DNA from: an uncultured Candidatus Binatia bacterium | Lineage (GTDB): Bacteria > Desulfobacterota > Binatia > UBA9968 > JAJDTQ01 | DNA: 64,000 nucleotides | Assembly: GCA_965213675.1 (NCBI GenBank) | Contig: OZ243916.1 | Location: forward strand, 2,304,001-2,368,000 | Direction: 5' to 3' | Part shown: positions 1 through 64,000 of the stretch, piece after piece | Position numbering within the stretch: position 1 is the stretch's first letter | Layout of the letters: the number at the start of each line of letters is the position of its first letter | The notes under the pieces: generated by a model | Seen by the model: only the letters and a program-made list of their open reading frames with translations | The model's database searches: none | What the model was told of the DNA's origin: nothing | Made by a program: the position numbers and the translations under genes

Positions 1-1581
1 ACCATCCCGCCGCTGGTGTGCTCGCTGGTGGCGGTGGTATGGCAGCTCGGCACGGTCACCGCCCTGGGTTTCGGCATCGATCCCATGTCCATCCTGGTGC
101 CGTTCCTGGTATTCGCGGTGGGGGTCAGCCACGGCGTGCAGATGGTGAGCGCGGTGCGCGCCGAGGTGGTGGCCGGGGCCGCCGGCCTGGACGCGGCGCG
201 GGCGAGTTTCCGGCGTCTGCTGCTGCCCGGCGCGGTGGCGCTGGCGTCGGACTCCGTGGGTTTCATCAGCATCTCGTTCATCGAGGTGCAGGTCATCCGG
301 GAGACGGCCATCACCGCCAGCCTCGGCATCGTGGCCATCATTCTTACCAACCTGGCGCTGCTGCCGGTGCTGCTCTCATATTTCCGCATGAGCGAAGCCG
401 AGCGGCGGGCCGCGGCCGGGCGCGACAGCGTTCTGCGGCCGCTATGGTCCCGCGTGGCGCGGTTGGCGCACCGGGGTCCCGCGGCCGTGACCGTGGGCCT
501 TGCCGCGGCGCTGGTGACCGTGGGGGCCTTATACGCGGTCCAGGTCCAGGTGGGCGACAGCCACCAGGGCGTGCCCGAACTGCGCGCCGAATCCGTGTAC
601 AACCGTGACATCGCCACCATCACCGAACGCTTCAAGATCGGCGTGGACGTGCTCACGGTGTTCGCGGAGACGGTGCCGGACGGGTGCATCGACTACGACG
701 TGCTTGCTACCCTGGACGCGTTCACCTGGCACGTGCGCAACGTGGAGGGAGTCCAATCCGTGATGAGCCTGGCCAGCGTCGCGCGCAACATCAACGCCGG
801 CTGGAACGAGGGCAACCTCAAGTGGCGCACGCTGCCGCGAAACCGCCACAGCCTGGTGCAGTCGGTTGCGCCGGTACCCACCAGCAGCGGCCTCATCAAC
901 AACGATTGCAGCGTGCTCCCGGTGCGCATCTACACCGTCGATCACAAGGCGGAGACCATCCAGCGCGTGGTCGACGCCACCCGGGAGTTCCAGCGCCCGA
1001 ACACCGTGGAACGCATTCGCTTTCATCTGGCGGGGGGCAACGTCGGCGTGATGGCCGCCACCAACGAAGAAGTGGATGCTTCCCAGTTCCCGATCCTGGG
1101 CTACGTCTTCGCCGGGATCATCCTGCTGTGCCTGCTCTCGTTCCGCTCCGTGGCCGCCACGGTGTGCATCATCGTGCCGCTGGCCGCGGTATCCATCCTG
1201 GCCTACGGGCTCATGGCGATCCTGGAGATCGGGCTCAAGATCTCGACCCTGCCGGTGGTCGCCCTGGGGGTGGGAATCGGCGTGGACTACGCCATCTACA
1301 TCTATGGCCGGCTGCGCGCCCATCTGGAAGAAGGGCTGGACTTCGCCGACGCCTACGAACGCACCCTCAACATCACCGGCGCCGGCGTGGTGCTCACCGG
1401 ACTCACCCTGGCCGCGGGCGTGGCCACCTGGATCGTCGCCCCGCTCAAGTTCCAGGCCGACATGGGCACGGTGCTGATGTTCATGTTCCTGGTCAACATG
1501 ATCGCCGCCGTGGTGCTGCTGCCGGCCCTCGGCGCGTGGCTCGTGCGCCCGAGGCCGGCGGAACGCGTAAAAGGGACGTAG
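1..1581 (+). CDS. MMPL/RND family transporter (5' truncated by window edge)
   Basis: Reading frame open from the window start; two hydrophobic TM bundles around a periplasmic domain; motifs AVGVSHGVQ and GVGIGVDYAIY typical of MMPL proteins. Confidence 0.85.
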   Translation, partial: TIPPLVCSLVAVVWQLGTVTALGFGIDPMSILVPFLVFAVGVSHGVQMVSAVRAEVVAGAAGLDAARASFRRLLLPGAVALASDSVGFISISFIEVQVIRETAITASLGIVAIILTNLALLPVLLSYFRMSEAERRAAAGRDSVLRPLWSRVARLAHRGPAAVTVGLAAALVTVGALYAVQVQVGDSHQGVPELRAESVYNRDIATITERFKIGVDVLTVFAETVPDGCIDYDVLATLDAFTWHVRNVEGVQSVMSLASVARNINAGWNEGNLKWRTLPRNRHSLVQSVAPVPTSSGLINNDCSVLPVRIYTVDHKAETIQRVVDATREFQRPNTVERIRFHLAGGNVGVMAATNEEVDASQFPILGYVFAGIILLCLLSFRSVAATVCIIVPLAAVSILAYGLMAILEIGLKISTLPVVALGVGIGVDYAIYIYGRLRAHLEEGLDFADAYERTLNITGAGVVLTGLTLAAGVATWIVAPLKFQADMGTVLMFMFLVNMIAAVVLLPALGAWLVRPRPAERVKGT

Positions 1582-1604
1582 GGGCGCGTCTGAAACCCTC
1601 CCAT
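1578..1604 (+). repeat. Degenerate GTAG-type REP palindrome
   Basis: GTAGGGGCGCGTCTGAAACCCTCCC overlaps the MMPL stop; related degenerate copies at ~10050-10107 and 27410-27435. Confidence 0.45.
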
Positions 1605-1772
1605 CATTCAACCGCGGCCATTCAAGCCTACGCCGCACCGGCGAAAACCCAACCTCTCATAAAAGAGTGGCGGCCATGGGCATGAAGCCATACAATAGAA
1701 GCCGGATCTCATGGAGGTAGAAGGAAAAGATTTCCGGAAGCCGCAGGAGTCGGCATCGAAAGCGCACAGAAC

Positions 1773-4091
1773 ATGACTTCCAAGTCGAAGCCCGGTTTTT
1801 TCGATCTGATAGTGGATCGATACTTCTGGACGATAGCCGTCACTTTCCTGTTGACCGCCGTGCTCGCCACGGGAGTACAGCACCTCATTACCGTCAATGT
1901 AGGCATCCGAAATCACTTCGATGACAATGACCCGCATTTGATCAACCTCGACGATTTCGAAACGACCTACGCAGTGTCGGACAGCGTCCTCGTCATTGTC
2001 GCCCCGCCGAACGACACCGTTTTCACGCGCAAAGCACTCGTTGCGATTGAGCAACTGACGGACGTGTTGTGGCAAACGCCTTATTCTGTCCGTGTCGATT
2101 CGATAACCAATTACCTGCACACCGAGGGAATCGAGGACACCCTGATTGTCGAGCAACTGGTCGACGACGCGGCTTCGCTGGGCGACGTCAACCTCGCCCG
2201 CATTCGAGACATCGCCCTCACCGCACAGGAAACGGCCGGCCGTTTCGTCTCTCGCGACGGTCGTGTGGCCGGCCTGATCGTGAGCCTGGCCATCCCCGCT
2301 GAACAACGCAAACAGCGCAAAATCGAAGTGGTCGACGGTCTCTACGGTCTGGTCAACAAACAGCGCGCGGCCAACCCCGACATCGAATATCACATCTATG
2401 GTGAACTGTTGTTGAATCGGGCGGTTCGCGACGCGCTGACAGACGATATGTCCTTTTTGGCGCCAATCGCGCTTGCGATGATGGTTCTGGTCGCGATGCT
2501 GTTGTTGCGTTCGGTTTGGAGCGTTTGCGGGATTTTTGCGATGATAATTGCGGTGATGGCATCGAGTTTCGGCCTAACCGGCTGGTTCGGTTTGAAATTC
2601 TATGCGGAAAGCGGCGCCGCGGTATTCGTTCTGATGGCGATTGCCATCGCACACTCCGTCCACCTGATCGAAGGAGTGACCGTTGGAATGCTTCGTGGAA
2701 TGGAACGTAAAGCCGCCGTTGTTCACTCCCTGACAATCAATGCCCATCCGATCTTCCTTACTTCGCTCACCACCATGATCGGTTTTCTGAGCCTGAATTT
2801 TTCGGAAATGCCGCCGTTTCGAGTGATGGGTAATATCGTTGCGTTCGGCGCCATGTGCGCCTTCGTCTACGCGGTCACGCTTTTGCCCGCATTGTTGGCG
2901 ATGATGCCCATCCGGGCACCCGCCGAAACGAGACACGGAACGACACCTTTCAAGCGTTTGGGAGATTTCGTCGTTTCCAAAAGCATTTTCTTGCTATGGA
3001 CTTTCGTCATCCTCGTTCTGGTGAGCGCATATGGCATCTCGCGAATCAGCCTGAATGACAACAACAACGCCAAGCTCCTTAACGAAAGCTACGACTTGCG
3101 CCGATCGGGTGATTTCATCAACGAGCACTTTGCCGGGCTGGATTCCTTTGAGTATTCACTGAATTCCGGGCGCGCGGGGGGAATCACCGACATTGAGTAC
3201 CTGCGTCGGGTGGATTCGTTCGCCAACTGGCTTCGCGAACAGCCTGAAGTTTCTCACGTCACCTCGATTGCCGATATCATGAAGCGGATTAATCAAAATC
3301 TTCATAATGACGCAAAAGGCACCTATGCCCTCCCGGCAAACTCCGACCTTGCGGCGCAATACCTGCTTTTATACCAGTTCTCCCTACCGGTCGGCCGCGA
3401 CATAGACAATCTCATCAACTTTGAGCGGTCGGCGACCCGGATGACCGTCGTGATCGGGGGAATGTCGGTCAAAAAGCAAATCGAGCTGGACAATCGCGCT
3501 TCTGCCTGGCTGGGACACAATGCTCCGCAAATGCGGACCGGAGCGACCGGCGTCGCCATTGTGGGCGCTTACTCGGTGATGAGAAACATCGTGAACATGT
3601 TACTCGGCACCTTCATCGCGATCTCGACCGTGTCGCTGCTGTTGATCCTTGCATTCAAAAGCCTTCGCTTGGGGCTTCTAAGCCTGATACCCAATTTCGT
3701 GCCGGCAATCATATCCTTGGGGGCATGGGGTTACGCTGTGGGAACCGTGAATATTGCGGCGTCAATCGTTACCGCGATAGCGTTTGCCATCGTTGTGGAC
3801 GATACCATCCATCTCCTGTCGAAATACCTGACTTCACGCGCAGAGGGCAAATCACCTTCCGAAGCCATCCCGCCGACTTTCGAGCTCGTGGGACAACCGC
3901 TGCTGAGCACCACGTTGATTTTTGCGGTGGCATTTTTCGTCTTTGGCGCATCGGGGCTAGTGACCAATCAGACGCTCGGTTTGCTGGTCGGAATGACGGT
4001 CATCATTGCGCTCGTTGCGGACCTCTTTTTGTTACCGCCGCTTCTGCTGGCCCTCGACAGGACGAAACACCGGCAAACGCTCGACGACTAG
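1773..4091 (+). CDS. MMPL/RND family lipid transporter (candidate sterol/triterpenoid transporter)
   Basis: 772 aa, duplicated MMPL architecture, AIVVDDTIH motif in second half, LAAQYLLLY periplasmic motif; codon usage more A/T-rich than the flanking genes. Confidence 0.85.
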   Translation: MTSKSKPGFFDLIVDRYFWTIAVTFLLTAVLATGVQHLITVNVGIRNHFDDNDPHLINLDDFETTYAVSDSVLVIVAPPNDTVFTRKALVAIEQLTDVLWQTPYSVRVDSITNYLHTEGIEDTLIVEQLVDDAASLGDVNLARIRDIALTAQETAGRFVSRDGRVAGLIVSLAIPAEQRKQRKIEVVDGLYGLVNKQRAANPDIEYHIYGELLLNRAVRDALTDDMSFLAPIALAMMVLVAMLLLRSVWSVCGIFAMIIAVMASSFGLTGWFGLKFYAESGAAVFVLMAIAIAHSVHLIEGVTVGMLRGMERKAAVVHSLTINAHPIFLTSLTTMIGFLSLNFSEMPPFRVMGNIVAFGAMCAFVYAVTLLPALLAMMPIRAPAETRHGTTPFKRLGDFVVSKSIFLLWTFVILVLVSAYGISRISLNDNNNAKLLNESYDLRRSGDFINEHFAGLDSFEYSLNSGRAGGITDIEYLRRVDSFANWLREQPEVSHVTSIADIMKRINQNLHNDAKGTYALPANSDLAAQYLLLYQFSLPVGRDIDNLINFERSATRMTVVIGGMSVKKQIELDNRASAWLGHNAPQMRTGATGVAIVGAYSVMRNIVNMLLGTFIAISTVSLLLILAFKSLRLGLLSLIPNFVPAIISLGAWGYAVGTVNIAASIVTAIAFAIVVDDTIHLLSKYLTSRAEGKSPSEAIPPTFELVGQPLLSTTLIFAVAFFVFGASGLVTNQTLGLLVGMTVIIALVADLFLLPPLLLALDRTKHRQTLDD

Positions 4092-4259
4092 CTTTCGGGA
4101 CGTCTCGTGATGGCCGAAACCATGAGGTCCTGGACGCGCCGATGACCCCGGTTCCGCCGGCGTCTCGCGAGCAAACTTCCGCCCGTCCGCGTCCACGTTC
4201 GCGCCATGCCGTCATTCTCGACAGCGTCCGTATCGCCGGTCACGAGCGCAGGAGCACCT

Positions 4260-6290
4260 TCAGGCCGAAATGTCGCGCAACTGGCTTGCGATGCGCAGCC
4301 GAAGTTTCTTCGTAACCGACAATGCCGGGAATGGGTTGATTTTCAGTTTATAGTCTTTGGGCGGCGGCGCAAAGTCGAAATGGTGCGCTATAACCAACAC
4401 GGTAACCGTCGCCTGCAAATGCATCCATGCCCATCCCGCGCACGAGTGGGTATCCAAGCCGTTCGGAGCGTATCCAGGACCTTGATGCTCATTGCGCGGC
4501 GGCAGGTAACGGTCTATATCGAAGTCGTAGGGGTCTGCGAAGCAATCACTCATGTAGTGGGCCGCGGTTTGCACAATGTACAACCGTTCCCGGAGCGGCA
4601 GTGAATAATTTTCCACCACGCAAGAATTTGCGACATCGCGAAGATGTGTGCTGATAATCGGATACATTCGCAAGCATTCCATGAGAAAGCGCCTGGTAAC
4701 GTCATATTTGTCCGGCGTAAACGCTTCTTTATTCGGATCGCCGCCATCGAACAGCGCGTTTGCCTCTTCACGAATTCTCGCCGCAATATCCGGGTGCCTG
4801 GCCAACTCATAAAGTGCGAAACCCAACATGTCCCCTAGATAAATACTTTGAAACACGGGCGTTACCGCCATCATGAACATCAGGTTTTGCTCCGGGATAA
4901 ACTGCGGATCGCTGGTGTGCAAAGAAATCAGCTCGTCCGCCAGCTCCCGGGCAGCGCCTGCACGGTGAATGGGAATGTGGTTCTGTTCGATGCGCCGCAG
5001 GAGTTTCTCGTAAAGCTGGAAGCGATACTTCATGCCGGGAGTGCGCGTCAGGAATTTCGGGAGAAAATCCGCAACGTAGCAAAGGATTGCTTTTTCATTC
5101 CATTTGACCAGGTCTTCAAATACATCTTGCGAATTCGTACTAATAAGAACCTGAGACATTTGAAAATTGGTCATCGACCGGGTATCGCGCTGTACTTCCA
5201 GTGTCGAGCCGGCCTGCCACTTTTGAGTTATCATGAATTGGCGGCTCAGTCGGAACATGTCATCCAGCCGCTCGTGGAAACTGGCCTTCGAGTAAATTTT
5301 CCCCATCAGCTTGCGCAATCGAAAATGATCAGCTCCGTCCGTCGACGGCAGTAAATTGTTTGCGCCGCAAACCGTCTCCATCTTGCGAAAAAAATTGCCG
5401 GAAGTCAAAAACCTTCGGGAATTTCGACGCATCCAATGATTGATGTCAGGTCCTGCCAAAAATGTTCGCGGTCTTTGAAACGGCGGACAGATTTGAAAGA
5501 CGGGACCATATCGGGCGGCCAGATTCCCGAACAGGGCTGGCAGGTTGCCGTCCCACAAATGCCGATTTGCGAACAAGCTCCTTAGGGGAATCTTCGGAAT
5601 TGGTTTTGTGAGGGGTGAGTGTTGCAATACAGGCGTAATGGCGACCTGCTTGACAGCAGTGGAGATGACCCGGTTGATCAGTTCCGTTTTACAAACCTGG
5701 TCAATTCGCTTTTTCTCGTCCTCGCCCAGCTCGAAAATGAATTTGATGATATCGCACGCGCTCAAAAGACCGATTATCAGGGAATCCCTCGGGTCTGGAA
5801 TGATATCCGTGAAAATTACCTTCGCGATTCGCGATTTGATGTACTTTCCAACGGTCTCGCTTTGAGGATATCGTTCCAATTCCGCATGCCAGGCGCAGTG
5901 GTTCGTTGTATAAAACTCACCATCATGGCGCGTCAGAATTTCGGAGTTGATCAACTGCTTCAATGTAGCATCGATGATGTCTTCCGAATGAACTGCAAGC
6001 CGCTCAATCCAGTATCGCGGTTCTTCCAGATTGGGATGAGATGCGAACTCTTCCAGACATAAATCCAGTGCCGGGTCGCCTGTTTTGGTCGAGTCCAGGA
6101 GAAAGAGCGATTCTTCGTCGGTATCAATGCGTGATTTCAGGGAGAGATCGGCCAGAACTGCGCCGATGGTGGCGCAGTTCAACGTCCAGCCCTCCACTTG
6201 GTGGAAATAACCGTTCTGCTCGTTGAGAATCGTCAGGATGAATTCTTGCGGGATATTCAACGATTGCTTCGTTATCATGTTACACGCCAT
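4260..6290 (-). CDS. GPP34/GOLPH3(Vps74)-like domain fused to cytochrome P450
   Basis: N-terminal ~220 aa has the GPP34 pattern (EFILTILN..G..GAVLADLSLKSRID..TGDPALD..WIERL); C-terminal P450 has ExxR (ECLR), DPYDFDIDRY and heme Cys in THSCAG; start ATG at 6290 or 6278 after GAGGA. Confidence 0.82.
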   Translation of the reverse strand: MACNMITKQSLNIPQEFILTILNEQNGYFHQVEGWTLNCATIGAVLADLSLKSRIDTDEESLFLLDSTKTGDPALDLCLEEFASHPNLEEPRYWIERLAVHSEDIIDATLKQLINSEILTRHDGEFYTTNHCAWHAELERYPQSETVGKYIKSRIAKVIFTDIIPDPRDSLIIGLLSACDIIKFIFELGEDEKKRIDQVCKTELINRVISTAVKQVAITPVLQHSPLTKPIPKIPLRSLFANRHLWDGNLPALFGNLAARYGPVFQICPPFQRPRTFLAGPDINHWMRRNSRRFLTSGNFFRKMETVCGANNLLPSTDGADHFRLRKLMGKIYSKASFHERLDDMFRLSRQFMITQKWQAGSTLEVQRDTRSMTNFQMSQVLISTNSQDVFEDLVKWNEKAILCYVADFLPKFLTRTPGMKYRFQLYEKLLRRIEQNHIPIHRAGAARELADELISLHTSDPQFIPEQNLMFMMAVTPVFQSIYLGDMLGFALYELARHPDIAARIREEANALFDGGDPNKEAFTPDKYDVTRRFLMECLRMYPIISTHLRDVANSCVVENYSLPLRERLYIVQTAAHYMSDCFADPYDFDIDRYLPPRNEHQGPGYAPNGLDTHSCAGWAWMHLQATVTVLVIAHHFDFAPPPKDYKLKINPFPALSVTKKLRLRIASQLRDISA

Positions 6291-6358
6291 TCCTCGTGAT
6301 TTGATTCTTTCTCGTGATGCCGATGCCTGCGGCTTCCGGTCCCCTTTTTTCCATCCCT

Positions 6359-9300
6359 CTACGAGATCTTCTTTGCCGTTCCGGTTCCGCCGTCCGGCGT
6401 CATGTCCACAGCCGCCACTCTTCCAGCCATGACGCGTTGACTTCTCGCCGGTAATATCATGTTCATTCGTTGGTTCCGGCGACGCTGCTCGTAGAGGGCA
6501 AGCGCGTGCAGGGGGAAATACTGGCGGTAGAGCACGTAATCCAGGAGGGCCGTTCGAAAAAAAACGCCGGCCATGTCCTGCTTGGGCCAAGTCCCGTCTG
6601 CTTCCTGCGTATCAAGCAGGAAGCCGGCACCCCGGGAAATCGCGGCCCAGTCTGTTGTGCCCGCCTCGAGGAGCGCTATCAGCGCCCACGCGGTCTGTAT
6701 GACCTGGCTTTCCTGATGCGGGACGTAGCGACCGGTCAGGCAGCCGCTGTGGTGTTCGCCCCATCCCCCGTCTGGCTGCTGGCGCTCCAGCAGCCAGCGG
6801 CAAGACGCGCGCAGCGCCGGATCGCTTGGACCGGCCCGGTCCGAAACAAGGCCCCTGATGCCGAAAAGGGTGCCGTAGATGTACTGTACCCCCCATACGC
6901 CGCGCCAACTGCCGTCAGCCATCTGGTGCCGTCGCAACCACAAGACGCCCCGGGCGATGGAGTCGGCAACCACCGACCTGTCGCCAATTTCGGGAAATCG
7001 ATCCCGGCAGACAGCCAGCGCCGCGATACAAGACGCGGTACACTCGACAAAAGAACGCTCGGTCATCGATTCGCCGAACATCTCTGCAGGATTCAAACGC
7101 TCCAGATCAATTGCCGAGCGCCTGGCCTCATAACTGCCGAAGCCCCCGTCGGGGTTCTGGCTTCGCAACATAAAGCCAATCGCTTCGCTGAGGACGGACG
7201 GGTCCGTGTCGTCTCCGTGGGCGGCGACGAGTCCGAGCACCGCCTCCGCCGTGCAGTCACTCACCGGCCAGCCATGCCACCCGCCGGCGAAGCACCAGCC
7301 GCCTTTGGGGTCAGCGCGGTAGGCTTCACGAAACCGCTCAAAGCTGGTCTTGATCTGTTCGCCGAGCAGAAAATCGGCGCCGCGCCGGAGCGCATCCCGA
7401 ACACGGTCCGTCTCAGGCATGGTAGCCAGAGCCTGCAGCGCGAACCCGGTATCCCACGAAGCGCTTCTTGCTCCGCTGACCCGCAAGCCGTCGTCTTCGT
7501 CTTCCCATATCCAGGAACCCATTTTCGATAGCGCCCGTCGGCAATCGGTATCGTCCGGATCGTGCAGCCACAGCGCCAGAATGTTGAGAATGCCGCTGAC
7601 CGGAGAGATGCTCGTATGGCCGGTGGTCTGCAGTTCCCATCTGATCTGCCCGAGAATTGTATCCATGCACCGTGTGCGCAGGTGTTTGCTGTGGAACCGC
7701 TCGACCAGCCGTGCAAATCCATATCCGAGCCTGAGCCAGACGGACGGCCTTGCAAAAAGATCGGCGTCCCGAAGCCGGTTCCTGGCGGCGAGAAAGTCGG
7801 CCCTGGCAAAACCTTGCGGATAAAGCTCTTCCCGCAACGCGGCGATAACTGGTGTGACGGGCGCCTGGAACCGGCGGGCATAAATCGACGCCATCGCCAT
7901 ATAGATGAGCCGTGTATGGCAGTACCAGTTGGAAGGATGCAGCGGTATCTTCCGCGGCAGGCTCCACAATTCCGGCAGAACAGCGTTCACGCCGTTCCAA
8001 TCATAAAGATTAAGGAGCGCCAGCCATAATTTTCCCCAGCTCGGAATGCCGAGAATCCCCTCGGCCTGAATGAACCGCCGGGCCGGCGCGATCAGGGGGT
8101 CATCCGGCAATACACCGAGCAGCCGCGCCGCGACATAAACGAGGGCGGTGACGAACAGATGGGGCGACGAATGCTCGTGCAGGCCCCATGAACCGTCCTG
8201 GAGACGAGTCCTCTCAAACGAGCGCAGCACCCGGCGCCGCTTTCCCGGATCGAGCGGCTGGCCGATGATGTGGTGGAGCAGTACGTATTGCGCCGTGAGC
8301 ATGGGACACCAGACCATCTCGCCTTCCCAGTCGCCGTCCTCTCTCTGCAGTTGCACGAGGCATTGGGCGGCGCTGTCCAGCGCCGGGCCGGCATCGGGCG
8401 AATCGACCGCTCCCGCGCGGGCGGGCCGCTCCGATTCGGTTTTCGAAGGGATGGAATAGGGGAATGCCCGTCGTAGGTGCTCTCGCGTATTCGCGCTTTC
8501 CTCCCTTCCTTCCCTGGTCGCCGCCCTCAACTGGCGGATGCCGAGCAGCAACCACCAAAGGCGAGCAGCCAACGCGCGAAAGTTCACCAACATCCGACGC
8601 CATGAAAGCCTGCGGATGGAGAAGGTTATCTCCCGGCTCATTGCCCGCGCGACAGTTTCGCAAAAGGAGAAAACCGTCATTGACATGGACAAGTCTTCGC
8701 AGGCAAGTATCCGCATGGTCCGGTCCCGATACCCCGAATTCGCTCGCCAGCCTTGGTAAACGGCCTTTCTGAGCATAGCCGATTCGGTGCGGTAATCGCC
8801 CAACACCTCATAAAGCCCCATGGCAAGGAACTCGGGAACACGGGTCGCCTGGAACCGCTCTGCGGTGAATTGCTGGAAGTCCTCGCTTTCGGAGAGCGCC
8901 AGCGCATCGCCGAAGCCGAGAGTCATGCCGACTGCCGTCATGGGATGATAGTGTCCGGCGGCATCGCCGATAAGCACCCGGCGCGGGTTCCCGTACGTGA
9001 CACGCGGTCTCAATTGGTTGGGGGCGGCATGGAATCGCCTGACGTCCAGCGCTTCGACGAAGGCCGGCCCGAGATATCCCGGAAGCAGCTTGCCATAGGA
9101 TTCAGACAAGAAACTTATCCAGTCCTTGGAATGCCAGCAGTCCAATGGGACATCCACGTTGACCCGGACGGAGCCGTTCGCAAGTCCGTAAATGAAAATT
9201 GGACCCGGCCCGCCCAGAACCACATGTCCGTATCCTTCAAACGGCAGGTCGGCGTCGTGTAACGTCACCCCGAGCATCCGCGAACAGAGCATCGGGTCCA

Positions 9301-9799
9301 TGGAATACCCCAAGGATCTGCGCACGATCGAAGCGCGGCCGTCGGCGCCGATAATTCGGTCGACATTTATGGCGCAGTCCGAGCGGTCTTTCGAGAAGGT
9401 GATCCGTTCGTCTTCAACGACATTGACCCGCGCGTGGGAAATGAAATCGACATTGGCCTCGTTCTCTATGACCTCGCGGAGGCTTGAAACGAGCAGCGCG
9501 TGGTCGCATACCAGACCCCGTGAACCGTCTGGATAAGGAAGCAGGATCGGGTCGGAGTCGTCGTCGGGCAGCACCACGAAGCCGACGCCCGACTTGCTGC
9601 CGGAAAGCGTGTCGACATCAATCCCGATGTCACGCAACAAATTCACTGCCGGCGGATGCAACCATTCGCCTGCAAGGCGTTTAGACGCTTTCGGATTCGC
9701 TTCGAGCAGGGCCACCTTAACGCCCTTGCGCGCAAGGACAATTGCGCACACGCTTCCCACCGGTCCCGCGCCGACAATGGCGGTATCATACTTCGGCAC
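6359..9799 (-). CDS. Fused squalene monooxygenase (epoxidase) - oxidosqualene cyclase
   Basis: N-terminal FAD domain has GAGPVG, RLAGEWLHP, GADG and GDAAGHYHPMTAVGMT (squalene-epoxidase-like); C-terminal domain has QW repeats (QREDGDW, QMADGSW, QQPDGGW, QEADGTW), IPSWGKLWL, WYCHTR and catalytic VSDCTAE; single uninterrupted frame; GTG start at 9799 after GAGGAG. Confidence 0.92.
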   Translation of the reverse strand: MPKYDTAIVGAGPVGSVCAIVLARKGVKVALLEANPKASKRLAGEWLHPPAVNLLRDIGIDVDTLSGSKSGVGFVVLPDDDSDPILLPYPDGSRGLVCDHALLVSSLREVIENEANVDFISHARVNVVEDERITFSKDRSDCAINVDRIIGADGRASIVRRSLGYSMDPMLCSRMLGVTLHDADLPFEGYGHVVLGGPGPIFIYGLANGSVRVNVDVPLDCWHSKDWISFLSESYGKLLPGYLGPAFVEALDVRRFHAAPNQLRPRVTYGNPRRVLIGDAAGHYHPMTAVGMTLGFGDALALSESEDFQQFTAERFQATRVPEFLAMGLYEVLGDYRTESAMLRKAVYQGWRANSGYRDRTMRILACEDLSMSMTVFSFCETVARAMSREITFSIRRLSWRRMLVNFRALAARLWWLLLGIRQLRAATREGREESANTREHLRRAFPYSIPSKTESERPARAGAVDSPDAGPALDSAAQCLVQLQREDGDWEGEMVWCPMLTAQYVLLHHIIGQPLDPGKRRRVLRSFERTRLQDGSWGLHEHSSPHLFVTALVYVAARLLGVLPDDPLIAPARRFIQAEGILGIPSWGKLWLALLNLYDWNGVNAVLPELWSLPRKIPLHPSNWYCHTRLIYMAMASIYARRFQAPVTPVIAALREELYPQGFARADFLAARNRLRDADLFARPSVWLRLGYGFARLVERFHSKHLRTRCMDTILGQIRWELQTTGHTSISPVSGILNILALWLHDPDDTDCRRALSKMGSWIWEDEDDGLRVSGARSASWDTGFALQALATMPETDRVRDALRRGADFLLGEQIKTSFERFREAYRADPKGGWCFAGGWHGWPVSDCTAEAVLGLVAAHGDDTDPSVLSEAIGFMLRSQNPDGGFGSYEARRSAIDLERLNPAEMFGESMTERSFVECTASCIAALAVCRDRFPEIGDRSVVADSIARGVLWLRRHQMADGSWRGVWGVQYIYGTLFGIRGLVSDRAGPSDPALRASCRWLLERQQPDGGWGEHHSGCLTGRYVPHQESQVIQTAWALIALLEAGTTDWAAISRGAGFLLDTQEADGTWPKQDMAGVFFRTALLDYVLYRQYFPLHALALYEQRRRNQRMNMILPARSQRVMAGRVAAVDMTPDGGTGTAKKIS

Positions 9800-10103
9800 C
9801 GAGTCAGCCCTCCTCAAAGGGCGCTGGGTATAGCGCGGCGGCGGTTGTGGAGGGCAGGTCTTCCAGGTTCGCCACTGGGGTAGGCATGACGAGCGCCTCC
9901 TGCACCACGTTCGTGGCGAGGCCGGTGAAGGTCAGAGTCGGGTCACTTCCCGCACCGTGTTTGCGAGCGAATCATCTTGTCTTTCAAGGGACGAGTTGTA
10001 TTTCTTTGTTTTCAGCCAATTGCGGGCGGCAGGACAAACCTTACACGGCCAAGTTTCAAACCCGCCAGTGTCCAATCGCGCCGAGACGTGTCTCCAACCC
10101 CCC

Positions 10104-10742
10104 CTACGCCGCGAACGACGCCTGTGTTTCCTTCTCGAAGGCCAGTAGCTTCTGGACGCTGGGGCGGGTCTGCATGCGCGCGAAATGCGCGCGCACGTTG
10201 GGATAGGGCTCCAGGTCGATGTCGAACTGGGTGCTGCGGCGTACGCACCAGAAGAAATGCGCGTCCGGCGCGGTGAAGTGATCGAAGAAGTACTCGCGCC
10301 CGTCCAGCATGGACTCGGCGATTCCGTTGGTCTCGGCCAGGAACTCGGCGGCGATGCGGGACACGCTCTCCACGCTGTCCGCCGCGTCGCACACCTTGGC
10401 CGGCGAGTTGATGCGGCTCAGATAAGGGTGGATGCCCGATGCGCACCACGACATGATCGAGATCGCCCTGACCTCATCCCAAGGATCCGACGGCAGCAGC
10501 CTGGCCTCCGGGAAGCGCCGCGCGATCCACACCTGAATGGCCACGTTCTCCGTCAGGGTTTTCCCGTCCACCATCAGAAGCGGCACCTTGTGCTTGGGAT
10601 TGAGCTTCATGTACTCCTCGGTGCGGTTCTGCCCCGCCCGGAAGTTCAACGCCTTGACTTCGAAGTCCGCCCCCGCCTCGGTCAACGTGATGTAGGGCGC
10701 CATCGCGCAGGTGATGGGCGCGTAATACAACTGGATGCTCAT
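10104..10742 (-). CDS. Glutathione S-transferase family protein
   Basis: NPKHKVPLL and LTENVAI motifs, 212 aa, GGAGG RBS. Confidence 0.9.
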   Translation of the reverse strand: MSIQLYYAPITCAMAPYITLTEAGADFEVKALNFRAGQNRTEEYMKLNPKHKVPLLMVDGKTLTENVAIQVWIARRFPEARLLPSDPWDEVRAISIMSWCASGIHPYLSRINSPAKVCDAADSVESVSRIAAEFLAETNGIAESMLDGREYFFDHFTAPDAHFFWCVRRSTQFDIDLEPYPNVRAHFARMQTRPSVQKLLAFEKETQASFAA

Positions 10743-10779
10743 GGGTACCTCCGTGTGGTTGGCGACGAGGGTAAGTGCG

Positions 10780-10866
10780 TGGTGCCGGAGGGGGGACTCG
10801 AACCCCCACAGGGTTGCCCCTACTGGATTTTGAGTCCAGCGCGTCTACCAATTCCACCACTCCGGC
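10780..10866 (-). tRNA. tRNA-Leu(CAA)
   Basis: Cloverleaf GCCGGAG..CTGGA-CTCAAAA-TCCAG, long variable arm, GTTCGAG T-loop, encoded CCA. Confidence 0.97.
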
Positions 10867-10919
10867 ACGGAGTGAACCTGACCAGGAGCTTGCGCCGCAG
10901 GACTTCACGGCTGCAAATC

Positions 10920-11004
10920 CGCTCTCATCCGTCCCTTCGGCCGCTCGATCTCGTCAAACATGACCTGATATTCTCCTCGATCGGCCGAAGGGACGGCGAT
11001 AGCG
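10920..11004. repeat. Long imperfect inverted repeat upstream of tRNA-Leu
   Basis: CCGTCCCTTCGGCCGCTCGA ... TCGATCGGCCGAAGGGACGG. Confidence 0.6.
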
Positions 11005-11040
11005 AATTTTCGCCTTCGCCAATTACTGCGGAGCAGGCTC

Positions 11041-11205
11041 CTGGTGTCGTGTCCCACGTAAATCTTGACAAGGATGCACAGGATTTTTCGTTGCCGGCAA
11101 GGCGCGATGACGAGCCATGGCTGTTACCAAGCGAGGAAGAGCAACGCAGCCGACGACGAAAAAGACCCGCAGATTTGCCAACATTTACGCGGGACACGAC
11201 ACTAG
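11041..11205 (+). mobile_element. MITE/ERIC-like repeat, copy 1 (165 bp)
   Basis: Terminal inverted repeats CTGGTGTCGTGTCCCACGTAAAT / ATTTACGCGGGACACGACACTAG; core GTTGCCGGCAAGGCGCGATGACGAGC..GCGAGGAAG..ACGCAGCCGAC shared with other copies. Confidence 0.85.
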
Positions 11206-11233
11206 CTTATGGCGGAAGTGACGTCAAGGTGCG

Positions 11234-11497
11234 TCACGCCTCGGCAAGTCCCGCCAATGGTATCGCCTGCTCCACCAACATGACGGGGATGTCCTCGCGG
11301 ACGGCGTAGAGGTAGCGGCCGTCCGCGCGAACGAGACCGCCGTCGATGGGTTCGGTCACCCTGTCGCCGGCGCGGTTGCGCAGTTGCCCGCCTTCGATCT
11401 TCCGATTGACGGTAGCGACGAGCGCCTCGTCCGCCAGCGAAACCGCCTCGTGGGTTTCGGGACATGCCAGGATGTTGAGCAATTTCTCATCAATCAC
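11234..11497 (-). CDS. Trm112-like family protein
   Basis: LLNILACP N-terminus and Y.VREDIPVML C-terminus; GGAGG RBS before GTG. Confidence 0.85.
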   Translation of the reverse strand: MIDEKLLNILACPETHEAVSLADEALVATVNRKIEGGQLRNRAGDRVTEPIDGGLVRADGRYLYAVREDIPVMLVEQAIPLAGLAEA

Positions 11498-11595
11498 GCC
11501 TGCCTCCAGTCACGCCCGGTTGGACGCTCAATTAATATTTCTCGCCGGCCCGCGGGTGTCAAACAGATCGCCGGCGCCCGCTGCCCCCGCCTGCC

Positions 11596-11700
11596 TGGAT
11601 TCCCGCTTCCGCGGGAATGACACATCCGTGGGACCGATTTCGTCCCCGCCCATGTCGCCCGAAAGCCGACATGGACGATTCCCCCTTTCGCGGCAACGAC
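11596..11700. repeat. REP-like palindromes (GGATTCCCGC..GCGGGAATGAC type) plus hairpin
   Basis: TGGATTCCCGCTTCCGCGGGAATGAC at 11596-11621, hairpin CCATGTCG..CGACATGG, degenerate second copy at 11677-11700. Confidence 0.6.
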
Positions 11701-11785
11701 GGTTCGGCCCGTGGACGCGCGCGCCGTCCACGCGTTTGATGCGACGGGGCCCCTTGGCTATGTTGCCGTGTGGAGGTGGCCAACC

Positions 11786-13363
11786 ATGAACGGGACTTTC
11801 AGGGAGTACATCGAACTGCTGCGGGAGCACGACGAGCTGCTTGACATTCGCAAGCCGGTGGATCTGCGGGACGTCGCAGCGCTCACCGCGCAGAGCGACC
11901 CGGCGCTGCTGTTTCACAATCCCGTGGGCTACTCCATCCCGGTGGCCTGCGGGCTGCTGCAGAAGCGGGAACGGCTGGGCCTCGCCATGGACGCTCCCTA
12001 CCCGGAGATCCACAAGCGCTTCCAGTTCGCCATGTCCAACTCCATCGACCCGGTGATGGTGGACGACGCTCCAGCCAAGGAATGCATCCGGCAAGGCGAC
12101 GACGTGGACCTGTTCAAGCTGCCGGTGCCGATCTTCTCCACCCTGGACGGCGCGCCCATGATCACGGCCGCGGTCGTCATCGCCCAAGACCCCGAGTACG
12201 GCATGAACGCCGGCGTCTACCGGCTCATGCTCAAGGAGCGGAACGTCACCGGCATCGACATCGTGACACCCAACAACCTGCACCGCTTCGTGCAGCGGGC
12301 GCTGGCCGAGAACCGGCCGCTGCCCATCTCCATGTCCATCGGGGTGCATCCGAGGGAGCTCATGGGGGCGCTCTTCAAGGCATCCCTGGGTACCAACGAA
12401 CTGGGTTTCGCTGGCGGCCTCGGCGGGCGGCCGGTGGAGCTGACCCCCGGCGTGGCTACACCGGTTCCGTTCATCGCGGGCTCGGAGATCGTCCTGGAAG
12501 GCGAGATCCCGCCCGAGGGCTGGATTCATCCCGAAGGCCCCTTCGGCGAGTTCTCGCGCCTGGTGGGAGGCACCCACCGCAACCCCAACGTCCACGTGAA
12601 GTCGGTGCTGCACCGGCGCGATCCGATCTATTACGCCTTGCACATGCCATGGGAGAACCTGTGGATGAGCGCGCCCATCTACGAGGCCGCGGCCTGGCGC
12701 GTGCTGGCAGAGACGGGCGTACAGGTCACCGCCATCAACGTCACGCCCGGCGGCTGCTGCCACTGGCACATCGTGGCGTCCATCAAGAAGAGCCCGGGGG
12801 ACGGCAAGAACGCCATCGCCGCGCTGCTGTCCATCGCCGATATCAAGTACGTGGTGGTCACCGACGACGACATCGACATCTTCGACCCCGTGGAAGTGGA
12901 GTGGGCCATCGCCACCCGCGTGCAGGCGGACCGGGACACCGTGATCCTCTCCAACGCCCGCTCCAAGCCCCTGGACCCATCCATTCCGCCCAGCGCCAAC
13001 GGGGTCCCCACCACCGCCAAGATGGGCATCGACGCCACCATACCCGAGAACGTGCCGCGCTACCGCTACAACCGCATCATCTACCACAACCAGGGCAAGG
13101 CCGTGCTTGACGACTACCTGAGCGAATCCCCGGCCGCGCCGCAGCCGGCGGCGGCGGACGACGACGCCATCCAACGGCTGGCGCAACGAACCCTGGACAT
13201 GCTGCGCGAAAAGCGGCTTACCTTCAGCGAGTTGCTGGACGCCTTCCCGGATCAGGCATTCGCCACGGTCATGGCGCTGGTGGGACGCCTCAACGAAGGC
13301 AGGCAGATCACCCTGGACGAAGAGGGGAAGTACATGCCGGCGGAGGATGCACCAGAGGCCTGA
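11786..13363 (+). CDS. UbiD family (prFMN-dependent) decarboxylase
   Basis: NAGVYRL, EIVLEG, EGPFGE, VTDDDIDI, WAIATR and KMGIDAT motifs; GGAGG RBS before ATG 11786. Confidence 0.92.
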   Translation: MNGTFREYIELLREHDELLDIRKPVDLRDVAALTAQSDPALLFHNPVGYSIPVACGLLQKRERLGLAMDAPYPEIHKRFQFAMSNSIDPVMVDDAPAKECIRQGDDVDLFKLPVPIFSTLDGAPMITAAVVIAQDPEYGMNAGVYRLMLKERNVTGIDIVTPNNLHRFVQRALAENRPLPISMSIGVHPRELMGALFKASLGTNELGFAGGLGGRPVELTPGVATPVPFIAGSEIVLEGEIPPEGWIHPEGPFGEFSRLVGGTHRNPNVHVKSVLHRRDPIYYALHMPWENLWMSAPIYEAAAWRVLAETGVQVTAINVTPGGCCHWHIVASIKKSPGDGKNAIAALLSIADIKYVVVTDDDIDIFDPVEVEWAIATRVQADRDTVILSNARSKPLDPSIPPSANGVPTTAKMGIDATIPENVPRYRYNRIIYHNQGKAVLDDYLSESPAAPQPAAADDDAIQRLAQRTLDMLREKRLTFSELLDAFPDQAFATVMALVGRLNEGRQITLDEEGKYMPAEDAPEA

Positions 13364-13516
13364 GCCGGAAGACAGTCCAAGAGCCTGGCGGGATCACGAG
13401 GTCTCTGCGGGGACCCGTGCAGGGAGACGCCACACCCGGGCGCGCATACCGGTTCCAGACGGATCCGTGTCCGGTTGCGCGGGCGCTTGTGGATCGGGAC
13501 CGAAAGGAGAAGGATC

Positions 13517-14140
13517 GTGTCGGCAGAACTCGTTTTCTACACCCACCCCATGTCGCGCGGGCGCATCGTGCGCTGGATGCTGGAGGAGTTGCGCGTCCCC
13601 TACCGCACCGAGAGGGTGGAGTACGGCCCGATGATGAAGGCGCCGGAGTACCTGGCCATCAACCCCATGGGCAAGGTGCCCGCCATCCGCCATGGCGACA
13701 CCGTGGTCACCGAGTGCGCCGGCATCTGCGCCTATCTCGCCGATGCCTTCCCCGACGCCGGGCTGGCGCCTCCGGCCGGACAGCGCGGTGCCTACTTCCG
13801 CTGGCTGTTCTTCGCCGCCGGCCCGTTGGAGGCGGCGGTCACCGGCCGCATGTTCGGTTTCGCGGTGCCAGCGGACAAGGAATCCATGGTGGGCTACGGC
13901 AACTACGCCACGGTGATGAACGCGCTGGAGACGGCGGTGGCGGGCGACGGTTATGTCGCGGGCCATGCCTTTTCGGCCGCCGACGTGTACGTCGGATCGC
14001 ACATCGGTTGGGGCATGCAGTACGACACCGTCGAGAAACGCCCGGCCTTCGAAGCGTACTGGTCGCGGCTCAGCGCGCGCGAGGCCTATCAGCGCGCCAA
14101 CGCCATCGACGATGCGGCGGCTTCGGCCGACAACGCGTAA
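13517..14140 (+). CDS. Glutathione S-transferase family protein
   Basis: PMSRGRIVRWMLEE, NPMGKVPAI, TECAGIC; AGGAG RBS before GTG 13517. Confidence 0.9.
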   Translation: MSAELVFYTHPMSRGRIVRWMLEELRVPYRTERVEYGPMMKAPEYLAINPMGKVPAIRHGDTVVTECAGICAYLADAFPDAGLAPPAGQRGAYFRWLFFAAGPLEAAVTGRMFGFAVPADKESMVGYGNYATVMNALETAVAGDGYVAGHAFSAADVYVGSHIGWGMQYDTVEKRPAFEAYWSRLSAREAYQRANAIDDAAASADNA

Positions 14141-14244
14141 CGCCGGGGGTACCGCCCCACACTCACACGAGCAGCCCGTCACGTCCGCGCCCGCGCCGTC
14201 AGCATCGAGACGGGCAGGCTCATGGGCCCCTCCTGAATCCGGTT

Positions 14245-14907
14245 CTAATGGATGCCCGTGATCTTCACGCTGGCGTGCTTCGACTTGTAGCGACGATTGA
14301 GGGCGATGAGCACGCCGGTCAACCCCTCCACCACGTAGGCGTTGGAAGCCGGTCCGGCGTCCAGGCCGGTGGCGCCGATGCGCTCCAACAGCTCGATGAC
14401 GCGCCCCTTGGCTTCCCGATTGTCGCCGCACACCAGCACGTCGCCCAGGGGCTCGTCCGGGGCGCTGAGGTCCAGCGCCGAGATGTTGTGCAGCGCGCCG
14501 ATGACCGGGGTGTCGTCGCCCAGGATCTTCTGCGCCTCCAGCAGCGCCGAACCCGCTTCCGGCACGAACGGCCGACCCTTGAGCAGCGGCACCACCGCGT
14601 CGATGACGATCTTGCCGCGCAGTTCGTCCGCCAGATCGGCCACCATCTTCTCCTGTCCCTCGTAGGGGACCGAGATGACCGCCAGCTCCGCTTCGCGGAC
14701 TGCGTCGGCGTTGAGCATGCCTTCGACAAAGGAAGTGCCCAGCCTCTCGTTCAAATCCCGGGCTGCATCCGCGCCGCGCTGGGCGTCGCGTGAGCCGATC
14801 AGAACCCGCACACCGGGCCGCGCCAAGCGTCCCGCCAAGCCCATTCCGAGACTTCCGGTCCCTCCAACGATTGCAATTGAAATGGAATCTTGCATGGGGT
14901 GGCTCAT
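14245..14907 (-). CDS. npdG: NADPH-dependent F420 reductase (F420H2:NADP+ oxidoreductase)
   Basis: GGTGSLG Rossmann motif, IGSR, GSA, ALHNISA, DVLVCGD, VEGLT; lies in the cof operon; true start may be ATG 14895. Confidence 0.9.
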   Translation of the reverse strand: MSHPMQDSISIAIVGGTGSLGMGLAGRLARPGVRVLIGSRDAQRGADAARDLNERLGTSFVEGMLNADAVREAELAVISVPYEGQEKMVADLADELRGKIVIDAVVPLLKGRPFVPEAGSALLEAQKILGDDTPVIGALHNISALDLSAPDEPLGDVLVCGDNREAKGRVIELLERIGATGLDAGPASNAYVVEGLTGVLIALNRRYKSKHASVKITGIH

Positions 14908-14999
14908 AGCATGTTCGCGCCGGATGCGACAAATCCGCTCTGGACAGGTTCACTTGCAAGGCTGCCTTCCGACTTCGCTCGGCGGACGCGGAGTTGTGC

Positions 15000-15029
15000 C
15001 CGGGAGCCTGCGCCGCAGGCTCCCGGCGC
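15000..15029. repeat. REP-like palindrome GGGAGCCTGCGnCGCAGGCTCCC
   Basis: CCGGGAGCCTGCGCCGCAGGCTCCCGG; related copies near 10881-10905, 51115-51135 and 56211-56233. Confidence 0.6.
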
Positions 15030-15147
15030 GAACGGACGGGGAGCGCTCCCCTGAAGGCTTCGGCAAGCTCAAGACAGGCTTTGGGGAACGCGGGGAGCGC
15101 GGGGGGGCGCGGGCGCAGCGCCGGTCCCATGCACTTCCGCTGAAGTG

Positions 15148-15912
15148 CTACGGGCCGCCGCGGAACAGATCGTCTTCCGCCGGACGAATCAGCTCCCGCG
15201 CCGAGCCCTCGCCGGGCGGCAAATCCAGGCCGCGGACGACGACGGCGGGCACCCCGCTCGTCTTTCCCATGACCAGCTCAGCGGCGCTGGCGATCTGGTC
15301 GGCCACGGCGGTGACCGAGGCCTTGAGCTCGTATCCGTACGGGTCCGTGCCGCCGCGGTAGTCGATCAACGGGCCGAAGCCGGCAACGCCAATGGCCACA
15401 TCGGTGGTGCCCAAGCGCCAGGGGCGTCCGAAGGTGTCCGTGATGACGACGCCCACGGTCTTCCCGGCGAGCCGCCGCACTTCCTCACGGATGCGGTGGG
15501 CGGAGCCGTCCGGATCCTCGGGCAGCAGTAGCGCACGGCCCGCGCCCACGTTGGACAGGTCGATGCCCGCGTTGGCGCAAACGAAGCCGTGGTGGGTTTC
15601 AACAACGATGGTGCTGCGTCCCTTGGCGACGATGCGGCGGCTCTCTCCCAGGATCAGTTCCACCAGGCGCGGGTCCTTGCCGTCGAGCTCCGCGGAGAGC
15701 CGCAGGGCCTCCGCCGACGGTGTCACCGCCTGCAGATCCACCACGCGTCCTTCCGACTTGGACACGATCTTCTGCGCCAGTACCAGCACGTCGCCGTCCA
15801 GCAGCGACAGTACGCGGCGCGCGCACGCATCCAACACCAACCGCCCCAACGGGTCGCCTGGTCCGACCTCGCCCAGTCCCTCCACAGCGATGATATCGAG
15901 GTGGCGCATCAC
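15148..15912 (-). CDS. cofE: Coenzyme F420-0:L-glutamate ligase
   Basis: KIVSKSEGR, ANAGIDLSN, LLPEDPD, DTFGRPWR, DLFR motifs. Confidence 0.93.
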   Translation of the reverse strand: MMRHLDIIAVEGLGEVGPGDPLGRLVLDACARRVLSLLDGDVLVLAQKIVSKSEGRVVDLQAVTPSAEALRLSAELDGKDPRLVELILGESRRIVAKGRSTIVVETHHGFVCANAGIDLSNVGAGRALLLPEDPDGSAHRIREEVRRLAGKTVGVVITDTFGRPWRLGTTDVAIGVAGFGPLIDYRGGTDPYGYELKASVTAVADQIASAAELVMGKTSGVPAVVVRGLDLPPGEGSARELIRPAEDDLFRGGP

Positions 15913-15946
15913 GTTCTGCCGCGCGCGGCCCTACGAAACGGACAAC

Positions 15947-16624
15947 TCAACTGGCTCGGGCGAAGAAGCCACTGCCGCTGTCCCGCATGGCGGCGAGGCG
16001 GTCACGGGTGCGACCGCGCCCCAGGCAGGGGATGAGTTTCTGCAGATCGACGGGTTCGTCGACATCCAGCGCGATGCGCGTGTTCTCCAGGACGTTGACC
16101 GAGGCCCCGCGGGCGGCAGCCTCGTTCAAGTGGTAGCGGAAACTGTCGTAACCGAAGCGGAGCCGCAGGATGTCGGGCGGCGACAGCAACAGCGCGTTGG
16201 TGCCCATGCGGTCGTGGGAGGGGACCAGCACGGCGAACGCGGAAGCGGGACCCGCGGGCGCGGCGTGGACCACGGACTCCACGTCCGCGGCGCGCAACAG
16301 CGGAATGTCCCCCGGTATGACCAGGGCGGCGTCCATGCCCGCCTCCTTCATGACGTCCAGCGCGAAGTGTACCGCATCGGTCTCACCGGTCTCATTCTGT
16401 TCCCGGATCACCGCTACGTCGAAGGGCGAAACCCAGCGCGCCACCTCGGCGGAGCCCGTGACCACGTAGGTCCGGTGAATGCCGTCGGCCTGAGTCACAC
16501 CGGTCAGCACGTCGTGCACCATGGCCTTCATCAACTCCGAGCGTTCGAACAGGCTGAGCCGCGGCGACAGCCGTTGCTTGGCCCCGTGGAACCCCTTGAC
16601 CGGAATGAGCGCGCCAATCTTCAT
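15947..16624 (-). CDS. cofC: 2-phospho-L-lactate/PEP guanylyltransferase
   Basis: LIPVK..AKQRL, PGDIPL, GTNALL, FGYDSF..H, DVDEPVDL; start set at MKIGALIP because the upstream in-frame extension lies inside the MITE. Confidence 0.9.
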   Translation of the reverse strand: MKIGALIPVKGFHGAKQRLSPRLSLFERSELMKAMVHDVLTGVTQADGIHRTYVVTGSAEVARWVSPFDVAVIREQNETGETDAVHFALDVMKEAGMDAALVIPGDIPLLRAADVESVVHAAPAGPASAFAVLVPSHDRMGTNALLLSPPDILRLRFGYDSFRYHLNEAAARGASVNVLENTRIALDVDEPVDLQKLIPCLGRGRTRDRLAAMRDSGSGFFARAS

Positions 16625-16640
16625 GATGGAGTAGAAGTGC

Positions 16641-16806
16641 CTGGTGTCGTGTCCCGTAAATTCCTGCGACAAGTTGCGCAGGATTTTTTTGTTGCCGGCA
16701 AGGCGCGATGACGAGCAGTGGCGGGCACCCCGCGAGGAAGGTCCACGCAGCCGACGGCGAAAAAGATCCGCAGATTATGACACGAATTAACCAGACACCA
16801 CACTAG
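16641..16806 (+). mobile_element. MITE/ERIC-like repeat, copy 2 (chimeric ends) between cofD and cofC
   Basis: Left end CTGGTGTCGTGTCCCGTAAATT, shared core, right end ATTAACCAGACACCACACTAG identical to the copy 4 end. Confidence 0.85.
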
Positions 16807-17785
16807 ACAGCAGTTCCCGTGCCAGCCGCTTCTTGTCTTCCAGGGTGTCCATGCGGATGGACGTGGCAAGCATGTGGACGCCAAGGCGCTCGATGGCGGG
16901 CTGCAATTTCCGGTCTTCGGTATCGACCACCAGCACATCGACAAAATCCCGATAGGCCTCCGCGAGCCCGGTGACGGACGCCTCCACGCCCAGCGTCGCC
17001 ATGAGCTTGTGTGCCGGGCCGCTAAAGGAGCGGCCCTGCACCATGGGACTCACGGCCACCACCTTGCCAGGCGTATCGCGCAGGGCCTGGCGCACGCCGG
17101 GCACCGCCAGAATGGGGCCGATGCTGGTGGCGGGGTTGCTGGGGCAAACCACCACCAGGGTGGCATGGCCGATGGCTTCGAGCATGCCCGGCGCGGGGCG
17201 GCTTTCCTCGATCCCCTGGTAGCGCAGGCTCAGGACCTCCGGCTGCCAGCGCGCCTTGACGAAGTATTCCTGAAAGGAGACCTCCCCGGCCGGCGTGGCC
17301 AGCCGCGTCTCCACCCGCTGGTCGGACATGGGCAGCACGGCGGCGCGCACCCCCAGCGCGCGGCACAGCATGGCGGTGACTTGGGACAACGGCTGACCCT
17401 GGGACAGGAGGCGCGTGCGCGTCAGGTGGGTGGCGATGTCCCGGTCGCCCAGATGGAACCAGGTTTCGTTGCCAAGCCGTTGGAGCTGGTCCAGCACGGT
17501 GAAAGTATCGTCCCGCACGCCCCAGCCCTTGGCCGGGTCGATGAGGCCGGCGAGGGTGTAGACGATAGTATCGACGTCGGGGGATACGTGGAGGCCATGC
17601 ACTAGCGCGTCGTCACCGGTGTTGCACAGCACCACCAGGTCTTCGGCGGCCGCCTCCTCGTGAAAGCCCAGCACGAGCTTGGCCCCACCGGTGCCTCCGG
17701 TAAGAAGCACATGTGTTCCGGCGCTGGGTTTCGTGGACAATTCCGGCGGTCTCTCCCGAGCGTCCCGCTCTTCCTGGTGCGGCAC
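16787..17785 (-). CDS. cofD: 2-phospho-L-lactate transferase
   Basis: GGTGGAKL, NTGDD, SPDVDT, WFHLGDRD, FQEYFV, PSNP.TSIGPIL. Confidence 0.93.
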   Translation of the reverse strand: MPHQEERDARERPPELSTKPSAGTHVLLTGGTGGAKLVLGFHEEAAAEDLVVLCNTGDDALVHGLHVSPDVDTIVYTLAGLIDPAKGWGVRDDTFTVLDQLQRLGNETWFHLGDRDIATHLTRTRLLSQGQPLSQVTAMLCRALGVRAAVLPMSDQRVETRLATPAGEVSFQEYFVKARWQPEVLSLRYQGIEESRPAPGMLEAIGHATLVVVCPSNPATSIGPILAVPGVRQALRDTPGKVVAVSPMVQGRSFSGPAHKLMATLGVEASVTGLAEAYRDFVDVLVVDTEDRKLQPAIERLGVHMLATSIRMDTLEDKKRLARELLSSVVSG

Positions 17786-17848
17786 TCGGCGGCGGCTTCG
17801 AAGCCGGCCGTGCCCGGCGCCACCCCCGCAAGGGACGGCGGGTATCCG

Positions 17849-19093
17849 TTACAGACCCACGACCTTCTGATCCGCTGCGCCGGCGGCGGCCGCGAACTCG
17901 CCCGCCAGGATCTCCGACTCGTCCTCCCAGGCGCGCAGGACCTCATAGCCCGTGGAACGCTCGGCCGGAATGCGGTCGATCTCGCGGATGAGCGAACGGA
18001 ACTCGTGGGGCCGGATCATCTGCCCTTCGGTGGAACCCGCCAGCCGCGAGATGCTTTCCTCCATGAGCGTGCCGCCAAAGTCGTTGGCGCCGGAGCGCAG
18101 GCAGTGTTGCGACATGCGCCGGCCCATCTTCACCCACGACACCTGCACGTTGGGAATGGTGTCGTTGAGCAGCACCCGCGCCAGCGCGTGTACGCGGATG
18201 TCCTCCTCCTCGGTGGGGCCGGGACGCGCCAAGCCCTGCTGAAAGAGCGCGGTGTTCTCGTGTACGAACCCCAGCGGGACGAATTCGGTGAACCCGCCCG
18301 TCTCCTTCTGGATGTCGCGCAGCAGCAGCATGTGGTTCACCCAGTGGCTGCCGTTTTCCCGGTGGCCGTACATCATGGTGGAGGTGGTGAAGATGCCCAC
18401 CTCGTGGGCGGTGCGGATGACCCGGAGCCACTGCTCGGTGCTGACCTTGTTCTTGGACAGCACCATGCGCACCTCGTCGTCGAGGATCTCCGCGGCCGTG
18501 CCCGGCACGCTGTCCAGACCCGCGTCCCTTAGCATGCGCAGGTAATCGGCCAGCTCCATGCCGGTGAGTTCCACCCCGTAGGTGATCTCCATGGGCGAGT
18601 AGGCGTGGATGTGGATGCCGGGAACGCGGGAGCGGATGGCCTGAAGCAGGTCGCGGTAGTAGAAGGGCGTCATGCCCCGGGGCAGGCCGCCCTGCATGCA
18701 GATCTCGGTGGCGCCGCGGTTCCACGCATCCTCGGCCTTGTCCGCCACGTCTTCCAGCGAGTGGTCCCAGCTTCCGGCCTTGTTGGGGCCGGTGTGAAAC
18801 GCGCAGAACTTGCAGCCGACGTAACAGACGTTGGTGAAGTTGATATTGCGGCACACCACGTAAGTGATCTGGTCGCCGACCTTGGCCTGGCGCATGAGAT
18901 CGGCGGTCGCCGCAAGGGCCGCCAGTTCGTCGCCGCTCACCTCTGACAGAACGAGCCCTTCCTCCCGCGTGACCTCGTGGCCCGCCAGGGCGCGCTCCAG
19001 AATCTGCGCGACGCGGCCCTCCACGCGGGGCAACAGCCGGTTCAGACGTCCAACCTCGTCGTCATGGTCGAACATCGCTTCGATGTGGCTCAT
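17849..19093 (-). CDS. cofH: FO synthase subunit 2 (radical SAM)
   Basis: NINFTNVCYVGCKFCAF, PGTAAEIL, TSTMMYGH, FTEFVPL, QVSWVK, GANDFGGTLMEE. Confidence 0.92.
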   Translation of the reverse strand: MSHIEAMFDHDDEVGRLNRLLPRVEGRVAQILERALAGHEVTREEGLVLSEVSGDELAALAATADLMRQAKVGDQITYVVCRNINFTNVCYVGCKFCAFHTGPNKAGSWDHSLEDVADKAEDAWNRGATEICMQGGLPRGMTPFYYRDLLQAIRSRVPGIHIHAYSPMEITYGVELTGMELADYLRMLRDAGLDSVPGTAAEILDDEVRMVLSKNKVSTEQWLRVIRTAHEVGIFTTSTMMYGHRENGSHWVNHMLLLRDIQKETGGFTEFVPLGFVHENTALFQQGLARPGPTEEEDIRVHALARVLLNDTIPNVQVSWVKMGRRMSQHCLRSGANDFGGTLMEESISRLAGSTEGQMIRPHEFRSLIREIDRIPAERSTGYEVLRAWEDESEILAGEFAAAAGAADQKVVGL

Positions 19094-20294
19094 GGTGTCC
19101 TCCGACGGCGCCTGATGTCGTGTCCCACGACACCAGGCCGTCCTCGTCGCAAAGTCTCTCGATGCAGGGGATCAACCCGGGCGCGATGAACCGCTGCCCT
19201 TGCGCGATGTATTCCGGGTAGATGGGAAGGCGGGGCCGCAAACGGAAACCAGCGGCCGCGGTGCGCTCCGCCAGTTCCACAAGCTCGGGCCAGGGCGCCT
19301 CCGGGTTGATGAAGTCGCGAGTGACGGGCGACACCCCGCCCCAGTCGTTGATGCCGGCGTTCAGGTACCACTCGTAACACTCCGGCGTCAGGTTGGGCGG
19401 CGCCTGGATGTTCATGTCGCCCCCCAGAATCAGCCGTGCCAGGGCGATGGTCCTGGCCTCGTCGTCGTAGTCCGCATCAGGCTGATCGTTCATGGGGATC
19501 TCGGGCTTCACGCGGAAGTTCTGCACGATCACTTCCTGGATGTGGCCGTAACGTTCATGCAACTCGCGAATGGCGTACAGCGACGCGATGCGCTCTTCCC
19601 AGGTCTCGCCAATGCCGATGAGGATACCCGTGGTGAACGGGATGCCCAGCCGGCCGGCCTCGGCCAGGGTCCGAAGCCGCGCCGCCGGCTTCTTGTCGGG
19701 AGCGTCGGCATGGGCGCCGCCCGGCTCCATGAGGCGCTCGCTGACGCTCTCCAGCATGAGCCCCATGCTGACGTTTACCCGCCGGAGCCGCTCCAGATCG
19801 GCGCGCGCCATGAGCCCGGGGTTGGCGTGGGGCAGGAGCCCGGTCTCCTCCAGCACCACGCGACACGCTTCGTACAGGTACTCCAGCGTCCGGCGGTAAC
19901 CCGCCTGGCGGAGGAACTCCCGCATCTCCGGGTAGATGGCCTCGGGCTTGTCCCCCAGGCTGAACAGCGCCTCGGTACAGCCCATCCCCTTCGCCCGCCG
20001 CGCCGTTTCCAACACTTCATCCAGGGACAGGGTCCTGGCCCCTGCGTCTTCGGGCGCCTTGCGAAACGTGCAATAGCCGCAGAAATCGCGACACAGGTTG
20101 GTCAGCGGGATGAAGACCTTGGGGGAGAAGGTAATGGTGCGGCCCTTGTGGCGGTCGCGCAACGCGGCAGCCGCTCGGAGCAGCGCCGTGAACTCATCTC
20201 CCTCGACACCGGCAAGCAGGAGGGCGTCGCCCGGCGCCAAGGAACCCCGGTCGAGACATTCCTGCAGCAGTCGTGGGACTTGTCGAGTCGTCAT
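19062..20294 (-). CDS. cofG: FO synthase subunit 1 (radical SAM)
   Basis: FIPLTNLCRDFCGYCTF, LLPHANPG, SMGLMLE, FTTGILIGIGE, QAPPNL, DWGGVSP; start at ATG 20294 (MTTRQ). Confidence 0.92.
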   Translation of the reverse strand: MTTRQVPRLLQECLDRGSLAPGDALLLAGVEGDEFTALLRAAAALRDRHKGRTITFSPKVFIPLTNLCRDFCGYCTFRKAPEDAGARTLSLDEVLETARRAKGMGCTEALFSLGDKPEAIYPEMREFLRQAGYRRTLEYLYEACRVVLEETGLLPHANPGLMARADLERLRRVNVSMGLMLESVSERLMEPGGAHADAPDKKPAARLRTLAEAGRLGIPFTTGILIGIGETWEERIASLYAIRELHERYGHIQEVIVQNFRVKPEIPMNDQPDADYDDEARTIALARLILGGDMNIQAPPNLTPECYEWYLNAGINDWGGVSPVTRDFINPEAPWPELVELAERTAAAGFRLRPRLPIYPEYIAQGQRFIAPGLIPCIERLCDEDGLVSWDTTSGAVGGHHEPHRSDVRP

Positions 20295-20315
20295 TGCCAA
20301 ACGCTCAAAGTGGCT

Positions 20316-20344
20316 TGCATAACGGATAAGGGGGTCCGGGTCAA
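20316..20344 (-). promoter_or_regulatory. Candidate sigma-70 promoter of the cof operon
   Basis: TTGACC-17 nt-TATGCA on the minus strand, 21 nt upstream of the cofG ATG. Confidence 0.45.
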
Positions 20345-20745
20345 CAAGGATCCCGTCCGGGCGGCGCGCCGGGAGGAAGCGCAGGACTCCCCATCTCGCC
20401 AACAGTTCGCCGGCCGGACCCTTGGTTTCCTTCCCGGTTTTCGGTAATGCAAAGGGCTTGCATTTCTGCCACGTTTGAAGGAGATAGTCTGGCAGAAGTT
20501 CGGCCGTCTCCCGGCACGGGAGACAAGGAGTTCCATCGATGTCCGACGACCCACAAGACGACGGCAAACCGCCGTCGCGCATTCCGGCCCTGAAGGCTTC
20601 CGCCACCCTCCCCCGCTTCTCCAACGTCTTGATTGCCCCATCGGGACAAATGCGCTGCTAGGAGCTAGCGCGCGTCCGTCGGGAACGCCCGCGTCCGGCT
20701 CGAGCCGGAGCGGAGTTCCTGTCCCTTTACGTCCCGGCATTCCGG

Positions 20746-22086
20746 ATGGGAGATGTTTCGATGTTCGAAAGTTTATGGTTGGGCGCCACGGTCATCCTGC
20801 TGTTGATCCTGGCCAACGGCTTCTTCGCCGCCGCCGAGATCGCCGTGATTGCCACGCGCCGGACGCGCATCGACCAGATGCAGGGCAAGGGCACGCGCTC
20901 CGCCGCGGCCTTGGGCCGGCTCAAGGACGAGCCGGACCGGTTCCTGGCCACCGTGCAGATCGGCATCACCTTCGTCGGCACCCTGGCCTCCGCCATCGGC
21001 GGCGCCGGCGCCATCCAGCTCCTCCAGCCGCCGCTCCAGTCGCTGCCGCTCCCGTACGCCGAAACCTGGGGCAACTACGCCGCCATCCTCATCGTGGTCC
21101 TGCCCATCGCCTACCTGACACTGGTACTGGGTGAGCTGGTCCCCAAGTCCCTGGCGCTGCGCTTCTCCGAGCGCATCGCGTCCTTCGTGGCGCTTCCCAT
21201 CGATGCCATTTCCAGGTGCACGTCGTTCCTCGTGGCGTTCCTGACCCGATCCAGCAATGTGGTGCTGCGGCTGTTCGGCGGCAAGGAGACCGGCTCCGCA
21301 AGCTTCATTTCCGAGGAGGAAGTCAAGTCGCTCATCCGGGAAGGCACAGCCAAGGGGATCTTCGACGAGACCGAGAAGGAGTTGATCCACAGCGTCTTCG
21401 ACTTCGTGGACACTCCGGTCCGGGCCGTGATGGTGCCGCGCACGGAGATCCACGCCGTGGACATCGCGTCCGAGTCCGACGATATTCTACGGAACTTCGT
21501 CGAAAGCGGCTTCTCGCGCCTGCCCGTGTACGAGGACGAACTGGACGAGATTCTGGGAATCGCCTACAACAAGGACCTTCTGCGCGCCATGCAGGCTGGC
21601 GAGCCCATCGACCTGCGCGCCATGCTGCACCCACCCTTCTTCGTGCCCAGCTCGCTGCCCATCAGCCAGCTCCTGAAAGACCTGCAACGCCGGCGCATGG
21701 CGCTGGCGCTGGTGGTGAACGAGTACGGCGAAGTGGAAGGACTGGCCAGCCTGGAGGACATCATCGAGGAGATCGTCGGCGAGATCCGCGACGAATACGA
21801 CTCCGAGGAGCGGGGGCCCGTGGAGCGCCTCCCTGACGGCTCGATGGTGGTGTCGGGCTCTGCCCTGCTGAAGGAGCTGCAGTCGGACTACGACCTGCCC
21901 TTCGAAGAGTCGGTGGACTACCACACCCTGGCCGGTTTCGTGCTTGCCAAGCTGAAGCGCATTCCCCGTGGCGGCGAAAAGATCGAGACCGACGGCCACC
22001 GCCTCACCATCGCCGACATGGAAGGCCGCCGGATCATCAAGATTCGGGTGGAAGAGAACCGCCGCGCGAACGGCGACGCGGCGTAG
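20746..22086 (+). CDS. HlyC/CorC family (CNNM-CBS-CorC) transporter
   Basis: NGFFAAAEIA, QIGIT, GELVPK, FSRLPVY, EDIIEEIVGEIRDE, TLAGF. Confidence 0.92.
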   Translation: MGDVSMFESLWLGATVILLLILANGFFAAAEIAVIATRRTRIDQMQGKGTRSAAALGRLKDEPDRFLATVQIGITFVGTLASAIGGAGAIQLLQPPLQSLPLPYAETWGNYAAILIVVLPIAYLTLVLGELVPKSLALRFSERIASFVALPIDAISRCTSFLVAFLTRSSNVVLRLFGGKETGSASFISEEEVKSLIREGTAKGIFDETEKELIHSVFDFVDTPVRAVMVPRTEIHAVDIASESDDILRNFVESGFSRLPVYEDELDEILGIAYNKDLLRAMQAGEPIDLRAMLHPPFFVPSSLPISQLLKDLQRRRMALALVVNEYGEVEGLASLEDIIEEIVGEIRDEYDSEERGPVERLPDGSMVVSGSALLKELQSDYDLPFEESVDYHTLAGFVLAKLKRIPRGGEKIETDGHRLTIADMEGRRIIKIRVEENRRANGDAA

Positions 22087-22116
22087 AAACCGCGACGAAC
22101 CCGCCCGCACCCCGCG

Positions 22117-23196
22117 CTACGACGCCCTCTGCGTGGCCTCGCGGCCCTGAAGCAGGGACTCCGTTTCCCGGAGCAGCGCCTGGATCTCGTTGGGCTTGCC
22201 CACGGTCACCCGCATCATGTGGCACAGGGCCGGGGTATCGAAGAAGCGCACCAGGATACCCTTCGCGCTCAACCCTTCGTACAGCCAGCGAATGCTGTCG
22301 CGGCCGAGACGGGCCATGACGAAGTTGGTCTGGGACGTGTGCACGTCGAAACCCAGCCGGCGCAGTCCCCGGACCAGGGTCTTGCGCGTGCGCTGGATGC
22401 GCGCCACGTTCCGGCGCATCCACTCCACGTCCTCCAGGGCCGCGACGGCCGCCGCCAGGCTCAGACGGCACAGGTTGTAGGAATCCTTCACCTTCATCAG
22501 GCTGCGCACGATGTCTTCGCTGCCGAAGGCCAGGCCCACGCGCATTCCCGCCAGCGAAAACGCCTTGGAGAAGGTGCGCAGCACGACCAGGTTGGGGAAA
22601 CGCTTGACCAGCGCGATGGCGCTTTCGTCGTTGTCGGCGAAGTCGATGTAGGCCTCGTCCACCACCAACAGGCCGGCCACGGAGCGCGCCAGCCGCGCGA
22701 TCTCGCTCACCGGCTCCAGCGTCCCGGACGGGGCGTTGGGGTTGCACAGAATGGTGACCTTGCTGGACTGGAAGTAGAGCGGCGCCGGGACCGTGAAGTC
22801 GTCGGCGTAGGGCACGGTCACGCTCTCGCCGCCCTGGATGGCGACGAGGGTTTCGTACAGCGAGTAGGTGGGAACCGGGTAGGCCACGCTGTCGCCTTCG
22901 CCCACGTAGCAGCGCATGAGGATGGACAGCAGCTCGTCCGAGCCATTGCCCGCCATGACATTTTCCGGACCGACGTTGTAGAGGGCCGCGGCGCGCTGGC
23001 GCAATTCCAGAGCCGCGGGATCGGGATAGAGGCGCAGCGACGAAGAGATTTCGCGGCGCACCGCGGCCAGTACCTTCGGGGACGGCGGGTAGGGGTTCTC
23101 GTTGGTGTTGAGCTTGATCAGGTCCGCTCGCCTGGGCTGCGCACCAGGCGTGTAACCCTCCATATCTTCGATGTTTTTTCTCAGGATGGACTGCAT
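22117..23196 (-). CDS. hisC: Histidinol-phosphate transaminase
   Basis: KLNTNENPYPPSP, YPDP, GNGSDE, DEAY, RTFSKAFSLAGMRVG. Confidence 0.92.
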   Translation of the reverse strand: MQSILRKNIEDMEGYTPGAQPRRADLIKLNTNENPYPPSPKVLAAVRREISSSLRLYPDPAALELRQRAAALYNVGPENVMAGNGSDELLSILMRCYVGEGDSVAYPVPTYSLYETLVAIQGGESVTVPYADDFTVPAPLYFQSSKVTILCNPNAPSGTLEPVSEIARLARSVAGLLVVDEAYIDFADNDESAIALVKRFPNLVVLRTFSKAFSLAGMRVGLAFGSEDIVRSLMKVKDSYNLCRLSLAAAVAALEDVEWMRRNVARIQRTRKTLVRGLRRLGFDVHTSQTNFVMARLGRDSIRWLYEGLSAKGILVRFFDTPALCHMMRVTVGKPNEIQALLRETESLLQGREATQRAS

Positions 23197-23326
23197 CCGA
23201 AAAGTCTAGCCAGCCCCCGCGGGCAATGCAAATGACGCGCGGCAAGCGTCACGGCGCCTCAACGTGCTCCCTTGATCCGCAATCTTGACTGACATCCTGT
23301 CTCGAACGGCTTGCGTTTGTCCGCCG

Positions 23327-25945
23327 CTACGCCGCATCCGACACCGCCGACACCGTCAACTCGCGGCCGTCGTGGTCCACCACCACGCGGCTGTGGTCCT
23401 TGACCTCGCCGGCCAGGAGCTTCCGCGCCAGCGCCGTCTCCAGTTCTTTCTGGATCAACCGCTTGAGCGGCCGGGCGCCGTAGGCGGGGTCGTAGCCCAC
23501 GGCCGCGAAATGGTCCGTGGCCTTCCGGGTCAGCTCCATGCGGATGTGACGTTCGGCCAGGCGCTCGCGCAGATGGCCGAGCTGAATCTCGACGATCTCC
23601 CGGAGGTTGTCCCGGGTGAGGCCGTGAAACACCACGATGTCGTCCACCCGGTTCAGGAACTCGGGCCGGAACTCCCGTCGGAGCACGTCGAGCACCTCCC
23701 GCTTCATGGCATCGTAACCGCTGTCGTCGGCGCGTCCGCTGTAGTTCAGGACAAGCTGACTGCCGGCGTTGGAGGTCATGATCACCACCGTGTTCCTGAA
23801 GTCCACGGTGCGGCCGTGGCCGTCGGTGAGGCGACCGTCATCGAGTAACTGCAGCATGACGTTGAACACGTCGGGATGAGCCTTCTCGACCTCGTCGAAC
23901 AGGACCACCGAGTAGGGGTGGCGGCGCACCGCCTCGGTAAGCTGTCCCCCCTCGTCATAGCCCACGTATCCCGGAGGGGCGCCCAGGAGCCGCGCCACGG
24001 TGTGCTTCTCCATGTACTCCGACATGTCGAGGCGCACCATGTTGGCCTCGTCGTCGAACAGAAACTCCGCCAGCGCCCGCCCCAACTCGGTCTTGCCCAC
24101 GCCCGTGGGACCCAGAAAGATGAACGAGCCGATGGGCCGGTGGGGGTCCTTGAGCCCGGACCGGGCGCGCACCACCGCGTCGGCCACCGCGGACACGGCT
24201 TCGTCCTGGCCGATAAGGCGCTTGTGCAGGTGGTCGCCCAGGTGCAGCAGCTTGTCCCGTTCGCCCTCCAGGAGCTTCGACACCGGCACCCCGGTCCAGC
24301 GCGACACCACCTCGGCGATGTCGTCCTCGTCCACTTCCTCCTTGAGCAGCACACCGCCGTCGTCGGTCTTGAGGCTCTCCTGCTGTCTGCCCAGTGCGTT
24401 CTCCAACTCGGTGAGCTTGCCGTACTTGAGTTCGGCCACGCGGTTCAGGTCGTACTCGCGCTCGGCCTGCTCCATGGCCCGCCGGGTCTCGTCGATCTCC
24501 TCCTTGAGCTGGCGCAGCTTCGCGATGGCGCCCTTCTCCATCTCCCAGCGCGCCTTGAGCTTGTTGGCCTCTTCCTTGAGGTTGGCGAGCTCGTTCTCGA
24601 GCTTGGTCAGGCGCTCCCGCGAGGCGTCGTCGCTCTCCTTGCGCAGGGCCTCGCGCTCGATCTCGAGCTGCATCACCTGGCGCGAGGCCTGGTCCAGCTC
24701 CGCGGGCATGGAGTCGATCTCGGTGCGCAGCTTGGAGGCGGCCTCGTCCACCAGATCGATGGCCTTGTCGGGCAGAAAACGATCACTGATGTAGCGGTGC
24801 GACAGCACCGCCGCGGTCACCAGCGCCGAGTCCTTGATGCGCACCCCGTGGTGCAGCTCGTAACGCTCCCGCAGCCCCCGCAGGATGGAGACCGTGTCCT
24901 CCACCGTGGGCTGGTCCACGGTCACCGGCTGGAACCGCCGCTCCAGCGCGCGATCCTTCTCCACGTACTTGCGGTACTCGTCCAGGGTGGTGGCGCCGAT
25001 GCAGTGCAGCTCGCCCCGGGCCAGCATCGGCTTCAGCAGGTTGCTGGCGTCCATGGCGCCTTCGGCGGCGCCGGCCCCCACCACGGTGTGCATCTCGTCA
25101 ATGAACAGGATCACCTCGCCCGAGGACTCCTGCACCTCCTTGAGCACGGCCTTGAGGCGTTCCTCGAACTCGCCCCGGTACTTGGCGCCGGCGATGAGCA
25201 GACCCATGTCCAGCACCACGATGCGCTTGCGCTTGAGCCCCTCGGGCACGTCCCCCGCCACGATGCGCAGCGCCAGCCCCTCCACGATGGCGGTCTTGCC
25301 CACGCCCGGATCGCCGATGAGCACCGGATTGTTCTTGGTGCGGCGCGACAGTACCTGCACCACCCGCCGGATCTCCTCGTCCCGGCCGATGACCGGATCG
25401 AGCTTGCCCTGGGACGCGAGTTGGGTGAGGTCCCGGCCGTAACGTTCCAGCGCCTGGTAGGTGCCCTCCGGGTTCTGGCTGGTGACCCGCTGGTGCCCGC
25501 GCACCTTCCGGAGCGCCTCCATCAGCTTGTCCCGGCTGACGCCCTTGGCGCGCAGCACCCCGCTCGCCCTGCCCCCCTCCTCGAGGATTGCCAGCAACAG
25601 GTGCTCGACGCTGATGTATTCGTCCTTGAGCTGCCCGGCCTCATCCTCGGCCCGAGCGAGCATGCGCGACAACCGCTGGGTGACGTAGACCTGCTCCGGG
25701 CCGGCCGCGGCGCCCGCACCCGTCACTTGCGGGATGCGGTCGAGTTCCGCTTCGAGCCCCTGTTTCACCTCCGGCACGGAAACGCCGGTCTGGGTGAGCA
25801 ACGCCGTAACCACCCCGTCCGAGGGCTCCAGCAACGCCGCCAGCAGATGCTCGACGTCCACCCCCTGATGATTGCGCCGCGACGCCAGCGTCTGGGCCTG
25901 GCGCAACGCTTCCTGCGACTTCTCGGTCAAACGATTGATGTCCAT
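23327..25945 (-). CDS. clpB: ATP-dependent chaperone ClpB
   Basis: Two AAA modules ([16 protein letters not shown]), long coiled-coil middle domain, 872 aa. Confidence 0.97.
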
Positions 25946-25978
25946 GAGTTCCCCCGATTCCCCGGTTGTCCATGGAAA

Positions 25979-26006
25979 AATCTAGGCACGGATTCGTCAA
26001 AGTCAA
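25979..26006 (-). promoter_or_regulatory. Candidate sigma-70 promoter of clpB
   Basis: TTGACT-16 nt-TAGATT on the minus strand. Confidence 0.4.
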
Positions 26007-26033
26007 CGCGGCCCCGTCAGCCCGCAGGGTGAC

Positions 26034-26085
26034 CCCACGCTGACCGGGCAACCGCGTCGACGGGCGGATGCCCGGTCAACGTGGG
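26034..26085. repeat. 22-bp inverted repeat between divergent clpB and bioF
   Basis: CCCACGCTGACCGGGCAACCGC ... GCGGATGCCCGGTCAACGTGGG (2 mismatches). Confidence 0.65.
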
Positions 26086-26189
26086 ATCGTCCTGGTCCTG
26101 GTTCGCGGATCATGGTTCGGCGGCAGCATTTCTGGTAACAACTCAAACCGGATCGCATCCGTGTGGATCCGTGTGGTTTGGACCGTGCC

Positions 26190-27368
26190 ATGGCCGATTT
26201 CATCGAACAGAGGCTGGAGGAGATCCGGAGCCGCAACCTCTACCGCGAGTTGAAACTCGTCGACGGCGAGCAGGGTCCTGCGGTGATGCTCGACGGCCGG
26301 GAAGTGTTGAATCTGTCCTCCAACAACTACCTTGGGTTGGCCAACCACCCCGAGTTGAAGGAGGCGGCCCGGCAGGCGCTGGAGCGTTACGGCTGCGGTT
26401 CCGGCGCTTCGCGGCTGATCTCCGGCAACATGACGGCCCACGAAGAGTTGGAAGAGCGCCTTGCACGCTTCAAGGGTACCGAGGCGGCGCTGGTGTTCAA
26501 CAGTGGCTATCAGGCCAACGTGGGCATCATCGCCACGCTGGTGGAGAAGGGCGACGCGGTGCTGAGCGACGAGTTGAACCACGCCAGCATCATCGACGGC
26601 TGCCGGCTGTCGCGGGCGGCGGTGTCGGTGTACCGCCACGGCGACATGGACCACCTGGAGAGCCTTCTGAAAGAGGCGCCGGCACGGGCTCGCAAGCTCA
26701 TCGCCACCGAATCCGTGTTCAGCATGGACGGCGACATCGCGCCTCTTGGGGAACTGATGGGGTTGGCGGAGCGTTACGGCGCCATGGTGATGGTGGACGA
26801 GGCCCACGCCACCGGCGTTCGGGGGGCCAACGGCGCCGGCGTGGTGGCGGAAATGGGGCTCGGCGACCGTGTCCTGGTGCAGATGGGCACCCTGGGCAAG
26901 GCGCTGGGAGCCTTCGGCGCCTATGTCGCCGGCAGCGCCAGGTTGAAGGAACTGCTCATCAACCGCGCCCGCAGCTTCATCTTCACCACGTCGCTGCCGC
27001 CGGTGGTGCTGGCCATGGCGGCCGCGGCCGTGGACCTGGTGGAGCGGGAGCCGGAGCGGCGGTGCGCACTGCGGCGCAACACCGAGCGGCTGCGAAACGG
27101 CCTTGCGGGGCTCGGCTTCACGGTGGGCGGGAGCACCCAGATCATTCCCGTCCTGGCGGGAGACGAGCGTCCCTGCATGGAGCTTGCGGCGCGCCTCATG
27201 GAATCGGGATTCTACGTGCAGGGCATCCGCCCGCCCACGGTACCGCCGGGAACGTCACGGCTGCGGGTCACCACCATGGCAACCCACACGGCCGGCCAAT
27301 TGGACCGCGCTCTCGACGCTTTCGCACGGGCCGGGTCGAGTATCGCGTCCTGGAAATTCCTGCGATAA
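26190..27368 (+). CDS. bioF: 8-amino-7-oxononanoate synthase
   Basis: SNNYLGL, GSGASRL, NHASIIDG, SMDGD, DEAHA, TLGKA, IRPPTVP. Confidence 0.95.
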   Translation: MADFIEQRLEEIRSRNLYRELKLVDGEQGPAVMLDGREVLNLSSNNYLGLANHPELKEAARQALERYGCGSGASRLISGNMTAHEELEERLARFKGTEAALVFNSGYQANVGIIATLVEKGDAVLSDELNHASIIDGCRLSRAAVSVYRHGDMDHLESLLKEAPARARKLIATESVFSMDGDIAPLGELMGLAERYGAMVMVDEAHATGVRGANGAGVVAEMGLGDRVLVQMGTLGKALGAFGAYVAGSARLKELLINRARSFIFTTSLPPVVLAMAAAAVDLVEREPERRCALRRNTERLRNGLAGLGFTVGGSTQIIPVLAGDERPCMELAARLMESGFYVQGIRPPTVPPGTSRLRVTTMATHTAGQLDRALDAFARAGSSIASWKFLR

Positions 27369-27540
27369 TTTGCGCAGGCAGTCTGGTTGCCGGCAAGGCG
27401 CGATGGCTTGCAGGGGCGACCGGTGGTCGCCCCACGTGACAGGCGCCAAGCGGGGAAGACCCTGGGTCGAACCCAGGATGACGTGACCTGGCCGACCGCA
27501 AACCAGCAAGTTTTCGCAGGAACTTTCGGGATACGACACG
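27337..27540 (+). mobile_element. MITE/ERIC-like repeat, copy 3 (diverged, with nested palindromes)
   Basis: Left AAATTCCTGCGATAATTTGCGCAGG and GTTGCCGGCAAGGCGCGATG as in copy 2; right end TTCGCAGGAACTTTCGGGATACGACACG is complementary; internal GGGGCGACC..GGTCGCCCC and CCTGGGT..ACCCAGG hairpins. Confidence 0.7.
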
Positions 27541-27577
27541 GCCTGGAACGCCGGCAACGCCTCACCAACGGAGAACC

Positions 27578-30874
<3,297 letters not shown>

Positions 30875-30964
30875 GGTGACGGCAGGCGTACGAAACTCGC
30901 GGGTGGGGTGTCAAGAGTACGGATGAGGCATCCGCCCGGAAACGAGAGCGCCCCGCACCGTTCA

Positions 30965-30993
30965 TTTACATGGGCGCTGGGGAATGCTAGCTT
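30965..30993 (+). promoter_or_regulatory. Candidate sigma-70 promoter of tRNA-Ala
   Basis: TTTACA-17 nt-TAGCTT with TG extension, 19 nt before the tRNA. Confidence 0.55.
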
Positions 30994-31012
30994 ATAGGGA
31001 CTGCACGAATGT

Positions 31013-31088
31013 GGGGCCGTAGCTCAGCTGGGAGAGCGCTAGGTTCGCAATCTAGAGGTCGTGGGTTCGATCCCCATCGGCTCCACCA
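31013..31088 (+). tRNA. tRNA-Ala(CGC)
   Basis: GGGGCCG acceptor stem with G3:U70, anticodon loop TTCGCAA, GTTCGAT T-loop, encoded CCA. Confidence 0.97.
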
Positions 31089-31238
31089 TCCCCACTCCCC
31101 GGGGGTCCACCGTGACAAGTTCTGATACTCAGCGTTCCCGTTGAGAAGGACAGCCGGTTTTGGTAAACGCTCCAGAATGATGGCTGGTCAGACGCAGCAT
31201 CTGGCTCGTCCGGCCCATATCCAAGGAAGGAGCGGCGT

Positions 31239-31421
31239 ATGGCGAAGGACTTGAATATCAAAGACGGCCCGAAATTTCACGTCACACGGCGTGGTGAACT
31301 CTACGTCAAGGGCGGTGAGCTTCTCCGTAGCGAAGCTGGACGTGAAGCGATTCGAGAGGCTGCCACGGCAATAGGGCACTGGCAAAAGAAGCCGCACGAG
31401 GAGTCGTCGTCCGAAGAGTAA
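31239..31421 (+). CDS. Small hypothetical protein (60 aa)
   Basis: AAGGAG RBS, ATG, ends 12 nt before the next ORF. Confidence 0.55.
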   Translation: MAKDLNIKDGPKFHVTRRGELYVKGGELLRSEAGREAIREAATAIGHWQKKPHEESSSEE

Positions 31422-31433
31422 GAAAACGCTCCG

Positions 31434-32147
31434 GTGACCCTTAGCCTGATAATCCTCCCAGCTCTGCTTGGCTACGGGTTCCTAAACAGGTGCCGCGTGA
31501 CCCGGTTCTTCATTGTGAGGCTATCGGGTTACCATCTGGTCTTCCAATCCGCGATTGTTGGTCTGTTGTTCCCGACGGCGGGGTACCTACTCACACTCGG
31601 AGTCACCGCTCTTTGTCCACGGCTTGCAGTATGGTCGATCGGCAAGATCCCGTTCGAGCATTGGGGGACTGGTGTATCGGCAATTCTGTGGTCAGAAGCA
31701 TCCGTATGGATCCTTAACTATAGGTTAGATGAAGAGAAGGCGGCGCGATTCAACGCCAACTATCACGGTGATCTCATCGAGCTACGACTGGTGGAGGCAA
31801 TGGAGCGCTCGGCCCATGTAGAATTGTCCCTCAGGAGCGGCAAGTCTTATGTGGGCATGGTACTCAACAGCGGCATCACAACCGGCGGAGAATCCGACGT
31901 TAGTCTGATCCCCACCGTAAGCGGGTACAGAGACGAACACACACGCGAACTGGTTTTCACCACTTTCTACGGTGACGTCTTCGACGATTGGCTCAGCAGT
32001 AGACGCTCGGCCAAGGACCAACGGACAGCCGAGGAAATAGCAGATTGTTTCACCATCGTGATTCCAAAGTCCGAGGTCCTCTCCGTCAGGCTCTTCGACA
32101 TGAGAATGTACGGTCTATTCGAGAAGGCCAGGGAATCAACTAGCTAG
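31434..32147 (+). CDS. Hypothetical membrane protein (N-terminal TM helices plus soluble beta-rich domain)
   Basis: 237 aa, ~3 hydrophobic segments, then LSLRSGKSYVG..LIPTVSGYRD..IVIPKSEVLS; A/T-rich codons. Confidence 0.7.
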   Translation: MTLSLIILPALLGYGFLNRCRVTRFFIVRLSGYHLVFQSAIVGLLFPTAGYLLTLGVTALCPRLAVWSIGKIPFEHWGTGVSAILWSEASVWILNYRLDEEKAARFNANYHGDLIELRLVEAMERSAHVELSLRSGKSYVGMVLNSGITTGGESDVSLIPTVSGYRDEHTRELVFTTFYGDVFDDWLSSRRSAKDQRTAEEIADCFTIVIPKSEVLSVRLFDMRMYGLFEKARESTS

Positions 32148-32315
32148 ACTTCATTCCCCGCGCGACCTCTCCCACCGAGCGCGGTCCTTCCTTGACCAGT
32201 TTGACCGTTTCGAGCTTGAACTCCTTCGAAAACTTCCGTCTCCTTCGACTCATGGTCGTCACCTCCGAGCCCATCATCGCCCTTATCAGATGTCCACCAA
32301 TCCCGGGGAAGGGCA
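32140..32315 (-). mobile_element. IS3-family remnant (left IR plus truncated OrfA)
   Basis: TGCCCTTCCCCGGGATTGGTGGACA end (32315-32291), GGAGGT RBS, MSRRRRKFSKEFKLETVKLV..SVGEVAR HTH start truncated after 37 aa. Confidence 0.75.
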
Positions 32316-32325
32316 CCGGTGCGGC

Positions 32326-32667
32326 ATGGACGGATGGATTGCGCGGCACGGGTTCTGGCCGCTGGCACTGCTCTGGCTGCCGGCCGGGGTCGTTGCGCAG
32401 GCGGTGGTCCGGTTCGCATCGTTCTCGGACGCATTCGCGGATCCCGGGGTGCTGTTGACAGCCCTGGGCTCGCTCGCCGTCACCGTCCCCTGCGGTCTGC
32501 CATTGGCGCTTGGCTGCCGGTGCCTCCGGCGTCTCGGCTACCGGCGCGGGGCCTGGGCTGCGGGCATCGCGCTGGGCGTGCCGACCGTGTGGATCACGGT
32601 CATTGCCGGGCTTCTCGGCCCCATCGCGATTGCGGTCTGCGCGGTGGTGCTCAGCCTGCCGGTCTAG
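32326..32667 (+). CDS. Small hypothetical integral membrane protein (possibly 3' truncated)
   Basis: 113 aa, ~4 hydrophobic segments, high-GC codon usage; frame continues TAG-IAWG-TGA-LARAGRKPSG. Confidence 0.5.
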   Translation: MDGWIARHGFWPLALLWLPAGVVAQAVVRFASFSDAFADPGVLLTALGSLAVTVPCGLPLALGCRCLRRLGYRRGAWAAGIALGVPTVWITVIAGLLGPIAIAVCAVVLSLPV

Positions 32668-32907
32668 ATCGCATGGGGGTGACTCGCGCGCGCCGGGAGG
32701 AAACCCAGCGGCTGAGCGCGGTGCCGACGGGCCGGCTGCGGAACACGGTGGCTGTATCAGGGCGCGATGGCTGCCGGACGGCGCCTGGCCGGCTACGCAG
32801 TAGGGCCGGCAGCCGAAATCCGGCGGCCGACGAGACGCCTCCGGCGCGACGGCGCCGGGCCGCCGGCTCGGAGGCCGGGGCAGGCTACCTGCAGCGGGGC
32901 GCGCCCG

Positions 32908-33942
32908 TCAGGACTGCGCATTCAGCTCCGCTTCGAGGACACCGAGGTCTTCGATCAGCGCCTCGAAGGCGGTCGCATCAGGCCGGACCATGCCGGCGCG
33001 GCGCATGGCGTCGTAGTCGGTCCGGAGGCCGGCGAGCCCGTCCTCGCCGGGAACGAGCCGGAACCCGCCGTCGAGGCAGTGGGCGTAGTTGGCATAGCCT
33101 GCGTTGAAGAAGACCGTCTTGTGGCGGACCACGTCCCGGAGCAATGCGCGGTCGGCAAGCGCCGTGCGGCCGGCCTCGTGCCGGGCGAGGCAGGCGAGAT
33201 CGAACCAGTGGCGCGACAGGCGCTCCGGCCCGGAGGCCAGCCGGCCCCGGTGGCATTCGACATGGATGAGCGTCGCCTTTTCCCAGAATGTGCGCGCCGG
33301 CGAGAGCACCGTCACGGTTGCGGCGGGCCAGTCGAGACCGTCGGTCAGGGCGGCAAGGTCGGGCACGATCTCGTGTCGTTCGTTCGGATCGATGACATTG
33401 CGCCCGCCGAACTCCAGCAGTACTTCGCTCGCCAGATAGCCGACGGGGTTCTCGACCGCCGACGGGTAGGCGACATGGACACGCTCGCCGTCCCCGTCGA
33501 TACGGACGGCATGGCGCCCGGACGCCGGCAGCTGGCCAGCGGCGGCCTCCAGCGCGGGACCGACGACCGTGCGGGTGTAATCGGCCACGCGGGCGCGGAG
33601 CCGGTCGCCGAACCGGCGGACTGCCGACCGGCTGATACCGGGGGCGAAAGGATCGAAGCCCTCGGCAAGAGCCCGGTAGTCGAGGCTGATGTCCACATCC
33701 TCGGAGAACCGGTCGACGATCCCGAACACCCTGGACAGCGAGGTGCCGCCCTTGAAGGCCATGGGGAGGGCGTCGGGCAGATCGAACAACACACGCAGCG
33801 CCCAGCAGATCCGGACATCCTTCTCCAGGATGACCGCCGGGCGGCCCGAGCGCGCGGCGGCGGTCTCCAGGATATCGCGCTGCTCTGCTGCCGGCAACGA
33901 CAGGAAAGGCTCAGCCAAGGGCCGGGTCCCCGTCGGCGGCAT
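32908..33942 (-). CDS. AbiEii/AbiGii family nucleotidyltransferase toxin
   Basis: LEKD..W, FKGGTSLS, RFSEDVD, RTFWEK, SRHWFDL; start may be TTG ~33918. Confidence 0.92.
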   Translation of the reverse strand: MPPTGTRPLAEPFLSLPAAEQRDILETAAARSGRPAVILEKDVRICWALRVLFDLPDALPMAFKGGTSLSRVFGIVDRFSEDVDISLDYRALAEGFDPFAPGISRSAVRRFGDRLRARVADYTRTVVGPALEAAAGQLPASGRHAVRIDGDGERVHVAYPSAVENPVGYLASEVLLEFGGRNVIDPNERHEIVPDLAALTDGLDWPAATVTVLSPARTFWEKATLIHVECHRGRLASGPERLSRHWFDLACLARHEAGRTALADRALLRDVVRHKTVFFNAGYANYAHCLDGGFRLVPGEDGLAGLRTDYDAMRRAGMVRPDATAFEALIEDLGVLEAELNAQS

Positions 33943-34516
33943 CGAGGGCTGCCGCCATCCAGGCCGGCAGGTCGGCCGTGCGGAGTTTCCCGAACGCGTC
34001 CGGCCCGATCACATCGGCAATCCGGGCGACCGCCTCCGGGGTCACGTTGTCCCTGCCGAGATACCAGAGCGCGGCAAGCGCCAGGCCGGCCGGCTCGCCG
34101 GCGAACTCGAGCCGGCGGCGGTTCGAGGTGTGGATCATCCGGACCGGCGTGCCGGCAATACGGATGGTGCGGCTCGATGCGCTGGTGTGGAACACGGGGA
34201 GGATCGGTGCCTGGGTGCTGAGGCCGAGCCGCCGTGCGGCTTCGGCGCCGTGGACCTGGACGGTCTCGCCATTGTCGCGGGCGATGGCCGCGACCGTTTC
34301 GGCGATGCCGGGCAGGACCGCGCCGACATACCGGTTCCGTCGGGGCCGGACGAAGACGCCGCGGGCGAGGCGCTCGATGGCGCCCTCGCGGACGATGCGC
34401 GAGAGCGCCCGGTCGATAGCGCCGCGCGAGCCCAGTGCGGCGAAGCGCGCGGTCGTGAACGGCCGGCCCCTCGGCAGGCTGCGGAGTTCGGTCCGGATGG
34501 CTTCGGCGGTAGACAT
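33911..34516 (-). CDS. DUF6088/AbiEi-type antitoxin
   Basis: GSRGAIDRALSR..G.IERLARGVF wHTH, GAEAARRLGLSTQ; overlaps the AbiEii start. Confidence 0.88.
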   Translation of the reverse strand: MSTAEAIRTELRSLPRGRPFTTARFAALGSRGAIDRALSRIVREGAIERLARGVFVRPRRNRYVGAVLPGIAETVAAIARDNGETVQVHGAEAARRLGLSTQAPILPVFHTSASSRTIRIAGTPVRMIHTSNRRRLEFAGEPAGLALAALWYLGRDNVTPEAVARIADVIGPDAFGKLRTADLPAWMAAALDAADGDPALG

Positions 34517-34942
34517 GGCGGTCCCTTCCCTGTCCGAAAACATAGGTGTTTTTCCATCACCGGACAAGTACACCGACAAGCGGACCGTGCCGGGCCGGCT
34601 GCGCTGAGGTGGTCCTGTGTCCTTGGACAGGATGGGGGCGGAGTCAAGCTGTATTCCGGATGATCGATCATGCCGCCAGGGTCCTGTTTAACACGTCCTG
34701 CTGTTCCGGTTGAGCCGGCAGAGAGGCAGGGGAACTGCAGCGCTGTGCCGGGCTCTGCGTCAGCATTCCCTTTTCGTAGGCCTCGACCGGCGTAGAGCCC
34801 GCCAAGGCGGCCATCGGGCCGGGGATGGCGGTTTACACCCGCTACGCCAGGGTGGCCGATGCGGGGATGGGGGCAACGAACGCCAACCGCCCCAACGACT
34901 CTGCGGGGTCGTGTGCGACGCCGGCGCGGCGGGTGCCGTTTC

Positions 34943-36163
34943 TCAGGTCCACAGACATGAAAGGGGCACCGCCGCCAACCTCTCGCCGAACGGCACGACG
35001 TCGGCACTGTCATACAGGACGATGCCACAGGCGAAGCGCTCGCGGCACGCTTTCGCCAAGGTCCGCAGCCCCGCGAAATCTCTCGGCCGGACCGTTGCCG
35101 ACGCCTTGACCTCAATCCCCGCGATCATGCCGTCATCGCGCTCCAGGACGATGTCCACCTCGTGCATCTGTTCGTCGCGAAAATGGTAAGGCGTCAACTC
35201 CATGTCCGTCGCGGTAATGAGCTTCAAGACTTCGGAGAATACGAAACTCTTCAGGACTGGCCCGAACTCGCCACGGTCGACCTTGACCCGACGGAAATTC
35301 AGTCCTCGTGCCGCGCCCAGCAACCCGGCGTCGAGGAAATGCAGCTTCGGCGTCCTGACGATGCGCTTCAGCGCATTCGTGTACCAAGGCTGCACCGTGG
35401 CGACGAGAAATATCTGTTCCAGCATCGCGACGTAGCGCTGCCCTGTCTTGTAGTTGACATCGATGCCGGAACCCAGCCGCGAGTAATTCACCAATTGGTC
35501 CGCGTGCTCAGCCAGGAGTCGGAGGAATTTGGGCAACTCGGTCCACTTTTCGATCTCTCCAATGTCCCGCAAGTCGCGGGTCAGAACCGAGTTCAGGTAG
35601 GCTCGCGCCCAATTCTGACGCCGCTGCTCGGTAGCGCGACCGATGGCCTCCGGGTAGCCGCCAAGCAACGCCAACCGCATCATGTCGTCTCCGATGACCG
35701 GCTCAGACGCCCTCTGTAGCCGCCCGTCGAAAAGGCGTTTCAGAAAGGCCGGCGTCTTGCCTTCCACTTCGGCTCGGGCCAGCGGCAGCATGCGGATGGT
35801 CTCGATCCGGCCTGCCAAACTGTCCGCCACCTTGGGCAAGGTCATCACGTTGGCCGAACCAGTCAACAGGAACCGCCCCGGGCGATAATCCTCGTCCACC
35901 GCTCTTTTGATGGCCAGCAGGAGATCCGGTGCGCGCTGGACTTCATCAATGATGGCGCGATCCAGACCACGGATGAAACCGGACGGGTCCGACCTTGCCA
36001 CATCCAGAGCCGTTTGATCGTCAAGGGTGACGTAGTTCCGACCCTTGTGGGCCATTCCACGCACCAGTGTCGTCTTGCCTGCCCGGCGCGGACCCACGAT
36101 CAGGACCACCGGAGTGTCTGCCAGAGCCTCCTCTGCCCGTCGCTCTACGAATCGCTTGTACAT
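34943..36163 (-). CDS. AAA ATPase with C-terminal DUF4143 domain
   Basis: GPRRAGKTT, IDEVQR, LTGS, SLAGR, GGYP, PKLHFLD.G, EVD..EVK. Confidence 0.9.
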   Translation of the reverse strand: MYKRFVERRAEEALADTPVVLIVGPRRAGKTTLVRGMAHKGRNYVTLDDQTALDVARSDPSGFIRGLDRAIIDEVQRAPDLLLAIKRAVDEDYRPGRFLLTGSANVMTLPKVADSLAGRIETIRMLPLARAEVEGKTPAFLKRLFDGRLQRASEPVIGDDMMRLALLGGYPEAIGRATEQRRQNWARAYLNSVLTRDLRDIGEIEKWTELPKFLRLLAEHADQLVNYSRLGSGIDVNYKTGQRYVAMLEQIFLVATVQPWYTNALKRIVRTPKLHFLDAGLLGAARGLNFRRVKVDRGEFGPVLKSFVFSEVLKLITATDMELTPYHFRDEQMHEVDIVLERDDGMIAGIEVKASATVRPRDFAGLRTLAKACRERFACGIVLYDSADVVPFGERLAAVPLSCLWT

Positions 36164-36542
36164 GTCGCTCCCACTGGATGTCATCCAGAGAATAGACCAT
36201 GACAAACAGGAGTCAAGGACATGTCAATTAGTATTGAAATAAACGACAATTAGAAAATTGTGGCATGTCGATCAGCATCGATGACTCTGTAAATTAGTGG
36301 GGGCGGCTCCTGGAACCAATCGATTCCGACAGGAAACGCTACCCGTTCACCTCGGCCGTTCCGCGCGCGCCAGCAGCTCCGCCGAGTCGTAGTTGACGCT
36401 GGTCACATTGAAGTCGGGTTCCTGGCGGAAGGGTCGGCGGAGGTAGCGGACTCGGGTGACGACCCTCGCCCGCACCGCCCGTTTCGTGTATCGTGGCTTT
36501 CGGTTCGATGGACCTGTGGGAAGAACCATCAGGAGGAGTTCC

Positions 36543-37712
36543 ATGAACAATCTTCGCGGCAAGTATGCCATCGTGGGGGTGGGGCACAGCAAGCTCGGCA
36601 AGGTGCCGGAGATGGGCCCCATCGGGATGTTCGCGCTGGCGGCGCGGAACGCCATTGCGGACGCGGGGCTCGCAAAGGCGGACGTCGACGGGTTGGTCAC
36701 CAGGGGGCCGGACGACGTCTACTGCCACCACCAGCGGGTGGGGGCGGCGCTGGGCCTGAACGTGACCTACAGCACCTCCACCGACAACGGCGGCGCGAGC
36801 CAGGTGCTGGGCGTGGCCATGGCCTGCATGGCCATCGACGCGGGGCTGTGCAACACGGTGGTGGTGGGGTTCGGACGGGATACGTGGTCGCGCACGCACC
36901 GCACCGAAACCGCGCGCAAGCGGGTCAGCATCGGCATTCAGAACCAGGGGGAGTTCGGGCCGGAGTTCGGCTGGTTCGGCGCCCCGTCCAATTACGCGGT
37001 GTCCGCCCGGCGCCACATGAAGCTCTACGGCACCACCAAGGAGCAGCTGGGGCACATCGCGGTGGCGTTCCGCGACCACGCGAGCCGGAACCCCAACGCC
37101 TTCTTCCAGAAACCCTTGACCATCGAGGAGTACCTGAGCGCCCGGATGATCGTGGATCCGCTGTGCCTCTACGACTGCAGCATCTACATCGACGGCGCCG
37201 CGGCGGTGGTGGTGACCTCGGCGGAACGCGCCCGGGACCTGAAAAGGCCGCCAGCCCATGTCATGGGGTTCGGTTTCGGCAACCGGCTCAGCGGCTGGTT
37301 CGAGGACAGCAACATGCTCACCACCGGGGCCAAGGAGGCGGGCGAAGCGGCCTACCGCATGGCCGGCATCGGCCCCGGCGACGTGGACACCGCGCAGCTC
37401 TATGACTGCTTCACGCAGATGGTGCTGCTCCAGCTCGAGGACTACGGCTTCTGCAAGAAGGGCGAAGGCGGACCCTTCGCGGGCTCGGGCGCCTTGTTGC
37501 TCGACGGCGCCATGCCCACCAACACGTCGGGCGGGCAGCTTTCTGAAGGGCATACCGAAGGCATGCTGCAGATTGTCGAGGGTGTCCGGCAAATCCGGCA
37601 CGAGCACACCCCGGACCGTCAAGTGAAGGACGCCGAGGTGGCTCTCGTGAGCGGCCACGGCGGCAACACCGCCTGCCAGTCCGCGATGATTCTCGCAAGG
37701 GCAGCATCATGA
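36543..37712 (+). CDS. Thiolase-like (SCP-x/Ltp type) protein
   Basis: AIVGVG, NPNA, L.LYDC...DGAAAVVV, QLYDCFT, NTSGGQLSEG; AGGAGG RBS. Confidence 0.88.
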   Translation: MNNLRGKYAIVGVGHSKLGKVPEMGPIGMFALAARNAIADAGLAKADVDGLVTRGPDDVYCHHQRVGAALGLNVTYSTSTDNGGASQVLGVAMACMAIDAGLCNTVVVGFGRDTWSRTHRTETARKRVSIGIQNQGEFGPEFGWFGAPSNYAVSARRHMKLYGTTKEQLGHIAVAFRDHASRNPNAFFQKPLTIEEYLSARMIVDPLCLYDCSIYIDGAAAVVVTSAERARDLKRPPAHVMGFGFGNRLSGWFEDSNMLTTGAKEAGEAAYRMAGIGPGDVDTAQLYDCFTQMVLLQLEDYGFCKKGEGGPFAGSGALLLDGAMPTNTSGGQLSEGHTEGMLQIVEGVRQIRHEHTPDRQVKDAEVALVSGHGGNTACQSAMILARAAS

Positions 37713-38155
37713 GCGAGTACGCCAAGCCCCTGCCCTATCCCACGGTGGAGTCCGAGCCCTTCTGGGAGGGCTGCAAGCGCCACGAGCTGCTGTTGCCGCA
37801 ATGCCGTCAGTGCAGCGGATACTGGTTCCCGCCGGGTGCCACCTGCCCGCATTGCTGGAGCACGGAGTGGGACTGGAAGAAGGCCTCGGGCCGCGGCCGG
37901 ATACACTCGTTCGGCATCTACAACCGGGTGTACCACCCGGGCTTCGAGGGCGAGATTCCCTACGTGTTCGCGGTCATTCAACTGGATGAAGGGCCGCGGA
38001 TGGTGAGCAACGTGGTGAACGAGTCGCCGGACAAGCTCGAGTGCGACCAGCCGGTGGAGGTGGTGTTCGAGGATGTCACCGAGGAGGTGACGCTCTACAA
38101 GTTCGCGCCCGCTGGTGACGCCGGGACGCCGGAAACTACCCCGACGCCTCGGTGA
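37709..38155 (+). CDS. DUF35 Zn-ribbon/OB-fold protein
   Basis: PFWEG, CxxC..FPP..CPHC, SGRG, PYV..IQLDEGPRM; ATGA overlap with the thiolase. Confidence 0.9.
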   Translation: MSEYAKPLPYPTVESEPFWEGCKRHELLLPQCRQCSGYWFPPGATCPHCWSTEWDWKKASGRGRIHSFGIYNRVYHPGFEGEIPYVFAVIQLDEGPRMVSNVVNESPDKLECDQPVEVVFEDVTEEVTLYKFAPAGDAGTPETTPTPR

Positions 38156-38810
38156 GGGTACGGATAAGGTTTTCGGCCTGTGGGTTCTTGACCTTTCTCC
38201 GGATCAGGATATCCGTCGGCGTAGCCTTGCTGTCGCCGTAGTAGGTCCGATTGTCCTCATTGTTGACGATCACGCCCCCGCCCTCGAGGGTGAGGCCCCC
38301 GTACAACCCCTTGACACGGGCGAACGAGAAGATGTCGAAGATCTCGGCCTTGGCGCCGATGCCCTCCGGGCCCAGGCCGATGCTCGCGTCGGCGCCGAGG
38401 TGGATCTTGTCGCCCAGGAACCTTCTCAAGCCCGTATCCGTCATGATCATGAGAATGACCTGCCCGCCGGCGACGCCGAACTGGAGGCCGAAGGACCCCG
38501 CAAGGACATCGTAGAAAGCCGGATTGCTCCAGTTCCCGTCCCGGTCCTGCGCCAGGAGCACGCCGTTGCCCCCGTACGCGCCCAGGAAAAATCCTCCCCT
38601 TACCCACGTGGGCATGATCAGGAGCCCCTTGGCGTGACGCACGTTCTTGCGGAACCAGGTCATGCGGGAATCCTTCTGGAAGTCCCGGAACGCGAACTGG
38701 GCCTCGGTCACTCTTTGCTCAAGCTTCTCCCGGTCCACCGCGCCCGACGGGACGATGGACACCACGGTGAACAGGATCAGGACGGCGAGAGATACCAGGA
38801 ATCTTTGCAT
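38136..38810 (-). CDS. Lipid-binding SYLF (Ysc84) domain protein, secreted
   Basis: Signal peptide, AKGLLI.P, GGFFLG..GG.GVL, WSNPAF, SFGLQFG, KGLYGGLTLEG, N..YYG. Confidence 0.88.
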   Translation of the reverse strand: MQRFLVSLAVLILFTVVSIVPSGAVDREKLEQRVTEAQFAFRDFQKDSRMTWFRKNVRHAKGLLIMPTWVRGGFFLGAYGGNGVLLAQDRDGNWSNPAFYDVLAGSFGLQFGVAGGQVILMIMTDTGLRRFLGDKIHLGADASIGLGPEGIGAKAEIFDIFSFARVKGLYGGLTLEGGGVIVNNEDNRTYYGDSKATPTDILIRRKVKNPQAENLIRTLTEASG

Positions 38811-38937
38811 CGAGCACCTCGCTTCCCTTGGTGAACGGCAGGCCATGAACGGTGTGCGTGACCGCATGATCCAAAAGATAACATGCTGGACGGCGATGGA
38901 AAACGAAGATGGTGGCGTAGAGGGGGGACGCGCCGCC

Positions 38938-39981
38938 TCAGAACTCCATGCCGATGCCGGCCGCCCGGGCCTTGTCGTGGGCCAGCCGCGCCAGGGCCAT
39001 GTATCCCACGCCCTGATCGCTGTTCTGCTTGAAGAGGGTTATGTCGCGGTCGCTCCGGCGTCCCTGGACCTTCCCGGTCACCAGCGCGCTCAGATCCTTG
39101 ACATCGTCCCAGGCGATGACGCCGTTCTGGACGGGCCCCAGCAGGTCCCCCTGCTCGTCCTGGATCCCCTGCTGCACCAAGGTCGCCACGATCACGTCGG
39201 CCCGGGCCAGCACCTCGTCGTCCAGCTCCCGCCGCGGATGGCTGACCAGCCCTTCCATGAGCAACTCCTTGTTGCTGCCCACAATGGAGGTCACATGCAC
39301 CCCCTCCTCCAGCCAGCGTCCGAACACCACGGGCATGTTGCTGCCGGTGGCGCACACGATGATGTCGACGTTCCGGGCGGCGTCCTCGGCCCGCTCCACC
39401 GGCTTCAACTCCGCGTCCACGCAGGCCTGCATGGTCTCGCAGAAACTGCGGCGGTTGCCGGCGCTGCGGCTGTAGACCCGGACCTCGGTGATGGGCCGGA
39501 TGGCGCACATGGCCTCCAGGTGGCGCCGCGCCTGACGGCCGGTGCCGAGGATGCCCAGAATCCGGGCATCCTCACGCGCCAGCCAGCGGGTGCCGGCGGC
39601 GCTGGTAATGGCGGTCTCGGTGGCGAACTCGTCTCCCGGGGCCTCCCGCCGGTAGAAAGGCGGACAGCCGGCGATGATGGCCAGGAGCGCGCCAGTCTCG
39701 CTGTCGTAACAGACATAGACCCGGGTCCCCACTGCCGCGTAGCTCTGATCGTTGGCCGTGTAGTTGTGGCGCTCGTAGTGCACGAAGGTCCCGGCCACGC
39801 TCAGGGGCACACATCCGCCCGAGTGCACGCTGATGCGGCGGTCGTCGGCGAGCATGCGCTGGCGCGGCAGGCTGAAGAGGGGATGGTCCTCCTGGGAGGC
39901 GAATCCCCGCTCCACGGCGTCCACCGCCTCGGTGATGGATATGAGCCCCTTGAGTTCTTCTGCCTTGATGAACAGCGCCAT
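38938..39981 (-). CDS. Ornithine cyclodeaminase/mu-crystallin family protein
   Basis: YDSETGALLA, GTGRQARRHL, DIIVCAT, G.HV.SI, RRELD, GRRSDRDITLFK. Confidence 0.85.
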   Translation of the reverse strand: MALFIKAEELKGLISITEAVDAVERGFASQEDHPLFSLPRQRMLADDRRISVHSGGCVPLSVAGTFVHYERHNYTANDQSYAAVGTRVYVCYDSETGALLAIIAGCPPFYRREAPGDEFATETAITSAAGTRWLAREDARILGILGTGRQARRHLEAMCAIRPITEVRVYSRSAGNRRSFCETMQACVDAELKPVERAEDAARNVDIIVCATGSNMPVVFGRWLEEGVHVTSIVGSNKELLMEGLVSHPRRELDDEVLARADVIVATLVQQGIQDEQGDLLGPVQNGVIAWDDVKDLSALVTGKVQGRRSDRDITLFKQNSDQGVGYMALARLAHDKARAAGIGMEF

Positions 39982-40085
39982 GGACGTTGAGCCAGATCCG
40001 GCAAACTCCTGGCGAGGCTACGCCTCAGACCGATGAGTCCGAAAATATCCTGTCTTTTCAGTCATGATCGGAAGAATCCGGGATT

Positions 40086-40250
40086 CTAGTGTGGTGTCTG
40101 GTTAATTCGCGTCATAATCTGCGGGTCTTTTTCGCCGTCGGCTGCGTTGCTCTTCCTCGCGTGGTACACGCCACTGCTCGTCATCGCGCCTTGCCGACAA
40201 CAAAAAATCCTCCGCAGATTATGACCCGAATTAACCAGACACCACACTAG
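40086..40250 (-). mobile_element. MITE/ERIC-like repeat, copy 4 (165 bp, inverted orientation)
   Basis: 39-bp terminal IR CTAGTGTGGTGTCTGGTTAATTCG(C/G)GTCATAATCTGCGG with one mismatch; core is the reverse complement of copies 1 and 2. Confidence 0.9.
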
Positions 40251-40266
40251 CGTGGCGTTTCACCCA

Positions 40267-41115
40267 TCAGCGGTGCGCCTGGGTGAACTCCAGCGTGCGC
40301 TCGCACACGTTCTCCGTGGTCTGGTCGGGCGGCATGACGTTCCAGAACTCACCGTTGGGCAGGCACTCGCGCAGGTAGTGGGCTCCGGAGGTGGCGTGGG
40401 AGGCGTCGTCGCCGGGCATGATGACGGACGGCGCCTTGATGCCCATGACCTCCTCGGCCGTGGCGCCGGTGGCGGTGTCGCGATCAAACAGATCCGGACC
40501 GGTGGCGGCGATGATGCCCATGTAGCGGTCCGGGTCCTCGGCGGCGAAGCGCTCGGCAAAGGCGCTGTCCCGGGCGATGACCGAAGCCCAGGGGCCGGAC
40601 TCGGGATCGGTCCAGTAAGTCGTCCCTTTCGATGCCCGTTCCACAACGCCGTCGAGGCCATGCTCCTTGACGAAGCTCAGGTGGCGCGCGAAACGGGCCT
40701 GGCTCGCGGCCTTCCAGCGGTAGCCGCCCACCGGCCAGTGGAGAATCAGCCCGCGGGTCCGTTCCGGAAAGTTGACGCCGAAGGAGAGCGCCACCGAGCA
40801 GCCCATGCAGCCGCCCATGACAAAGGCGGCGTCGATGCCGAGATGGTCCAGGAGCTGCTTGCCCTGGGTGGCGTAGGTGGTCCAGGTGACGCGCTCCACG
40901 CGCCCTCCGGACTTCCCCGACTCCCGCCGGTCGTAGGCGATGACCTGATGTTCGGTGGCAAGCTTCGCCAGGGCGTCCATGCCTTTCCAGGCCGTGGACA
41001 CGCGCCACTTCTCGATGGTGGAGTCGAACCCGCCGGGGGCCAGCATCAGCAGCGGCGGGCCGGAGCCGTAGATTTCATAATAGACTTCGATACCGTCGAT
41101 GACAGCCGTGGACAT
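40267..41115 (-). CDS. Alpha/beta hydrolase (G-G-C-M-G elbow)
   Basis: YYEIYGSGPPLL, YDRRESGKS, GGCMG, PGDDASH. Confidence 0.82.
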   Translation of the reverse strand: MSTAVIDGIEVYYEIYGSGPPLLMLAPGGFDSTIEKWRVSTAWKGMDALAKLATEHQVIAYDRRESGKSGGRVERVTWTTYATQGKQLLDHLGIDAAFVMGGCMGCSVALSFGVNFPERTRGLILHWPVGGYRWKAASQARFARHLSFVKEHGLDGVVERASKGTTYWTDPESGPWASVIARDSAFAERFAAEDPDRYMGIIAATGPDLFDRDTATGATAEEVMGIKAPSVIMPGDDASHATSGAHYLRECLPNGEFWNVMPPDQTTENVCERTLEFTQAHR

Positions 41116-41241
41116 GCAGTTCCTCCCGAACACCCGCAAACACGCGCGCATGGCGCATGCACCGGGCCTGGATGATGTTTCCCCACGCTTAGCCCAAGCA
41201 TCCGGGCCGGTCAAACGAACCAGAACACGGCCGTTCCGCCA

Positions 41242-41271
41242 TTGACCCGACGGGAACCCGGGTCCTATACT
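41242..41271 (+). promoter_or_regulatory. Candidate sigma-70 promoter of the amidohydrolase
   Basis: TTGACC-18 nt-TATACT. Confidence 0.55.
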
Positions 41272-41318
41272 CCGTGCTCTCCGTGCTTCATGTTCCGGTG
41301 ATTGGAGGAACCTGGAAA

Positions 41319-42248
41319 ATGCTCATCGATTGGCATTCGCACCACACCGCTCCCGAAGTGGTGGACGCATTCAAACAGAAGGCCGGGAAGGCGCCCAAGG
41401 TGGACGCCTGCGATTCGGTGGACTTCGACCTGCGGCTGGCCGAACTGGACGATGCGGGCATCGACTTCCAGCTCGTCTGCCAAGGGGCGAGCGAGGACGC
41501 CGACCAGCTCGACGGCGCCGACGCCATGGCCATGGCGCGCCTGTCCAACGACGTGCTGGCGGAGCGCATTGGCGGCCATGCCGACCGCTTCGGCGGCATC
41601 ACGGCGCTGTCGCTCAAGAACGTCGCGGAGTCGGTGGAGGAAATCGAGCGCATGGCCTCCCGCGGTTTCAAGGCGGTGCTCATCTATCCGCGGGTGGACG
41701 GGGAAATGAAGGTGGACCTGCCGGACCTCGATCCGGTGTTCGCCAAGGTGTCGGAACTGGGCCTGCCGCTCTTCCTTCACGGCAGCGGCGCGGCCAAGGA
41801 CCCCACGCTCCAGCGCCTGGAGGACGGCGGCGCCGGGGTAGCCTACAGCGTGCTGTCGGACGCGAGCGTGAACGAGTGCGTCATGCGCATGATCGCCAGC
41901 GGCCTCTTCGACCGCTACCCCAATCTCCGGATCGTGATCCGCAGCGGCGGCGGCGGCATCCCGTTGCTGGTCCAGAGGATGTTCTGGAAGCACCAGGGAG
42001 CGGAGGGCGAGAAGCGCTATTCCGACATCTTCCTGGAGCACTTCTGCATCGACACGGCGAGCGTCCGGCCCAAGGCGCTGCCCTTCCTCGCCGACGTGAT
42101 GGGCCCAGAGGGCGTCGTCTTCGGGTCGGACTATTGTGGTGGTTTGGGGCCGCTCAAGAAGGCGTTGACCGTCGTGGATGCACAGGAGAACGCCTCGGAG
42201 ATCCGCTCGCGCACGGAGCGAACCTCGCGCGCAATGCTGCGCCTGTAG
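41319..42248 (+). CDS. Amidohydrolase-2 family protein
   Basis: IDWHSH, LPLFLHG, GLFDRYPNLRI, FGSDY; GGAGG RBS. Confidence 0.85.
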   Translation: MLIDWHSHHTAPEVVDAFKQKAGKAPKVDACDSVDFDLRLAELDDAGIDFQLVCQGASEDADQLDGADAMAMARLSNDVLAERIGGHADRFGGITALSLKNVAESVEEIERMASRGFKAVLIYPRVDGEMKVDLPDLDPVFAKVSELGLPLFLHGSGAAKDPTLQRLEDGGAGVAYSVLSDASVNECVMRMIASGLFDRYPNLRIVIRSGGGGIPLLVQRMFWKHQGAEGEKRYSDIFLEHFCIDTASVRPKALPFLADVMGPEGVVFGSDYCGGLGPLKKALTVVDAQENASEIRSRTERTSRAMLRL

Positions 42249-42347
42249 GGCTTCATCGGGGCGCGGGCGCCGATGCGCTCGGCATCCATGACGGGGCGCC
42301 GTTGAACGGCGCGTTGCCGGCCCCCACGGGTTCGGGACCGGCCCCGT

Positions 42348-42734
42348 CTACTCCTTCCGCGTGGTGAGCTCGATCTTGTAACCGTTGGGATCCTCGACGA
42401 ACGCGATGACGCCGCCGCCGTGCTTCATGGGACCGGCGTCGCGGGTGATCTTGACCCCCTTCCCGCGCAGATCGTCACAGGTGGCGTAGACGTCGGGGAC
42501 GCCGATGGCGATGTGGCCGAAGCCGTCGCCGACGTTGTAGTCGTGGGTGTCCCAGTTGTAGGTGAGCTCGATGACGGCGCTGTCCTCCTCGGAGCCGTAA
42601 CCCACGAAGGTGTTGGTGAAGCGGCCGGACTCGTAGTCCTTCCGCTTCAGCACTTTCATCCCCAACCCCTCACAATAGAACTTCAGGCTCTCGTCCAGGT
42701 GCTTGACCCGGATCATGGTGTGAACGATTCTCAT
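42348..42734 (-). CDS. gloA: Lactoylglutathione lyase (glyoxalase I)
   Basis: HTMIRV, IELTYNW, GFGHIAI, AFVEDPNGYKIEL. Confidence 0.95.
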   Translation of the reverse strand: MRIVHTMIRVKHLDESLKFYCEGLGMKVLKRKDYESGRFTNTFVGYGSEEDSAVIELTYNWDTHDYNVGDGFGHIAIGVPDVYATCDDLRGKGVKITRDAGPMKHGGGVIAFVEDPNGYKIELTTRKE

Positions 42735-42793
42735 GGCGATCTCCCTTCCAGTGGTTGCCGGCCGCGGAGCCTGCCGCTGGCGCGCCTTCGAGT

Positions 42794-43411
42794 TCACTCG
42801 CAGGCCACGCGCAGCGGATCCACCACCGCCTCCCGGATGGCCCAGCCCTCGGACCGTGTGAAGCTCACATGGCTCAACTCGCAGGGCTTGAGACGGAACG
42901 TGCGATACTGATTCAGCGGGGTGCCGCTGATGCGGCACAAGGCCGAAAGGATCGGGAAGCTGTGGCTCACCACCACGAGGGTGTGGTCCTCGTCGTGACC
43001 CTCGACGATGCGGTTGAGCGCGGACCACACCCGGCGGTCCACGTCGACGAGACGCTCCCCGCCGGGCAACTCCACCGCCTCCGGCCGCGTGCGCCACTGC
43101 TCGATCAACTCCGCGAACCGCGCCCGGACATCCACGAACGTGAGCCCCTCCATCGCGCCGTGGTCGAGCTCGCGCAGGTCCGGTTCAATCCGGACGGCGA
43201 CCTCGTGGGGGCCGCCGACAATCTCCGCGGTCTCCCGGGCGCGCCGCAGATCACTGGCGTACACCGCGTCGATGCGCCGGCCGCTCAGATGGCCGGCCAC
43301 CTCGCTTGCCTGGCGCTGCCCGGTCTCGTTCAACTCGATGTCGGAACTCCCCTGGCACCGTCCCTCGCGGTTCCAGCGGGTCTCGCCGTGGCGTAACAGG
43401 AAGATCTGCAT
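42794..43411 (-). CDS. Histidine phosphatase family protein
   Basis: RHGET, SDLRRARETA, LRELDHG, GGE, VSH. Confidence 0.9.
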   Translation of the reverse strand: MQIFLLRHGETRWNREGRCQGSSDIELNETGQRQASEVAGHLSGRRIDAVYASDLRRARETAEIVGGPHEVAVRIEPDLRELDHGAMEGLTFVDVRARFAELIEQWRTRPEAVELPGGERLVDVDRRVWSALNRIVEGHDEDHTLVVVSHSFPILSALCRISGTPLNQYRTFRLKPCELSHVSFTRSEGWAIREAVVDPLRVACE

Positions 43412-43435
43412 GAGGCGTGCGAACCGCAACAGACG

Positions 43436-46623
<3,188 letters not shown>

Positions 46624-46639
46624 AGGGACCGGGGACGAC

Positions 46640-47623
46640 GTGGCGGCAGCCAGGACAGGGAGAAGCGCGGCCTCACCGGGATCATCGCCGCGGCCAGCGC
46701 AACAGCGCCAGTCCGAAGCCCGCGCCGGCAAGGTCGGGTTTGTGGCTCTGACCCTGTGGCGCCGGCACCACATTCCAATCCACTCCATGTGCGCCCTGGC
46801 CCTGGCGTTCTACGTCATCACGGTTTCGTCCACCGCTCCCGACAAGGGTGACCCGGTCACGCGCCTTCTGGCCCTTTCGGTCAAGCCGCTCCAGATCTCG
46901 CTTCACGCGCTGGGCTCGGCAATCCGCCACCTTCAGATCAACTACGTAACCCTCAGGGACCTGTGGTACGAGAACCATGCCTTGAAGGAGCAGATCGCGG
47001 CCCTCGAAGCCGAACGGAACCGGCTCTTCGAGGCCAAACTCGCCAACGACCGCCTGGTCGAGCTGCTTGAGATCCGCACCCGCATACTCCGGGAGTCGGT
47101 GGCGGCCACCGTGATCAACAACAGCGCCAGCAGTTGGTTTCGCACCATCACGGTGGACAAGGGCGCCGCCTCCGGCATCCATCAGGGCATGGCGGTGATT
47201 ACGCCAAGGGGAGTCGTGGGCAGGGTGGTCTCGGTGGCCGAGGACACCGCCAAGGTCATGCTGCTCACGGATCACAAGAGCGGCATCGACATCATCACCC
47301 AGCGGACACGGGTGCGCGGCATCGTCTCGGGCTCGTTGGATGGAGAGCCCATCGTCAAGTACATGGGGCGGAACGAGGATATCCGCCCTGGCGACCGCCT
47401 CATCACCTCGGGGCTGGACGGTACCTTTCCCAAGGGGCTTCTGGTGGGTACCATCATCGGCATCTCCGACGACGGGCCCGGGCTCTTCCGGCGCGTCCGG
47501 GTGTCGCTGTCGGTGGACCCATTGGTCATGGAAGAGGTGCTGTTCATCTCCGACAAGCCACGACCGGCCATTTCTTCGACGGCCCCACGGGGTCCCCAGG
47601 CAACCCCTGCCGCCACGCCATGA
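46640..47623 (+). CDS. mreC: Rod shape-determining protein MreC
   Basis: TM, coiled coil, DKG..SGI, GVVGRV, TSGLDG.FPKGL.VG; synteny. Confidence 0.92.
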   Translation: MAAARTGRSAASPGSSPRPAQQRQSEARAGKVGFVALTLWRRHHIPIHSMCALALAFYVITVSSTAPDKGDPVTRLLALSVKPLQISLHALGSAIRHLQINYVTLRDLWYENHALKEQIAALEAERNRLFEAKLANDRLVELLEIRTRILRESVAATVINNSASSWFRTITVDKGAASGIHQGMAVITPRGVVGRVVSVAEDTAKVMLLTDHKSGIDIITQRTRVRGIVSGSLDGEPIVKYMGRNEDIRPGDRLITSGLDGTFPKGLLVGTIIGISDDGPGLFRRVRVSLSVDPLVMEEVLFISDKPRPAISSTAPRGPQATPAATP

Positions 47624-48144
47624 ACCTGTCGCTGGTCTTCTTCGCCATCGGCATCGTCTTCGTCGTCTTGCAGGCCACCATCCTGCACCTGGCGAGCTGG
47701 ACGCCCATCATTCCCGATCTGGCGCTGATCCTGTGTGTGTACTGGGCGCTCAACCGGCCGCGGGCGGCCGCCGTGTGGGCGACCTTCATGCTCGGGTACG
47801 CCATCGACATGGTGTCGAATCCACTACCCGGAGCCAACGCGTTGGCCTTCTCCGCGGTCTTTCTGGTGGTTTTTCTGGTGTTCCGCTACGTCTGGGCCAG
47901 GGGTCCTCTGGTCAGCGCCGTCACCGTGTTCGTCGCCATCTGGGTGAAGGTAGGCGCGCTGCTTGCCATCTCGCCGCTGTTCGAGTTGCCTGCGGACAAC
48001 TGGGTCGTACTCGGCTATGCGGTCCTGCGGGAAGCGACCTTCTCCGCGTGCATCGCCCCGCCGTTGTTCTTCATGCTTCGCTCCATCCAGAATCGCATGG
48101 AAACCACGAAGAAACCTTCGTCCCTGGCCAATGCTTCTACTTAG
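47620..48144 (+). CDS. mreD: Rod shape-determining protein MreD
   Basis: Hydrophobic, PDLALI..YWAL, G..ID; ATGA overlap with mreC. Confidence 0.88.
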   Translation: MNLSLVFFAIGIVFVVLQATILHLASWTPIIPDLALILCVYWALNRPRAAAVWATFMLGYAIDMVSNPLPGANALAFSAVFLVVFLVFRYVWARGPLVSAVTVFVAIWVKVGALLAISPLFELPADNWVVLGYAVLREATFSACIAPPLFFMLRSIQNRMETTKKPSSLANAST

Positions 48145-50020
48145 GCCAAACGCCCGAATGCAGCCGGAGTTCCGCGGGCGCATCCGTTTCTTCACGCTCC
48201 TGGTCTTGCTCAGCTTCGCCTTCCTGACCTATCGCCTTTGGGTGCTTCAGATCCTGCAAGGCCAGGAATATGCGGTGATGTCGGAAAGCAATCGGATCCG
48301 GCTCCAGCGCATCCCTGCGTTGCGCGGTCTGGTGTTCGACCGGCACCAGCGACTGTTGATCAATAGCCGCCCATCCTTCGACGTGCATTACCGGCCGGGG
48401 GATGCGGAAAACGGTCTCGCTCCGCTGCAGCATCTCGCGAAGCTGCTGGATGCCGACGCCGATGAACTCGTGGAGACGGCGCTCCAGGCCAACGGGCCGA
48501 AGGGAGTGACCCTTCTCCGGGACGTGGACTGGCCCGCGGTGGTCGCGGTGGAAACGCATCAGGTGGAACTCCCGGGCATCGAGTTGAGCGTCAAGGCGCG
48601 GCGCAGCTACCTCACCGATGACATGACCGCCCACCTGCTCGGTTACTTGGGAGAGATCACCGGCGAGCAGTTGCGGATGCTGCGCCGGAAAGGCTACCGG
48701 CGCGGAGACGAGATCGGGCAGGCAGGCGTCGAGAAGCGCTGGGAGGAACACCTCGCCGGGCGCAGCGGCGGCGAAAGAGTCGAAGTGGACGCCATCGGAC
48801 GGAAGGTCCGGGTGATCGACCGTCTCAAGGCGACACCCGGGCACAACGTAGTGCTGACACTGGATTTGAACGTGCAACAGGCGGCTTATGACGCATTGAA
48901 AAACCGGGAGGGCGCCGTCGTCGTCCTGGACGTGACTTCCGGAGCCGTGCGCGCGCTGGTCAGCACTCCAGCCTTCAATCCCAACGCATTCGCCCGCGGG
49001 CTCACGGCCCGTGAGTGGCGCCGCTTGACCAGCGATAGCGAAACCCCCCTGCACAACCGGACGCTCCAGGGTCATTTCCCGCCGGGCTCCACCTTCAAGA
49101 TCGTGACGGCTCTGGCCGCGTTGCAGGAAGGGGTCATCACCCCCAACAAACGACTGTTCTGCGGCGGCACCCACAAGGTGGGCAACCGGGTCCTGAGAGA
49201 CTGGAAAAAGTACGGGCACGGCCATGTCGACATGCACCAGGCCTTGGTGCAGTCGTGTGACGTCTACTTCTACCAGGTGGCGCAGCGGCTGGGGGTGGAC
49301 AAGATGGCCAAGTGGGCGCGCCGTTTCGGACTGGGCGCGCCCACCGGGATACCCCTTGAAGGAGAAAGCGCCGGACTGGTCCCCGACCGTGCCTGGAAGC
49401 GGCGGCGTTTCGGCACACCCTGGTACCCGGGCGAGACCCCGCTGGTGGGAATCGGTCAGGGCTTCATCGGCGCCACGCCGCTGCAAATGGCCACCATGGT
49501 CGCCGCCGTGGCCAACGGCGGAACCATCTATCGACCGTGGTTCGTTCAGCGGGTCATGTCCCTCAGCGGTGAAGTGATGGAAGAATACGGTCCGGTGCGC
49601 GCCGCCACGGTGAACCTCAAGAAGGGCACCCTGGAGGTGGTGCGCCGGGCGCTGACCGACGTGGTCCACGGACAGCGGGGCACGGCCAAGCTCGCGCGTT
49701 CGGATCTGGTGCGCATTGCCGGCAAGACCGGCACCGCGCAAGTGGCGGAAATGCGCGGCGAAGCCGTCAAGAGCAAGGATCTCCCCTACGAGATCCGGGA
49801 CCACGCGTGGTTCGTGGCCTACGCCCCGACGGACAAGCCCGAGATCGCCGTCGCCACCCTCGTGGAGCACGGCGGAGGCGGCGGAGCCACGGCCGCGCCC
49901 ATCACCCGCAAGGTGGTCGAGGCGTGGTTCCGCTCGGGTAAAGGCGGATCCGAAGACGCGGAAATGGCGGATACGCCGTTGCCCGCGCTGATGGCCGAGC
50001 GGTCACAACGTGCAAATTGA
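48131..50020 (+). CDS. mrdA: Penicillin-binding protein 2
   Basis: PGSTFK (SxxK), SCD, KTG, DHAWF; synteny. Confidence 0.95.
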   Translation: MLLLRPNARMQPEFRGRIRFFTLLVLLSFAFLTYRLWVLQILQGQEYAVMSESNRIRLQRIPALRGLVFDRHQRLLINSRPSFDVHYRPGDAENGLAPLQHLAKLLDADADELVETALQANGPKGVTLLRDVDWPAVVAVETHQVELPGIELSVKARRSYLTDDMTAHLLGYLGEITGEQLRMLRRKGYRRGDEIGQAGVEKRWEEHLAGRSGGERVEVDAIGRKVRVIDRLKATPGHNVVLTLDLNVQQAAYDALKNREGAVVVLDVTSGAVRALVSTPAFNPNAFARGLTAREWRRLTSDSETPLHNRTLQGHFPPGSTFKIVTALAALQEGVITPNKRLFCGGTHKVGNRVLRDWKKYGHGHVDMHQALVQSCDVYFYQVAQRLGVDKMAKWARRFGLGAPTGIPLEGESAGLVPDRAWKRRRFGTPWYPGETPLVGIGQGFIGATPLQMATMVAAVANGGTIYRPWFVQRVMSLSGEVMEEYGPVRAATVNLKKGTLEVVRRALTDVVHGQRGTAKLARSDLVRIAGKTGTAQVAEMRGEAVKSKDLPYEIRDHAWFVAYAPTDKPEIAVATLVEHGGGGGATAAPITRKVVEAWFRSGKGGSEDAEMADTPLPALMAERSQRAN

Positions 50021-51107
50021 CCGTCGCCTCGTGGTCAGCTTCGACTGGCCTCTGTTCATGGTCTCCATCGGACTGGCGCTGCTGGGGATCGTTACCATCT
50101 ACAGCGCCACCTGCAACGCCGACGAGGAGTGCTCGCGCTTCCTCGCCACCAAGCAATCCTACTGGCTCGTCATCGGCCTGTTCTGGATGGTGGTCGCCTT
50201 CTCGGTGGACTACCAGCGACTGAACCGCTGGGCGTATCCCATCTATGGCGCGGTCGTCGTTCTCCTCGGCCTCGTGCTGCTCATCGGTATCACCAGTGGG
50301 GGCTCCCAGCGTTGGCTGGACCTGCGCTTCTTCGCTTTGCAGCCCTCCGAACTGGCCAAGCTCGTGCTTGTACTCGTTCTCGCCAAGACCCTGTGCTACT
50401 ACGAACCCGGCTATTCGTTGACCGCTCTGGGCGTACCGCTCATGCTGAGCACGCCGGTGCTGGCGCTGGTGCTGCTGCAGCCGGACCTGGGCACGTCGGT
50501 GTTGATCTTTCTCATCGCCATGGCGGTGGTGGTGATGTCCGGACTGCGCGTGCGCTCGCTCGTATACTTCACCATAGCGGCCATCGCCGCCCTGCCCGTA
50601 GGATGGCAATTCCTACAGCCGTACCAGAAGACCCGCATCTGGACCTTCATGAACCCCGAGTCGGACCCCCTCGGAGCAGGCTACCACGTCGTCCAGTCCA
50701 AAATCGCCATCGGCTCCGGACGTCTCTGGGGCACGGGGTATCTTCAGGGGAGCCAGAACCGTCTGGAGTTCCTCCCCGAGCAGCATACGGATTTCATCTT
50801 CGCGGTGTTCGCCGAAGAGTGGGGATTCTCGGGGTGTGTGGTGCTGCTGGCCGCCTATACATTGCTGCTCCTGCTGGCGTTACGGGTGGTGCGACGGGCC
50901 AAGGACCGCTTCGGCGTGCTCCTGGCCGCCGGGGTCGCGGCGATGCTGTTCTGGCAGTTCACCATCAACATCGGCATGGTCACCGGGCTTCTGCCCGTGG
51001 TGGGCATCCCCTTGCCCCTCATCAGCTACGGCGGGTCCTCGCTGGTGACCACCATGCTGGCCCTTGGCCTCCTCATCAACGTGAGCATGAGGCGCAACAC
51101 GCGCTAG
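50010..51107 (+). CDS. rodA: Rod shape-determining protein RodA
   Basis: QPSELAK, QPDLGT, GYH..QS.IAIGSG, PEQHTDFIF, SYGGSS. Confidence 0.95.
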   Translation: MQIDRRLVVSFDWPLFMVSIGLALLGIVTIYSATCNADEECSRFLATKQSYWLVIGLFWMVVAFSVDYQRLNRWAYPIYGAVVVLLGLVLLIGITSGGSQRWLDLRFFALQPSELAKLVLVLVLAKTLCYYEPGYSLTALGVPLMLSTPVLALVLLQPDLGTSVLIFLIAMAVVVMSGLRVRSLVYFTIAAIAALPVGWQFLQPYQKTRIWTFMNPESDPLGAGYHVVQSKIAIGSGRLWGTGYLQGSQNRLEFLPEQHTDFIFAVFAEEWGFSGCVVLLAAYTLLLLLALRVVRRAKDRFGVLLAAGVAAMLFWQFTINIGMVTGLLPVVGIPLPLISYGGSSLVTTMLALGLLINVSMRRNTR

Positions 51108-51136
51108 GACGCGCTGGGAGCCTGCGGCGCAGGAAC

Positions 51137-51460
51137 CTAGCCCAAGGCCTTGTCGATCTCGCCCACCAGCCTGGCCTTGGGGGCGGCTCCGACGATCTGG
51201 CCCGAAAGGGCTCCTTCCCGGAAGATCATCAGGTTGGGGATGCCCCGCACGCCGTAACGGCTGGGGGTCTCGGGATTCTCGTCGACGTTGATCTTCACCA
51301 CCTTGAGGCGCCCGTCGTACTCACGCGCCAACTCTTCCAGCACCGGCGCAATGGCCTTGCACGGCCCGCACCACGGCGCCCAGAAATCCACCAGCACCGG
51401 CACGGACGCGCGCACCACCTGGGCTTCGAACTCACTGTCCGCAACATGGGATATCTCCAT
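51137..51460 (-). CDS. trxA: Thioredoxin
   Basis: DFWAPWCGPCK. Confidence 0.95.
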   Translation of the reverse strand: MEISHVADSEFEAQVVRASVPVLVDFWAPWCGPCKAIAPVLEELAREYDGRLKVVKINVDENPETPSRYGVRGIPNLMIFREGALSGQIVGAAPKARLVGEIDKALG

Positions 51461-51551
51461 GCGTGTCTCCCTTCCACTGTCCTGCGCCCGCCATGCGTGC
51501 GCGCCCTCGGACCCTGCCATGGCCGCCGGGTCGGAGCGCGGCCAGATCCGG

Positions 51552-53036
51552 TCAGATCTCCGAAAGGAGGTTCAGCAGCGTGCGCACGCCGAACCCCGTT
51601 CCCCCCTTGGGGTGCGTGAGATGCTCCTTGCTCGCGAAGGCGGGACCGGCGATGTCCAGATGCGCCCAAGGGATCTCGCCGACGAATTCCTGAAGGAACA
51701 ACGCCGCGGTGATGGCGCCGGCCGAGCTCCCGCCCACGTTCTTGATGTCGGCCACGTTGCTCTTGATGTCGTCGCGGTACTCGGCGGCCAAGGGCAGCCG
51801 CCAGAGCCCCTCGCCCGCGTCCCGGCCGCACGCCATCAAACTGCCCGCCAGATCATCGTCGTTGCTGAACAGCCCCGCCAACTCGTTGCCTAGAGCCACG
51901 ATGCAGGCCCCGGTCAGCGTGGCAAGATTGATCATGCAGTCAGGCTTCTCCGCCGCCGCCAGGATCAACGCATCCGCCAGAATGAGCCGGCCTTCGGCGT
52001 CGGTATTCATGACCTCGACGGTCTTGCCGTTGCGGTAGCGGATGACGTCTCCGGGCTTCTGCGCGCCACCGTCCGGCAGGTTGTCCGTGGCCGGCACCAG
52101 GCCCAGCACCTCGACCTTGGGCGCCAACTCCGGCAGTACGCTCATGGCCGCGATGACCGCGGCGCCCCCGGCCATGTCGAGCTTCATGGTCTCCATGGAA
52201 CGCGCCGGCTTGAGCGAGAGTCCGCCGGAATCGAACGTGATGCCCTTGCCGATGAGCGCCACCTTCTTCCGCGCCGGCCCCTTGGGCCGGTAGCGCATGT
52301 GTATGAAACGCGGCTCCTCGCAGCTGCCCTGATTGACCGCGAGGAGTCCCGCAAGCTTCATCTGTTGTATCTTGCGCTTGCCCCACACCTCCACCTCGAG
52401 GCCTTCGCCCTGGCAGGAAGCCAGCGCCTGCTCCGACAGATACGCCGCGGTGGCCGTGGACGGCGGCTCGTTCACCAGATCCCGCGCCAGCGCCACGGCC
52501 GCCGCCGACAGCCGCGCGCGCTTGACGGCGCGGGCCAGAGCCGTGCTTCGGACGCCCGCGGTGCGCCCCAGCACCAAGGTGCGGAGCCCTCCCGCGCCGT
52601 TGTCGTTGGATCGGTACCGGCGGAAGCGATAACTGTTCAGGAGAGCGCCTTCGGCCACCGCCCCCACCACGGAATCCGCCTGTTGATCCTGAGGCACCAT
52701 GAAGGTCGCCTCGCCGGCCCAGAGCCGTGCGGCCTCCCTGGCGGTGACGGCCCCGGCCATGCGCCAGTCATGGATCCCGTGGTCTTCGTGTTTTCCGAGT
52801 CCCACCAGCAGCAGATGTTCGGCGGGCATGGCGCCATGCGTCGCCACCAGGAGCGAACGGCCCTTCCTGGCCTTGTAACCGCTCTTCTTGATGAGCGCGC
52901 TCATGCGGCCATGGAGCTCGCGGTCGAGGTTCCGCACGAGACGGTCCTCAAGCCCCTTGTCCGTCACCGGCAGCGCCAGCAGGTCGCTCCGGACCCGGGC
53001 CGGGGTGATCTCCCTCAACCTGATGTTCATGGGCAT
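51552..53036 (-). CDS. pepA: Leucyl aminopeptidase (M17)
   Basis: GKGITFDSGG, MKLDMAG, NTDAEGRL, ATLTGA, WAHLDIAG. Confidence 0.95.
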   Translation of the reverse strand: MPMNIRLREITPARVRSDLLALPVTDKGLEDRLVRNLDRELHGRMSALIKKSGYKARKGRSLLVATHGAMPAEHLLLVGLGKHEDHGIHDWRMAGAVTAREAARLWAGEATFMVPQDQQADSVVGAVAEGALLNSYRFRRYRSNDNGAGGLRTLVLGRTAGVRSTALARAVKRARLSAAAVALARDLVNEPPSTATAAYLSEQALASCQGEGLEVEVWGKRKIQQMKLAGLLAVNQGSCEEPRFIHMRYRPKGPARKKVALIGKGITFDSGGLSLKPARSMETMKLDMAGGAAVIAAMSVLPELAPKVEVLGLVPATDNLPDGGAQKPGDVIRYRNGKTVEVMNTDAEGRLILADALILAAAEKPDCMINLATLTGACIVALGNELAGLFSNDDDLAGSLMACGRDAGEGLWRLPLAAEYRDDIKSNVADIKNVGGSSAGAITAALFLQEFVGEIPWAHLDIAGPAFASKEHLTHPKGGTGFGVRTLLNLLSEI

Positions 53037-53039
53037 GAG

Positions 53040-53639
53040 TCAGAACTGCCGGCCGCGGATCAGGTTCATGAACTCCGCGCGCGTCTTGTCGTCGGTCCGG
53101 AAGGCTCCCAGCAGCGCGCTGGTCACAACGGTGGAGTTCTGCTTCTGCACCCCGCGCATGCGCATGCACATGTGCTCCGCTTCCATCACCACCGCAGCCC
53201 CGAGTGGATTGATCCGTTCCATGACGGTCTGGGCGATCTGGTTGGTCAACCGCTCCTGCACCTGCAGGCGCCGGGCGTAGGCGTCCACCAGCCGCGCCAG
53301 CTTGGACACGCCGACGATGTGCCGCCGGGGGATGTAGGCCACATGGGCCTTGCCGTGAAACGGGAGCAGGTGATGTTCGCACAGGGAGAAGAAATCGATG
53401 TCCTTCTCCAGGATCATCTCCTGGTAGTCCTCCCTGAACAGGGCCCCGTTGATGATGGCCTCCGGATCCTGGTCATACCCGCCGGTGAGAAAGGAGAGCG
53501 ACGCCGCCACCCGTTCCGGGGTCTTTTGGAGACCCTCCCGGTCGGGGTCTTCCCCGAGCGCGGCGAGGATGGCGCGGACATGCTCCGCAAGGGAATCCGT
53601 CTCCTGTTCGCGGTTGTGAGAGAGTCTTTGAACGGACAT
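53040..53639 (-). CDS. folE: GTP cyclohydrolase I
   Basis: [32 protein letters not shown]. Confidence 0.96.
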
Positions 53640-53747
53640 CACGGGAACGTAACATCTGCCAAAAACCCGGTCAAATCGAGCCGGCCCGCGTTCCTCAAGC
53701 GTCCGCGCGACCGTGCCCTGCCCCGGGAATTGCGCTATAAGAAGACC

Positions 53748-56153
53748 ATGATTCACGTGATCGAGAACGCTCCCGAGGAAGACGCTTCCCATCTGGTGAC
53801 CCTGGAGGAGATCGGCCGGTTCGTGGACGAAGCCGCGGACTTGAAAGGATGCCTCAACAGCATTGCCGGCATCGTGGCCAAGCGCATGCAGACCGAGGTT
53901 TGCTCGGTCTACCTCCTGGACACGGACCTCGACCGGCTGACTCTGCGCGCCACCAAGGGACTCGATCCGGTGGCCGTGGGGCGCGTCGCCATGAACGTCG
54001 GCGAAGGGCTGGCGGGGCTCGTGGTGGAGACCGGGGAGCCCGTGATGGTGATGGACGCTCCGTCACATACCCGGTTCCTGTACTTCCCGGAAACCGGCGA
54101 GGAACGGTACCACTCGTTCTTTGGCGTCCCGGTGCACGCGCGCAAGAAACCCATCGGGGTGCTGGTGGTGCAGACTTCCCGCCCGCGCGAGTTCACGCAG
54201 GACGAGGTTCGTCTCCTCAAGGCCATATCCGCGCAGGTTTCCACGATCATCGTCCACGCGCGGCTCATGGACTCGCTCAAGGACAAGGAGCGTGAGCGCA
54301 AGCAGTCGCGCCGGCGCATGGTCAACGCGTTGCGCCGCCTCCGGTTGTCCGAGGGACGGGGCAAACAACGCACCGGCGAGGCGCCGCGCAAGTTCCGCAG
54401 CCGTCTCACCGGGCTGACCGCCTGTCCCGGATTCGCCATCGGCAAGGCGCATCTCATGCAGCGGCGCCTGGACCTCGGCGCCATCACGCGCTCCCACACC
54501 GGCGACTCCCGGGGCGAACTCGAACGCTTCCGCGCGGCGGTGCAGCGCGCCGTGGAACAGGTGGCGGAGATCAAGACCCGCATGACCGCCCTCATCTCCG
54601 ACGAGGCCGGGGCGATCTTCGACGTGCACCGGCTGGTGCTCAACGACCCCGTCCTGCGCGACGAGATCGAAAACCGCATCCGCGACAAGGGACTGACCGC
54701 CTACTACGCGGTCGCCAGCACCTTCCGCAAGCACATGCAGACCGTCAGCGAGGTGGGTGACAGCTACCTCAAGGAACGCACCGCCGACATCCGCGATGTG
54801 GCCGAGCGCTTGCTGGACAACCTGTCCGGCTCCGGCGAACGCCAGCCGGCGATTCCGGAGAACGGCGCCATCCTGGTGGCCGAAGACCTTTCGCCCGCCG
54901 ATCTCGCGGTCATCGAGGGAGACCGTTTCCAGGGCATCGTGCTGTCCACGGGCGGCGTCACGTCCCATGCGTCACTGCTCGCCAAATCGTTCGAGATCCC
55001 CACCGTGGTGGCGGCGGAGGGTCTGCTCGAAAGCGTACGCAAGGAGGACTGGTTGATCGTCGACGGCAACTCCGGGGTGGTGTTCGTCAATCCCAACAAG
55101 GAGATCATCGGCGAATACGACCGGCTGGAGCGCCACTATCTGGCCGTCAACCGCGAACTGGACGAGATGCGCGACCTGCCCGCGGAGACCACCGACGGCC
55201 ACCGCGTGCACCTGCTGGCCAACATGGGCCTGCTCACGGACATCCGTTTCGCCCATGCCCACGGCGCCGAGGGCATCGGCCTTTACCGGACCGAGATTCC
55301 GTTTCTCGCCTACCATGACTTCCCCACGGAAGCGCAGCAGTTCGCCCTTTATCAGAAGGTCGTGGAGGGGATGGCCGGCAGGCCCGTCACCATCCGCACC
55401 CTCGACATCGGCGCCGACAAGTACCCGCCCTACGTCGGCATCGCCCGTTCCGAGCCCAATCCCTTTCTCGGATGGCGTTCCATCCGGGTGTCGCTGGAGG
55501 TTTCCGACACGTTCCGGATGCAGCTCCGGGCCATTCTGCGGGCCAGCGCCCTGGGACCGGTGCGCCTCTTGATCCCCATGATCTCGAGTCTGGAGGAGAT
55601 CCTCCGGGTGAAGGCCATCGTGCGCGACATCAAGACCGAACTGACACGCCGCCACATCCCCTTCGACGCCGGAATGGAGTTGGGAATCATGGTCGAGGTG
55701 CCCGCGGCGGTACAGATGGCCCATCGTCTGGTGGAGGAAGTGGACTTCGTGAGCATCGGCACCAACGATCTCATCCAGTACCTGCTGGCCGTGGACCGCG
55801 GCAACCGCAAGGTCGCGCCGCTGTACGAACCCTTTCACCCCGCGGTCCTGTCCGCGCTGGCCCAGGTCATCCGCGCCGCCAGGGCCAGCGGCAAGAGAAC
55901 CGCGATGTGCGGCGAGATGGCCAGCGACCCGCTCTCCACCGTGTTGCTCATGGGGCTGGGCCTCGAAGAGTTCAGCATGGAATCCCTGTCCATTCCCGTG
56001 GTTCGCAAGCTCGTGCGCACGGTCAGCTACGAGCAGGCCCAGGCCATCGCGCGCACCGCGCTCCGGCTGGATACGGTGGACGAGATCAAGCGTCACCTGT
56101 TCGGTGAGATGCGCGCCCTGGGGCTGGTGGAACTGGTGGAACTCTATCGCTAG
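53748..56153 (+). CDS. ptsP: PEP-protein phosphotransferase EI(Ntr) with GAF domain
   Basis: N-terminal GAF (EVCSVYL, GEGL.G, ETGEE), TSH phospho-His, [23 protein letters not shown]; start ATG 53748. Confidence 0.95.
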
Positions 56154-56164
56154 TGTGGTGTCTG
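56150..56164 (+). repeat. Isolated MITE terminus
   Basis: CTAGTGTGGTGTCTG identical to the copy 4 end; supplies the ptsP stop codon. Confidence 0.6.
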
Positions 56165-56405
56165 TCGGATCCGGTCCAGTGCAAGGGCGAACGGCCGGTC
56201 AAAGTTCTTTCGGCGCAGGCTCCCGGGAGCCTGTGGAGTGTACCGGATCGCAGCGGGAGGCATGGAAGCCGGTCCATTGCCCGGCCTCTCGCTGGCAAGG
56301 ACGTGACGCCGGCTTCCTTCCCTTGACACCCCGTCCCCGCGACGCCCGGCCGCGAACTCCGGCCAAGTGCGCGTTACCCTTGGCTTTGGGGCCTGGTCGA
56401 ACTCC

Positions 56406-56421
56406 TGGCACGACGGTTGCT
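56406..56421 (+). promoter_or_regulatory. Sigma-54 (-24/-12) promoter
   Basis: TGGCACGACGGTTGCT matches TGGCAC-N5-TTGCW. Confidence 0.75.
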
Positions 56422-56434
56422 CTCATGTGGCTCC

Positions 56435-57184
56435 ATGAAGGAGCTACCGTGTGGGCCGGAGCCGGGAAACCCGACAGCAGCCGCGGAAGACGACTGCCAG
56501 GACGAACTCGTGGCGACGTACCTGCCCCTGGTGGAAGCCGTCGCCCATCAACTCCACCGTCGCCTGCCGCCGAACGTGGACATCGACGCCTTGATCAATT
56601 CCGGCGTCGTGGGTCTGCTGGAAGCACTGGACCGCTACGATCCCGAGCGCGGCGTCTCGTTCTCCGCCTACGCGAAACCTCGCGTCTACGGTGAAATGAT
56701 CCAGTGCCTGCGATCACTGGACTGGGTCAGCCGTTCGATCCGGGCCTGGGGACGCCGCTTTTCCGCCGCCCGCACGCGGCTCGCCGTGGAACTCTGCCGC
56801 GAGGCAACCACCGAAGAGATGGCCGAGGAGCTGCAACTGCCACTGGCGCAGTACCACAAGCTCAACTACCAGGTGGGGGAATATGGGTGCCAGAGTCTCG
56901 ACGACCCGCAGTGCAGCGAGTTGGATCTGATCATGGACCGAAGCGCCGACGCCCCGGAACTCTATCGGGACCCGTCCTACCACGCGGAACTCGCCGACAT
57001 GCTGGACAAACTGAAACACGCGGTGGCGGAACTTCCGGAGCGGGAGCGGGTGGTGGTCACGCTACGGAACGATCACGAGCTCAAATTCCGCGAAATCGGA
57101 GAGAGACTGGGAGTGACCGAAGCCAGGATCTGTCAGATCTACGTGCAAGCCCGCAAGCGCCTTTACGAGGCGCTCACGGATTGA
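56435..57184 (+). CDS. FliA/WhiG family RNA polymerase sigma factor
   Basis: YLPLV..VA, LP..VD, G..GLLEA.DRYDP.RG..F..YA..R, LR.LDW, LPERER, EIG..LGVTEARICQI. Confidence 0.88.
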   Translation: MKELPCGPEPGNPTAAAEDDCQDELVATYLPLVEAVAHQLHRRLPPNVDIDALINSGVVGLLEALDRYDPERGVSFSAYAKPRVYGEMIQCLRSLDWVSRSIRAWGRRFSAARTRLAVELCREATTEEMAEELQLPLAQYHKLNYQVGEYGCQSLDDPQCSELDLIMDRSADAPELYRDPSYHAELADMLDKLKHAVAELPERERVVVTLRNDHELKFREIGERLGVTEARICQIYVQARKRLYEALTD

Positions 57185-57224
57185 GGACGCCGCCCGCGGG
57201 CGCGCGCGAAGAGACCGTGAAGCT

Positions 57225-58595
57225 TCAGCCCCCGGCGCGAATGGCGGCGATTTCGTCCTGAATGACCTCCAACCGGGGCGAGCCCGGCGCGTACTGCTGG
57301 GCGGCGCGCTCCAGCGCGTCGAGCGCCTTGCCGGTCTGGTCACGCAGCAGGTACGACTGGGCCAGATAGTAGTGCGCCTTGCCCGGCTGGTTGAGCTTTC
57401 GGTAGGCATATCCGAGGAGGCGGGCGGCCTCGGCCCAGGACGGCGCCAACTGACGCGCTTTCAGATAAGCGCGCGCGGCTTCCCGGAAACGCGACTCCTT
57501 CTCGAAGAGCCGGCCGCGGTACAGGTGGCTGATGGGATCGTCAGGTTGATGTTCCAACATGCGATCAAGGGCGGCATGCGCCTTGGGGATTTCCTCCGTG
57601 TGGAGATACACGCGCCCGAGATCGCGATGCAGGTTGGGGACCGCCAGGTCCGAACGCGCCGCCCGTTCCAGCATGTCCCGTGCCTGCACCCACCGGCCGG
57701 TGGCGGCGTAGGCAAGCCCCAGCAAGTAAACCGGCATGGCGGCCGTGGGACGGCTCTCGTGGTCTTTTCTGAGCCGTTCCACGACCACGTCAGGCTTGTC
57801 CCGCAGCTCGATCAACAACTTGACGCGCTCGATGTCGTCGGCGTCCCTGTAACGGGGTACCGAAAGCCCCTGCGCGCGTATCGATGCCGACAGATTGGCG
57901 ATGCGTTTATCCGTCAGCGGGTGCGTCAGGAGGTACGCGGGTCTCCCGACGGGATTGAGCCGCCGCTCGCGGTACATCCTTTGCATGAAGGTGACCGCCG
58001 CCCCAGGATCATAACCCGCGCGTGCGAGGTAGCCGACGCCCAGGTTGTCCGCCTGCTCCTCCATCTGCCGGCTGAACTCCAGTTGCCGGGTCATGGCGAC
58101 AGCGGGGCCGGCCAGGGCGGCAGGCCCGATGACCGGCGCCAGGAACACCCCCAGCATGCCCACGAGCATGGCGGCGTCCGTGGAGGAAGCGAGAACGTGG
58201 AAGTGCCGCGCGTCCACGTGAACGATCTCGTGGGCGATGACCGAAGCCAACTCGTCCGTGCTCTCCACGCGCTGAATCAGGCCAGAGTGCAGGAAGATGC
58301 TGCCGCCGGGGACCGCGAACGCATTCAGCGACGGATCCGCGATGACGAAGAAGCGGTAAGGGTATCGAATGTTGCCGACGGCTTCGAGAATACGGCGACC
58401 GATGCGGTCGGCATAGAGCTCGATCTCGGGGTCTTCGATGAACTTGAGCCGGTGGCGGGCTTCCCGCCGGAACTGGCGGCTGATGCGGATTTCCTCATCC
58501 TGGGACAGCGCGTGGGCGTACGGCATGTGGAGCGGCGCCGTCGCGTGGCACAAGACCAACAGCACCACGGCCCAAAAGTGGAGGCCTCTCCGCAT
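57225..58595 (-). CDS. M48 family metalloprotease with TPR repeats (BepA-like)
   Basis: Signal peptide, NAFAVPGG, HEIVH, E.QAD..G, YLLTHP; C-terminal TPRs. Confidence 0.9.
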   Translation of the reverse strand: MRRGLHFWAVVLLVLCHATAPLHMPYAHALSQDEEIRISRQFRREARHRLKFIEDPEIELYADRIGRRILEAVGNIRYPYRFFVIADPSLNAFAVPGGSIFLHSGLIQRVESTDELASVIAHEIVHVDARHFHVLASSTDAAMLVGMLGVFLAPVIGPAALAGPAVAMTRQLEFSRQMEEQADNLGVGYLARAGYDPGAAVTFMQRMYRERRLNPVGRPAYLLTHPLTDKRIANLSASIRAQGLSVPRYRDADDIERVKLLIELRDKPDVVVERLRKDHESRPTAAMPVYLLGLAYAATGRWVQARDMLERAARSDLAVPNLHRDLGRVYLHTEEIPKAHAALDRMLEHQPDDPISHLYRGRLFEKESRFREAARAYLKARQLAPSWAEAARLLGYAYRKLNQPGKAHYYLAQSYLLRDQTGKALDALERAAQQYAPGSPRLEVIQDEIAAIRAGG

Positions 58596-58752
58596 ACGTG
58601 GAATCTATCCGACGCCCCCGGACGGGTCAAACCCGCTCAGACCCGATTTCCACGGAGGCCATCACGCGGGAAACCGGGTCCGGGCTGGTGTGGAGCTGGT
58701 TCCCGCGCGGCCTCCTGCAGGAATCTGCAGGGCGCGACGCGGGAGATTCCGA

Positions 58753-60834
58753 TCACTCCAGTCCGAGCCAGACGAACAGCTCGCCCGGCGGGAACGGCAG
58801 ATGGAGGGCCAGGTCGAAAATGCCGGCGAAGAACGCATATGCCACCGCCGTCAGGATGATCGACATGAACCAGTTCTCCCGCGCGCCGAACTTGAGATAC
58901 AGGAAGGTCGCCACCATCGAGGACCATACGAACCCAAGCAGCCAGATGGAAACGAAGAATCCCACGACCCAGGCGCTGATCGCCAGGGTGCGGCGGCGCG
59001 TCTCTTCCGGTGAAATCTCCTCCACCTCCTCGACGCCCTCTTCCCCGTGCACCATCACTCTGGAGGTGGTGGTGATTTCCTTCACGAACACCACCCCGCT
59101 GATGACCAAGGCGGGCAGTCCGATGATGAGCGGGAACAACGCGGCCCGTTCCTCGTAGGCGCCGAAACCGAAGAAGACCTCACGCATCACGTAGGCGAAC
59201 AACGCCACGAAGCACAGCGCGAAGACGCCGTGGGCGATGCGGTCGTTGCGCGGGACCTCTTCCATCGTCTTGGTGATGCCGGGGACCTCGAACTTGTTCT
59301 CGTGGCGCTCGGCCCGCTTGCGCTCCCGCCAGGACTGAAAAAGGGGATAGAGCGCTCCGGCCAGAATGAGGAGCGAGATGACCAGCACACCCGGCCGCAG
59401 GAGGAAACCGGCGCCGTACACCTTGGTGGCGATGAACAGGTTGTTCTCCGCGATGCCGCCCAGGACGAGCCCCAGCAGCAGCGGCGGCCGCTGCCAGTCG
59501 AAGCGCACCATGAGCCATCCCACCGCGCCGAACAGCAGCACCAGCAGCATGTCGCCGAACGCATTGTTGACCGCGAAGCCCCCCAGATAGATGAGCAGCA
59601 GGAGGAACGGGATCAGGTAGGTGCCCTTGACGAAGGTGATCTTGGCGAGCTGGTTCAGGAACAGCAGGCAGACCGCCACCGTGATGATGTTCGACACCAC
59701 GATGATCCAGACGAAGGAAAAGGTGAGATCCAGGTGCTTGTCCGGATCCAGCAGGTCTGGTCCAGGCACGATTCCCTGAATGATGAACGCCCCCAGCAGG
59801 ATCGCCATGGAGACGCTGCCGGGCACGCCGAAGGCGATGGTGGGCACCAGCGCACCGCCCTCCTTGGAGTTGTTGGCCGCGCCGGGTCCCAGCACGCCCT
59901 CGATGGCGCCCTTGCCGAAGCGATCCTTGTCGCCGCCGGAACTCTGCACCGCGTGGGCATAAGCGACCCACTGCGCCGGGCCGCCCCCCAGACCCGGGAT
60001 GAGGCCGATGTAGGAGCCGATGGCGCTGCACCCCAGCACCAGCTTCCAATGGCGGAAGGTGTCGGCGATGCCCTGCATGACGCCGCCCAGCTTGCCGGTG
60101 GACTGGCGCGCGATGCTTGATCCCTGCACCGACAGCTCGATGATCTCGGGAATGGCGAACAGCCCCACGGTGACCGAAACCAGTGAGAGTCCGTCCCACA
60201 GAAACAGCGCGGCATCTTCGCCAATGATCGGATCGAGGGTGAAGCGCGGCACGCTCTCGATGGGGTCCAGGCCGACGGTGGCGAGAATCAGCCCCATGGC
60301 ACCGGTGCACAGTCCCTTGAGCATGTTGCCGCCGCTCAGGGAGGCCACGAACGTGATGCCCAGAAGGGCCAGCATGAAGAATTCCGAGGAGCCGATGGAG
60401 AGCACCAGCGGTTGCACGATGGGGATGGCCAGCGCCAGGGCGAAAGCGCCGAACACCGCGCCCACCAGCGAGCTCATGAGCGCGGCACCGAGGGCGCGGC
60501 CGGCCTCGCCCTTCTTGGCCATGGGGTGGCCATCGACGATGGTGGCCGCGGTGATGCCCTCGCCCGGGACGCCGAAGAGAATGGAGGTAATGTCCCCGGT
60601 GGTGGCGGTGACCGCGTTGGAACCCAACAGGAACGCGAACGCGGTGGTGGGGTCCATGTTGTAGATGAACGGCAGCATCAGGGCCAACGTGGTGGCCCCG
60701 CCCAGACCGGGCAGAATCCCCACCACGAACCCGATGGCGATGCCGATGAGCATGAACAGGAACGGATCCTGTCCCGCGGCGCTGAAGGGCAGAATGTTGG
60801 CCAGACCGATGAAGAATGAGTTGAAGGTATCCAT
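58753..60834 (-). CDS. Tripartite tricarboxylate transporter TctA with C-terminal TctB-like fusion
   Basis: GILPGLG, ILFGVPG, DGHPMA..G.A, GLFAIPE, ANNS..GG..VPT..FG.PG; extra ~170 aa TM domain with FP..IG and F...LHLPFPPG. Confidence 0.88.
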   Translation of the reverse strand: MDTFNSFFIGLANILPFSAAGQDPFLFMLIGIAIGFVVGILPGLGGATTLALMLPFIYNMDPTTAFAFLLGSNAVTATTGDITSILFGVPGEGITAATIVDGHPMAKKGEAGRALGAALMSSLVGAVFGAFALALAIPIVQPLVLSIGSSEFFMLALLGITFVASLSGGNMLKGLCTGAMGLILATVGLDPIESVPRFTLDPIIGEDAALFLWDGLSLVSVTVGLFAIPEIIELSVQGSSIARQSTGKLGGVMQGIADTFRHWKLVLGCSAIGSYIGLIPGLGGGPAQWVAYAHAVQSSGGDKDRFGKGAIEGVLGPGAANNSKEGGALVPTIAFGVPGSVSMAILLGAFIIQGIVPGPDLLDPDKHLDLTFSFVWIIVVSNIITVAVCLLFLNQLAKITFVKGTYLIPFLLLLIYLGGFAVNNAFGDMLLVLLFGAVGWLMVRFDWQRPPLLLGLVLGGIAENNLFIATKVYGAGFLLRPGVLVISLLILAGALYPLFQSWRERKRAERHENKFEVPGITKTMEEVPRNDRIAHGVFALCFVALFAYVMREVFFGFGAYEERAALFPLIIGLPALVISGVVFVKEITTTSRVMVHGEEGVEEVEEISPEETRRRTLAISAWVVGFFVSIWLLGFVWSSMVATFLYLKFGARENWFMSIILTAVAYAFFAGIFDLALHLPFPPGELFVWLGLE

Positions 60835-60950
60835 ACGATGGTCTCTGAACGCCGGAAGCGGGTTCCGGACTGGGGACGCCCTTACCGTCGATACAGGGTC
60901 AAGGAGTGTTTGCGGCGGATGACGGACGTTGAAGTTGTGTGGGAAGAAAC

Positions 60951-60982
60951 GAACAAATCAACCAAGGAACAAATCAACCAAG
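60951..60982. repeat. Perfect 16-bp tandem direct repeat upstream of tctA
   Basis: GAACAAATCAACCAAG x2. Confidence 0.85.
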
Positions 60983-61064
60983 CGTGCCTTTATCGCCGAA
61001 ATGACAACGAGTGTCAAGGACCGCACCGGTGGTGGTGAGGCATGCGTGCTGGCGCACGCCGGCG

Positions 61065-61496
61065 TCACCGCTCGGCCGCCAGCGACTCGTAGCTTGTCCC
61101 TGCGCCGTTCTCCTGGCTCACCGGGAGACCAAGGCCGCTCCATCCCTCCACCACGACCTGACCGAAGGGGTCCCGCATGCCGCTGAAGCCGCCGCGCACG
61201 CTGGCCACGTCCCGGTAGCCGGCCTGTTCCAGCAGGTTCGCCGCGCTTTGGGAGCGAGGGCCCGCCTTGCAGCCCAGCAGCAGCTTCCGGCCAGCAGCGT
61301 AATGGCGCTGCACAATCTCCACGAACTCATGGTTGTAAGCCATGCCCTGCGCCGGATCGTGGAACGCGATGGGAATGTTCACCGCCCCCGCCGGGTGCCC
61401 CGCGGCGAATTCCTCCACCGTGCGCACGTCGATGTACACCGCGCCGGCGTCCTGCCGTAACGCGTCGTAGGCTTCCTGCGGCGAAATCTCCTTCAC
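61065..61496 (-). CDS. Rhodanese-like domain protein
   Basis: IDVRTVEEF..GH..GAVNIP, CKAGPRS; AGGAG RBS before GTG. Confidence 0.9.
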   Translation of the reverse strand: MKEISPQEAYDALRQDAGAVYIDVRTVEEFAAGHPAGAVNIPIAFHDPAQGMAYNHEFVEIVQRHYAAGRKLLLGCKAGPRSQSAANLLEQAGYRDVASVRGGFSGMRDPFGQVVVEGWSGLGLPVSQENGAGTSYESLAAER

Positions 61497-61545
61497 GGTC
61501 GCTCCTGGTCGTATCCCGCCCGGTGGCGGGTCCGCGTCCATGTTC

Positions 61546-62319
61546 CTACATGCCCATTACGTTGTAGCCGGCATCGACATGGAGAGTCTCTCCAGTGACC
61601 CCGCTCCCCAACTCCGACACGAGATAGACGGCGGTGCGGCCGATTTCGGCCGGGTCCACGTTGCGCTTGAGCGGGGCGCGCTCGCTGGCGAAGCGGAGCA
61701 TGTCCCGAAACCCGGCGATGCCGGCCGCCGCCAGGGTCTTCACCGGACCTGCCGAGATGGCGTTCACCCGGATGCCGTCCGGCCCGAGATCGTACGCCAG
61801 ATAACGCACGCTGGCCTCCAACGCCGCCTTGGCCACGCCCATGACGTTGTAGTTGGGGACGACCTTCTCGGACCCCATGTAGGTCAATGTCACCACCGCG
61901 CCGTCCCGCCCCTTCATGAGCTTGGCGGCGTGGCGCGTCAGCGCCACCAGCGAGTAGGCGCTGATATCCAGCGCCGTGTGGAACCCGGCCCGCCCGGTTT
62001 CGACAAAAGGCTGCGCCAGGTCCTCCTTGTTGGCGAAGGCAATGGCGTGGATGAGAATGTCGAGACCGCCCCACTCGCGTCCCACCGCCTCGAAGACCGC
62101 TTCGATCTCTTCGTCACGGGTGACGTCGCACGGCAGGATCAGGCTTGAGCCGATGCCTTCGGCCAATGGGCGGACGCGCTTTTCCAGGATCTCGCCGGCG
62201 TACGTGAACGCCAGATCGGCTCCCTGAGCATGAAGCTCCCTGGCCACCGCCCAGGCGATGCTCCGCTCATTGGCCACGCCGAAGATCAACGCCTTCTTTC
62301 CCGCCAGGATGTCCGCCAT
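61546..62319 (-). CDS. fabI: Enoyl-ACP reductase
   Basis: GVANERSIAW, DISAYSL, YNVMGVAKAALE, ISAGPVKTLA. Confidence 0.96.
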   Translation of the reverse strand: MADILAGKKALIFGVANERSIAWAVARELHAQGADLAFTYAGEILEKRVRPLAEGIGSSLILPCDVTRDEEIEAVFEAVGREWGGLDILIHAIAFANKEDLAQPFVETGRAGFHTALDISAYSLVALTRHAAKLMKGRDGAVVTLTYMGSEKVVPNYNVMGVAKAALEASVRYLAYDLGPDGIRVNAISAGPVKTLAAAGIAGFRDMLRFASERAPLKRNVDPAEIGRTAVYLVSELGSGVTGETLHVDAGYNVMGM

Positions 62320-62373
62320 GTTCGACTCCGTGCCTCCGCGGCGCACACCCGCGGAGCTCGCCGCCCGTGGGGG

Positions 62374-62427
62374 CCTGTCCGATCCCAATGGAAACCAACG
62401 GATGGGTCCCCATTCGGATCGGACAGG
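62374..62427. repeat. 18-bp inverted repeat between pduO and fabI
   Basis: CCTGTCCGATCCCAATGG ... CCATTCGGATCGGACAGG immediately after the pduO stop. Confidence 0.65.
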
Positions 62428-63033
62428 TCACTGCTTCGGCCCGCTGGCCAGCCCTCTTTGCCAGAGATACTCCGTCTCACCGAGGTTCTTGCCCACCCAG
62501 CGTCCGACGACGTAGAAGAAATCGCTCAAGCGGTTGACGTACTTGAGGGGCCACTCACCGACTTCCTCCACCCGCGACAGCCGCAAGATCTCCCGCTCGC
62601 CCCGCCGGCATACCGTGCGGCACTGATGGAGCTGGGCGCTGATGGGTCCGCCGCCCGGCAGGGTAAACGACTTGAGCGGCTCGAGGTCCTTCTGGCACTC
62701 GTTGATGAGCTGCTCCAGCCCGGTGACCTCCGCCGCGCCGACGCGGTGCATGCCGTCATAGGCGCCGTCTTCCGGGGTCGCCAACTCGCTGCCCAGGTCG
62801 AACAACTCCTGCTGGATCTGCTGCAGCCAGAGGTCGAGCCTGAGGTGCAGCTCGTGCTCTCCCTTGCCCTGCTCGTTCCACGCGCGCACCAGCCCCACCA
62901 CGGCATTCAACTCGTCGATGGCGCCGTAGGCCTCCACCCGCTGGCAGTCCTTGGGAACCCGCTTCCCGCCCACGAGGCCGGTGGTGCCGTCGTCGCCGGT
63001 GCGCGTGTACACGCGCGTGATTCGAATCGCCAT
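62428..63033 (-). CDS. PduO-type cob(I)alamin adenosyltransferase
   Basis: YTRTGDDGTT, YG.IDELN, LFDLG.EL, F.LPGG, R.VCRR.ER, Y.NRLSD. Confidence 0.93.
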   Translation of the reverse strand: MAIRITRVYTRTGDDGTTGLVGGKRVPKDCQRVEAYGAIDELNAVVGLVRAWNEQGKGEHELHLRLDLWLQQIQQELFDLGSELATPEDGAYDGMHRVGAAEVTGLEQLINECQKDLEPLKSFTLPGGGPISAQLHQCRTVCRRGEREILRLSRVEEVGEWPLKYVNRLSDFFYVVGRWVGKNLGETEYLWQRGLASGPKQ

Positions 63034-63170
63034 CTTGAGACCGCCGGTTCCCCGCGAAAGGATGCCTCAAACGTATAGGGTTCAACGAGAGAAGCCAACC
63101 GTTGCGGGGCGCCCTTGTCCCGAGGCGCCGGCTGTTGTTTACGGATGGGAGATGGTACGAAGAAGGCGTG

Positions 63171-63656
63171 ATGCCGATGAAGTTCCGCCGCCACCGCTTC
63201 CTTCGTCGCTTCTTCCCTTCTCACTGCTTCCCGTATGCGGGATTGGTGCTACTGAGCCTGATGGCCCTTGGCGGCTGCATTCGGGAAGAGGAGATGAAGC
63301 TCGTCTACGCCCAGCGTTGCGCGAGCTGCCACGGTCCCGCGGGACGGGGCGACGGCCCCATCGCCAAGGCGATGTCCGCGGAGATCCCGGACTTCCGCGA
63401 CACCGTCGACAATCTGGACATCTTCGACATCCGCCGCATCATCAAGAAGGGCAAGGGCATCATGCCCGCCTTCGAGCCCGCCCTGGAGAAGTATCAGATC
63501 CAGGACATGGTGCGCATGGTGCGGTTCCTGAGCATGGAAGGCCGCGACCTGGACTGGTGGGAAAAGTTCGAGCCCCTGGTATGGGCCCACTGCTCCGTGC
63601 CCTGGCAGGCCGTTTACGATCTCGACGGCGCCGCGAAGAAGAACAGGGGTTCGTGA
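63171..63656 (+). CDS. Monoheme c-type cytochrome (possible lipoprotein)
   Basis: CASCH, GRGDGP, distal MPAF; lipobox-like LGGC; start uncertain. Confidence 0.8.
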   Translation: MPMKFRRHRFLRRFFPSHCFPYAGLVLLSLMALGGCIREEEMKLVYAQRCASCHGPAGRGDGPIAKAMSAEIPDFRDTVDNLDIFDIRRIIKKGKGIMPAFEPALEKYQIQDMVRMVRFLSMEGRDLDWWEKFEPLVWAHCSVPWQAVYDLDGAAKKNRGS

Positions 63657-63679
63657 AACTGCTCGGCGGCGGCGCCTGC

Positions 63680-64000
63680 TCAGGCGGCCGCCCCGGCGGG
63701 TGAGGTTTCCAGCGGCGGCATCGGCTTTTTCGGCCGGATGCTGAGCCCGAACGCCGCGGCCATCAGTCCCATCCAGCCGCCGGCGAAGAACGCCAGTTCG
63801 TAGTTCCCCACGTAGTCGTACAGGAGGCCGCCGGCGTTGGCCATGGCGAACCCGCCTATCTGGTGCGACAGAAAGATCCAGCCGTAGATCCGGCCGATGG
63901 ACTGCTTGCCGAAAGTCTGGCCGGCGAGGGTGACCACCGGCGGAACCGTGGCGAACCAATCGAGTCCGTAGATGACGGTAAAGATGAGGAGTCCGCTGGT
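63680..64000 (-). CDS. MFS transporter (C-terminal part; 5' end outside the window)
   Basis: YGLDWFATVPP..FG..G.IYGWIF.SHQIG..GG..YD..G.Y. Confidence 0.85.
   Translation of the reverse strand, partial: TSGLLIFTVIYGLDWFATVPPVVTLAGQTFGKQSIGRIYGWIFLSHQIGGFAMANAGGLLYDYVGNYELAFFAGGWMGLMAAAFGLSIRPKKPMPPLETSPAGAAA

Follow-up and report, generated by a model that had tools for sequence, protein, structure and literature searches.

Sterol genes have been described in sponge-associated bacteria of many phyla. Steroid gene clusters (ERG24-CYP51-LSS) were reported in 2022 from Ircinia sponge MAGs, Binatia included (PMC9531527), and sterol clusters with functional SMTs have also been found (PMC10070321). 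Brown et al. 2023 mention fused SMO/OSC homologs in their methods. Proteins that join a GPP34 and a P450 domain are known as GPP34_L (PMC11706023, Microbiome 2025); they are called exclusive to sponge symbionts, are reported to be expressed there, and are proposed to act as effectors that bind phosphatidylinositol-4-phosphate (PI4P). The same source also describes GPP34 fusions with a Rieske domain and with an ABC ATPase. Its flank analysis covers only the short GPP34 form, and sterol, squalene and cyclase are absent from its main text. Neither GPP34 nor an RND transporter is named in the main texts of PMC9531527 and PMC10070321, and 'P450' and 'transporter' have no occurrences in the main text of the latter. 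Inner-membrane MMPL/RND transporters are found beside triterpenoid synthesis genes: HpnN (hopanoid) and BstA (4-methylsterol; BstABC, PMC10942540).

The window analysed here is a 64,000-nucleotide stretch of DNA from an uncultured Candidatus Binatia bacterium. It contains an 8.2-kb island with three genes (Table 1). An earlier note on this DNA had pointed to an SMO-OSC fusion and a GPP34-P450 fusion, co-oriented with a gap of about 70 bp, and to an MMPL gene convergent on them. This layout is confirmed: three long ORFs lie at window positions 1773-9817, each has Pfam/NCBIfam matches to the domains claimed for it, the two fusions share the minus strand with a 68-nt spacer, and the MMPL gene, on the plus strand, is 168 nt from the GPP34-P450 gene. 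The block is real, and chance is well exceeded; the interpretation given in the earlier note is, as a whole, partly supported. Its statement that the architecture is not a described system was too strong, since fused SMO/OSC, GPP34_L and sponge-symbiont sterol clusters have each been published; a literature search did not find the exact trio, or a link between GPP34_L and sterol genes, in print. Like the clusters of PMC9531527 and PMC10070321, the island combines sterol genes, an association with sponge bacteria of many phyla and signs of horizontal transfer. Unlike them, it has no ERG24, CYP51 or SMT; GPP34-P450 is its sole tailoring enzyme, and it carries its own transporter. A cluster of the PMC9531527 type directly adjoins a GPP34-P450 gene in loci L022 and L006.

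Table 1. Features of the island and its surroundings (window positions).
Feature	Position	Strand	Basis
8.2-kb island	1635..9860	.	only stretch in common with L001, L002, L003
Upstream element copy 1, before MMPL gene	1637..1762	+	inverted repeats I1/I2, alignment, nhmmer
MMPL/HAE3-type RND transporter with sterol-sensing domain, 772 aa	1773-4091	+	Pfam
GPP34-P450 fusion, 676 aa, member of published GPP34_L class	4260-6290	-	Pfam GPP34 + p450
Divergent P450 domain, residues about 240-676	4263..5573	-	Pfam, invariant heme Cys + ExxR
GPP34 (GOLPH3-like) domain, residues about 13-213	5652..6254	-	Pfam GPP34 E 1e-22
Upstream element copy 2, before GPP34-P450, overlaps last SMO-OSC codons	6286..6453	-	nhmmer
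Squalene monooxygenase-oxidosqualene cyclase (SMO-OSC) fusion, 1152 aa, TTG start	6359-9817	-	Pfam + NCBIfam
Oxidosqualene cyclase part, residues about 479-1111	6485..8383	-	1w6k alignment
Squalene monooxygenase part, residues 1 to about 460, plus hydrophobic linker	8438..9817	-	SE, FAD_binding_3
tRNA-Leu(CAA), about 0.9 kb past island right edge (context)	10780..10866	-	ARAGORN; Rfam tRNA 58.3 bits

The three genes travel as one block across unrelated genomic contexts. Relatives L001-L003 match the window only from 1635/1758 to 9854/9860, at 88-97% DNA identity (blastn), and their flanks do not align; the same 8.2-kb block is thus present in four genomes, which upholds the proposal that the three genes are one unit. 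The block also looks horizontally acquired, as had been suggested. GC is 0.569 in the island vs 0.676 and 0.660 in the flanks, and values below 0.55 occur in only 0.1% of the 2-kb windows of contig C1 (n=1985). The more A/T-rich codon usage noted earlier is seen in GC3, which is 0.61-0.72 in the island (MMPL 0.683, GPP34-P450 0.606, SMO-OSC 0.718) vs 0.89-0.91 in flank genes (0.907 at 1-1581, 0.901 at 10104-10742 and 0.887 at 11711-13363). One public run (X1) contains an island-less contig in which 1586 and 10068 are separated by 16 different letters; it was placed at 85% likeness, and a more distant relative may therefore be its source. In run X5, one contig starts exactly at 1635 and another ceases to match at 9860. 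Full-length SMO-OSC fusions are present in just two of the 301 genomes of a phylum sample.

Both halves of the SMO-OSC fusion are recognisable by Pfam (SE 78.6 bits, FAD_binding_3 75.3, SQHop_cyclase_N 177.5, SQHop_cyclase_C 187.8), and the protein passes TIGR01787 (507 bits; NCBIfam cut-off 322.7). The fusion is an established form: its best 120 database relatives are all 1044-1184 aa long with both domain sets present. The SMO part has a GxGxxG motif in its translation, and its closest solved relative is human squalene monooxygenase (SQLE, 6c6n; E 2e-28). Alignment of the OSC part with human lanosterol synthase (1w6k) gives E 2e-135. It is a DCTAE-type cyclase, as previously claimed, with the motif aligned to D455-E459 of 1w6k. 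Positions 381/449/453 are A/H/V; alanine at 381 fits neither the lanosterol nor the cycloartenol type. In bacteria, V453 goes with lanosterol (Wei et al. 2016), so the product is probably lanosterol. The dN/dS of the gene, 0.53-0.68, counts against a functional module, although divergence is very low (dS 0.014-0.053).

This fusion is the only triterpene cyclase found in the genome. HpnC (269 bits; cut-off 250), HpnD (314; 279) and HpnE (400; 283) all exceed their cut-offs, and their GC3 resembles that of the host; judged by these profile matches, squalene is demonstrably supplied by the host's native hpnC-hpnD-hpnE. CYP51, ERG24, SMT and SdmB were not found in the genome, and together with the presence of HpnCDE this leads to a predicted product of lanosterol-type protosterol, oxidised and exported. 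A close CYP51 was found neither here nor in the three island-bearing relatives, and ERG24 in one of these four genomes; any sterol made would therefore remain a protosterol.

Counted from its ATG at 6290, the GPP34-P450 fusion has 676 aa, and the open frame extends to a TTG at 6590. Both domains exceed their Pfam cut-offs (GPP34 81.7 bits, cut-off 29.1; p450 78.4 bits, cut-off 22.8), with the p450 match covering only profile positions 282-455. The domain pair is common to more than 120 clusters (50% identity or more), spread over many phyla. The protein resembles GPP34_L (PMC11706023) in its two domains, its length of about 670 aa and its distribution over many phyla, and its relatives lie, among others, on contigs prefixed JGIcombinedJ30088, a prefix labelled Aplysina aerophoba in PMC10070321; it differs from the secreted effector of that paper in its sterol island, its MMPL partner and the loss of R90 of the PI4P pocket. 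Against the sterol reading stands G110, a genome from the same bacterial class, in which a GPP34+P450 fusion of 31% identity neighbours a sulfotransferase and a molybdopterin oxidoreductase and has no sterol gene next to it.

The heme cysteine C617 and the ExxR motif (E538, R541) are invariant across 73 sequences. The closest solved relative of the P450 domain is Cytochrome P450 51 (6mi0/7jj1/6mcw; E 3e-24, full-length alignment), which we take to be Methylococcus capsulatus CYP51, and the His-x-Cys heme loops are similar. Unlike CYP51, however, it carries an N-terminal GPP34 domain, and the AGQHTS I-helix signature is replaced: in an hhalign comparison with the true CYP51 of L022 (probability 98.2%, 22% identity), AGQHTS lies opposite YLGD. 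The usual I-helix acid-alcohol motif is absent from the domain, this copy has Asn before the heme loop in place of the Tyr or Phe seen in 17 relatives, and the domain may be no classical monooxygenase. No redox partner gene is present in the island. The dN/dS of the gene is 0.085-0.21. A role as an ordinary C-14 demethylase was considered and rejected, because its relatives in L006 and L022 have true CYP51 genes beside them.

The MMPL ORF passes the Pfam cut-offs for MMPL (107 bits; 20.5) and Sterol-sensing (27.5 bits; 22.3). All its NCBIfam scores are under cut-off (HAE3 169 bits; HpnN 92 vs 752 and 30 vs 1100; BstA 18 vs 1400). It is thus like HpnN and BstA in type and setting but far under both equivalog cut-offs, and the island has no BstB or BstC homolog. 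Its best solved relatives, MmpL4/5, match with an E of only 4e-7. The dN/dS vs L001-L003 is 0.19-0.20; like that of the P450 gene, it was taken as constraint in favour of the module. In the lineage of the window, the MMPL gene is inverted and has a duplicate of the upstream region of the P450 gene. This element (nhmmer E 2e-29 for copy 1, E 1e-49 for copy 2) has only two copies genome-wide; it matches nothing in Rfam, and no fold was supported. It occupies the same two positions in L002 and L003, whereas the MMPL copy of L001 ends early at the island edge. Being common to the GPP34-P450 and MMPL genes, it was counted in favour of their coupling.

GPP34-P450 and MMPL are the tightest-coupled gene pair, sharing an operon in L005, L006, L058 and L081. 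Across the best-120 lists, equal-sized longest contigs were shared 30 times by GPP34-P450 and MMPL, 10 times by OSC and GPP34-P450 and four times by all three (one of these four contigs is 10,307 bp). Neighbourhoods were counted for 31 dereplicated GPP34-P450 genes flanked on each side by 5 kb or more. An SMT, SMO-OSC, ERG24, Rieske oxygenase or SdmB-like gene lies within 10 kb in 27; restricted to SMT, SMO-OSC, ERG24 and SdmA/B, the count read off the rows is 15/31. Most often the neighbour is a Rieske oxygenase whose C-terminal domain is that of 3-ketosteroid 9-alpha-hydroxylase (KshA_C type, 18/31), followed by MMPL-SSD (15/31), SMT (11/31; 31/82 loci by tblastn) and SMO-OSC (5/31). Assignment of the KshA_C-type neighbour as SdmA was rejected, at 31 bits only. 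Fuller loci also exist. L004 has SMO-OSC, SdmA (382 bits) and SdmB (303 bits) beside GPP34-P450, MMPL and a LolA-like gene; L006 has SdmB-SdmA-ERG24-CYP51-SMO-OSC, divergent from GPP34-P450-MMPL. A gene for a LolA-like periplasmic protein accompanies MMPL in L004, L027 and L031. The sterol-type triterpenoid role that had been proposed gains support from the orthologous blocks in L004, L006 and L022, which lie among SdmA, SdmB, ERG24, CYP51 and SMT genes.

In the reading that we consider probable, 1635-9860 carries a compact sterol module that moves horizontally, is of a type carried by sponge-associated bacteria, and makes, oxidises and exports a sterol-type lipid. The SMO half would convert squalene to its epoxide and the OSC half would cyclise this, probably to lanosterol. 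GPP34-P450 would oxidise the resulting sterol, its N-terminal GPP34 domain tethering the P450 to the cytoplasmic membrane, in which its substrate would lie; the MMPL/RND protein, with its sterol-sensing domain, would remove the product from the inner membrane, much as HpnN or BstA do. That the P450 and MMPL act on the cyclase product is inferred from gene neighbourhood. The published Rieske and ABC ATPase fusions would fit GPP34 being a membrane-targeting module for lipid-handling proteins.

It is unlikely, but should be weighed, that GPP34-P450/MMPL and the KshA-like Rieske proteins handle sterols of the sponge host (uptake, modification or breakdown), the adjacency of SMO-OSC being secondary here. 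SMO-OSC is not within 10 kb of 26/31 GPP34-P450 genes, and the tie to de novo synthesis is therefore not general; the frequency of the KshA_C-type Rieske, which is not SdmA, and an acyl-CoA dehydrogenase gene in L077 point the same way. The habitat also agrees: island pieces, 90-95% identical, occur in runs labelled 'sponge metagenome', and GPP34_L is known from sponge symbionts only (PMC11706023). However, SMT, a biosynthetic enzyme, is encoded immediately beside GPP34-P450 in 11/31 loci, and the GPP34-P450 of the window belongs to a seven-row clade (SH-aLRT 100) in which SMO-OSC is in the flanks of six. The island is, moreover, mobile as SMO-OSC, P450 and MMPL together, and, to our knowledge, HAE3/MMPL transporters of known function are lipid exporters. 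Also unlikely is a product outside the sterols, namely a triterpenol of arborane, parkeol or another type that the P450 tailors and MMPL exports. The mixed signature (Ala at 381, His at 449), a TIGR03463 score of 733.8 bits, under the NCBIfam oxidosqualene-cyclase cut-off of 851, and the genome without CYP51, ERG24, SMT and SdmB would suit it, and a bacterial OSC that makes an arborane triterpenol is in the reference list of PMC9531527; against it are V453, DCTAE, the lanosterol synthase match, and fusions 69-78% identical in the cyclase part (L004, L006, L022) that are flanked by sterol-acting SdmA/B, ERG24, CYP51 or SMT.

Very unlikely, in our view, is the published hypothesis applied to this protein, namely a secreted effector that binds host PI4P and blocks phagosome maturation (PMC11706023), with the sterol neighbours incidental. 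In its favour, the GPP34 fold can be made out, both by the Pfam score and by a 22-domain profile that hits GOLPH3 3kn1 at E 5e-5; W81 of GOLPH3, the residue that packs on the inositol ring, has the invariant W35 opposite it, and the family is reportedly confined to sponge symbionts and expressed in them. Yet R90 of the PI4P pocket lies opposite I42 (Ile or Val in the family), and no basic residue is opposite R171/R174, in a stretch of low alignment confidence. The translated N-terminus has no hydrophobic signal-like stretch, and P450 function requires heme and cytoplasmic electron donors. Sterol-type genes near 27/31 loci and an operon with an inner-membrane transporter also speak against this hypothesis, and flanks were considered in the published work for the short GPP34 form, with a main text that does not mention sterols.

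The island ties GPP34-P450 to sterol metabolism; until now this family had been known solely as a sponge-symbiont hallmark. Fused SMO/OSC, GPP34_L and the sterol clusters of sponge symbionts were known separately; a connection between them was not found in the literature searched.

The three-gene island itself is real. It runs from window position 1635 to 9860 and contains only a gene for an MMPL-family transporter, a gene for a GPP34-P450 fusion, and a gene for a fused squalene monooxygenase and oxidosqualene cyclase (SMO-OSC). The spacer between SMO-OSC and GPP34-P450 is 68 nt, and the convergent stops of GPP34-P450 and MMPL lie 168 nt apart. The earlier note's description of the layout and domains of these adjacent genes was right on every checkable point (ORFs, Pfam, NCBIfam, spacers). 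The codon usage is richer in A/T than that of the flanks, as had been claimed: GC3 ranges from 0.61 to 0.72 in the island (MMPL 0.68, GPP34-P450 0.61, SMO-OSC 0.72) vs 0.89 to 0.91 in the neighbours (MMPL-like 0.91, GST-like 0.90, UbiD 0.89). On the 3.97-Mb contig, 0.1% of 1985 2-kb windows have a GC content below 0.55. A second MMPL/HAE3 gene, with a host-type GC3 of 0.907, ends 54 nt before the left island edge; the island was therefore inserted next to a host transporter from its own MMPL gene's superfamily.

Features of the island and of related loci (window coordinates unless a locus or genome is named; G000 is the window's own genome and C1 its contig)
Feature	Location	Strand	Remarks
Second MMPL/HAE3 gene	1-1581	+	
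Upstream element, copy 1	1637-1762	+	before MMPL gene
MMPL-family RND protein, 772 aa	1773-4091	+	Pfam; sterol-sensing domain above cut-off
GPP34-P450, 676 aa	4260-6290	-	N-terminal GPP34 (GOLPH3-like), C-terminal P450 domain
Upstream element, copy 2	6286-6453	-	before GPP34-P450; overlaps last ~30 codons of SMO-OSC
SMO-OSC, 1152 aa	6359-9817	-	first 460 residues squalene monooxygenase, 479-1111 oxidosqualene cyclase
tRNA-Leu gene	0.9 kb right of island		
Squalene locus L083	G000:C1:3147001-3166000 (genes 3.153-3.165 Mb)		hpnC-hpnD-hpnE-ispH, convergent HAE3/MMPL, LolA-like, unknown 417-aa gene, dxs
Short single-domain GPP34 gene, 245 aa	G000:C1:220018-220755	-	
GPP34 fusion of G110 (L085)	G110:C1:128001-148000, 10461-12467	-	
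Sterol locus L004			SMO-OSC, SdmA (382 bits), SdmB (303 bits), GPP34-P450, MMPL, LolA-like, unknown 424-aa gene
Sterol locus L006			SdmB-SdmA-ERG24-CYP51-SMO-OSC on one strand; GPP34-P450-MMPL on the opposite strand
Sterol locus L022			ERG24-CYP51-SMO-OSC, two SMTs, GPP34-P450
Paired GPP34-P450 genes	L048 9899-14086; L049 6127-12019		
KshA-type Rieske oxygenase gene (example)	L018 14794-15888		
LolA-like/~420-aa pair	L004 15330-17661; L027 12079-14292; L031; L010; L083 10516-12569; L084		

The trio is a single mobile unit. When species genomes were scanned with GPP34-P450 as the query protein, three loci were found in other genomes (L001-L003), one of them labelled as an uncultured Candidatus Binatia bacterium. 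The synteny check suggested in the earlier note was run on these, and SMO-OSC, GPP34-P450 and MMPL were found in the window's order at all three. DNA matching to the window extends from 1635 (L002, L003) or 1758 (L001) to 9854-9860, at 88-97% identity; no alignment whatsoever was found between the flanks of these loci and those of the window. The proposed three-gene unit is thus common to L001-L003 by DNA, with unrelated flanks. Contigs from four public runs were compared against window 1-11500. Run X1 has one contig which lacks the island and joins 1586 to 10068 via 16 other letters; it may derive from a relative and not the same strain, because it is placed at 85% likeness. Run X5 has one contig which begins exactly at 1635 and another which ceases matching at 9860 and continues into unlike sequence. 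In runs X8 and X12 ('sponge metagenome'), parts of the island and its flanks occur at 90-95% identity; runs with only a small share (X9-X11, X13-X18) are left out of the evidence. None of the runs listed for the island is an RNA data set. Full-length GPP34-P450 fusions were found in 2 of 301 genomes sampled from the window's phylum: the window's own, and G110, a genome of the same class whose fusion is 31% identical. Horizontal acquisition, as proposed previously, is supported by composition, by the island-less X1 contig and by this rarity.

The island is a mosaic relative to L001. Identity is 82-94% in the MMPL part and 97-99% in the remainder; dS is 0.22 in the former vs 0.014-0.076 in the latter. 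This split points to recombination among copies of the island, with the breakpoint close to where the two convergent genes end. The island's edges carry no long direct or inverted repeats, an internal upstream element being the sole long repeat, and no integrase was seen among the ORFs scanned in window 1-16000.

The OSC part of the fusion aligns with human lanosterol synthase (E 2e-135). Its SQHop_cyclase N- and C-terminal domains score 177.5 and 187.8 bits (Pfam cut-offs about 26), and TIGR01787 scores 507.4 bits vs a cut-off of 322.7; TIGR03463 (2,3-oxidosqualene cyclase), scored on the fusion protein, gives 733.8 bits, which is under its cut-off of 851. The catalytic DCTAE motif (human Asp455) is present, with VSDCTAEA aligned to human 453-460, and a C-terminal tail of about 40 aa extends past the alignment. 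Positions 381, 449 and 453 (human numbering) are Ala, His and Val. Eukaryotic lanosterol synthases are given as T381 and C/Q449, and the Val453 rule is drawn from Summons 2006 and Wei 2016; in bacteria, Val453 is associated with lanosterol and Ile453 with cycloartenol according to Wei et al. (2016). Lanosterol is the best guess for the predicted product, because the cyclase has the Val453 linked to lanosterol in the latter study; the odd residue at 381 is a caveat. The SMO part scores 78.6 bits for SE (cut-off 20.1) and 75.3 bits for FAD_binding_3, has GxGxxG in translation, and matches human squalene monooxygenase (SQLE, 6c6n) at E 2e-28. SMO-OSC fusions occur frequently in databases. The best 120 database relatives of SMO-OSC are all 1044-1184 aa long, and each has both domain sets; the few named ones among these 120 are Rhodospirillales, Thiotrichales and Nitrospira MAGs.

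The window's own genome, which is 97.7% complete, has SMO-OSC as its sole cyclase. The hpnC, hpnD and hpnE genes of this genome all score above NCBIfam equivalog cut-offs and have a host-like GC3 (0.86-0.87); squalene supply is native to the host. Because the genome has no squalene-hopene cyclase, the acquired SMO-OSC seems to be all that this squalene locus of hopanoid type supplies. There is no match in it to ERG4/ERG24 (PF01222) or to the sterol methyltransferase (SMT) C-terminal domain, and tblastn found no homologs of CYP51, SMT, SdmB or the FAD-oxidase. Its two other P450s are ordinary; neither is CYP51-like. None of the three other island-bearing genomes has a close CYP51, and one of the three has an ERG24-family gene.

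The P450 domain of the GPP34-P450 protein retains the heme-ligand C617, G619 and the ExxR pair E538/R541, which are invariant across 73 sequences. The heme-loop aromatic residue is replaced by Asn in the window's copy, and the I-helix oxygen-activation motif (A/G)Gx(D/E)T(T/S) is missing; the aligned stretch is QSIYLGD. Cytochrome P450 51 is the best solved structure for the family profile (E 3e-24), with the whole P450 domain aligned. Comparison by hhalign with the true CYP51 of L022 gives a probability of 98.2% at 22% identity, and places AGQHTS opposite YLGD. Identity to CYP51 ranges from 22 to 28%, and the CYP51 signature I-helix is missing. GPP34-P450 is evidently a different enzyme from CYP51, because L006 and L022 carry true CYP51 genes (E 1e-100 to 6mcw) alongside the fusion. 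A role as the cluster's C-14 demethylase was dropped in general after tblastn found the true CYP51 of L006; the window's genome, which has no CYP51, is excepted.

Sterol genes recur around GPP34-P450 genes. Scanning metagenomes with 18 aligned fusion proteins added 79 loci (82 in total); ORFs in all of these were called and clustered, and recurrent clusters were named via Pfam and NCBIfam. Dereplication left 55 full-length GPP34-P450 genes, and the 31 with at least 5 kb either side form the counted set, with neighbours counted within 10 kb. At least one of SMT, SMO-OSC, ERG24, Rieske oxygenase and SdmB-like genes is near 27 of the 31; three have none of these nor MMPL, and one has MMPL alone. 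Individually, a Rieske oxygenase with a KshA-type C-terminal domain is near 18/31, an MMPL gene with a sterol-sensing domain near 15/31, SMT near 11/31, a FAD amine-oxidase-type gene near 8/31 and SMO-OSC near 5/31. By tblastn across all 82 loci, 31 have SMT and 33 have the KshA-type Rieske gene. L004, L006 and L022 are complete sterol clusters. ERG24-CYP51-LSS clusters have been reported in sponge MAGs of ten phyla, including Binatia (Kelly et al. 2022); unlike such clusters (PMC9531527), the window's island has no ERG24 or CYP51 beside the cyclase.

A quick maximum-likelihood tree places the window's GPP34-P450 in a seven-row clade (SH-aLRT 100), of which six are flanked by SMO-OSC. The sister clade comprises the other 62 tree rows, mostly with SMT, MMPL and Rieske genes. 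Across the best-120 lists, equal longest-contig sizes, which are a proxy for the same contig and no proof of it, were shared by P450 and MMPL in 30 cases, OSC and P450 in 10, OSC and MMPL in 11, and all three in four, one of these being a 10.3-kb contig. The KshA-type Rieske oxygenase is the commonest GPP34-P450 neighbour (L007-L077) and often occurs with the FAD amine-oxidase-type gene. It is not SdmA: it scores 31 bits vs 382 for the SdmA-like gene of L004. The two are candidate sterol-tailoring enzymes.

The GPP34 domain scores 81.7 bits vs a Pfam cut-off of 29.1. A profile of 22 such domains matches GOLPH3 (3kn1) at E 5e-5; the best PDB hit with a single domain is only E 0.47, and the ESM Atlas search returned only the family's own clusters. 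Of the clusters in a 50%-identity library, 207 reach E 1e-30 or better, and a row count gives about 40 full-length fusions among the best 150 of these. The window's protein has the same domain fusion as GPP34_L, the GPP34 + P450 class published in 2025 (PMC11706023), which accounts for 656 of the 663 long forms; this pair of domains is shared by more than 120 relatives. That paper states that GPP34_L is exclusive to sponge symbionts, and proposes that it is a secreted effector which binds PI4P; PI4P binding as a means of evading phagocytosis is the sole hypothesis in print for GPP34-P450. This proposal competes with placement in sterol metabolism. The PtdIns4P pocket of GOLPH3 consists of W81, R90, R171 and R174 (Wood et al. 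2009, PMC2806290). W81 is kept in the window's protein (aligned with W35); R90 lies opposite I42, which is Ile or Val across the family, and R171 and R174 lie opposite E103 and I106, with no basic residue, in a stretch aligned at low confidence. The words sterol, squalene, cyclase and MMPL do not occur in the main text of PMC11706023, where flanking genes are described for the short GPP34 form only. The same paper records other GPP34 fusions, in which the partner is a Rieske domain or an ABC ATPase; these are consistent with GPP34 being a module which may take lipid-handling proteins to the membrane. Sterol metabolism, with making, oxidation and trafficking of the product as sketched in the earlier note, is the best reading.

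Other GPP34 genes were also seen. Elsewhere in the window's genome lies a short GPP34 gene with that domain only (Pfam 149.8 bits), at a distance from every P450 gene. L048 and L049 each show two GPP34-P450 genes on one metagenome contig, in tandem or near one another, and a 249-kb contig (L048 and L074) has further copies, which fits the multi-copy state described in PMC11706023. In the G110 protein, GPP34 is fused to a canonical full-length P450 domain; its gene has host-like GC, and its neighbours encode a sulfotransferase and a molybdopterin oxidoreductase. Because it sits among non-sterol genes, with no sterol genes nearby, the GPP34+P450 architecture extends beyond the sterol-linked family.

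The transporter scores 107 bits for Pfam MMPL (cut-off 20.5) and 27.5 bits for Sterol-sensing (cut-off 22.3). It differs from the HpnN/BstA triterpenoid RND transporters in failing their NCBIfam equivalog cut-offs (TIGR03480 91.9 vs 751.85, NF052374 29.7 vs 1100, NF045600 17.8 vs 1400). At L005, L006, L058 and L081, MMPL is downstream of GPP34-P450 on the same strand with a 68-80 nt gap; it is inverted in the window and L001-L004. In the window and L001-L003, about 130-170 nt before MMPL duplicates the region upstream of GPP34-P450. The two copies are the only ones found by nhmmer in the genome, and the element was not found in the other 78 loci. We infer a duplicated promoter or leader, which would keep GPP34-P450 and MMPL under common control. 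A promoter and terminator scan of 1400-10300 gave two promoter-like and 11 terminator-like sites, not above shuffles. A structured RNA in the element was considered and rejected: Rfam gives no hit up to E 1, and RNAalifold gives -9.9 kcal/mol with a covariation term of +0.25 and compensatory pairs at 1/20. Purifying selection acts on GPP34-P450 and MMPL alike (dN/dS 0.085-0.21; the set comprises eight of nine gene comparisons, SMO-OSC vs L002 being left out). A LolA-like gene (PF17131) recurs beside MMPL genes, paired with a gene whose product of about 420 aa matches nothing in Pfam or NCBIfam; the two proteins may act with the transporter as its periplasmic or outer-membrane partners.

The architecture had been thought undescribed, and this holds only in part. 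Each of the three parts has been described and sterol clusters of sponge symbionts are known, but, judged against the open-access literature, the minimal, mobile three-gene form is new, as is the predicted assignment of GPP34-P450 proteins and their MMPL partner to sterol metabolism. [quoted passage not shown] In the open-access literature, GPP34 or 'Golgi phosphoprotein 3' combined with sterol retrieves only unrelated papers. It is possible, though we hold this tentatively and would not favour it on balance, that GPP34-P450 is a new kind of membrane-docked sterol oxidase, served by a sterol-sensing RND exporter of its own. With the fused epoxidase-cyclase added, these would form a self-contained 8-kb cassette to make, modify and export sterols, which hops and recombines among unrelated sponge-associated bacteria and needs only squalene from its host.

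Sterol synthesis by sponge symbionts is relevant to the reading of sterane biomarkers and to what symbionts contribute to their hosts. Few genomic marks of sponge symbiosis are as clear as the GPP34-P450 family, and the family's placement in sterol clusters and pairing with a sterol-sensing transporter lead to a different, directly testable hypothesis for its function. The island is the smallest natural context for such a test, with three genes and no other sterol enzyme in the genome. It also means that the capacity to make sterols may be moved as a single 8-kb block into a squalene-producing bacterium. If the cassette reading is true, sterols made by symbionts and modified by the P450 would be present at the cell surface, and possibly in the sponge, and would be the real basis of the family's tie to symbiosis.

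Follow-up and report, generated by a model that had tools for sequence, protein, structure and literature searches.

What does a bacterial protein do that joins a GOLPH3/Vps74-like fold to a cytochrome P450, and whose gene lies beside that of a sterol cyclase? The question is raised by a gene in a stretch of 64,000 nucleotides from an uncultured Candidatus Binatia bacterium (hereafter the window). Proteins consisting of a GPP34 domain and a cytochrome P450 have been described from sponge-symbiont bacteria under the name GPP34_L (Microbiome 2025;13:4, PMC11706023). In the accessible part of that account the architecture is claimed for sponge symbionts only, the GPP34 genes are reported to be expressed, and binding of phosphatidylinositol-4-phosphate (PI4P) together with escape from phagocytosis is proposed. 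This is the only published account of an abundant family and it presents GPP34_L as a phosphoinositide-binding symbiosis factor; a role in the chemistry and transport of sterols or triterpenoids is indicated instead by the neighbouring genes and by the loss of PI4P-contact residues. The matter bears on the part that bacterial symbionts may have in the synthesis or remodelling of the unusual sponge sterols that serve as molecular fossils.

The fusion gene is a single open reading frame on the minus strand (4260..6290), which carries both Pfam domains and encodes 676 amino acids from an ATG at 6290. Since a 100% identical database record has 672 amino acids, the start of that form is probably the alternative ATG at 6278. 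The domain with the GPP34/GOLPH3 fold, assigned by Pfam PF05719 and by fold match, occupies residues 13-213 (5652..6254, minus strand). It lies inside the interval 5620-6290 in which an earlier note on this DNA, written without database searches, had placed it, and the union of GPP34 and P450 in one protein claimed there stands. A linker with a conserved Pro-rich stretch follows (residues 219-235; 5586..5636, minus strand), with low pLDDT at residues 223-227 of the full-length model; its P220, K229, I231 and P232 are invariant or nearly so in the family alignment (n=25). The remainder of the protein (residues 236-676; 4263..5585, minus strand) is an atypical cytochrome P450 domain, identified by Pfam match, by profile relation to CYP51 and by fold. 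Both halves of the gene are under purifying selection, with dN/dS of the GPP34 and P450 halves at 0.20 and 0.22 against the relative L002 and at 0.15 and 0.14 against the relative L003; against L007, dS was saturated. The GC content of the fusion gene is 0.509 as compared to 0.653 for the genome. On inspection by eye, no hydrophobic signal-peptide stretch was seen in the N-terminus as translated.

The nature of the N-terminal domain is well defined. Pfam GPP34 matches with an E-value of 7.4e-23 and 82.1 bits (cut-off 29.1) over profile positions 1-198 of 201. Fold searches were based on an AlphaFold2 model of residues 1-230 (pLDDT 84.5, pTM 0.84). All eight Foldseek matches at E <= 0.001 are GOLPH3 or Vps74, the best being 9qpq_B (E 8.6e-8, TM 0.70/0.66). 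VIA-align over 48,161 chains returned Vps74 2zih_A (Z 18.0, rmsd 2.7, 196 aligned) and GOLPH3 3kn1_A (Z 18.0, rmsd 2.6, 190 aligned), and the next Z was 4.2. A phmmer search of the N-terminal domain against the PDB reached Vps74 at E 0.23 at best, and the likeness emerges by profile and fold searches. The domain assignment of the earlier note is thus confirmed, the predicted fold matching GOLPH3 and Vps74 and nothing else.

The phosphoinositide binding which the same note had cited for the eukaryotic proteins does not carry over so readily. According to the accessible part of PMC3596250, GOLPH3 contacts PI4P through W81, R90, R171 and R174. In the profile alignment to GOLPH3 9qpq_A, W81 is kept as W35, and R90, R171 and R174 are replaced by I42, E103 and I106, with moderate posterior confidence of the alignment around R171 and R174; one of the four contact residues, the Trp, is therefore kept. 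The equivalent of Trp81 is invariant in the family, E103 and I106 are nearly invariant, and position 42 is occupied by V, I, A or M among the members aligned. Because three of the four PI4P-contact residues are replaced, phosphoinositide binding of the GOLPH3 type is unlikely. The domain stands N-terminal to the Pro-rich stretch SPLTKPIPKIP (residues 225-235), a site which we take to be that of the membrane anchor in microsomal P450s, and it would accordingly occupy the place of such an anchor. A predicted complex of the neighbouring MMPL protein with GPP34 residues 9-222 scored 0.00 against a mark of 0.32; run without controls, this bears neither way on binding.

The P450 half is less conventional than its domain name suggests. 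Pfam p450 (PF00067) matches residues 489-661 (E 3.8e-22; 79.1 bits, cut-off 22.8) and covers profile positions 282-455 only. By family profile, residues 251-648 align to the CYP51 of Methylococcus, with 6mi0 as the best solved relative (E 3.1e-24), and the closest solved relatives are sterol and terpenoid P450s, bacterial CYP51 first. The full-length model (pLDDT 84.3) has target-normalised TM scores of 0.69-0.83 to solved P450s, 6mcw ranking first (0.83), and its top structural matches include the fatty-acid P450s CYP184A1 with oleic acid and BM3. A heme site predicted to be functional is conserved: H615, C617 and G619 of the heme loop and E538 and R541 of the ExxR motif are invariant in 25 family members, and alignment to P450 heme loops marks Cys617 (in PNGLDTHSCAG; codon 4440..4442, minus strand) as the predicted thiolate ligand. 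The heme loop of the window's protein has Asn where 14 other members have Tyr or Phe.

In P450s the I-helix usually carries the motif A/G-G-x-D/E-T, which serves oxygen activation. Here the segment S482-I-Y-L-G-D487 (4830..4847, minus strand) takes its place. AGHHTS of CYP51 aligns to QSIYLG, Tyr484 taking the position of the acid and Leu485 that of the Thr, and S482, Y484, G486 and D487 show no variation among 25 family members (S-x-Y-x-G-D). Since the I-helix is without the acid-alcohol pair and the heme loop contains the Asn, ordinary monooxygenase activity is uncertain, and the missing pair makes non-standard P450 chemistry probable. We considered whether the fusion might be the CYP51 (14-demethylase) of a sterol pathway and rejected this candidate: AGHHTS is replaced, and true CYP51 genes (E 1e-100 to 6mcw) co-occur with the fusion gene in the same clusters at other loci (L025/L056, L007).

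These replacements allow a further reading, in which the P450 is not an oxygenase at all. Its function would be that of a heme protein binding or sensing a sterol or passing it to a transporter, or else that of a P450 which rearranges an already oxygenated substrate without O2 activation, and GPP34 would be its docking part. The invariant S-x-Y-x-G-D in place of the acid-alcohol pair agrees with this, the window yielded neither a ferredoxin nor a reductase gene, and the most constant neighbour of the family is an RND pump (35 of 48 loci) and not an enzyme. However, the protein retains the Cys ligand, the ExxR motif and the overall fold of a P450; the conserved Thr is missing from some P450s that are active monooxygenases, and bacterial P450s are often served by redox partners whose genes lie elsewhere. 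We judge a non-oxygenase role improbable.

The immediate neighbours supply the candidate substrate. The adjoining upstream gene (6359..9817, minus strand) encodes a squalene epoxidase fused to an oxidosqualene cyclase (SE-OSC, 1152 amino acids) and ends 68 nucleotides upstream of the GPP34-P450 gene, which substantiates the linkage to a sterol cyclase noted earlier. Pfam places SE and FAD_binding_3 at residues 10-357 and the N- and C-terminal SQHop_cyclase domains at residues 481-1110. The protein matches human lanosterol synthase 1w6k with an E-value of 1.9e-135 and keeps the catalytic VSDCTAE motif; its score of 733.8 bits against TIGR03463 (osq_cycl) is under the cut-off of 851. No promoter-like or terminator-like site stood out above shuffled sequences, and no terminator-like site lies in the 68-nucleotide gap; the fusion gene would appear to be co-transcribed with SE-OSC.

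Convergent with the fusion gene, tail to tail, lies a gene (1773..4091, plus strand) for an MMPL/HAE3-type RND transporter with a sterol-sensing domain (Pfam MMPL 1.2e-30, Sterol-sensing 3.2e-6). The HAE3, HpnN and BstA models match it only under their cut-offs (HpnN 91.9 against 751.85 bits, BstA 17.8 against 1400 bits), and with scores so far below them the transporter is not a member of HpnN or BstA. Its GC content is 0.549; that of SE-OSC is 0.614 and thus nearer to the genome. A second MMPL-family gene (1..1581, plus strand; Pfam MMPL 2.5e-24) runs off the start of the window. With its native-type composition (GC 0.677, GC3 0.91), it may lie outside the island formed by the other three genes.

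The genome as a whole is able to supply a substrate, since it holds two tandem SQS_PSY genes and, in SE-OSC, a single cyclase. In this 97.7% complete genome, family searches gave no match to Sterol_MT_C (sterol methyltransferase, SMT), to ERG4/ERG24 or to the cassette-type Rieske and FAD-oxidoreductase genes, and no CYP51 (best match 24% identity); the same searches gave no match in any control genome, so that the absences are not proven. As SMT, ERG24, CYP51 and the cassette Rieske and FAD genes were not found, a sterol pathway would end here at an undemethylated protosterol. As the genome yielded no further sterol enzyme, the P450 should receive the cyclase product directly as its substrate. 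Among the loci compared, the window offers the simplest setting, in which a single cyclase fusion is accompanied by a single GPP34-P450 gene and one pump.

Is this arrangement peculiar to one genome? The earlier note had taken bacterial GPP34 homologues to be mostly stand-alone. The fusion to a P450 is no rare curiosity. Both domains are found in 118 of the 120 best homologues, two-domain relatives number in the hundreds, and 656 of the 663 multi-domain GPP34 proteins counted in the accessible part of PMC11706023 are GPP34 plus P450. Searching genome contigs with the single protein yielded 3 near-identical loci only; an alignment-based scan of metagenome contigs yielded 64 loci. Gene context was counted by homology in 48 de-duplicated loci with at least 3 kb of flank, among them the window and two near relatives of it, L002 and L003; 6 of the 54 de-duplicated loci had less than 3 kb of flank and were left out.

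The resulting counts are not independent, since few record prefixes occur among the metagenome loci and the genomes of the genus are kin: an MMPL gene is present in 32 of the 48 loci, a KshA-like Rieske gene in 25, a sterol methyltransferase with Sterol_MT_C in 18, an FAD amine-oxidase-like gene in 13, SE-OSC in 6, a LolA-like gene in 5, AcrB in 3 and ERG4/ERG24 in 2, and 46 loci hold at least one of these. An RND pump is found in 35 loci. The MMPL neighbours form two subfamilies, between which identity is only 16-19%. In some loci, and also elsewhere in the window's own genome at a second site, the MMPL pump is accompanied by LolA-like and unnamed partner genes, and ABC genes are also found beside the P450 fusion. 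We considered SdmA as the identity of the cassette Rieske and rejected it, since the score is 31 bits against a cut-off of 600; the protein is KshA-like instead. The accessible part of PMC11706023 reports further fusion partners of GPP34, a Rieske domain in 2 genomes and an ABC ATPase in 5. Together with the Rieske and ABC genes among the neighbours, these fusions fit a GPP34 module associated with lipid oxygenases and transporters.

The genus to which the window belongs gives a similar picture. Of 15 regions from 13 other genomes, 11 combine the fusion with MMPL and with SMT, Rieske and/or FAD oxidoreductase, and 7 hold all four. Sterol-type cassettes thus recur around GPP34-P450 fusions, and the link to the cyclase locus, put forward in the earlier note as a functional clue, generalises. 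The fusion is present in 19 of the 27 other genomes of the genus and SE-OSC in 3; with so few cyclases, most carriers are without demonstrable sterol synthesis of their own. Carriers without SE-OSC may have sterols of the host, or some other lipid, as their substrate. A quick tree was built from 45 members, without the loci with partial genes and L066 (in-frame stop in the extracted sequence); in it, SE-OSC is present at 5 of the 6 loci of the window's own clade, as compared to 1 of 39 in the other clade.

That so many carriers do without a cyclase raises the alternative that the fusion tailors a non-sterol lipid, such as another isoprenoid or a fatty-acyl lipid of MMPL/HAE3 pumps, in which case the adjacency to the cyclase would reflect joint transfer on a mobile island. 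SMT, SE-OSC and ERG24 are all out of reach in 26 of the 48 loci, MMPL/HAE3 pumps transport many lipids, the transporter scores far under the HpnN and BstA cut-offs, and CYP184A1 and BM3 are among the top structural matches. Yet the enzymes that most often accompany the fusion belong to sterol-specific families (SMT with Sterol_MT_C, Rieske with the KshA C-domain, ERG24, and CYP51 in the same clusters), the window's own clade is tied to the cyclase, and the best profile match is CYP51. A non-sterol substrate therefore seems to us unlikely. Less credible still is the reading of GPP34_L as a symbiosis factor that is released, binds host PI4P like GOLPH3 and disturbs phagosome maturation in sponge cells with the P450 as an accessory: the fold is truly that of GOLPH3/Vps74, the Trp81 equivalent is invariant and the accessible part of PMC11706023 reports the architecture from sponge symbionts only and GPP34 genes as expressed, but R90, R171 and R174 have given way to I42, E103 and I106 (alignment confidence being moderate at R171 and R174), no signal-peptide stretch was seen by eye, and neither a heme-thiolate site under purifying selection nor a near-constant neighbourhood of lipid enzymes and pumps finds a place in it.

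We consider it fairly probable that the fusion is a cytoplasmic two-domain heme-thiolate protein of the GPP34_L type, whose substrate is a sterol-like triterpenoid and whose partner is an MMPL-type lipid transporter; the neighbouring genes suggest the class of substrate. The tandem HpnC/HpnD-like squalene synthases would provide squalene, which the adjacent SE-OSC would convert to a protosterol. The GPP34-P450 protein would modify or handle this protosterol at the inner membrane, and the convergent transporter with its sterol-sensing domain would move the resulting product. The GPP34 domain, presumably non-catalytic, would most likely tether the P450 to the membrane or to a partner, by other means than the PI4P pocket of GOLPH3.

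A broader proposal is advanced tentatively, as one that is possible and may well prove wrong. GPP34_L could be the signature enzyme of a horizontally shared module for sterol tailoring and export in animal-associated bacteria, and not a host-manipulating effector: a P450 deficient in oxygen activation would carry out unusual sterol chemistry at the inner membrane, tethered by a GOLPH3 fold without the phosphoinositide pocket, and would feed an MMPL pump. If so, the three-gene island of epoxidase-cyclase, fusion and pump would be the minimal version of the module, which makes, modifies and exports one protosterol derivative. Bacteria could then supply modified sterols to their hosts, which touches the debate on sponge sterol biomarkers.

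Several known systems invite comparison. The closest solved P450 is the CYP51-ferredoxin fusion of Methylococcus capsulatus (6mcw, 6mi0), likewise a bacterial sterol-pathway P450 in fusion form. In the window's protein, by contrast, the fusion partner is N-terminal and is not a redox protein, identity to CYP51 is about 18%, and the His-Thr signature of the I-helix is gone. The neighbouring pump resembles HpnN (hopanoid) and BstA (sterol) as an MMPL/HAE3-type RND protein with a sterol-sensing domain. Bacterial sterol clusters of uncultured symbionts contain fused SMO/OSC, SMT, ERG11, ERG24 and sdmAB (Brown et al. 2023, PMC10070321). The fused squalene monooxygenase/oxidosqualene cyclase is shared with the window, and SMT, CYP51 and ERG24 with related family loci, whereas the window's genome yielded no SMT, ERG24 or CYP51 and the Rieske of the family is KshA-like and not SdmA. 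The main text of that study contains neither P450 nor cytochrome, and its supplement lists only true ERG11 homologues and no GPP34.

With GOLPH3 and Vps74 (3kn1, 9qpq, 2zih) the GPP34 domain shares the fold, the Pfam family and the Trp81 equivalent. It differs in sequence (14-20% identity), in the change of R90, R171 and R174 to Ile, Glu and Ile, and in the lack of the 10-residue loop that precedes the RNVRER helix in GOLPH3. The architecture itself, an N-terminal GPP34 and a C-terminal P450, is that published in 2025 as GPP34_L, with 620-700 amino acids in the supplement of PMC11706023 and 676 here. In the accessible part of this source, the main text contains no mention of sterol, steroid, squalene, methyltransferase or MMPL, and the spreadsheet supplement none of sterol, squalene or MMPL. 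No paper linking a GPP34-P450 fusion to sterol genes was found in a literature that lies largely outside the subscription journals and includes the preprint 10.64898/2025.12.19.695621; the sterol-type gene context, the distinction of the fusion from the 14-demethylase and the loss of the PI4P and I-helix residues were not found in print. In contrast to the published account of GPP34_L, the gene in the window adjoins a sterol cyclase and a pump with a sterol-sensing domain. In contrast to GOLPH3 and Vps74, its GPP34 domain is bacterial and joined to an enzyme, which adds a case of a eukaryote-type membrane-adaptor fold within a bacterial enzyme.

The fusion gene is a single open frame of 676 residues at 4260-6290 (-), read from an ATG at 6290 with a GAGGA stretch directly 5' of it. 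Another ATG lies 12 nt further in and is probably the true start, since the protein collection lists the identical (100%-matching) sequence with 672 residues. In this frame Pfam places GPP34 (PF05719) at residues 13-213 (5652-6254, -; E 7.4e-23, 82.1 bits against a cut-off of 29.1) and p450 (PF00067) at residues 489-661 (-; E 3.8e-22), which bears out the earlier note's reading of 5620-6290 as a GPP34 domain N-terminal to a P450. Both domains show dN/dS of 0.14-0.30 against the relatives at loci L002, L003 and L004. Of the 120 best homologues listed, 118 have both Pfam domains, with lengths near 670 residues and identities of 49-100%, and the remaining two are truncated. PMC11706023 (Microbiome 2025) names this architecture GPP34_L, counts it in 656 of 663 multi-domain GPP34 proteins and gives it as known from sponge symbionts only. 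We conclude that the fusion gene is genuine and well conserved and belongs to a published family. The same genome carries a stand-alone GPP34 gene (230 aa, G000:C1:220051-220668; L071 1456-2148, -; Pfam 149.8 bits) with 34% identity to the fused domain and without a Trp81 equivalent; no P450 gene was found beside it in the 3.6 kb examined.

The predicted fold of the N-terminal domain agrees with its proposed kinship to GOLPH3/Vps74. Residues 1-230 were modelled with AlphaFold2 on 23 family sequences (pLDDT 84.5, pTM 0.84); the model was compared with the PDB by Foldseek, and all eight matches at E <= 0.001 were GOLPH3 or Vps74 (top match 9qpq_B, E 8.6e-8, TM 0.70/0.66). VIA-align against 48,161 representative chains likewise returned Vps74 (Z 18.0, rmsd 2.7, 196 residues) and GOLPH3 (Z 18.0, rmsd 2.6, 190 residues); no other chain exceeded Z 4.2. 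Confidence is low in the linker (223-227) of the full-length model (pLDDT 84.3, pTM 0.71), whose C-terminal part fits P450 structures, best Methylococcus CYP51 6mcw (top target-normalised TM 0.83). By profile the closest solved relative of the P450 part is bacterial CYP51 (E 3.1e-24), followed by taxadiene hydroxylase, P450DA heme domain, CYP184A1, CYP120, CYP90B1 and CYP46A1. C617, H615, G619, E538 and R541 are invariant in the family alignment, as are S482, Y484, G486 and D487; in the heme loop the window's protein has Asn, and 14 other members examined have Tyr or Phe.

The suggested linkage to a sterol cyclase is borne out by the gene next door. A squalene epoxidase/oxidosqualene cyclase fusion (SE-OSC; 6359-9817, -; 1152 residues, epoxidase 10-357, cyclase 481-1110) ends 68 nt upstream on the same strand; the cyclase portion retains VSDCTAE and aligns with human lanosterol synthase (E 1.9e-135). 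At the positions of human T381, C449 and V453, which we take to separate lanosterol from cycloartenol synthases, it has Ala, His and Val, and because this pattern is mixed its product is not nameable from sequence. The gene downstream of, and convergent with, the fusion gene encodes an MMPL/HAE3 transporter that contains a sterol-sensing domain (1773-4091, +); its matches to the HpnN and BstA models fall far under their cut-offs. In a genome of GC 0.653, the fusion gene (0.509) and the pump gene (0.549) have the look of acquired genes, and SE-OSC (0.614) is closer to the host value. The remainder of the window encodes housekeeping functions, among them F420 synthesis, ClpB and MreBC/PBP2/RodA; a ferredoxin or reductase gene did not turn up in the window. 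CofD and two radical-SAM CofH/CofG-like genes (16787-20624, -) suggest that the organism makes F420. Two long ORFs, 10185-11309 (+) and 13394-15130 (-), flank a UbiD-family gene adjoining the island. Their third-position GC is 0.59 and 0.58 (native genes, about 0.9), neither matches Pfam or NCBIfam, and they may represent wrongly called frames or additional acquired genes.

Elsewhere in this genome (97.7% complete), SE-OSC is the only cyclase, two SQS_PSY genes stand in tandem, and there are two other P450s, neither of them CYP51. Sterol_MT_C was not found; ERG4/ERG24 and cassette-type Rieske/FAD enzymes were not found either, in searches that were equally blank in control genomes and leave these absences unproven. 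A few kb away from the tandem SQS_PSY genes (HpnC/HpnD-like; G000:C1:3153191-3161050) there is another MMPL gene, which shares 50% identity with the pump of the window across its matching part. Next to this MMPL gene are one gene of LolA-like type and an unnamed one of 447-aa type; the same trio flanks the fusion gene at L004 and L060.

Metagenome contigs were scanned with a 25-member alignment; 253 stretches matched, 124 encode a relative, and the best 80 of these, in 64 loci, were retained. Neighbour genes were called and clustered, and recurrent clusters were named by Pfam and re-detected by homology. Merging loci at fusion-gene identity of at least 95% gave 54 groups, 48 with at least 3 kb of flank, a set that takes in the window as well as L002 and L003, which are closely related to it. 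Neighbours at these 48 de-duplicated loci were MMPL (32), Rieske with KshA C-domain (25), sterol methyltransferase (SMT) with Sterol_MT_C (18), FAD amine-oxidase-like (13), SE-OSC (6), LolA-like (5), AcrB (3) and ERG4/ERG24 (2). The survey of other fusion neighbourhoods that the earlier note called for yields at least one of these families at 46/48 loci (all except L014 and L026), a pattern rather than a statistical test, as loci and genomes are kin and come from few record prefixes. The MMPL neighbours form two subfamilies of only 16-19% mutual identity; the window's type (56-90% identical to its pump) goes with the window's clade and some loci of the other. Tandem fusion-gene copies occur at four loci; L035, L040, L041/L042 and L019 have the gene duplicated in tandem or nearby, and contig Ga0209754_1000018 has copies at two sites, L035 and L039. 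A full-text search, with most subscription journals outside it, returned no literature linking the fusion to sterol genes. Neither the main text and spreadsheet of PMC11706023 (its flanking-gene figure being in a PDF supplement), nor the main text and three supplement files of PMC10070321, nor a 2025 SMT preprint contained such a link; the words P450 and cytochrome have zero occurrences in the PMC10070321 main text.

The fusion protein is present in 19 of the 27 other genomes of the genus, and SE-OSC in three; no full-length copy was found in 73 genomes of the order's two other families, two of which match the P450 half only (26% identity). Fifteen regions from 13 genus genomes were scored for the same neighbour families. 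Eleven combine fusion gene and MMPL with SMT, Rieske and/or FAD-oxidoreductase (all four in seven), one (G012) has SE-OSC, fusion gene and MMPL like the window, two hold distant paralogues (about 30% identity) that lack such neighbours, and one holds a fragmentary second copy next to an SMT fragment. In the nearest relative genome (L085, G057:C1:1135000-1154900), whose fusion gene is 99% identical to the window's, second fusion-gene fragments of the other clade's type next to an SMT fragment (about 8187-9916) appear to be what is left of an SMT cassette that has decayed. In a quick, midpoint-rooted maximum-likelihood tree, 45 members fall into two clades (SH-aLRT 100 each), with SE-OSC in 5/6 loci of the window's clade and in 1/39 rows of the other.

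The most economical reading, in which we infer anchoring role, substrate, co-transcription and chemistry alike, is that the fusion protein would be a cytoplasmic heme enzyme tailoring a sterol-like triterpenoid, tied functionally to the MMPL lipid pump. Its substrate here would likely be the direct product of the adjacent cyclase; since most carriers are without a cyclase, sterols of outside origin, or some other lipid, may more often be what the module works on. The GPP34 domain sits N-terminal to a conserved Pro-rich stretch, the place where microsomal P450s carry their membrane anchor. It could serve to dock or anchor lipid oxygenases and transporters, which fits the GPP34 fusions with a Rieske domain and with an ABC ATPase that PMC11706023 reports, Rieske and ABC genes being also neighbours of the P450 fusion. 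As the acid-alcohol pair is missing from the P450 I-helix, the protein may carry out a non-standard reaction or have a binding role. The proposal in PMC11706023, PI4P binding and interference with phagocytosis, is disfavoured by context and residues; these support, but do not prove, a function in tailoring and exporting sterols rather than in binding host PI4P. A role as the 14-demethylase is ruled out, because a true CYP51 (E 1e-100 to 6mcw) accompanies fusion gene, two SMTs, SE-OSC and ERG24 at L025/L056, and L007 has a CYP51 78% identical to it. The window's three-gene setting is the simplest natural test bed encountered for the family.

Both halves depart from known systems at individual residues. 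The GPP34 family profile was aligned to full-length GOLPH3 (9qpq_A, E 3.6e-4; 3kn1, E 1.9e-4), in which W81, R90, R171 and R174 contact PI4P according to the part of PMC3596250 consulted. One of these four is kept in the profile alignment: W81 corresponds to invariant W35, whereas R90 is replaced by I42, R171 by E103 and R174 by I106, with moderate posterior confidence near 171-174, and a 10-residue loop of GOLPH3 is missing. In the I-helix the fusion protein has Q-S-I-Y-L-G, in contrast to A-G-H-H-T-S in the aligned CYP51 and A-G-H-E-T-T in P450DA.

Follow-up and report, generated by a model that had tools for sequence, protein, structure and literature searches.

A single reading frame joins a squalene epoxidase to an oxidosqualene cyclase

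In the window, that is, the whole 64,000-nt stretch of DNA that was analysed, an insertion was found to hold three genes, which encode a squalene epoxidase-oxidosqualene cyclase fusion (SE-OSC), a GPP34-cytochrome P450 fusion (GPP34-P450) and an RND transporter that contains a sterol-sensing domain. Defined by the ORF list, Pfam, NCBIfam and homologue alignment, the SE-OSC gene is a single uninterrupted ORF of 1152 codons on the minus strand (6359..9817) with a TTG start at 9817. An in-frame GTG at 9799, where the initial annotation had begun the frame, provides an alternative start and a product of 1146 aa, the same length as the closest homologue, P0001, and alignment to the homologues begins at residue 4-10. 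From the N-terminus, the polypeptide comprises an SE domain (residues ~9-455; 8453..9793), an inter-domain linker (residues ~456-476; 8390..8452), an OSC domain (residues ~477-1120; 6458..8389) and a disordered, non-conserved C-terminal tail (residues 1121-1152; 6362..6457), which has a pLDDT of 30-37 and lies beyond the ends of the homologues. This tail overlaps the leader-like repeat preceding the GPP34-P450 gene (inverted repeat I1/I2).

The linker of ~20 residues is flexible and abundant in Pro, Ala, Ser and charged residues. In the AlphaFold2 model of SE-OSC (pLDDT 84.5, pTM 0.80), residues 460-470 were the sole inter-domain stretch with pLDDT <50; because low confidence between the domains is confined to these residues, the short linker described in the initial annotation is genuine. 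SE-OSC shows no stretch of strong, transmembrane-like hydrophobicity, the highest 19-residue Kyte-Doolittle mean being 1.7.

Metagenome-assembled genomes carry a general risk, here reflected in a bin contamination of 8%, that assembly or base calling joins two adjacent genes into one frame, and nothing beyond this general risk was found to favour such an artefact. Against it, both halves were retained in one open frame in 79 of the 80 related genome loci examined (the best 80 of 281 stretches), which are independent and come from many assemblies. Contigs of four public runs from three studies aligned to the gene with no insertions or deletions, the substitutions checked in them were missense or synonymous, and two contig pieces spanned the linker region 8380-8560 with 0 gaps. 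None of the public runs listed as holding the gene is an RNA run, which speaks neither for nor against its expression. The flanks of the linker also carry the near-invariant residues R419, W422, A479 and L480. On the strength of the open frame in the related loci and the indel-free independent contigs, the artefact reading was rejected as scarcely conceivable. The initial annotation had described a single-frame fusion and asked for coverage across the linker; the frame of this window is confirmed to be open there, without a stop or frameshift, and the public contigs bear this out.

The N-terminal domain is closest to squalene epoxidases

Pfam placed FAD_binding_3 at residues 10-309 (75.3 bits) and SE (PF08491) at residues 156-357, the latter with 78.6 bits against a cut-off of 20.1. 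The SE domain, delimited by Pfam, PDB sequence match, Foldseek, secondary structure and invariant columns, contains GAGPVG at residues 16-21 in the FAD Rossmann fold and a GD motif at residues 284-285, and G16, G18, G21, G284 and D285 were invariant among 38 fused sequences; the GxGxxG and GD motifs are taken here to define the squalene epoxidase family. Its C-terminal helices cover residues 378-403, 406-436 and 442-451 of the model. The best PDB sequence match of this half was human SQLE (6c6n, E 1.7e-28), followed by the PqsL type as the next family (1.7e-9), and the best flavoprotein match in Foldseek was again 6c6n (E 1.8e-18, TM(target) 0.80 over 439 columns), ahead of PHBH (E 2.1e-15). 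The SE domain proposed in the initial annotation is accordingly borne out by Pfam and by the match to 6c6n in both sequence and fold, and with this half placed among the squalene epoxidases, the anticipated objection that it might group with non-squalene flavin monooxygenases falls away.

Some features would nevertheless suit a related monooxygenase that acts on a different substrate or with a different regiochemistry, rather than a squalene 2,3-epoxidase. The identity to human SQLE in the fold alignment is a modest 24%, NCBIfam returned only generic UbiH-type models, below their cut-offs, and the position of human SQLE Tyr195, presumably the active-site Tyr, is occupied by Phe80, which is invariant across the fused family. 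We consider this reading improbable, as the Pfam score lies far above its cut-off, the E value for SQLE is 19 orders of magnitude below that of the next family with a solved structure, and the fold match to SQLE extends through its C-terminal helical part (439/450 residues). In addition, the SE half is conserved throughout the fused family, and the cyclase requires an epoxide in a genome in which no other SE was found.

The cyclase half is predicted to form a lanosterol-type protosterol

Both barrels of the cyclase are present, with SQHop_cyclase_N at residues 481-774 (177.5 bits) and SQHop_cyclase_C at residues 785-1110 (187.8 bits). The HMM search proposed at the outset hence recovered SE PF08491, SQHop_cyclase_N and SQHop_cyclase_C, together with FAD_binding_3. 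TIGR01787 scored 507.4 bits (cut-off 322.7), and the OSC-specific TIGR03463 reached 733.8 bits, under its cut-off of 851 yet by far the best-scoring model. Human lanosterol synthase (1w6k) was matched in the PDB sequence search with E 1.8e-135 and in Foldseek with TM(target) 0.83 and an rmsd of 2.4 A. Alignment to 1w6k and conservation in the 38 fused sequences located the DCTAE motif with catalytic Asp854 at 7244..7258, exactly where the initial annotation, whose domain assignments and coordinates were right, had put it. Within the motif, D854, C855, T856 and E858 were kept in at least 90% of the 38 fused sequences and A857 was invariant. Residues D854, C855, C926, H634 and Y896 correspond to human D455, C456, C533, H232 and Y503 and were conserved in at least 90%; we assume that they share the catalytic roles of these equivalents.

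Among the three positions of the product-determining triad, only V852, two residues before Asp854, is of the lanosterol type: it corresponds to human V453 and was kept in at least 90% of the 38 fused sequences. Human position 449 is occupied not by Cys or Gln but by H848, a cycloartenol-type residue present in 38/38 fused sequences, and human position 381 not by Thr but by A783, which fits neither type. In bacteria only position 453 of the rule, where Val marks the lanosterol type, holds, and V or I at this position alone fully predicted the product in the bacteria that Wei et al. examined (PMC4919349). Because the human-453 equivalent is Val, a lanosterol-type protosterol is the most likely product predicted from the sequence.

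The residues at 449 and 381 and the sub-cut-off TIGR03463 score could instead indicate a different product (cycloartenol, parkeol or an arborane-type triterpenol, for example), and both PMC9531527 and PMC10070321 list a reference on a bacterial OSC that makes arborane triterpenols. Such a product seems unlikely, given that V/I at 453 sufficed for prediction in the bacteria of Wei et al., that V852 is kept across the fused family, and that Mohanty et al. (PMC7074536) relied on this residue when they termed MsbE a lanosterol cyclase.

The fused gene is widespread and interleaved with stand-alone cyclases

In a collection of species-representative genomes, 281 stretches from many phyla encode a relative of SE-OSC. 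Among the best 80 of these 281 loci, similarity extended over both halves at 62-94% identity, and the best 120 protein clusters all contained SE and cyclase domains in 1044-1184 aa. The fused form is common in sponge-associated bacteria and widespread in sponge-symbiont genomes. Stand-alone OSCs, 55-78% identical, were found interleaved with fused ones in the OSC tree and include a 52-row clade with support 100; therefore, fusion is not required for function. The tree contains at least 22 changes between the fused and the stand-alone state. Many single 'stand-alone' rows that are near-identical to fused rows are probably truncated gene calls, and because of these doubtful rows and of a root that is not established, we give no count or direction of fusion and fission events.

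A bounded insertion carries the gene

Relative to congeners without it, the insertion measures 8.45 kb (1603..10052), as delimited by blastn against the G003, G013 and G012 regions, synteny and GC; its boundaries were set by blastn against G003 and G013. Its GC is 0.52-0.61, compared with ~0.65 in the flanks. The core, an 8.1-kb cassette (1758-9860), shares 96.5% nucleotide identity with a copy in the congener G012, which occupies another chromosomal site, and the SE-OSC gene was present in only 2 of the 24 further congeneric species sampled. Neither the cassette nor the surroundings of the G012 copy yielded an integrase or transposase, and no direct repeats were found flanking the insertion. 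That the gene reached this genome by horizontal transfer within the insertion is strongly supported, and the suggestion that the fusion bears on the transfer of sterol synthesis is substantiated by the mapped boundaries, the relocated cassette and the patchy distribution in the genus. This small mobile three-gene island is a less ordinary part of the locus than the fused gene itself.

Two neighbouring genes with likely roles in sterol modification and export

Directly downstream of SE-OSC lies the GPP34-P450 gene on the minus strand (4260..6278; Pfam GPP34 and p450), whose product, counted from the Met of MITKQ, has 672 aa; an alternative ATG is located at 6290. Homologues of ~672 aa form more than 120 clusters. 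The best sequence matches of the P450 half are CYP51s, although weak (E 5.7e-14), and Foldseek did not separate CYP51 from BM3 or CYP184; for the GPP34 domain, PDB sequences gave no match at E up to 0.01. In unrelated metagenome contigs, GPP34-P450 tightly adjoins sterol methyltransferase genes, an adjacency that points to a role in the sterol pathway. The protein is likely a sterol-modifying oxidase.

On the opposite strand and convergent with GPP34-P450, the RND/MMPL-family transporter gene (1773..4091, plus strand) encodes Pfam MMPL (107 bits) and Sterol-sensing (27.5 bits) domains. Its PDB matches, to MmpL4/5 and HpnN, are weak (HpnN E 1e-4), and the protein is likely to be a sterol exporter. 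Repeat comparison further identified two copies of a leader-like element, copy 1 upstream of the RND gene (1663..1757, plus strand) and copy 2, which resembles it, upstream of GPP34-P450 and overlapping the SE-OSC 3' end (6316..6422, minus strand). The element matched no Rfam family and is confined to the closest relatives.

The sterol pathway of this genome is probably short

In 63 of the best 80 of 281 loci, the fused gene is directly preceded by all of SdmB, SdmA, ERG24 and CYP51, none of which was found over the window's first 22 kb. Nor were CYP51, ERG24 and SMT orthologues found in the genome, the CYP51/ERG24 search having been run with a positive control. The closest solved relatives of two other P450s of the genome were CYP184/CYP170-like, and at 23-26% identity to a cluster CYP51 a CYP51 identity was rejected for both. 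HpnC, HpnD and HpnE were all detected above their NCBIfam cut-offs, and no SHC, second SE or second OSC was found in the genome. Given a bin completeness of 97.7% and a contamination of 8%, 'not found' does not equal 'absent' in these searches. Because CYP51, ERG24 and SMT were not found in the genome, nor SdmA and SdmB in the first 22 kb, the pathway is probably short.

Proposed mechanism and significance

We regard it as very probable that the gene encodes a genuine single-polypeptide SE-OSC of the fused SMO/OSC (MsbE-type) family, which converts squalene to a protosterol and was acquired horizontally in the three-gene insertion. In the proposed mechanism, HpnC, HpnD and HpnE, encoded elsewhere in the genome, would supply squalene, the N-terminal FAD domain would convert it with O2 to 2,3-oxidosqualene, and Asp854 of the cyclase domain would protonate the epoxide, leading to cyclisation to the protosterol. 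The fusion would ensure equal amounts, membrane co-localisation and co-inheritance of the two consecutive steps, and it is plausible, we infer, that the intermediate is handed over directly from one domain to the other (channelling).

A serious, if not the favoured, alternative is that the fusion mainly eases co-expression and co-transfer as a 'selfish' two-step module, with oxidosqualene diffusing in the membrane and no channelling. It would fit the spread of the gene over many phyla at the identities given above for the best 80 of 281 loci, the switch of chromosomal site between congeners, and the similar stand-alone OSCs within the same clade, the well-supported 52-row clade included. The SE domain is also joined to other partners (SE-x-SQS), and a general tendency to fuse is therefore suggested. 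On the other side, the pTM of the 1152-residue two-domain model, together with the short linker, suggests a defined rather than a floppy arrangement.

For the locus as a whole, we tentatively put forward that the cassette is a self-contained mobile module to 'make, oxidise and export a protosterol' without CYP51, ERG24 and SdmAB, in which GPP34-P450 would be a sterol-pathway enzyme, possibly one that links signalling by a sterol or oxysterol to host membranes. Bacterial sterol synthesis matters for the reading of sterane biomarkers and for the origin of the eukaryotic pathway, and the present locus offers a clean, bounded case in which the first two oxygen-dependent steps move between genomes as one gene in a three-gene cassette; some symbionts appear to have this short pathway only. 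The fused enzyme is also a handy test object, as one ORF should turn squalene into a protosterol.

Comparison with known systems

The fused enzyme is no new kind of enzyme, being already in print. It had been stated that eukaryotes and the well-studied sterol-making bacteria encode the two enzymes in separate genes; this is true of eukaryotes and of the classic model bacteria, but the fused form was published as MsbE by Mohanty et al. [quoted passage not shown] 2023 (PMC10070321), and the form is widespread. In the literature searched, no enzymatic assay of any fused SE-OSC was found. By description, MsbE resembles SE-OSC in that one gene encodes both an N-terminal flavin epoxidase and a C-terminal cyclase, that a Val marks the cyclase as lanosterol-type and that the setting is a sponge symbiont; its annotation in that account is bioinformatic only (PMC7074536). 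The msbE neighbours described there, msbC (sterol reductase), msbD (C-14 demethylase), msbA/B (oxidoreductase and Rieske oxygenase) and msbF (methyltransferase), have no counterpart at this locus.

Steroid gene clusters of the ERG24-CYP51-LSS type were reported from MAGs of Ircinia sponges (Kelly et al. 2022, PMC9531527). SE-OSC belongs to the same gene family as the clustered genes of Kelly et al. and the fused homologues of Brown et al. (PMC9531527, PMC10070321), a family that spans many phyla with phylogenetic signs of transfer, and the 3765-column LSS alignment of Kelly et al. fits the fused length, although their cluster account leaves the fusion unremarked. Clusters of the Kelly type hold a three-gene core, whereas this window contains only the fused gene of that core, plus GPP34-P450 and the RND transporter. 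The GPP34-P450 linkage or the fusion may already be present in the SI of Hoshino and Gaucher 2021, who mention 'three uncharacterized genes' beside SMT, or in the supplementary figures of Kelly et al. 2022.

GPP34_L of sponge symbionts (GPP34 plus cytochrome P450) has exactly the architecture and length of the gene described here; it was proposed to bind PI4P and interfere with phagocytosis, in an account whose main text does not use the word 'sterol' (PMC11706023). Unlike in that account, GPP34-P450 here shares a cassette with sterol synthesis and transport genes, and its linkage to sterol genes provides, for this symbiont-specific protein, a hypothesis that can be tested against the published one on phagocytosis. 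The RND transporter can be likened, by description, to BstA of Methylococcus capsulatus and to the hopanoid transporter HpnN, BstA being an MMPL-family inner-membrane RND protein encoded beside sterol synthesis genes (PMC10942540); bstB and bstC were not recognised in the cassette. Finally, the SE (SQLE/ERG1) and OSC (LSS/ERG7) of eukaryotes, Methylococcus, Gemmata and myxobacteria have the same two folds and catalytic residues, but are encoded there by two genes, whereas here both domains are joined through a linker of ~20 residues.

A single open frame encodes a squalene epoxidase and an oxidosqualene cyclase

The SE-OSC gene, in which a squalene epoxidase (SE) domain precedes an oxidosqualene cyclase (OSC), occupies 6359-9817 on the minus strand in a single open frame (1152 codons, TTG start). 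With the in-frame GTG at 9799 the protein would have 1146 aa, as many as its closest match in the database. Pfam searching identified FAD_binding_3 (residues 10-309, 75.3 bits) and SE (squalene epoxidase, PF08491; residues 156-357, 78.6 bits against a cut-off of 20.1), followed by SQHop_cyclase_N (residues 481-774, 177.5 bits) and SQHop_cyclase_C (residues 785-1110, 187.8 bits), with the DCTAE motif at residues 854-858 (7244-7258, minus strand). The top NCBIfam match was TIGR03463 (2,3-oxidosqualene cyclase) at 733.8 bits, under its cut-off of 851, and TIGR01787 (general squalene/oxidosqualene cyclase) was matched at 507.4 bits (cut-off 322.7). The single frame, the SE and cyclase domains and the position of the DCTAE motif bear out the initial annotation, which had placed a fusion of the two enzymes here.

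For sequence comparison the SE half was taken as residues 1-467. Its closest solved relative is human squalene monooxygenase (6c6n, E = 1.7e-28), the next solved family being the PqsL-type monooxygenases (1.7e-9), and in a Foldseek search of the PDB the same human SQLE structure was the top flavoprotein (TM(target) 0.80, 439 columns, E = 1.8e-18), ranking before p-hydroxybenzoate hydroxylase and PqsL. Together with the Pfam SE match above cut-off, these relationships in sequence and fold identify the N-terminal domain as of the squalene epoxidase type, as had been claimed. The equivalent of human Tyr195 is Phe80. Across 38 aligned sequences of the fused family, distant members at 35-47% identity included, this Phe is invariant.

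For the OSC half, the E value was 1.8e-135 to human lanosterol synthase (1w6k) and 8e-53 to squalene-hopene cyclase, and the human structure ranked first in Foldseek (TM(target) 0.83 over 652 columns, rmsd 2.4 A). Equivalents of human D455, C456, H232, Y503 and C533 are all retained in the 1w6k alignment; in the 38 fused sequences, D854, C855, T856, E858 and V852 are at least 90% conserved and H848 is invariant. At the product-determining positions (human numbering), SE-OSC has Val at 453 (V852), His at 449 (H848) and Ala at 381 (A783). In the bacteria tested by Wei et al. 2016 (PMC4919349), V453 versus I453 alone predicted lanosterol versus cycloartenol. Under this rule V852 predicts lanosterol as the product, a sequence-based assignment on which positions 449 and 381 cast some doubt.

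An AlphaFold2 model built from the 38-row alignment had a mean pLDDT of 84.5 and a pTM of 0.80, with low-confidence stretches limited to residues 1-5, 287-289 and 460-470 and to the C-terminal tail (1121-1152). The SE and OSC folds are both complete, with the catalytic residues, and sit on one polypeptide with a short flexible linker in between. SE-OSC has no 19-residue segment of strong hydrophobicity (maximum Kyte-Doolittle mean 1.7). Stand-alone SE and OSC relatives are monotopic enzymes of the membrane surface, and SE-OSC is consistent with the same placement.

The fused frame recurs in related loci and in independent contigs

An artefact of assembly could in principle create such a frame, and related loci and public contigs both argue against this source. 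A search for proteins of similar length gave 1141 matches, and the best 120 clusters were all 1044-1184 aa long, carried both SE and cyclase domains and were 66-94% identical to the query. A scan with each prokaryote species represented by a single genome gave 298 matching stretches; a relative is encoded in 281 of them, and both halves were covered at 62-94% identity in all 80 of the best loci. When each of these 80 was translated across both domains, beginning where the SE match begins and ending where the OSC match ends, the frame was uninterrupted in 70; in nine of the remaining ten the sole stop was the natural stop codon, overrun by the alignment. The one locus with an internal stop, L056 (JAJEEP010000073.1), has a TAG at residue ~642 of the fused frame, within the cyclase domain, and represents either a pseudogene or an error. 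In Logan contigs from four public runs of three studies, no insertion or deletion was listed over 6200-9900; those substitutions that were translated were all missense or synonymous, and two contig pieces (X3, 8302-8590; X5, 8301-9860) span the linker with 0 gaps. Coverage of the linker, inspected here on assembled contigs, is thus gap-free and reveals neither stop nor frameshift, so the gene stands as one reading frame.

By record title, the 80 best loci all derive from metagenome-assembled genomes, many naming sponges or sponge symbionts, and they include Alphaproteobacteria, Gammaproteobacteria, Nitrospirales, Candidatus Binatia, Thermodesulfobacteriota, Bryobacterales, Chloroflexota/Dehalococcoidia, Acidimicrobiaceae and Rhodothermales. 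Parts of SE-OSC were also present in runs labelled sponge metagenome, in one of which 29 of 30 bins were covered with a likeness of at least 90%.

Fused and stand-alone forms are interleaved in both phylogenies

A cyclase-domain search restricted to proteins too short for the fusion returned many stand-alone OSCs of ~644-660 aa, 55-78% identical. In a FastTree phylogeny of 192 OSC domains (87 fused, 96 stand-alone, 6 with partial SE and 3 SHC outgroups), the fused/stand-alone label requires at least 22 changes of state. Truncated gene calls probably account for many single stand-alone rows, which are almost identical to fused ones; one stand-alone clade, of 52 sequences with support 100, is genuine. 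Among 1.84 billion representative proteins, 229 matched the SE half at E up to 1e-30, and the SE tree was built from 131 of the best 150, those with an SE-domain match of >300 query residues. Among these rows, 83 were stand-alone, 12 were SE-OSC and 33 joined SE through a middle region to squalene/phytoene synthase; the window's SE domain falls in a starred 31-row clade of 11 SE-OSC (itself included), 18 stand-alone and 2 other proteins. From these separate phylogenies of the two halves, quick trees whose root is not secured, we conclude that fusion and fission took place more than once; the direction and count of events lie beyond what such trees resolve.

The third architecture, found outside the window (P0251, P0263, P0285, P0247, P0268, P0309), comprises an N-terminal squalene epoxidase and a C-terminal squalene/phytoene synthase in ~1080-1200 aa, with a weak partial SQHop_cyclase_C-like match in the middle region of some members, and is commoner than SE-OSC in the tree (33 vs 12). 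Another database protein, P0233 (1090 aa), combines cyclase domains, the OSC domain beginning at residue 431, with an AcrB/RND-family (PF00873) match and is apparently an OSC joined to a transporter fragment.

The pathway around SE-OSC is probably reduced

In the usual order, as at the related locus L027, an SdmB-like dehydrogenase, an SdmA-like Rieske oxygenase, ERG24 and a CYP51-type P450 lie directly upstream of the fused gene, and an RND transporter and a sterol methyltransferase lie downstream; all four upstream genes occur in 63 of the 80 loci. None of the four is present beside the window's gene. Its neighbours are a GPP34-cytochrome P450 fusion (4260-6278, minus strand) ~80 bp downstream and, beyond it on the opposite strand to SE-OSC, an RND/MMPL protein with a sterol-sensing domain (1773-4091, plus). 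In 20 of the 80 loci GPP34-P450, each time as a single frame, is found no more than ~8 kb from the fused gene, and seven of these loci (L001, L002, L005, L006, L019, L035 and L038) have none of the four canonical genes in their flanks.

The whole genome that contains the window was searched (4.53 Mb; completeness 97.7%, contamination 8%). It holds one copy of SE-OSC and a tandem HpnC-HpnD-HpnE, three of three above NCBIfam cut-offs, and therefore squalene can be made. Within this assembly we found no squalene-hopene cyclase, no ERG4/ERG24 family member (by a search validated on two other genomes), no CYP51 orthologue (top match 26% identical) and no sterol methyltransferase orthologue; the fused enzyme is the sole recognisable squalene consumer. 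Among six other genomes with the reduced arrangement examined for ERG24 and CYP51, three had neither, two had an ERG24-family gene only (one being the L001 genome, where ERG24 alone was searched), and one had both elsewhere in the genome.

SE-OSC lies in a cleanly bounded insertion

In two congeners without SE-OSC, G003 and G013, the matches to window 1-1602, where an MMPL gene ends, and to 10053-10753, which holds a glutathione S-transferase gene beside tRNA-Leu, are just 29 and ~20 bp apart, and in the window the same flanks are separated by 8450 bp; the insertion is therefore 1603-10052. Its GC content is 0.52-0.61 against ~0.65 in the surroundings. In the congener G012 the syntenic site is empty, and an 8103-bp segment 96.5% identical to window 1758-9860 lies ~433 kb away; housekeeping genes flank it, and neither an integrase nor a transposase was found beside it. 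In G001, a third congener, the allele is divergent (65% aa identity) and is likewise followed by GPP34-P450. Of 24 other species sampled in the genus, 2 carry the gene, and in the OSC tree the window gene groups with alleles of alphaproteobacterial MAGs. The three-gene cassette is horizontally transferred and cleanly bounded, and the pathway is probably reduced.

The MMPL-family gene cut by the window's left edge (1-1581, plus; cf. the related locus L093) directly adjoins the insertion point and belongs to the conserved chromosome outside the island. A leader-like segment of ~100 nt occurs in two copies ~75% identical, at 1663-1757 (+) before the RND gene and at 6316-6422 (-) before GPP34-P450, the latter overlapping the SE-OSC 3' tail. 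It is present at both sites in the closest relatives only (L001, L002, G012), had no match in Rfam, and could act as a common promoter, operator or 5' leader. Nearby, a ~165-nt repeat at 11041-11205 and 16641-16806 looks like a MITE or REP-type element; the genomes of five congeners each have dozens of dispersed copies, ~78-90% identical. Genes near the island at 16787-20624 (-) and 11711-13363 (+) encode CofD, CofH/MqnC-type and further radical-SAM domains and a UbiD-family decarboxylase; the CofD, CofH/MqnC-type and radical-SAM genes possibly serve coenzyme F420 synthesis.

GPP34-P450 is linked to sterol genes

The GPP34-P450 fusion of the window is a published type of protein, the 'long' GPP34 form ('GPP34_L'). 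According to PMC11706023, this form is exclusive to sponge symbionts, 656 of 663 long forms combine GPP34 with P450, and GPP34_L is proposed to bind PI4P and interfere with phagocytosis; the word 'sterol' is absent from its main text. In 79 metagenome loci fetched with GPP34-P450 as the starting point (L097-L175), a full-length sterol methyltransferase orthologue, 58-98% identical to the cluster's, lay <400 bp off in 23, and partial matches brought the count to 27. At least one recognisable sterol gene lay within 10 kb in 34 of the 79, and SE-OSC did so in 4. This linkage suggests that GPP34-P450 acts in sterol metabolism. The best solved sequence relatives of the P450 half are CYP51s, as a weak match (E = 5.7e-14), and fold comparison does not discriminate. 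The supplement of Hoshino and Gaucher, which reportedly deals with three uncharacterised genes beside SMT, may already cover part of this linkage.

Proposed function and relation to known systems

SE-OSC is kept under evident constraint, is provided with squalene genes and moves as a cassette. In the proposed route, the FAD domain would use O2 to convert squalene to its epoxide, which the cyclase domain, with D854 as the proton donor, would turn into a lanosterol-type protosterol. The GPP34-P450 fusion would then oxidise this product, and the RND protein may carry it outward by analogy with BstA, an MMPL-family protein beside sterol genes that binds 4-methyl sterols (PMC10942540); the similarity of the RND protein to solved HpnN is weak. 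A putative hand-over of oxidosqualene between the domains is compatible with the confident two-domain model. Equal stoichiometry and co-transfer would explain the fusion at least as well as channelling, because stand-alone cyclases closely related to the fused ones exist. The interest of the find lies in a fused family for which we found no assay, in a transferred, cleanly bounded three-gene cassette with a reduced pathway, and in the link between GPP34-P450 and sterol genes.

Since fused genes have been described, the architecture is already in print, yet it is uncharacterised as far as our literature search reached: no biochemical assay of a fused SE-OSC was found in the literature searched, and neither Wei et al. 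2016 nor Hoshino and Gaucher 2021 mentions a fusion in the main text. The available text of Kelly et al. 2022 (PMC9531527) contains no remark on fusion; it reports ERG24-CYP51-LSS clusters in 115 of 537 MAGs of Ircinia sponges, spanning 10 phyla, trees that point to horizontal transfer and an LSS alignment of 3765 positions, in keeping with the fused length. Mohanty et al. 2020 (PMC7074536) described the msb locus, from a gammaproteobacterium living in symbiosis with the sponge Melophlus sarasinorum; its MsbE joins an N-terminal flavin epoxidase to a C-terminal cyclase, and they named it a lanosterol cyclase from the Val residue. Brown et al. 2023 (PMC10070321) likewise refer to 'fused SMO/OSC homologs'. 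The fusion is therefore real and as first described, and it takes its place as a member of a published, widespread family rather than as a new one.
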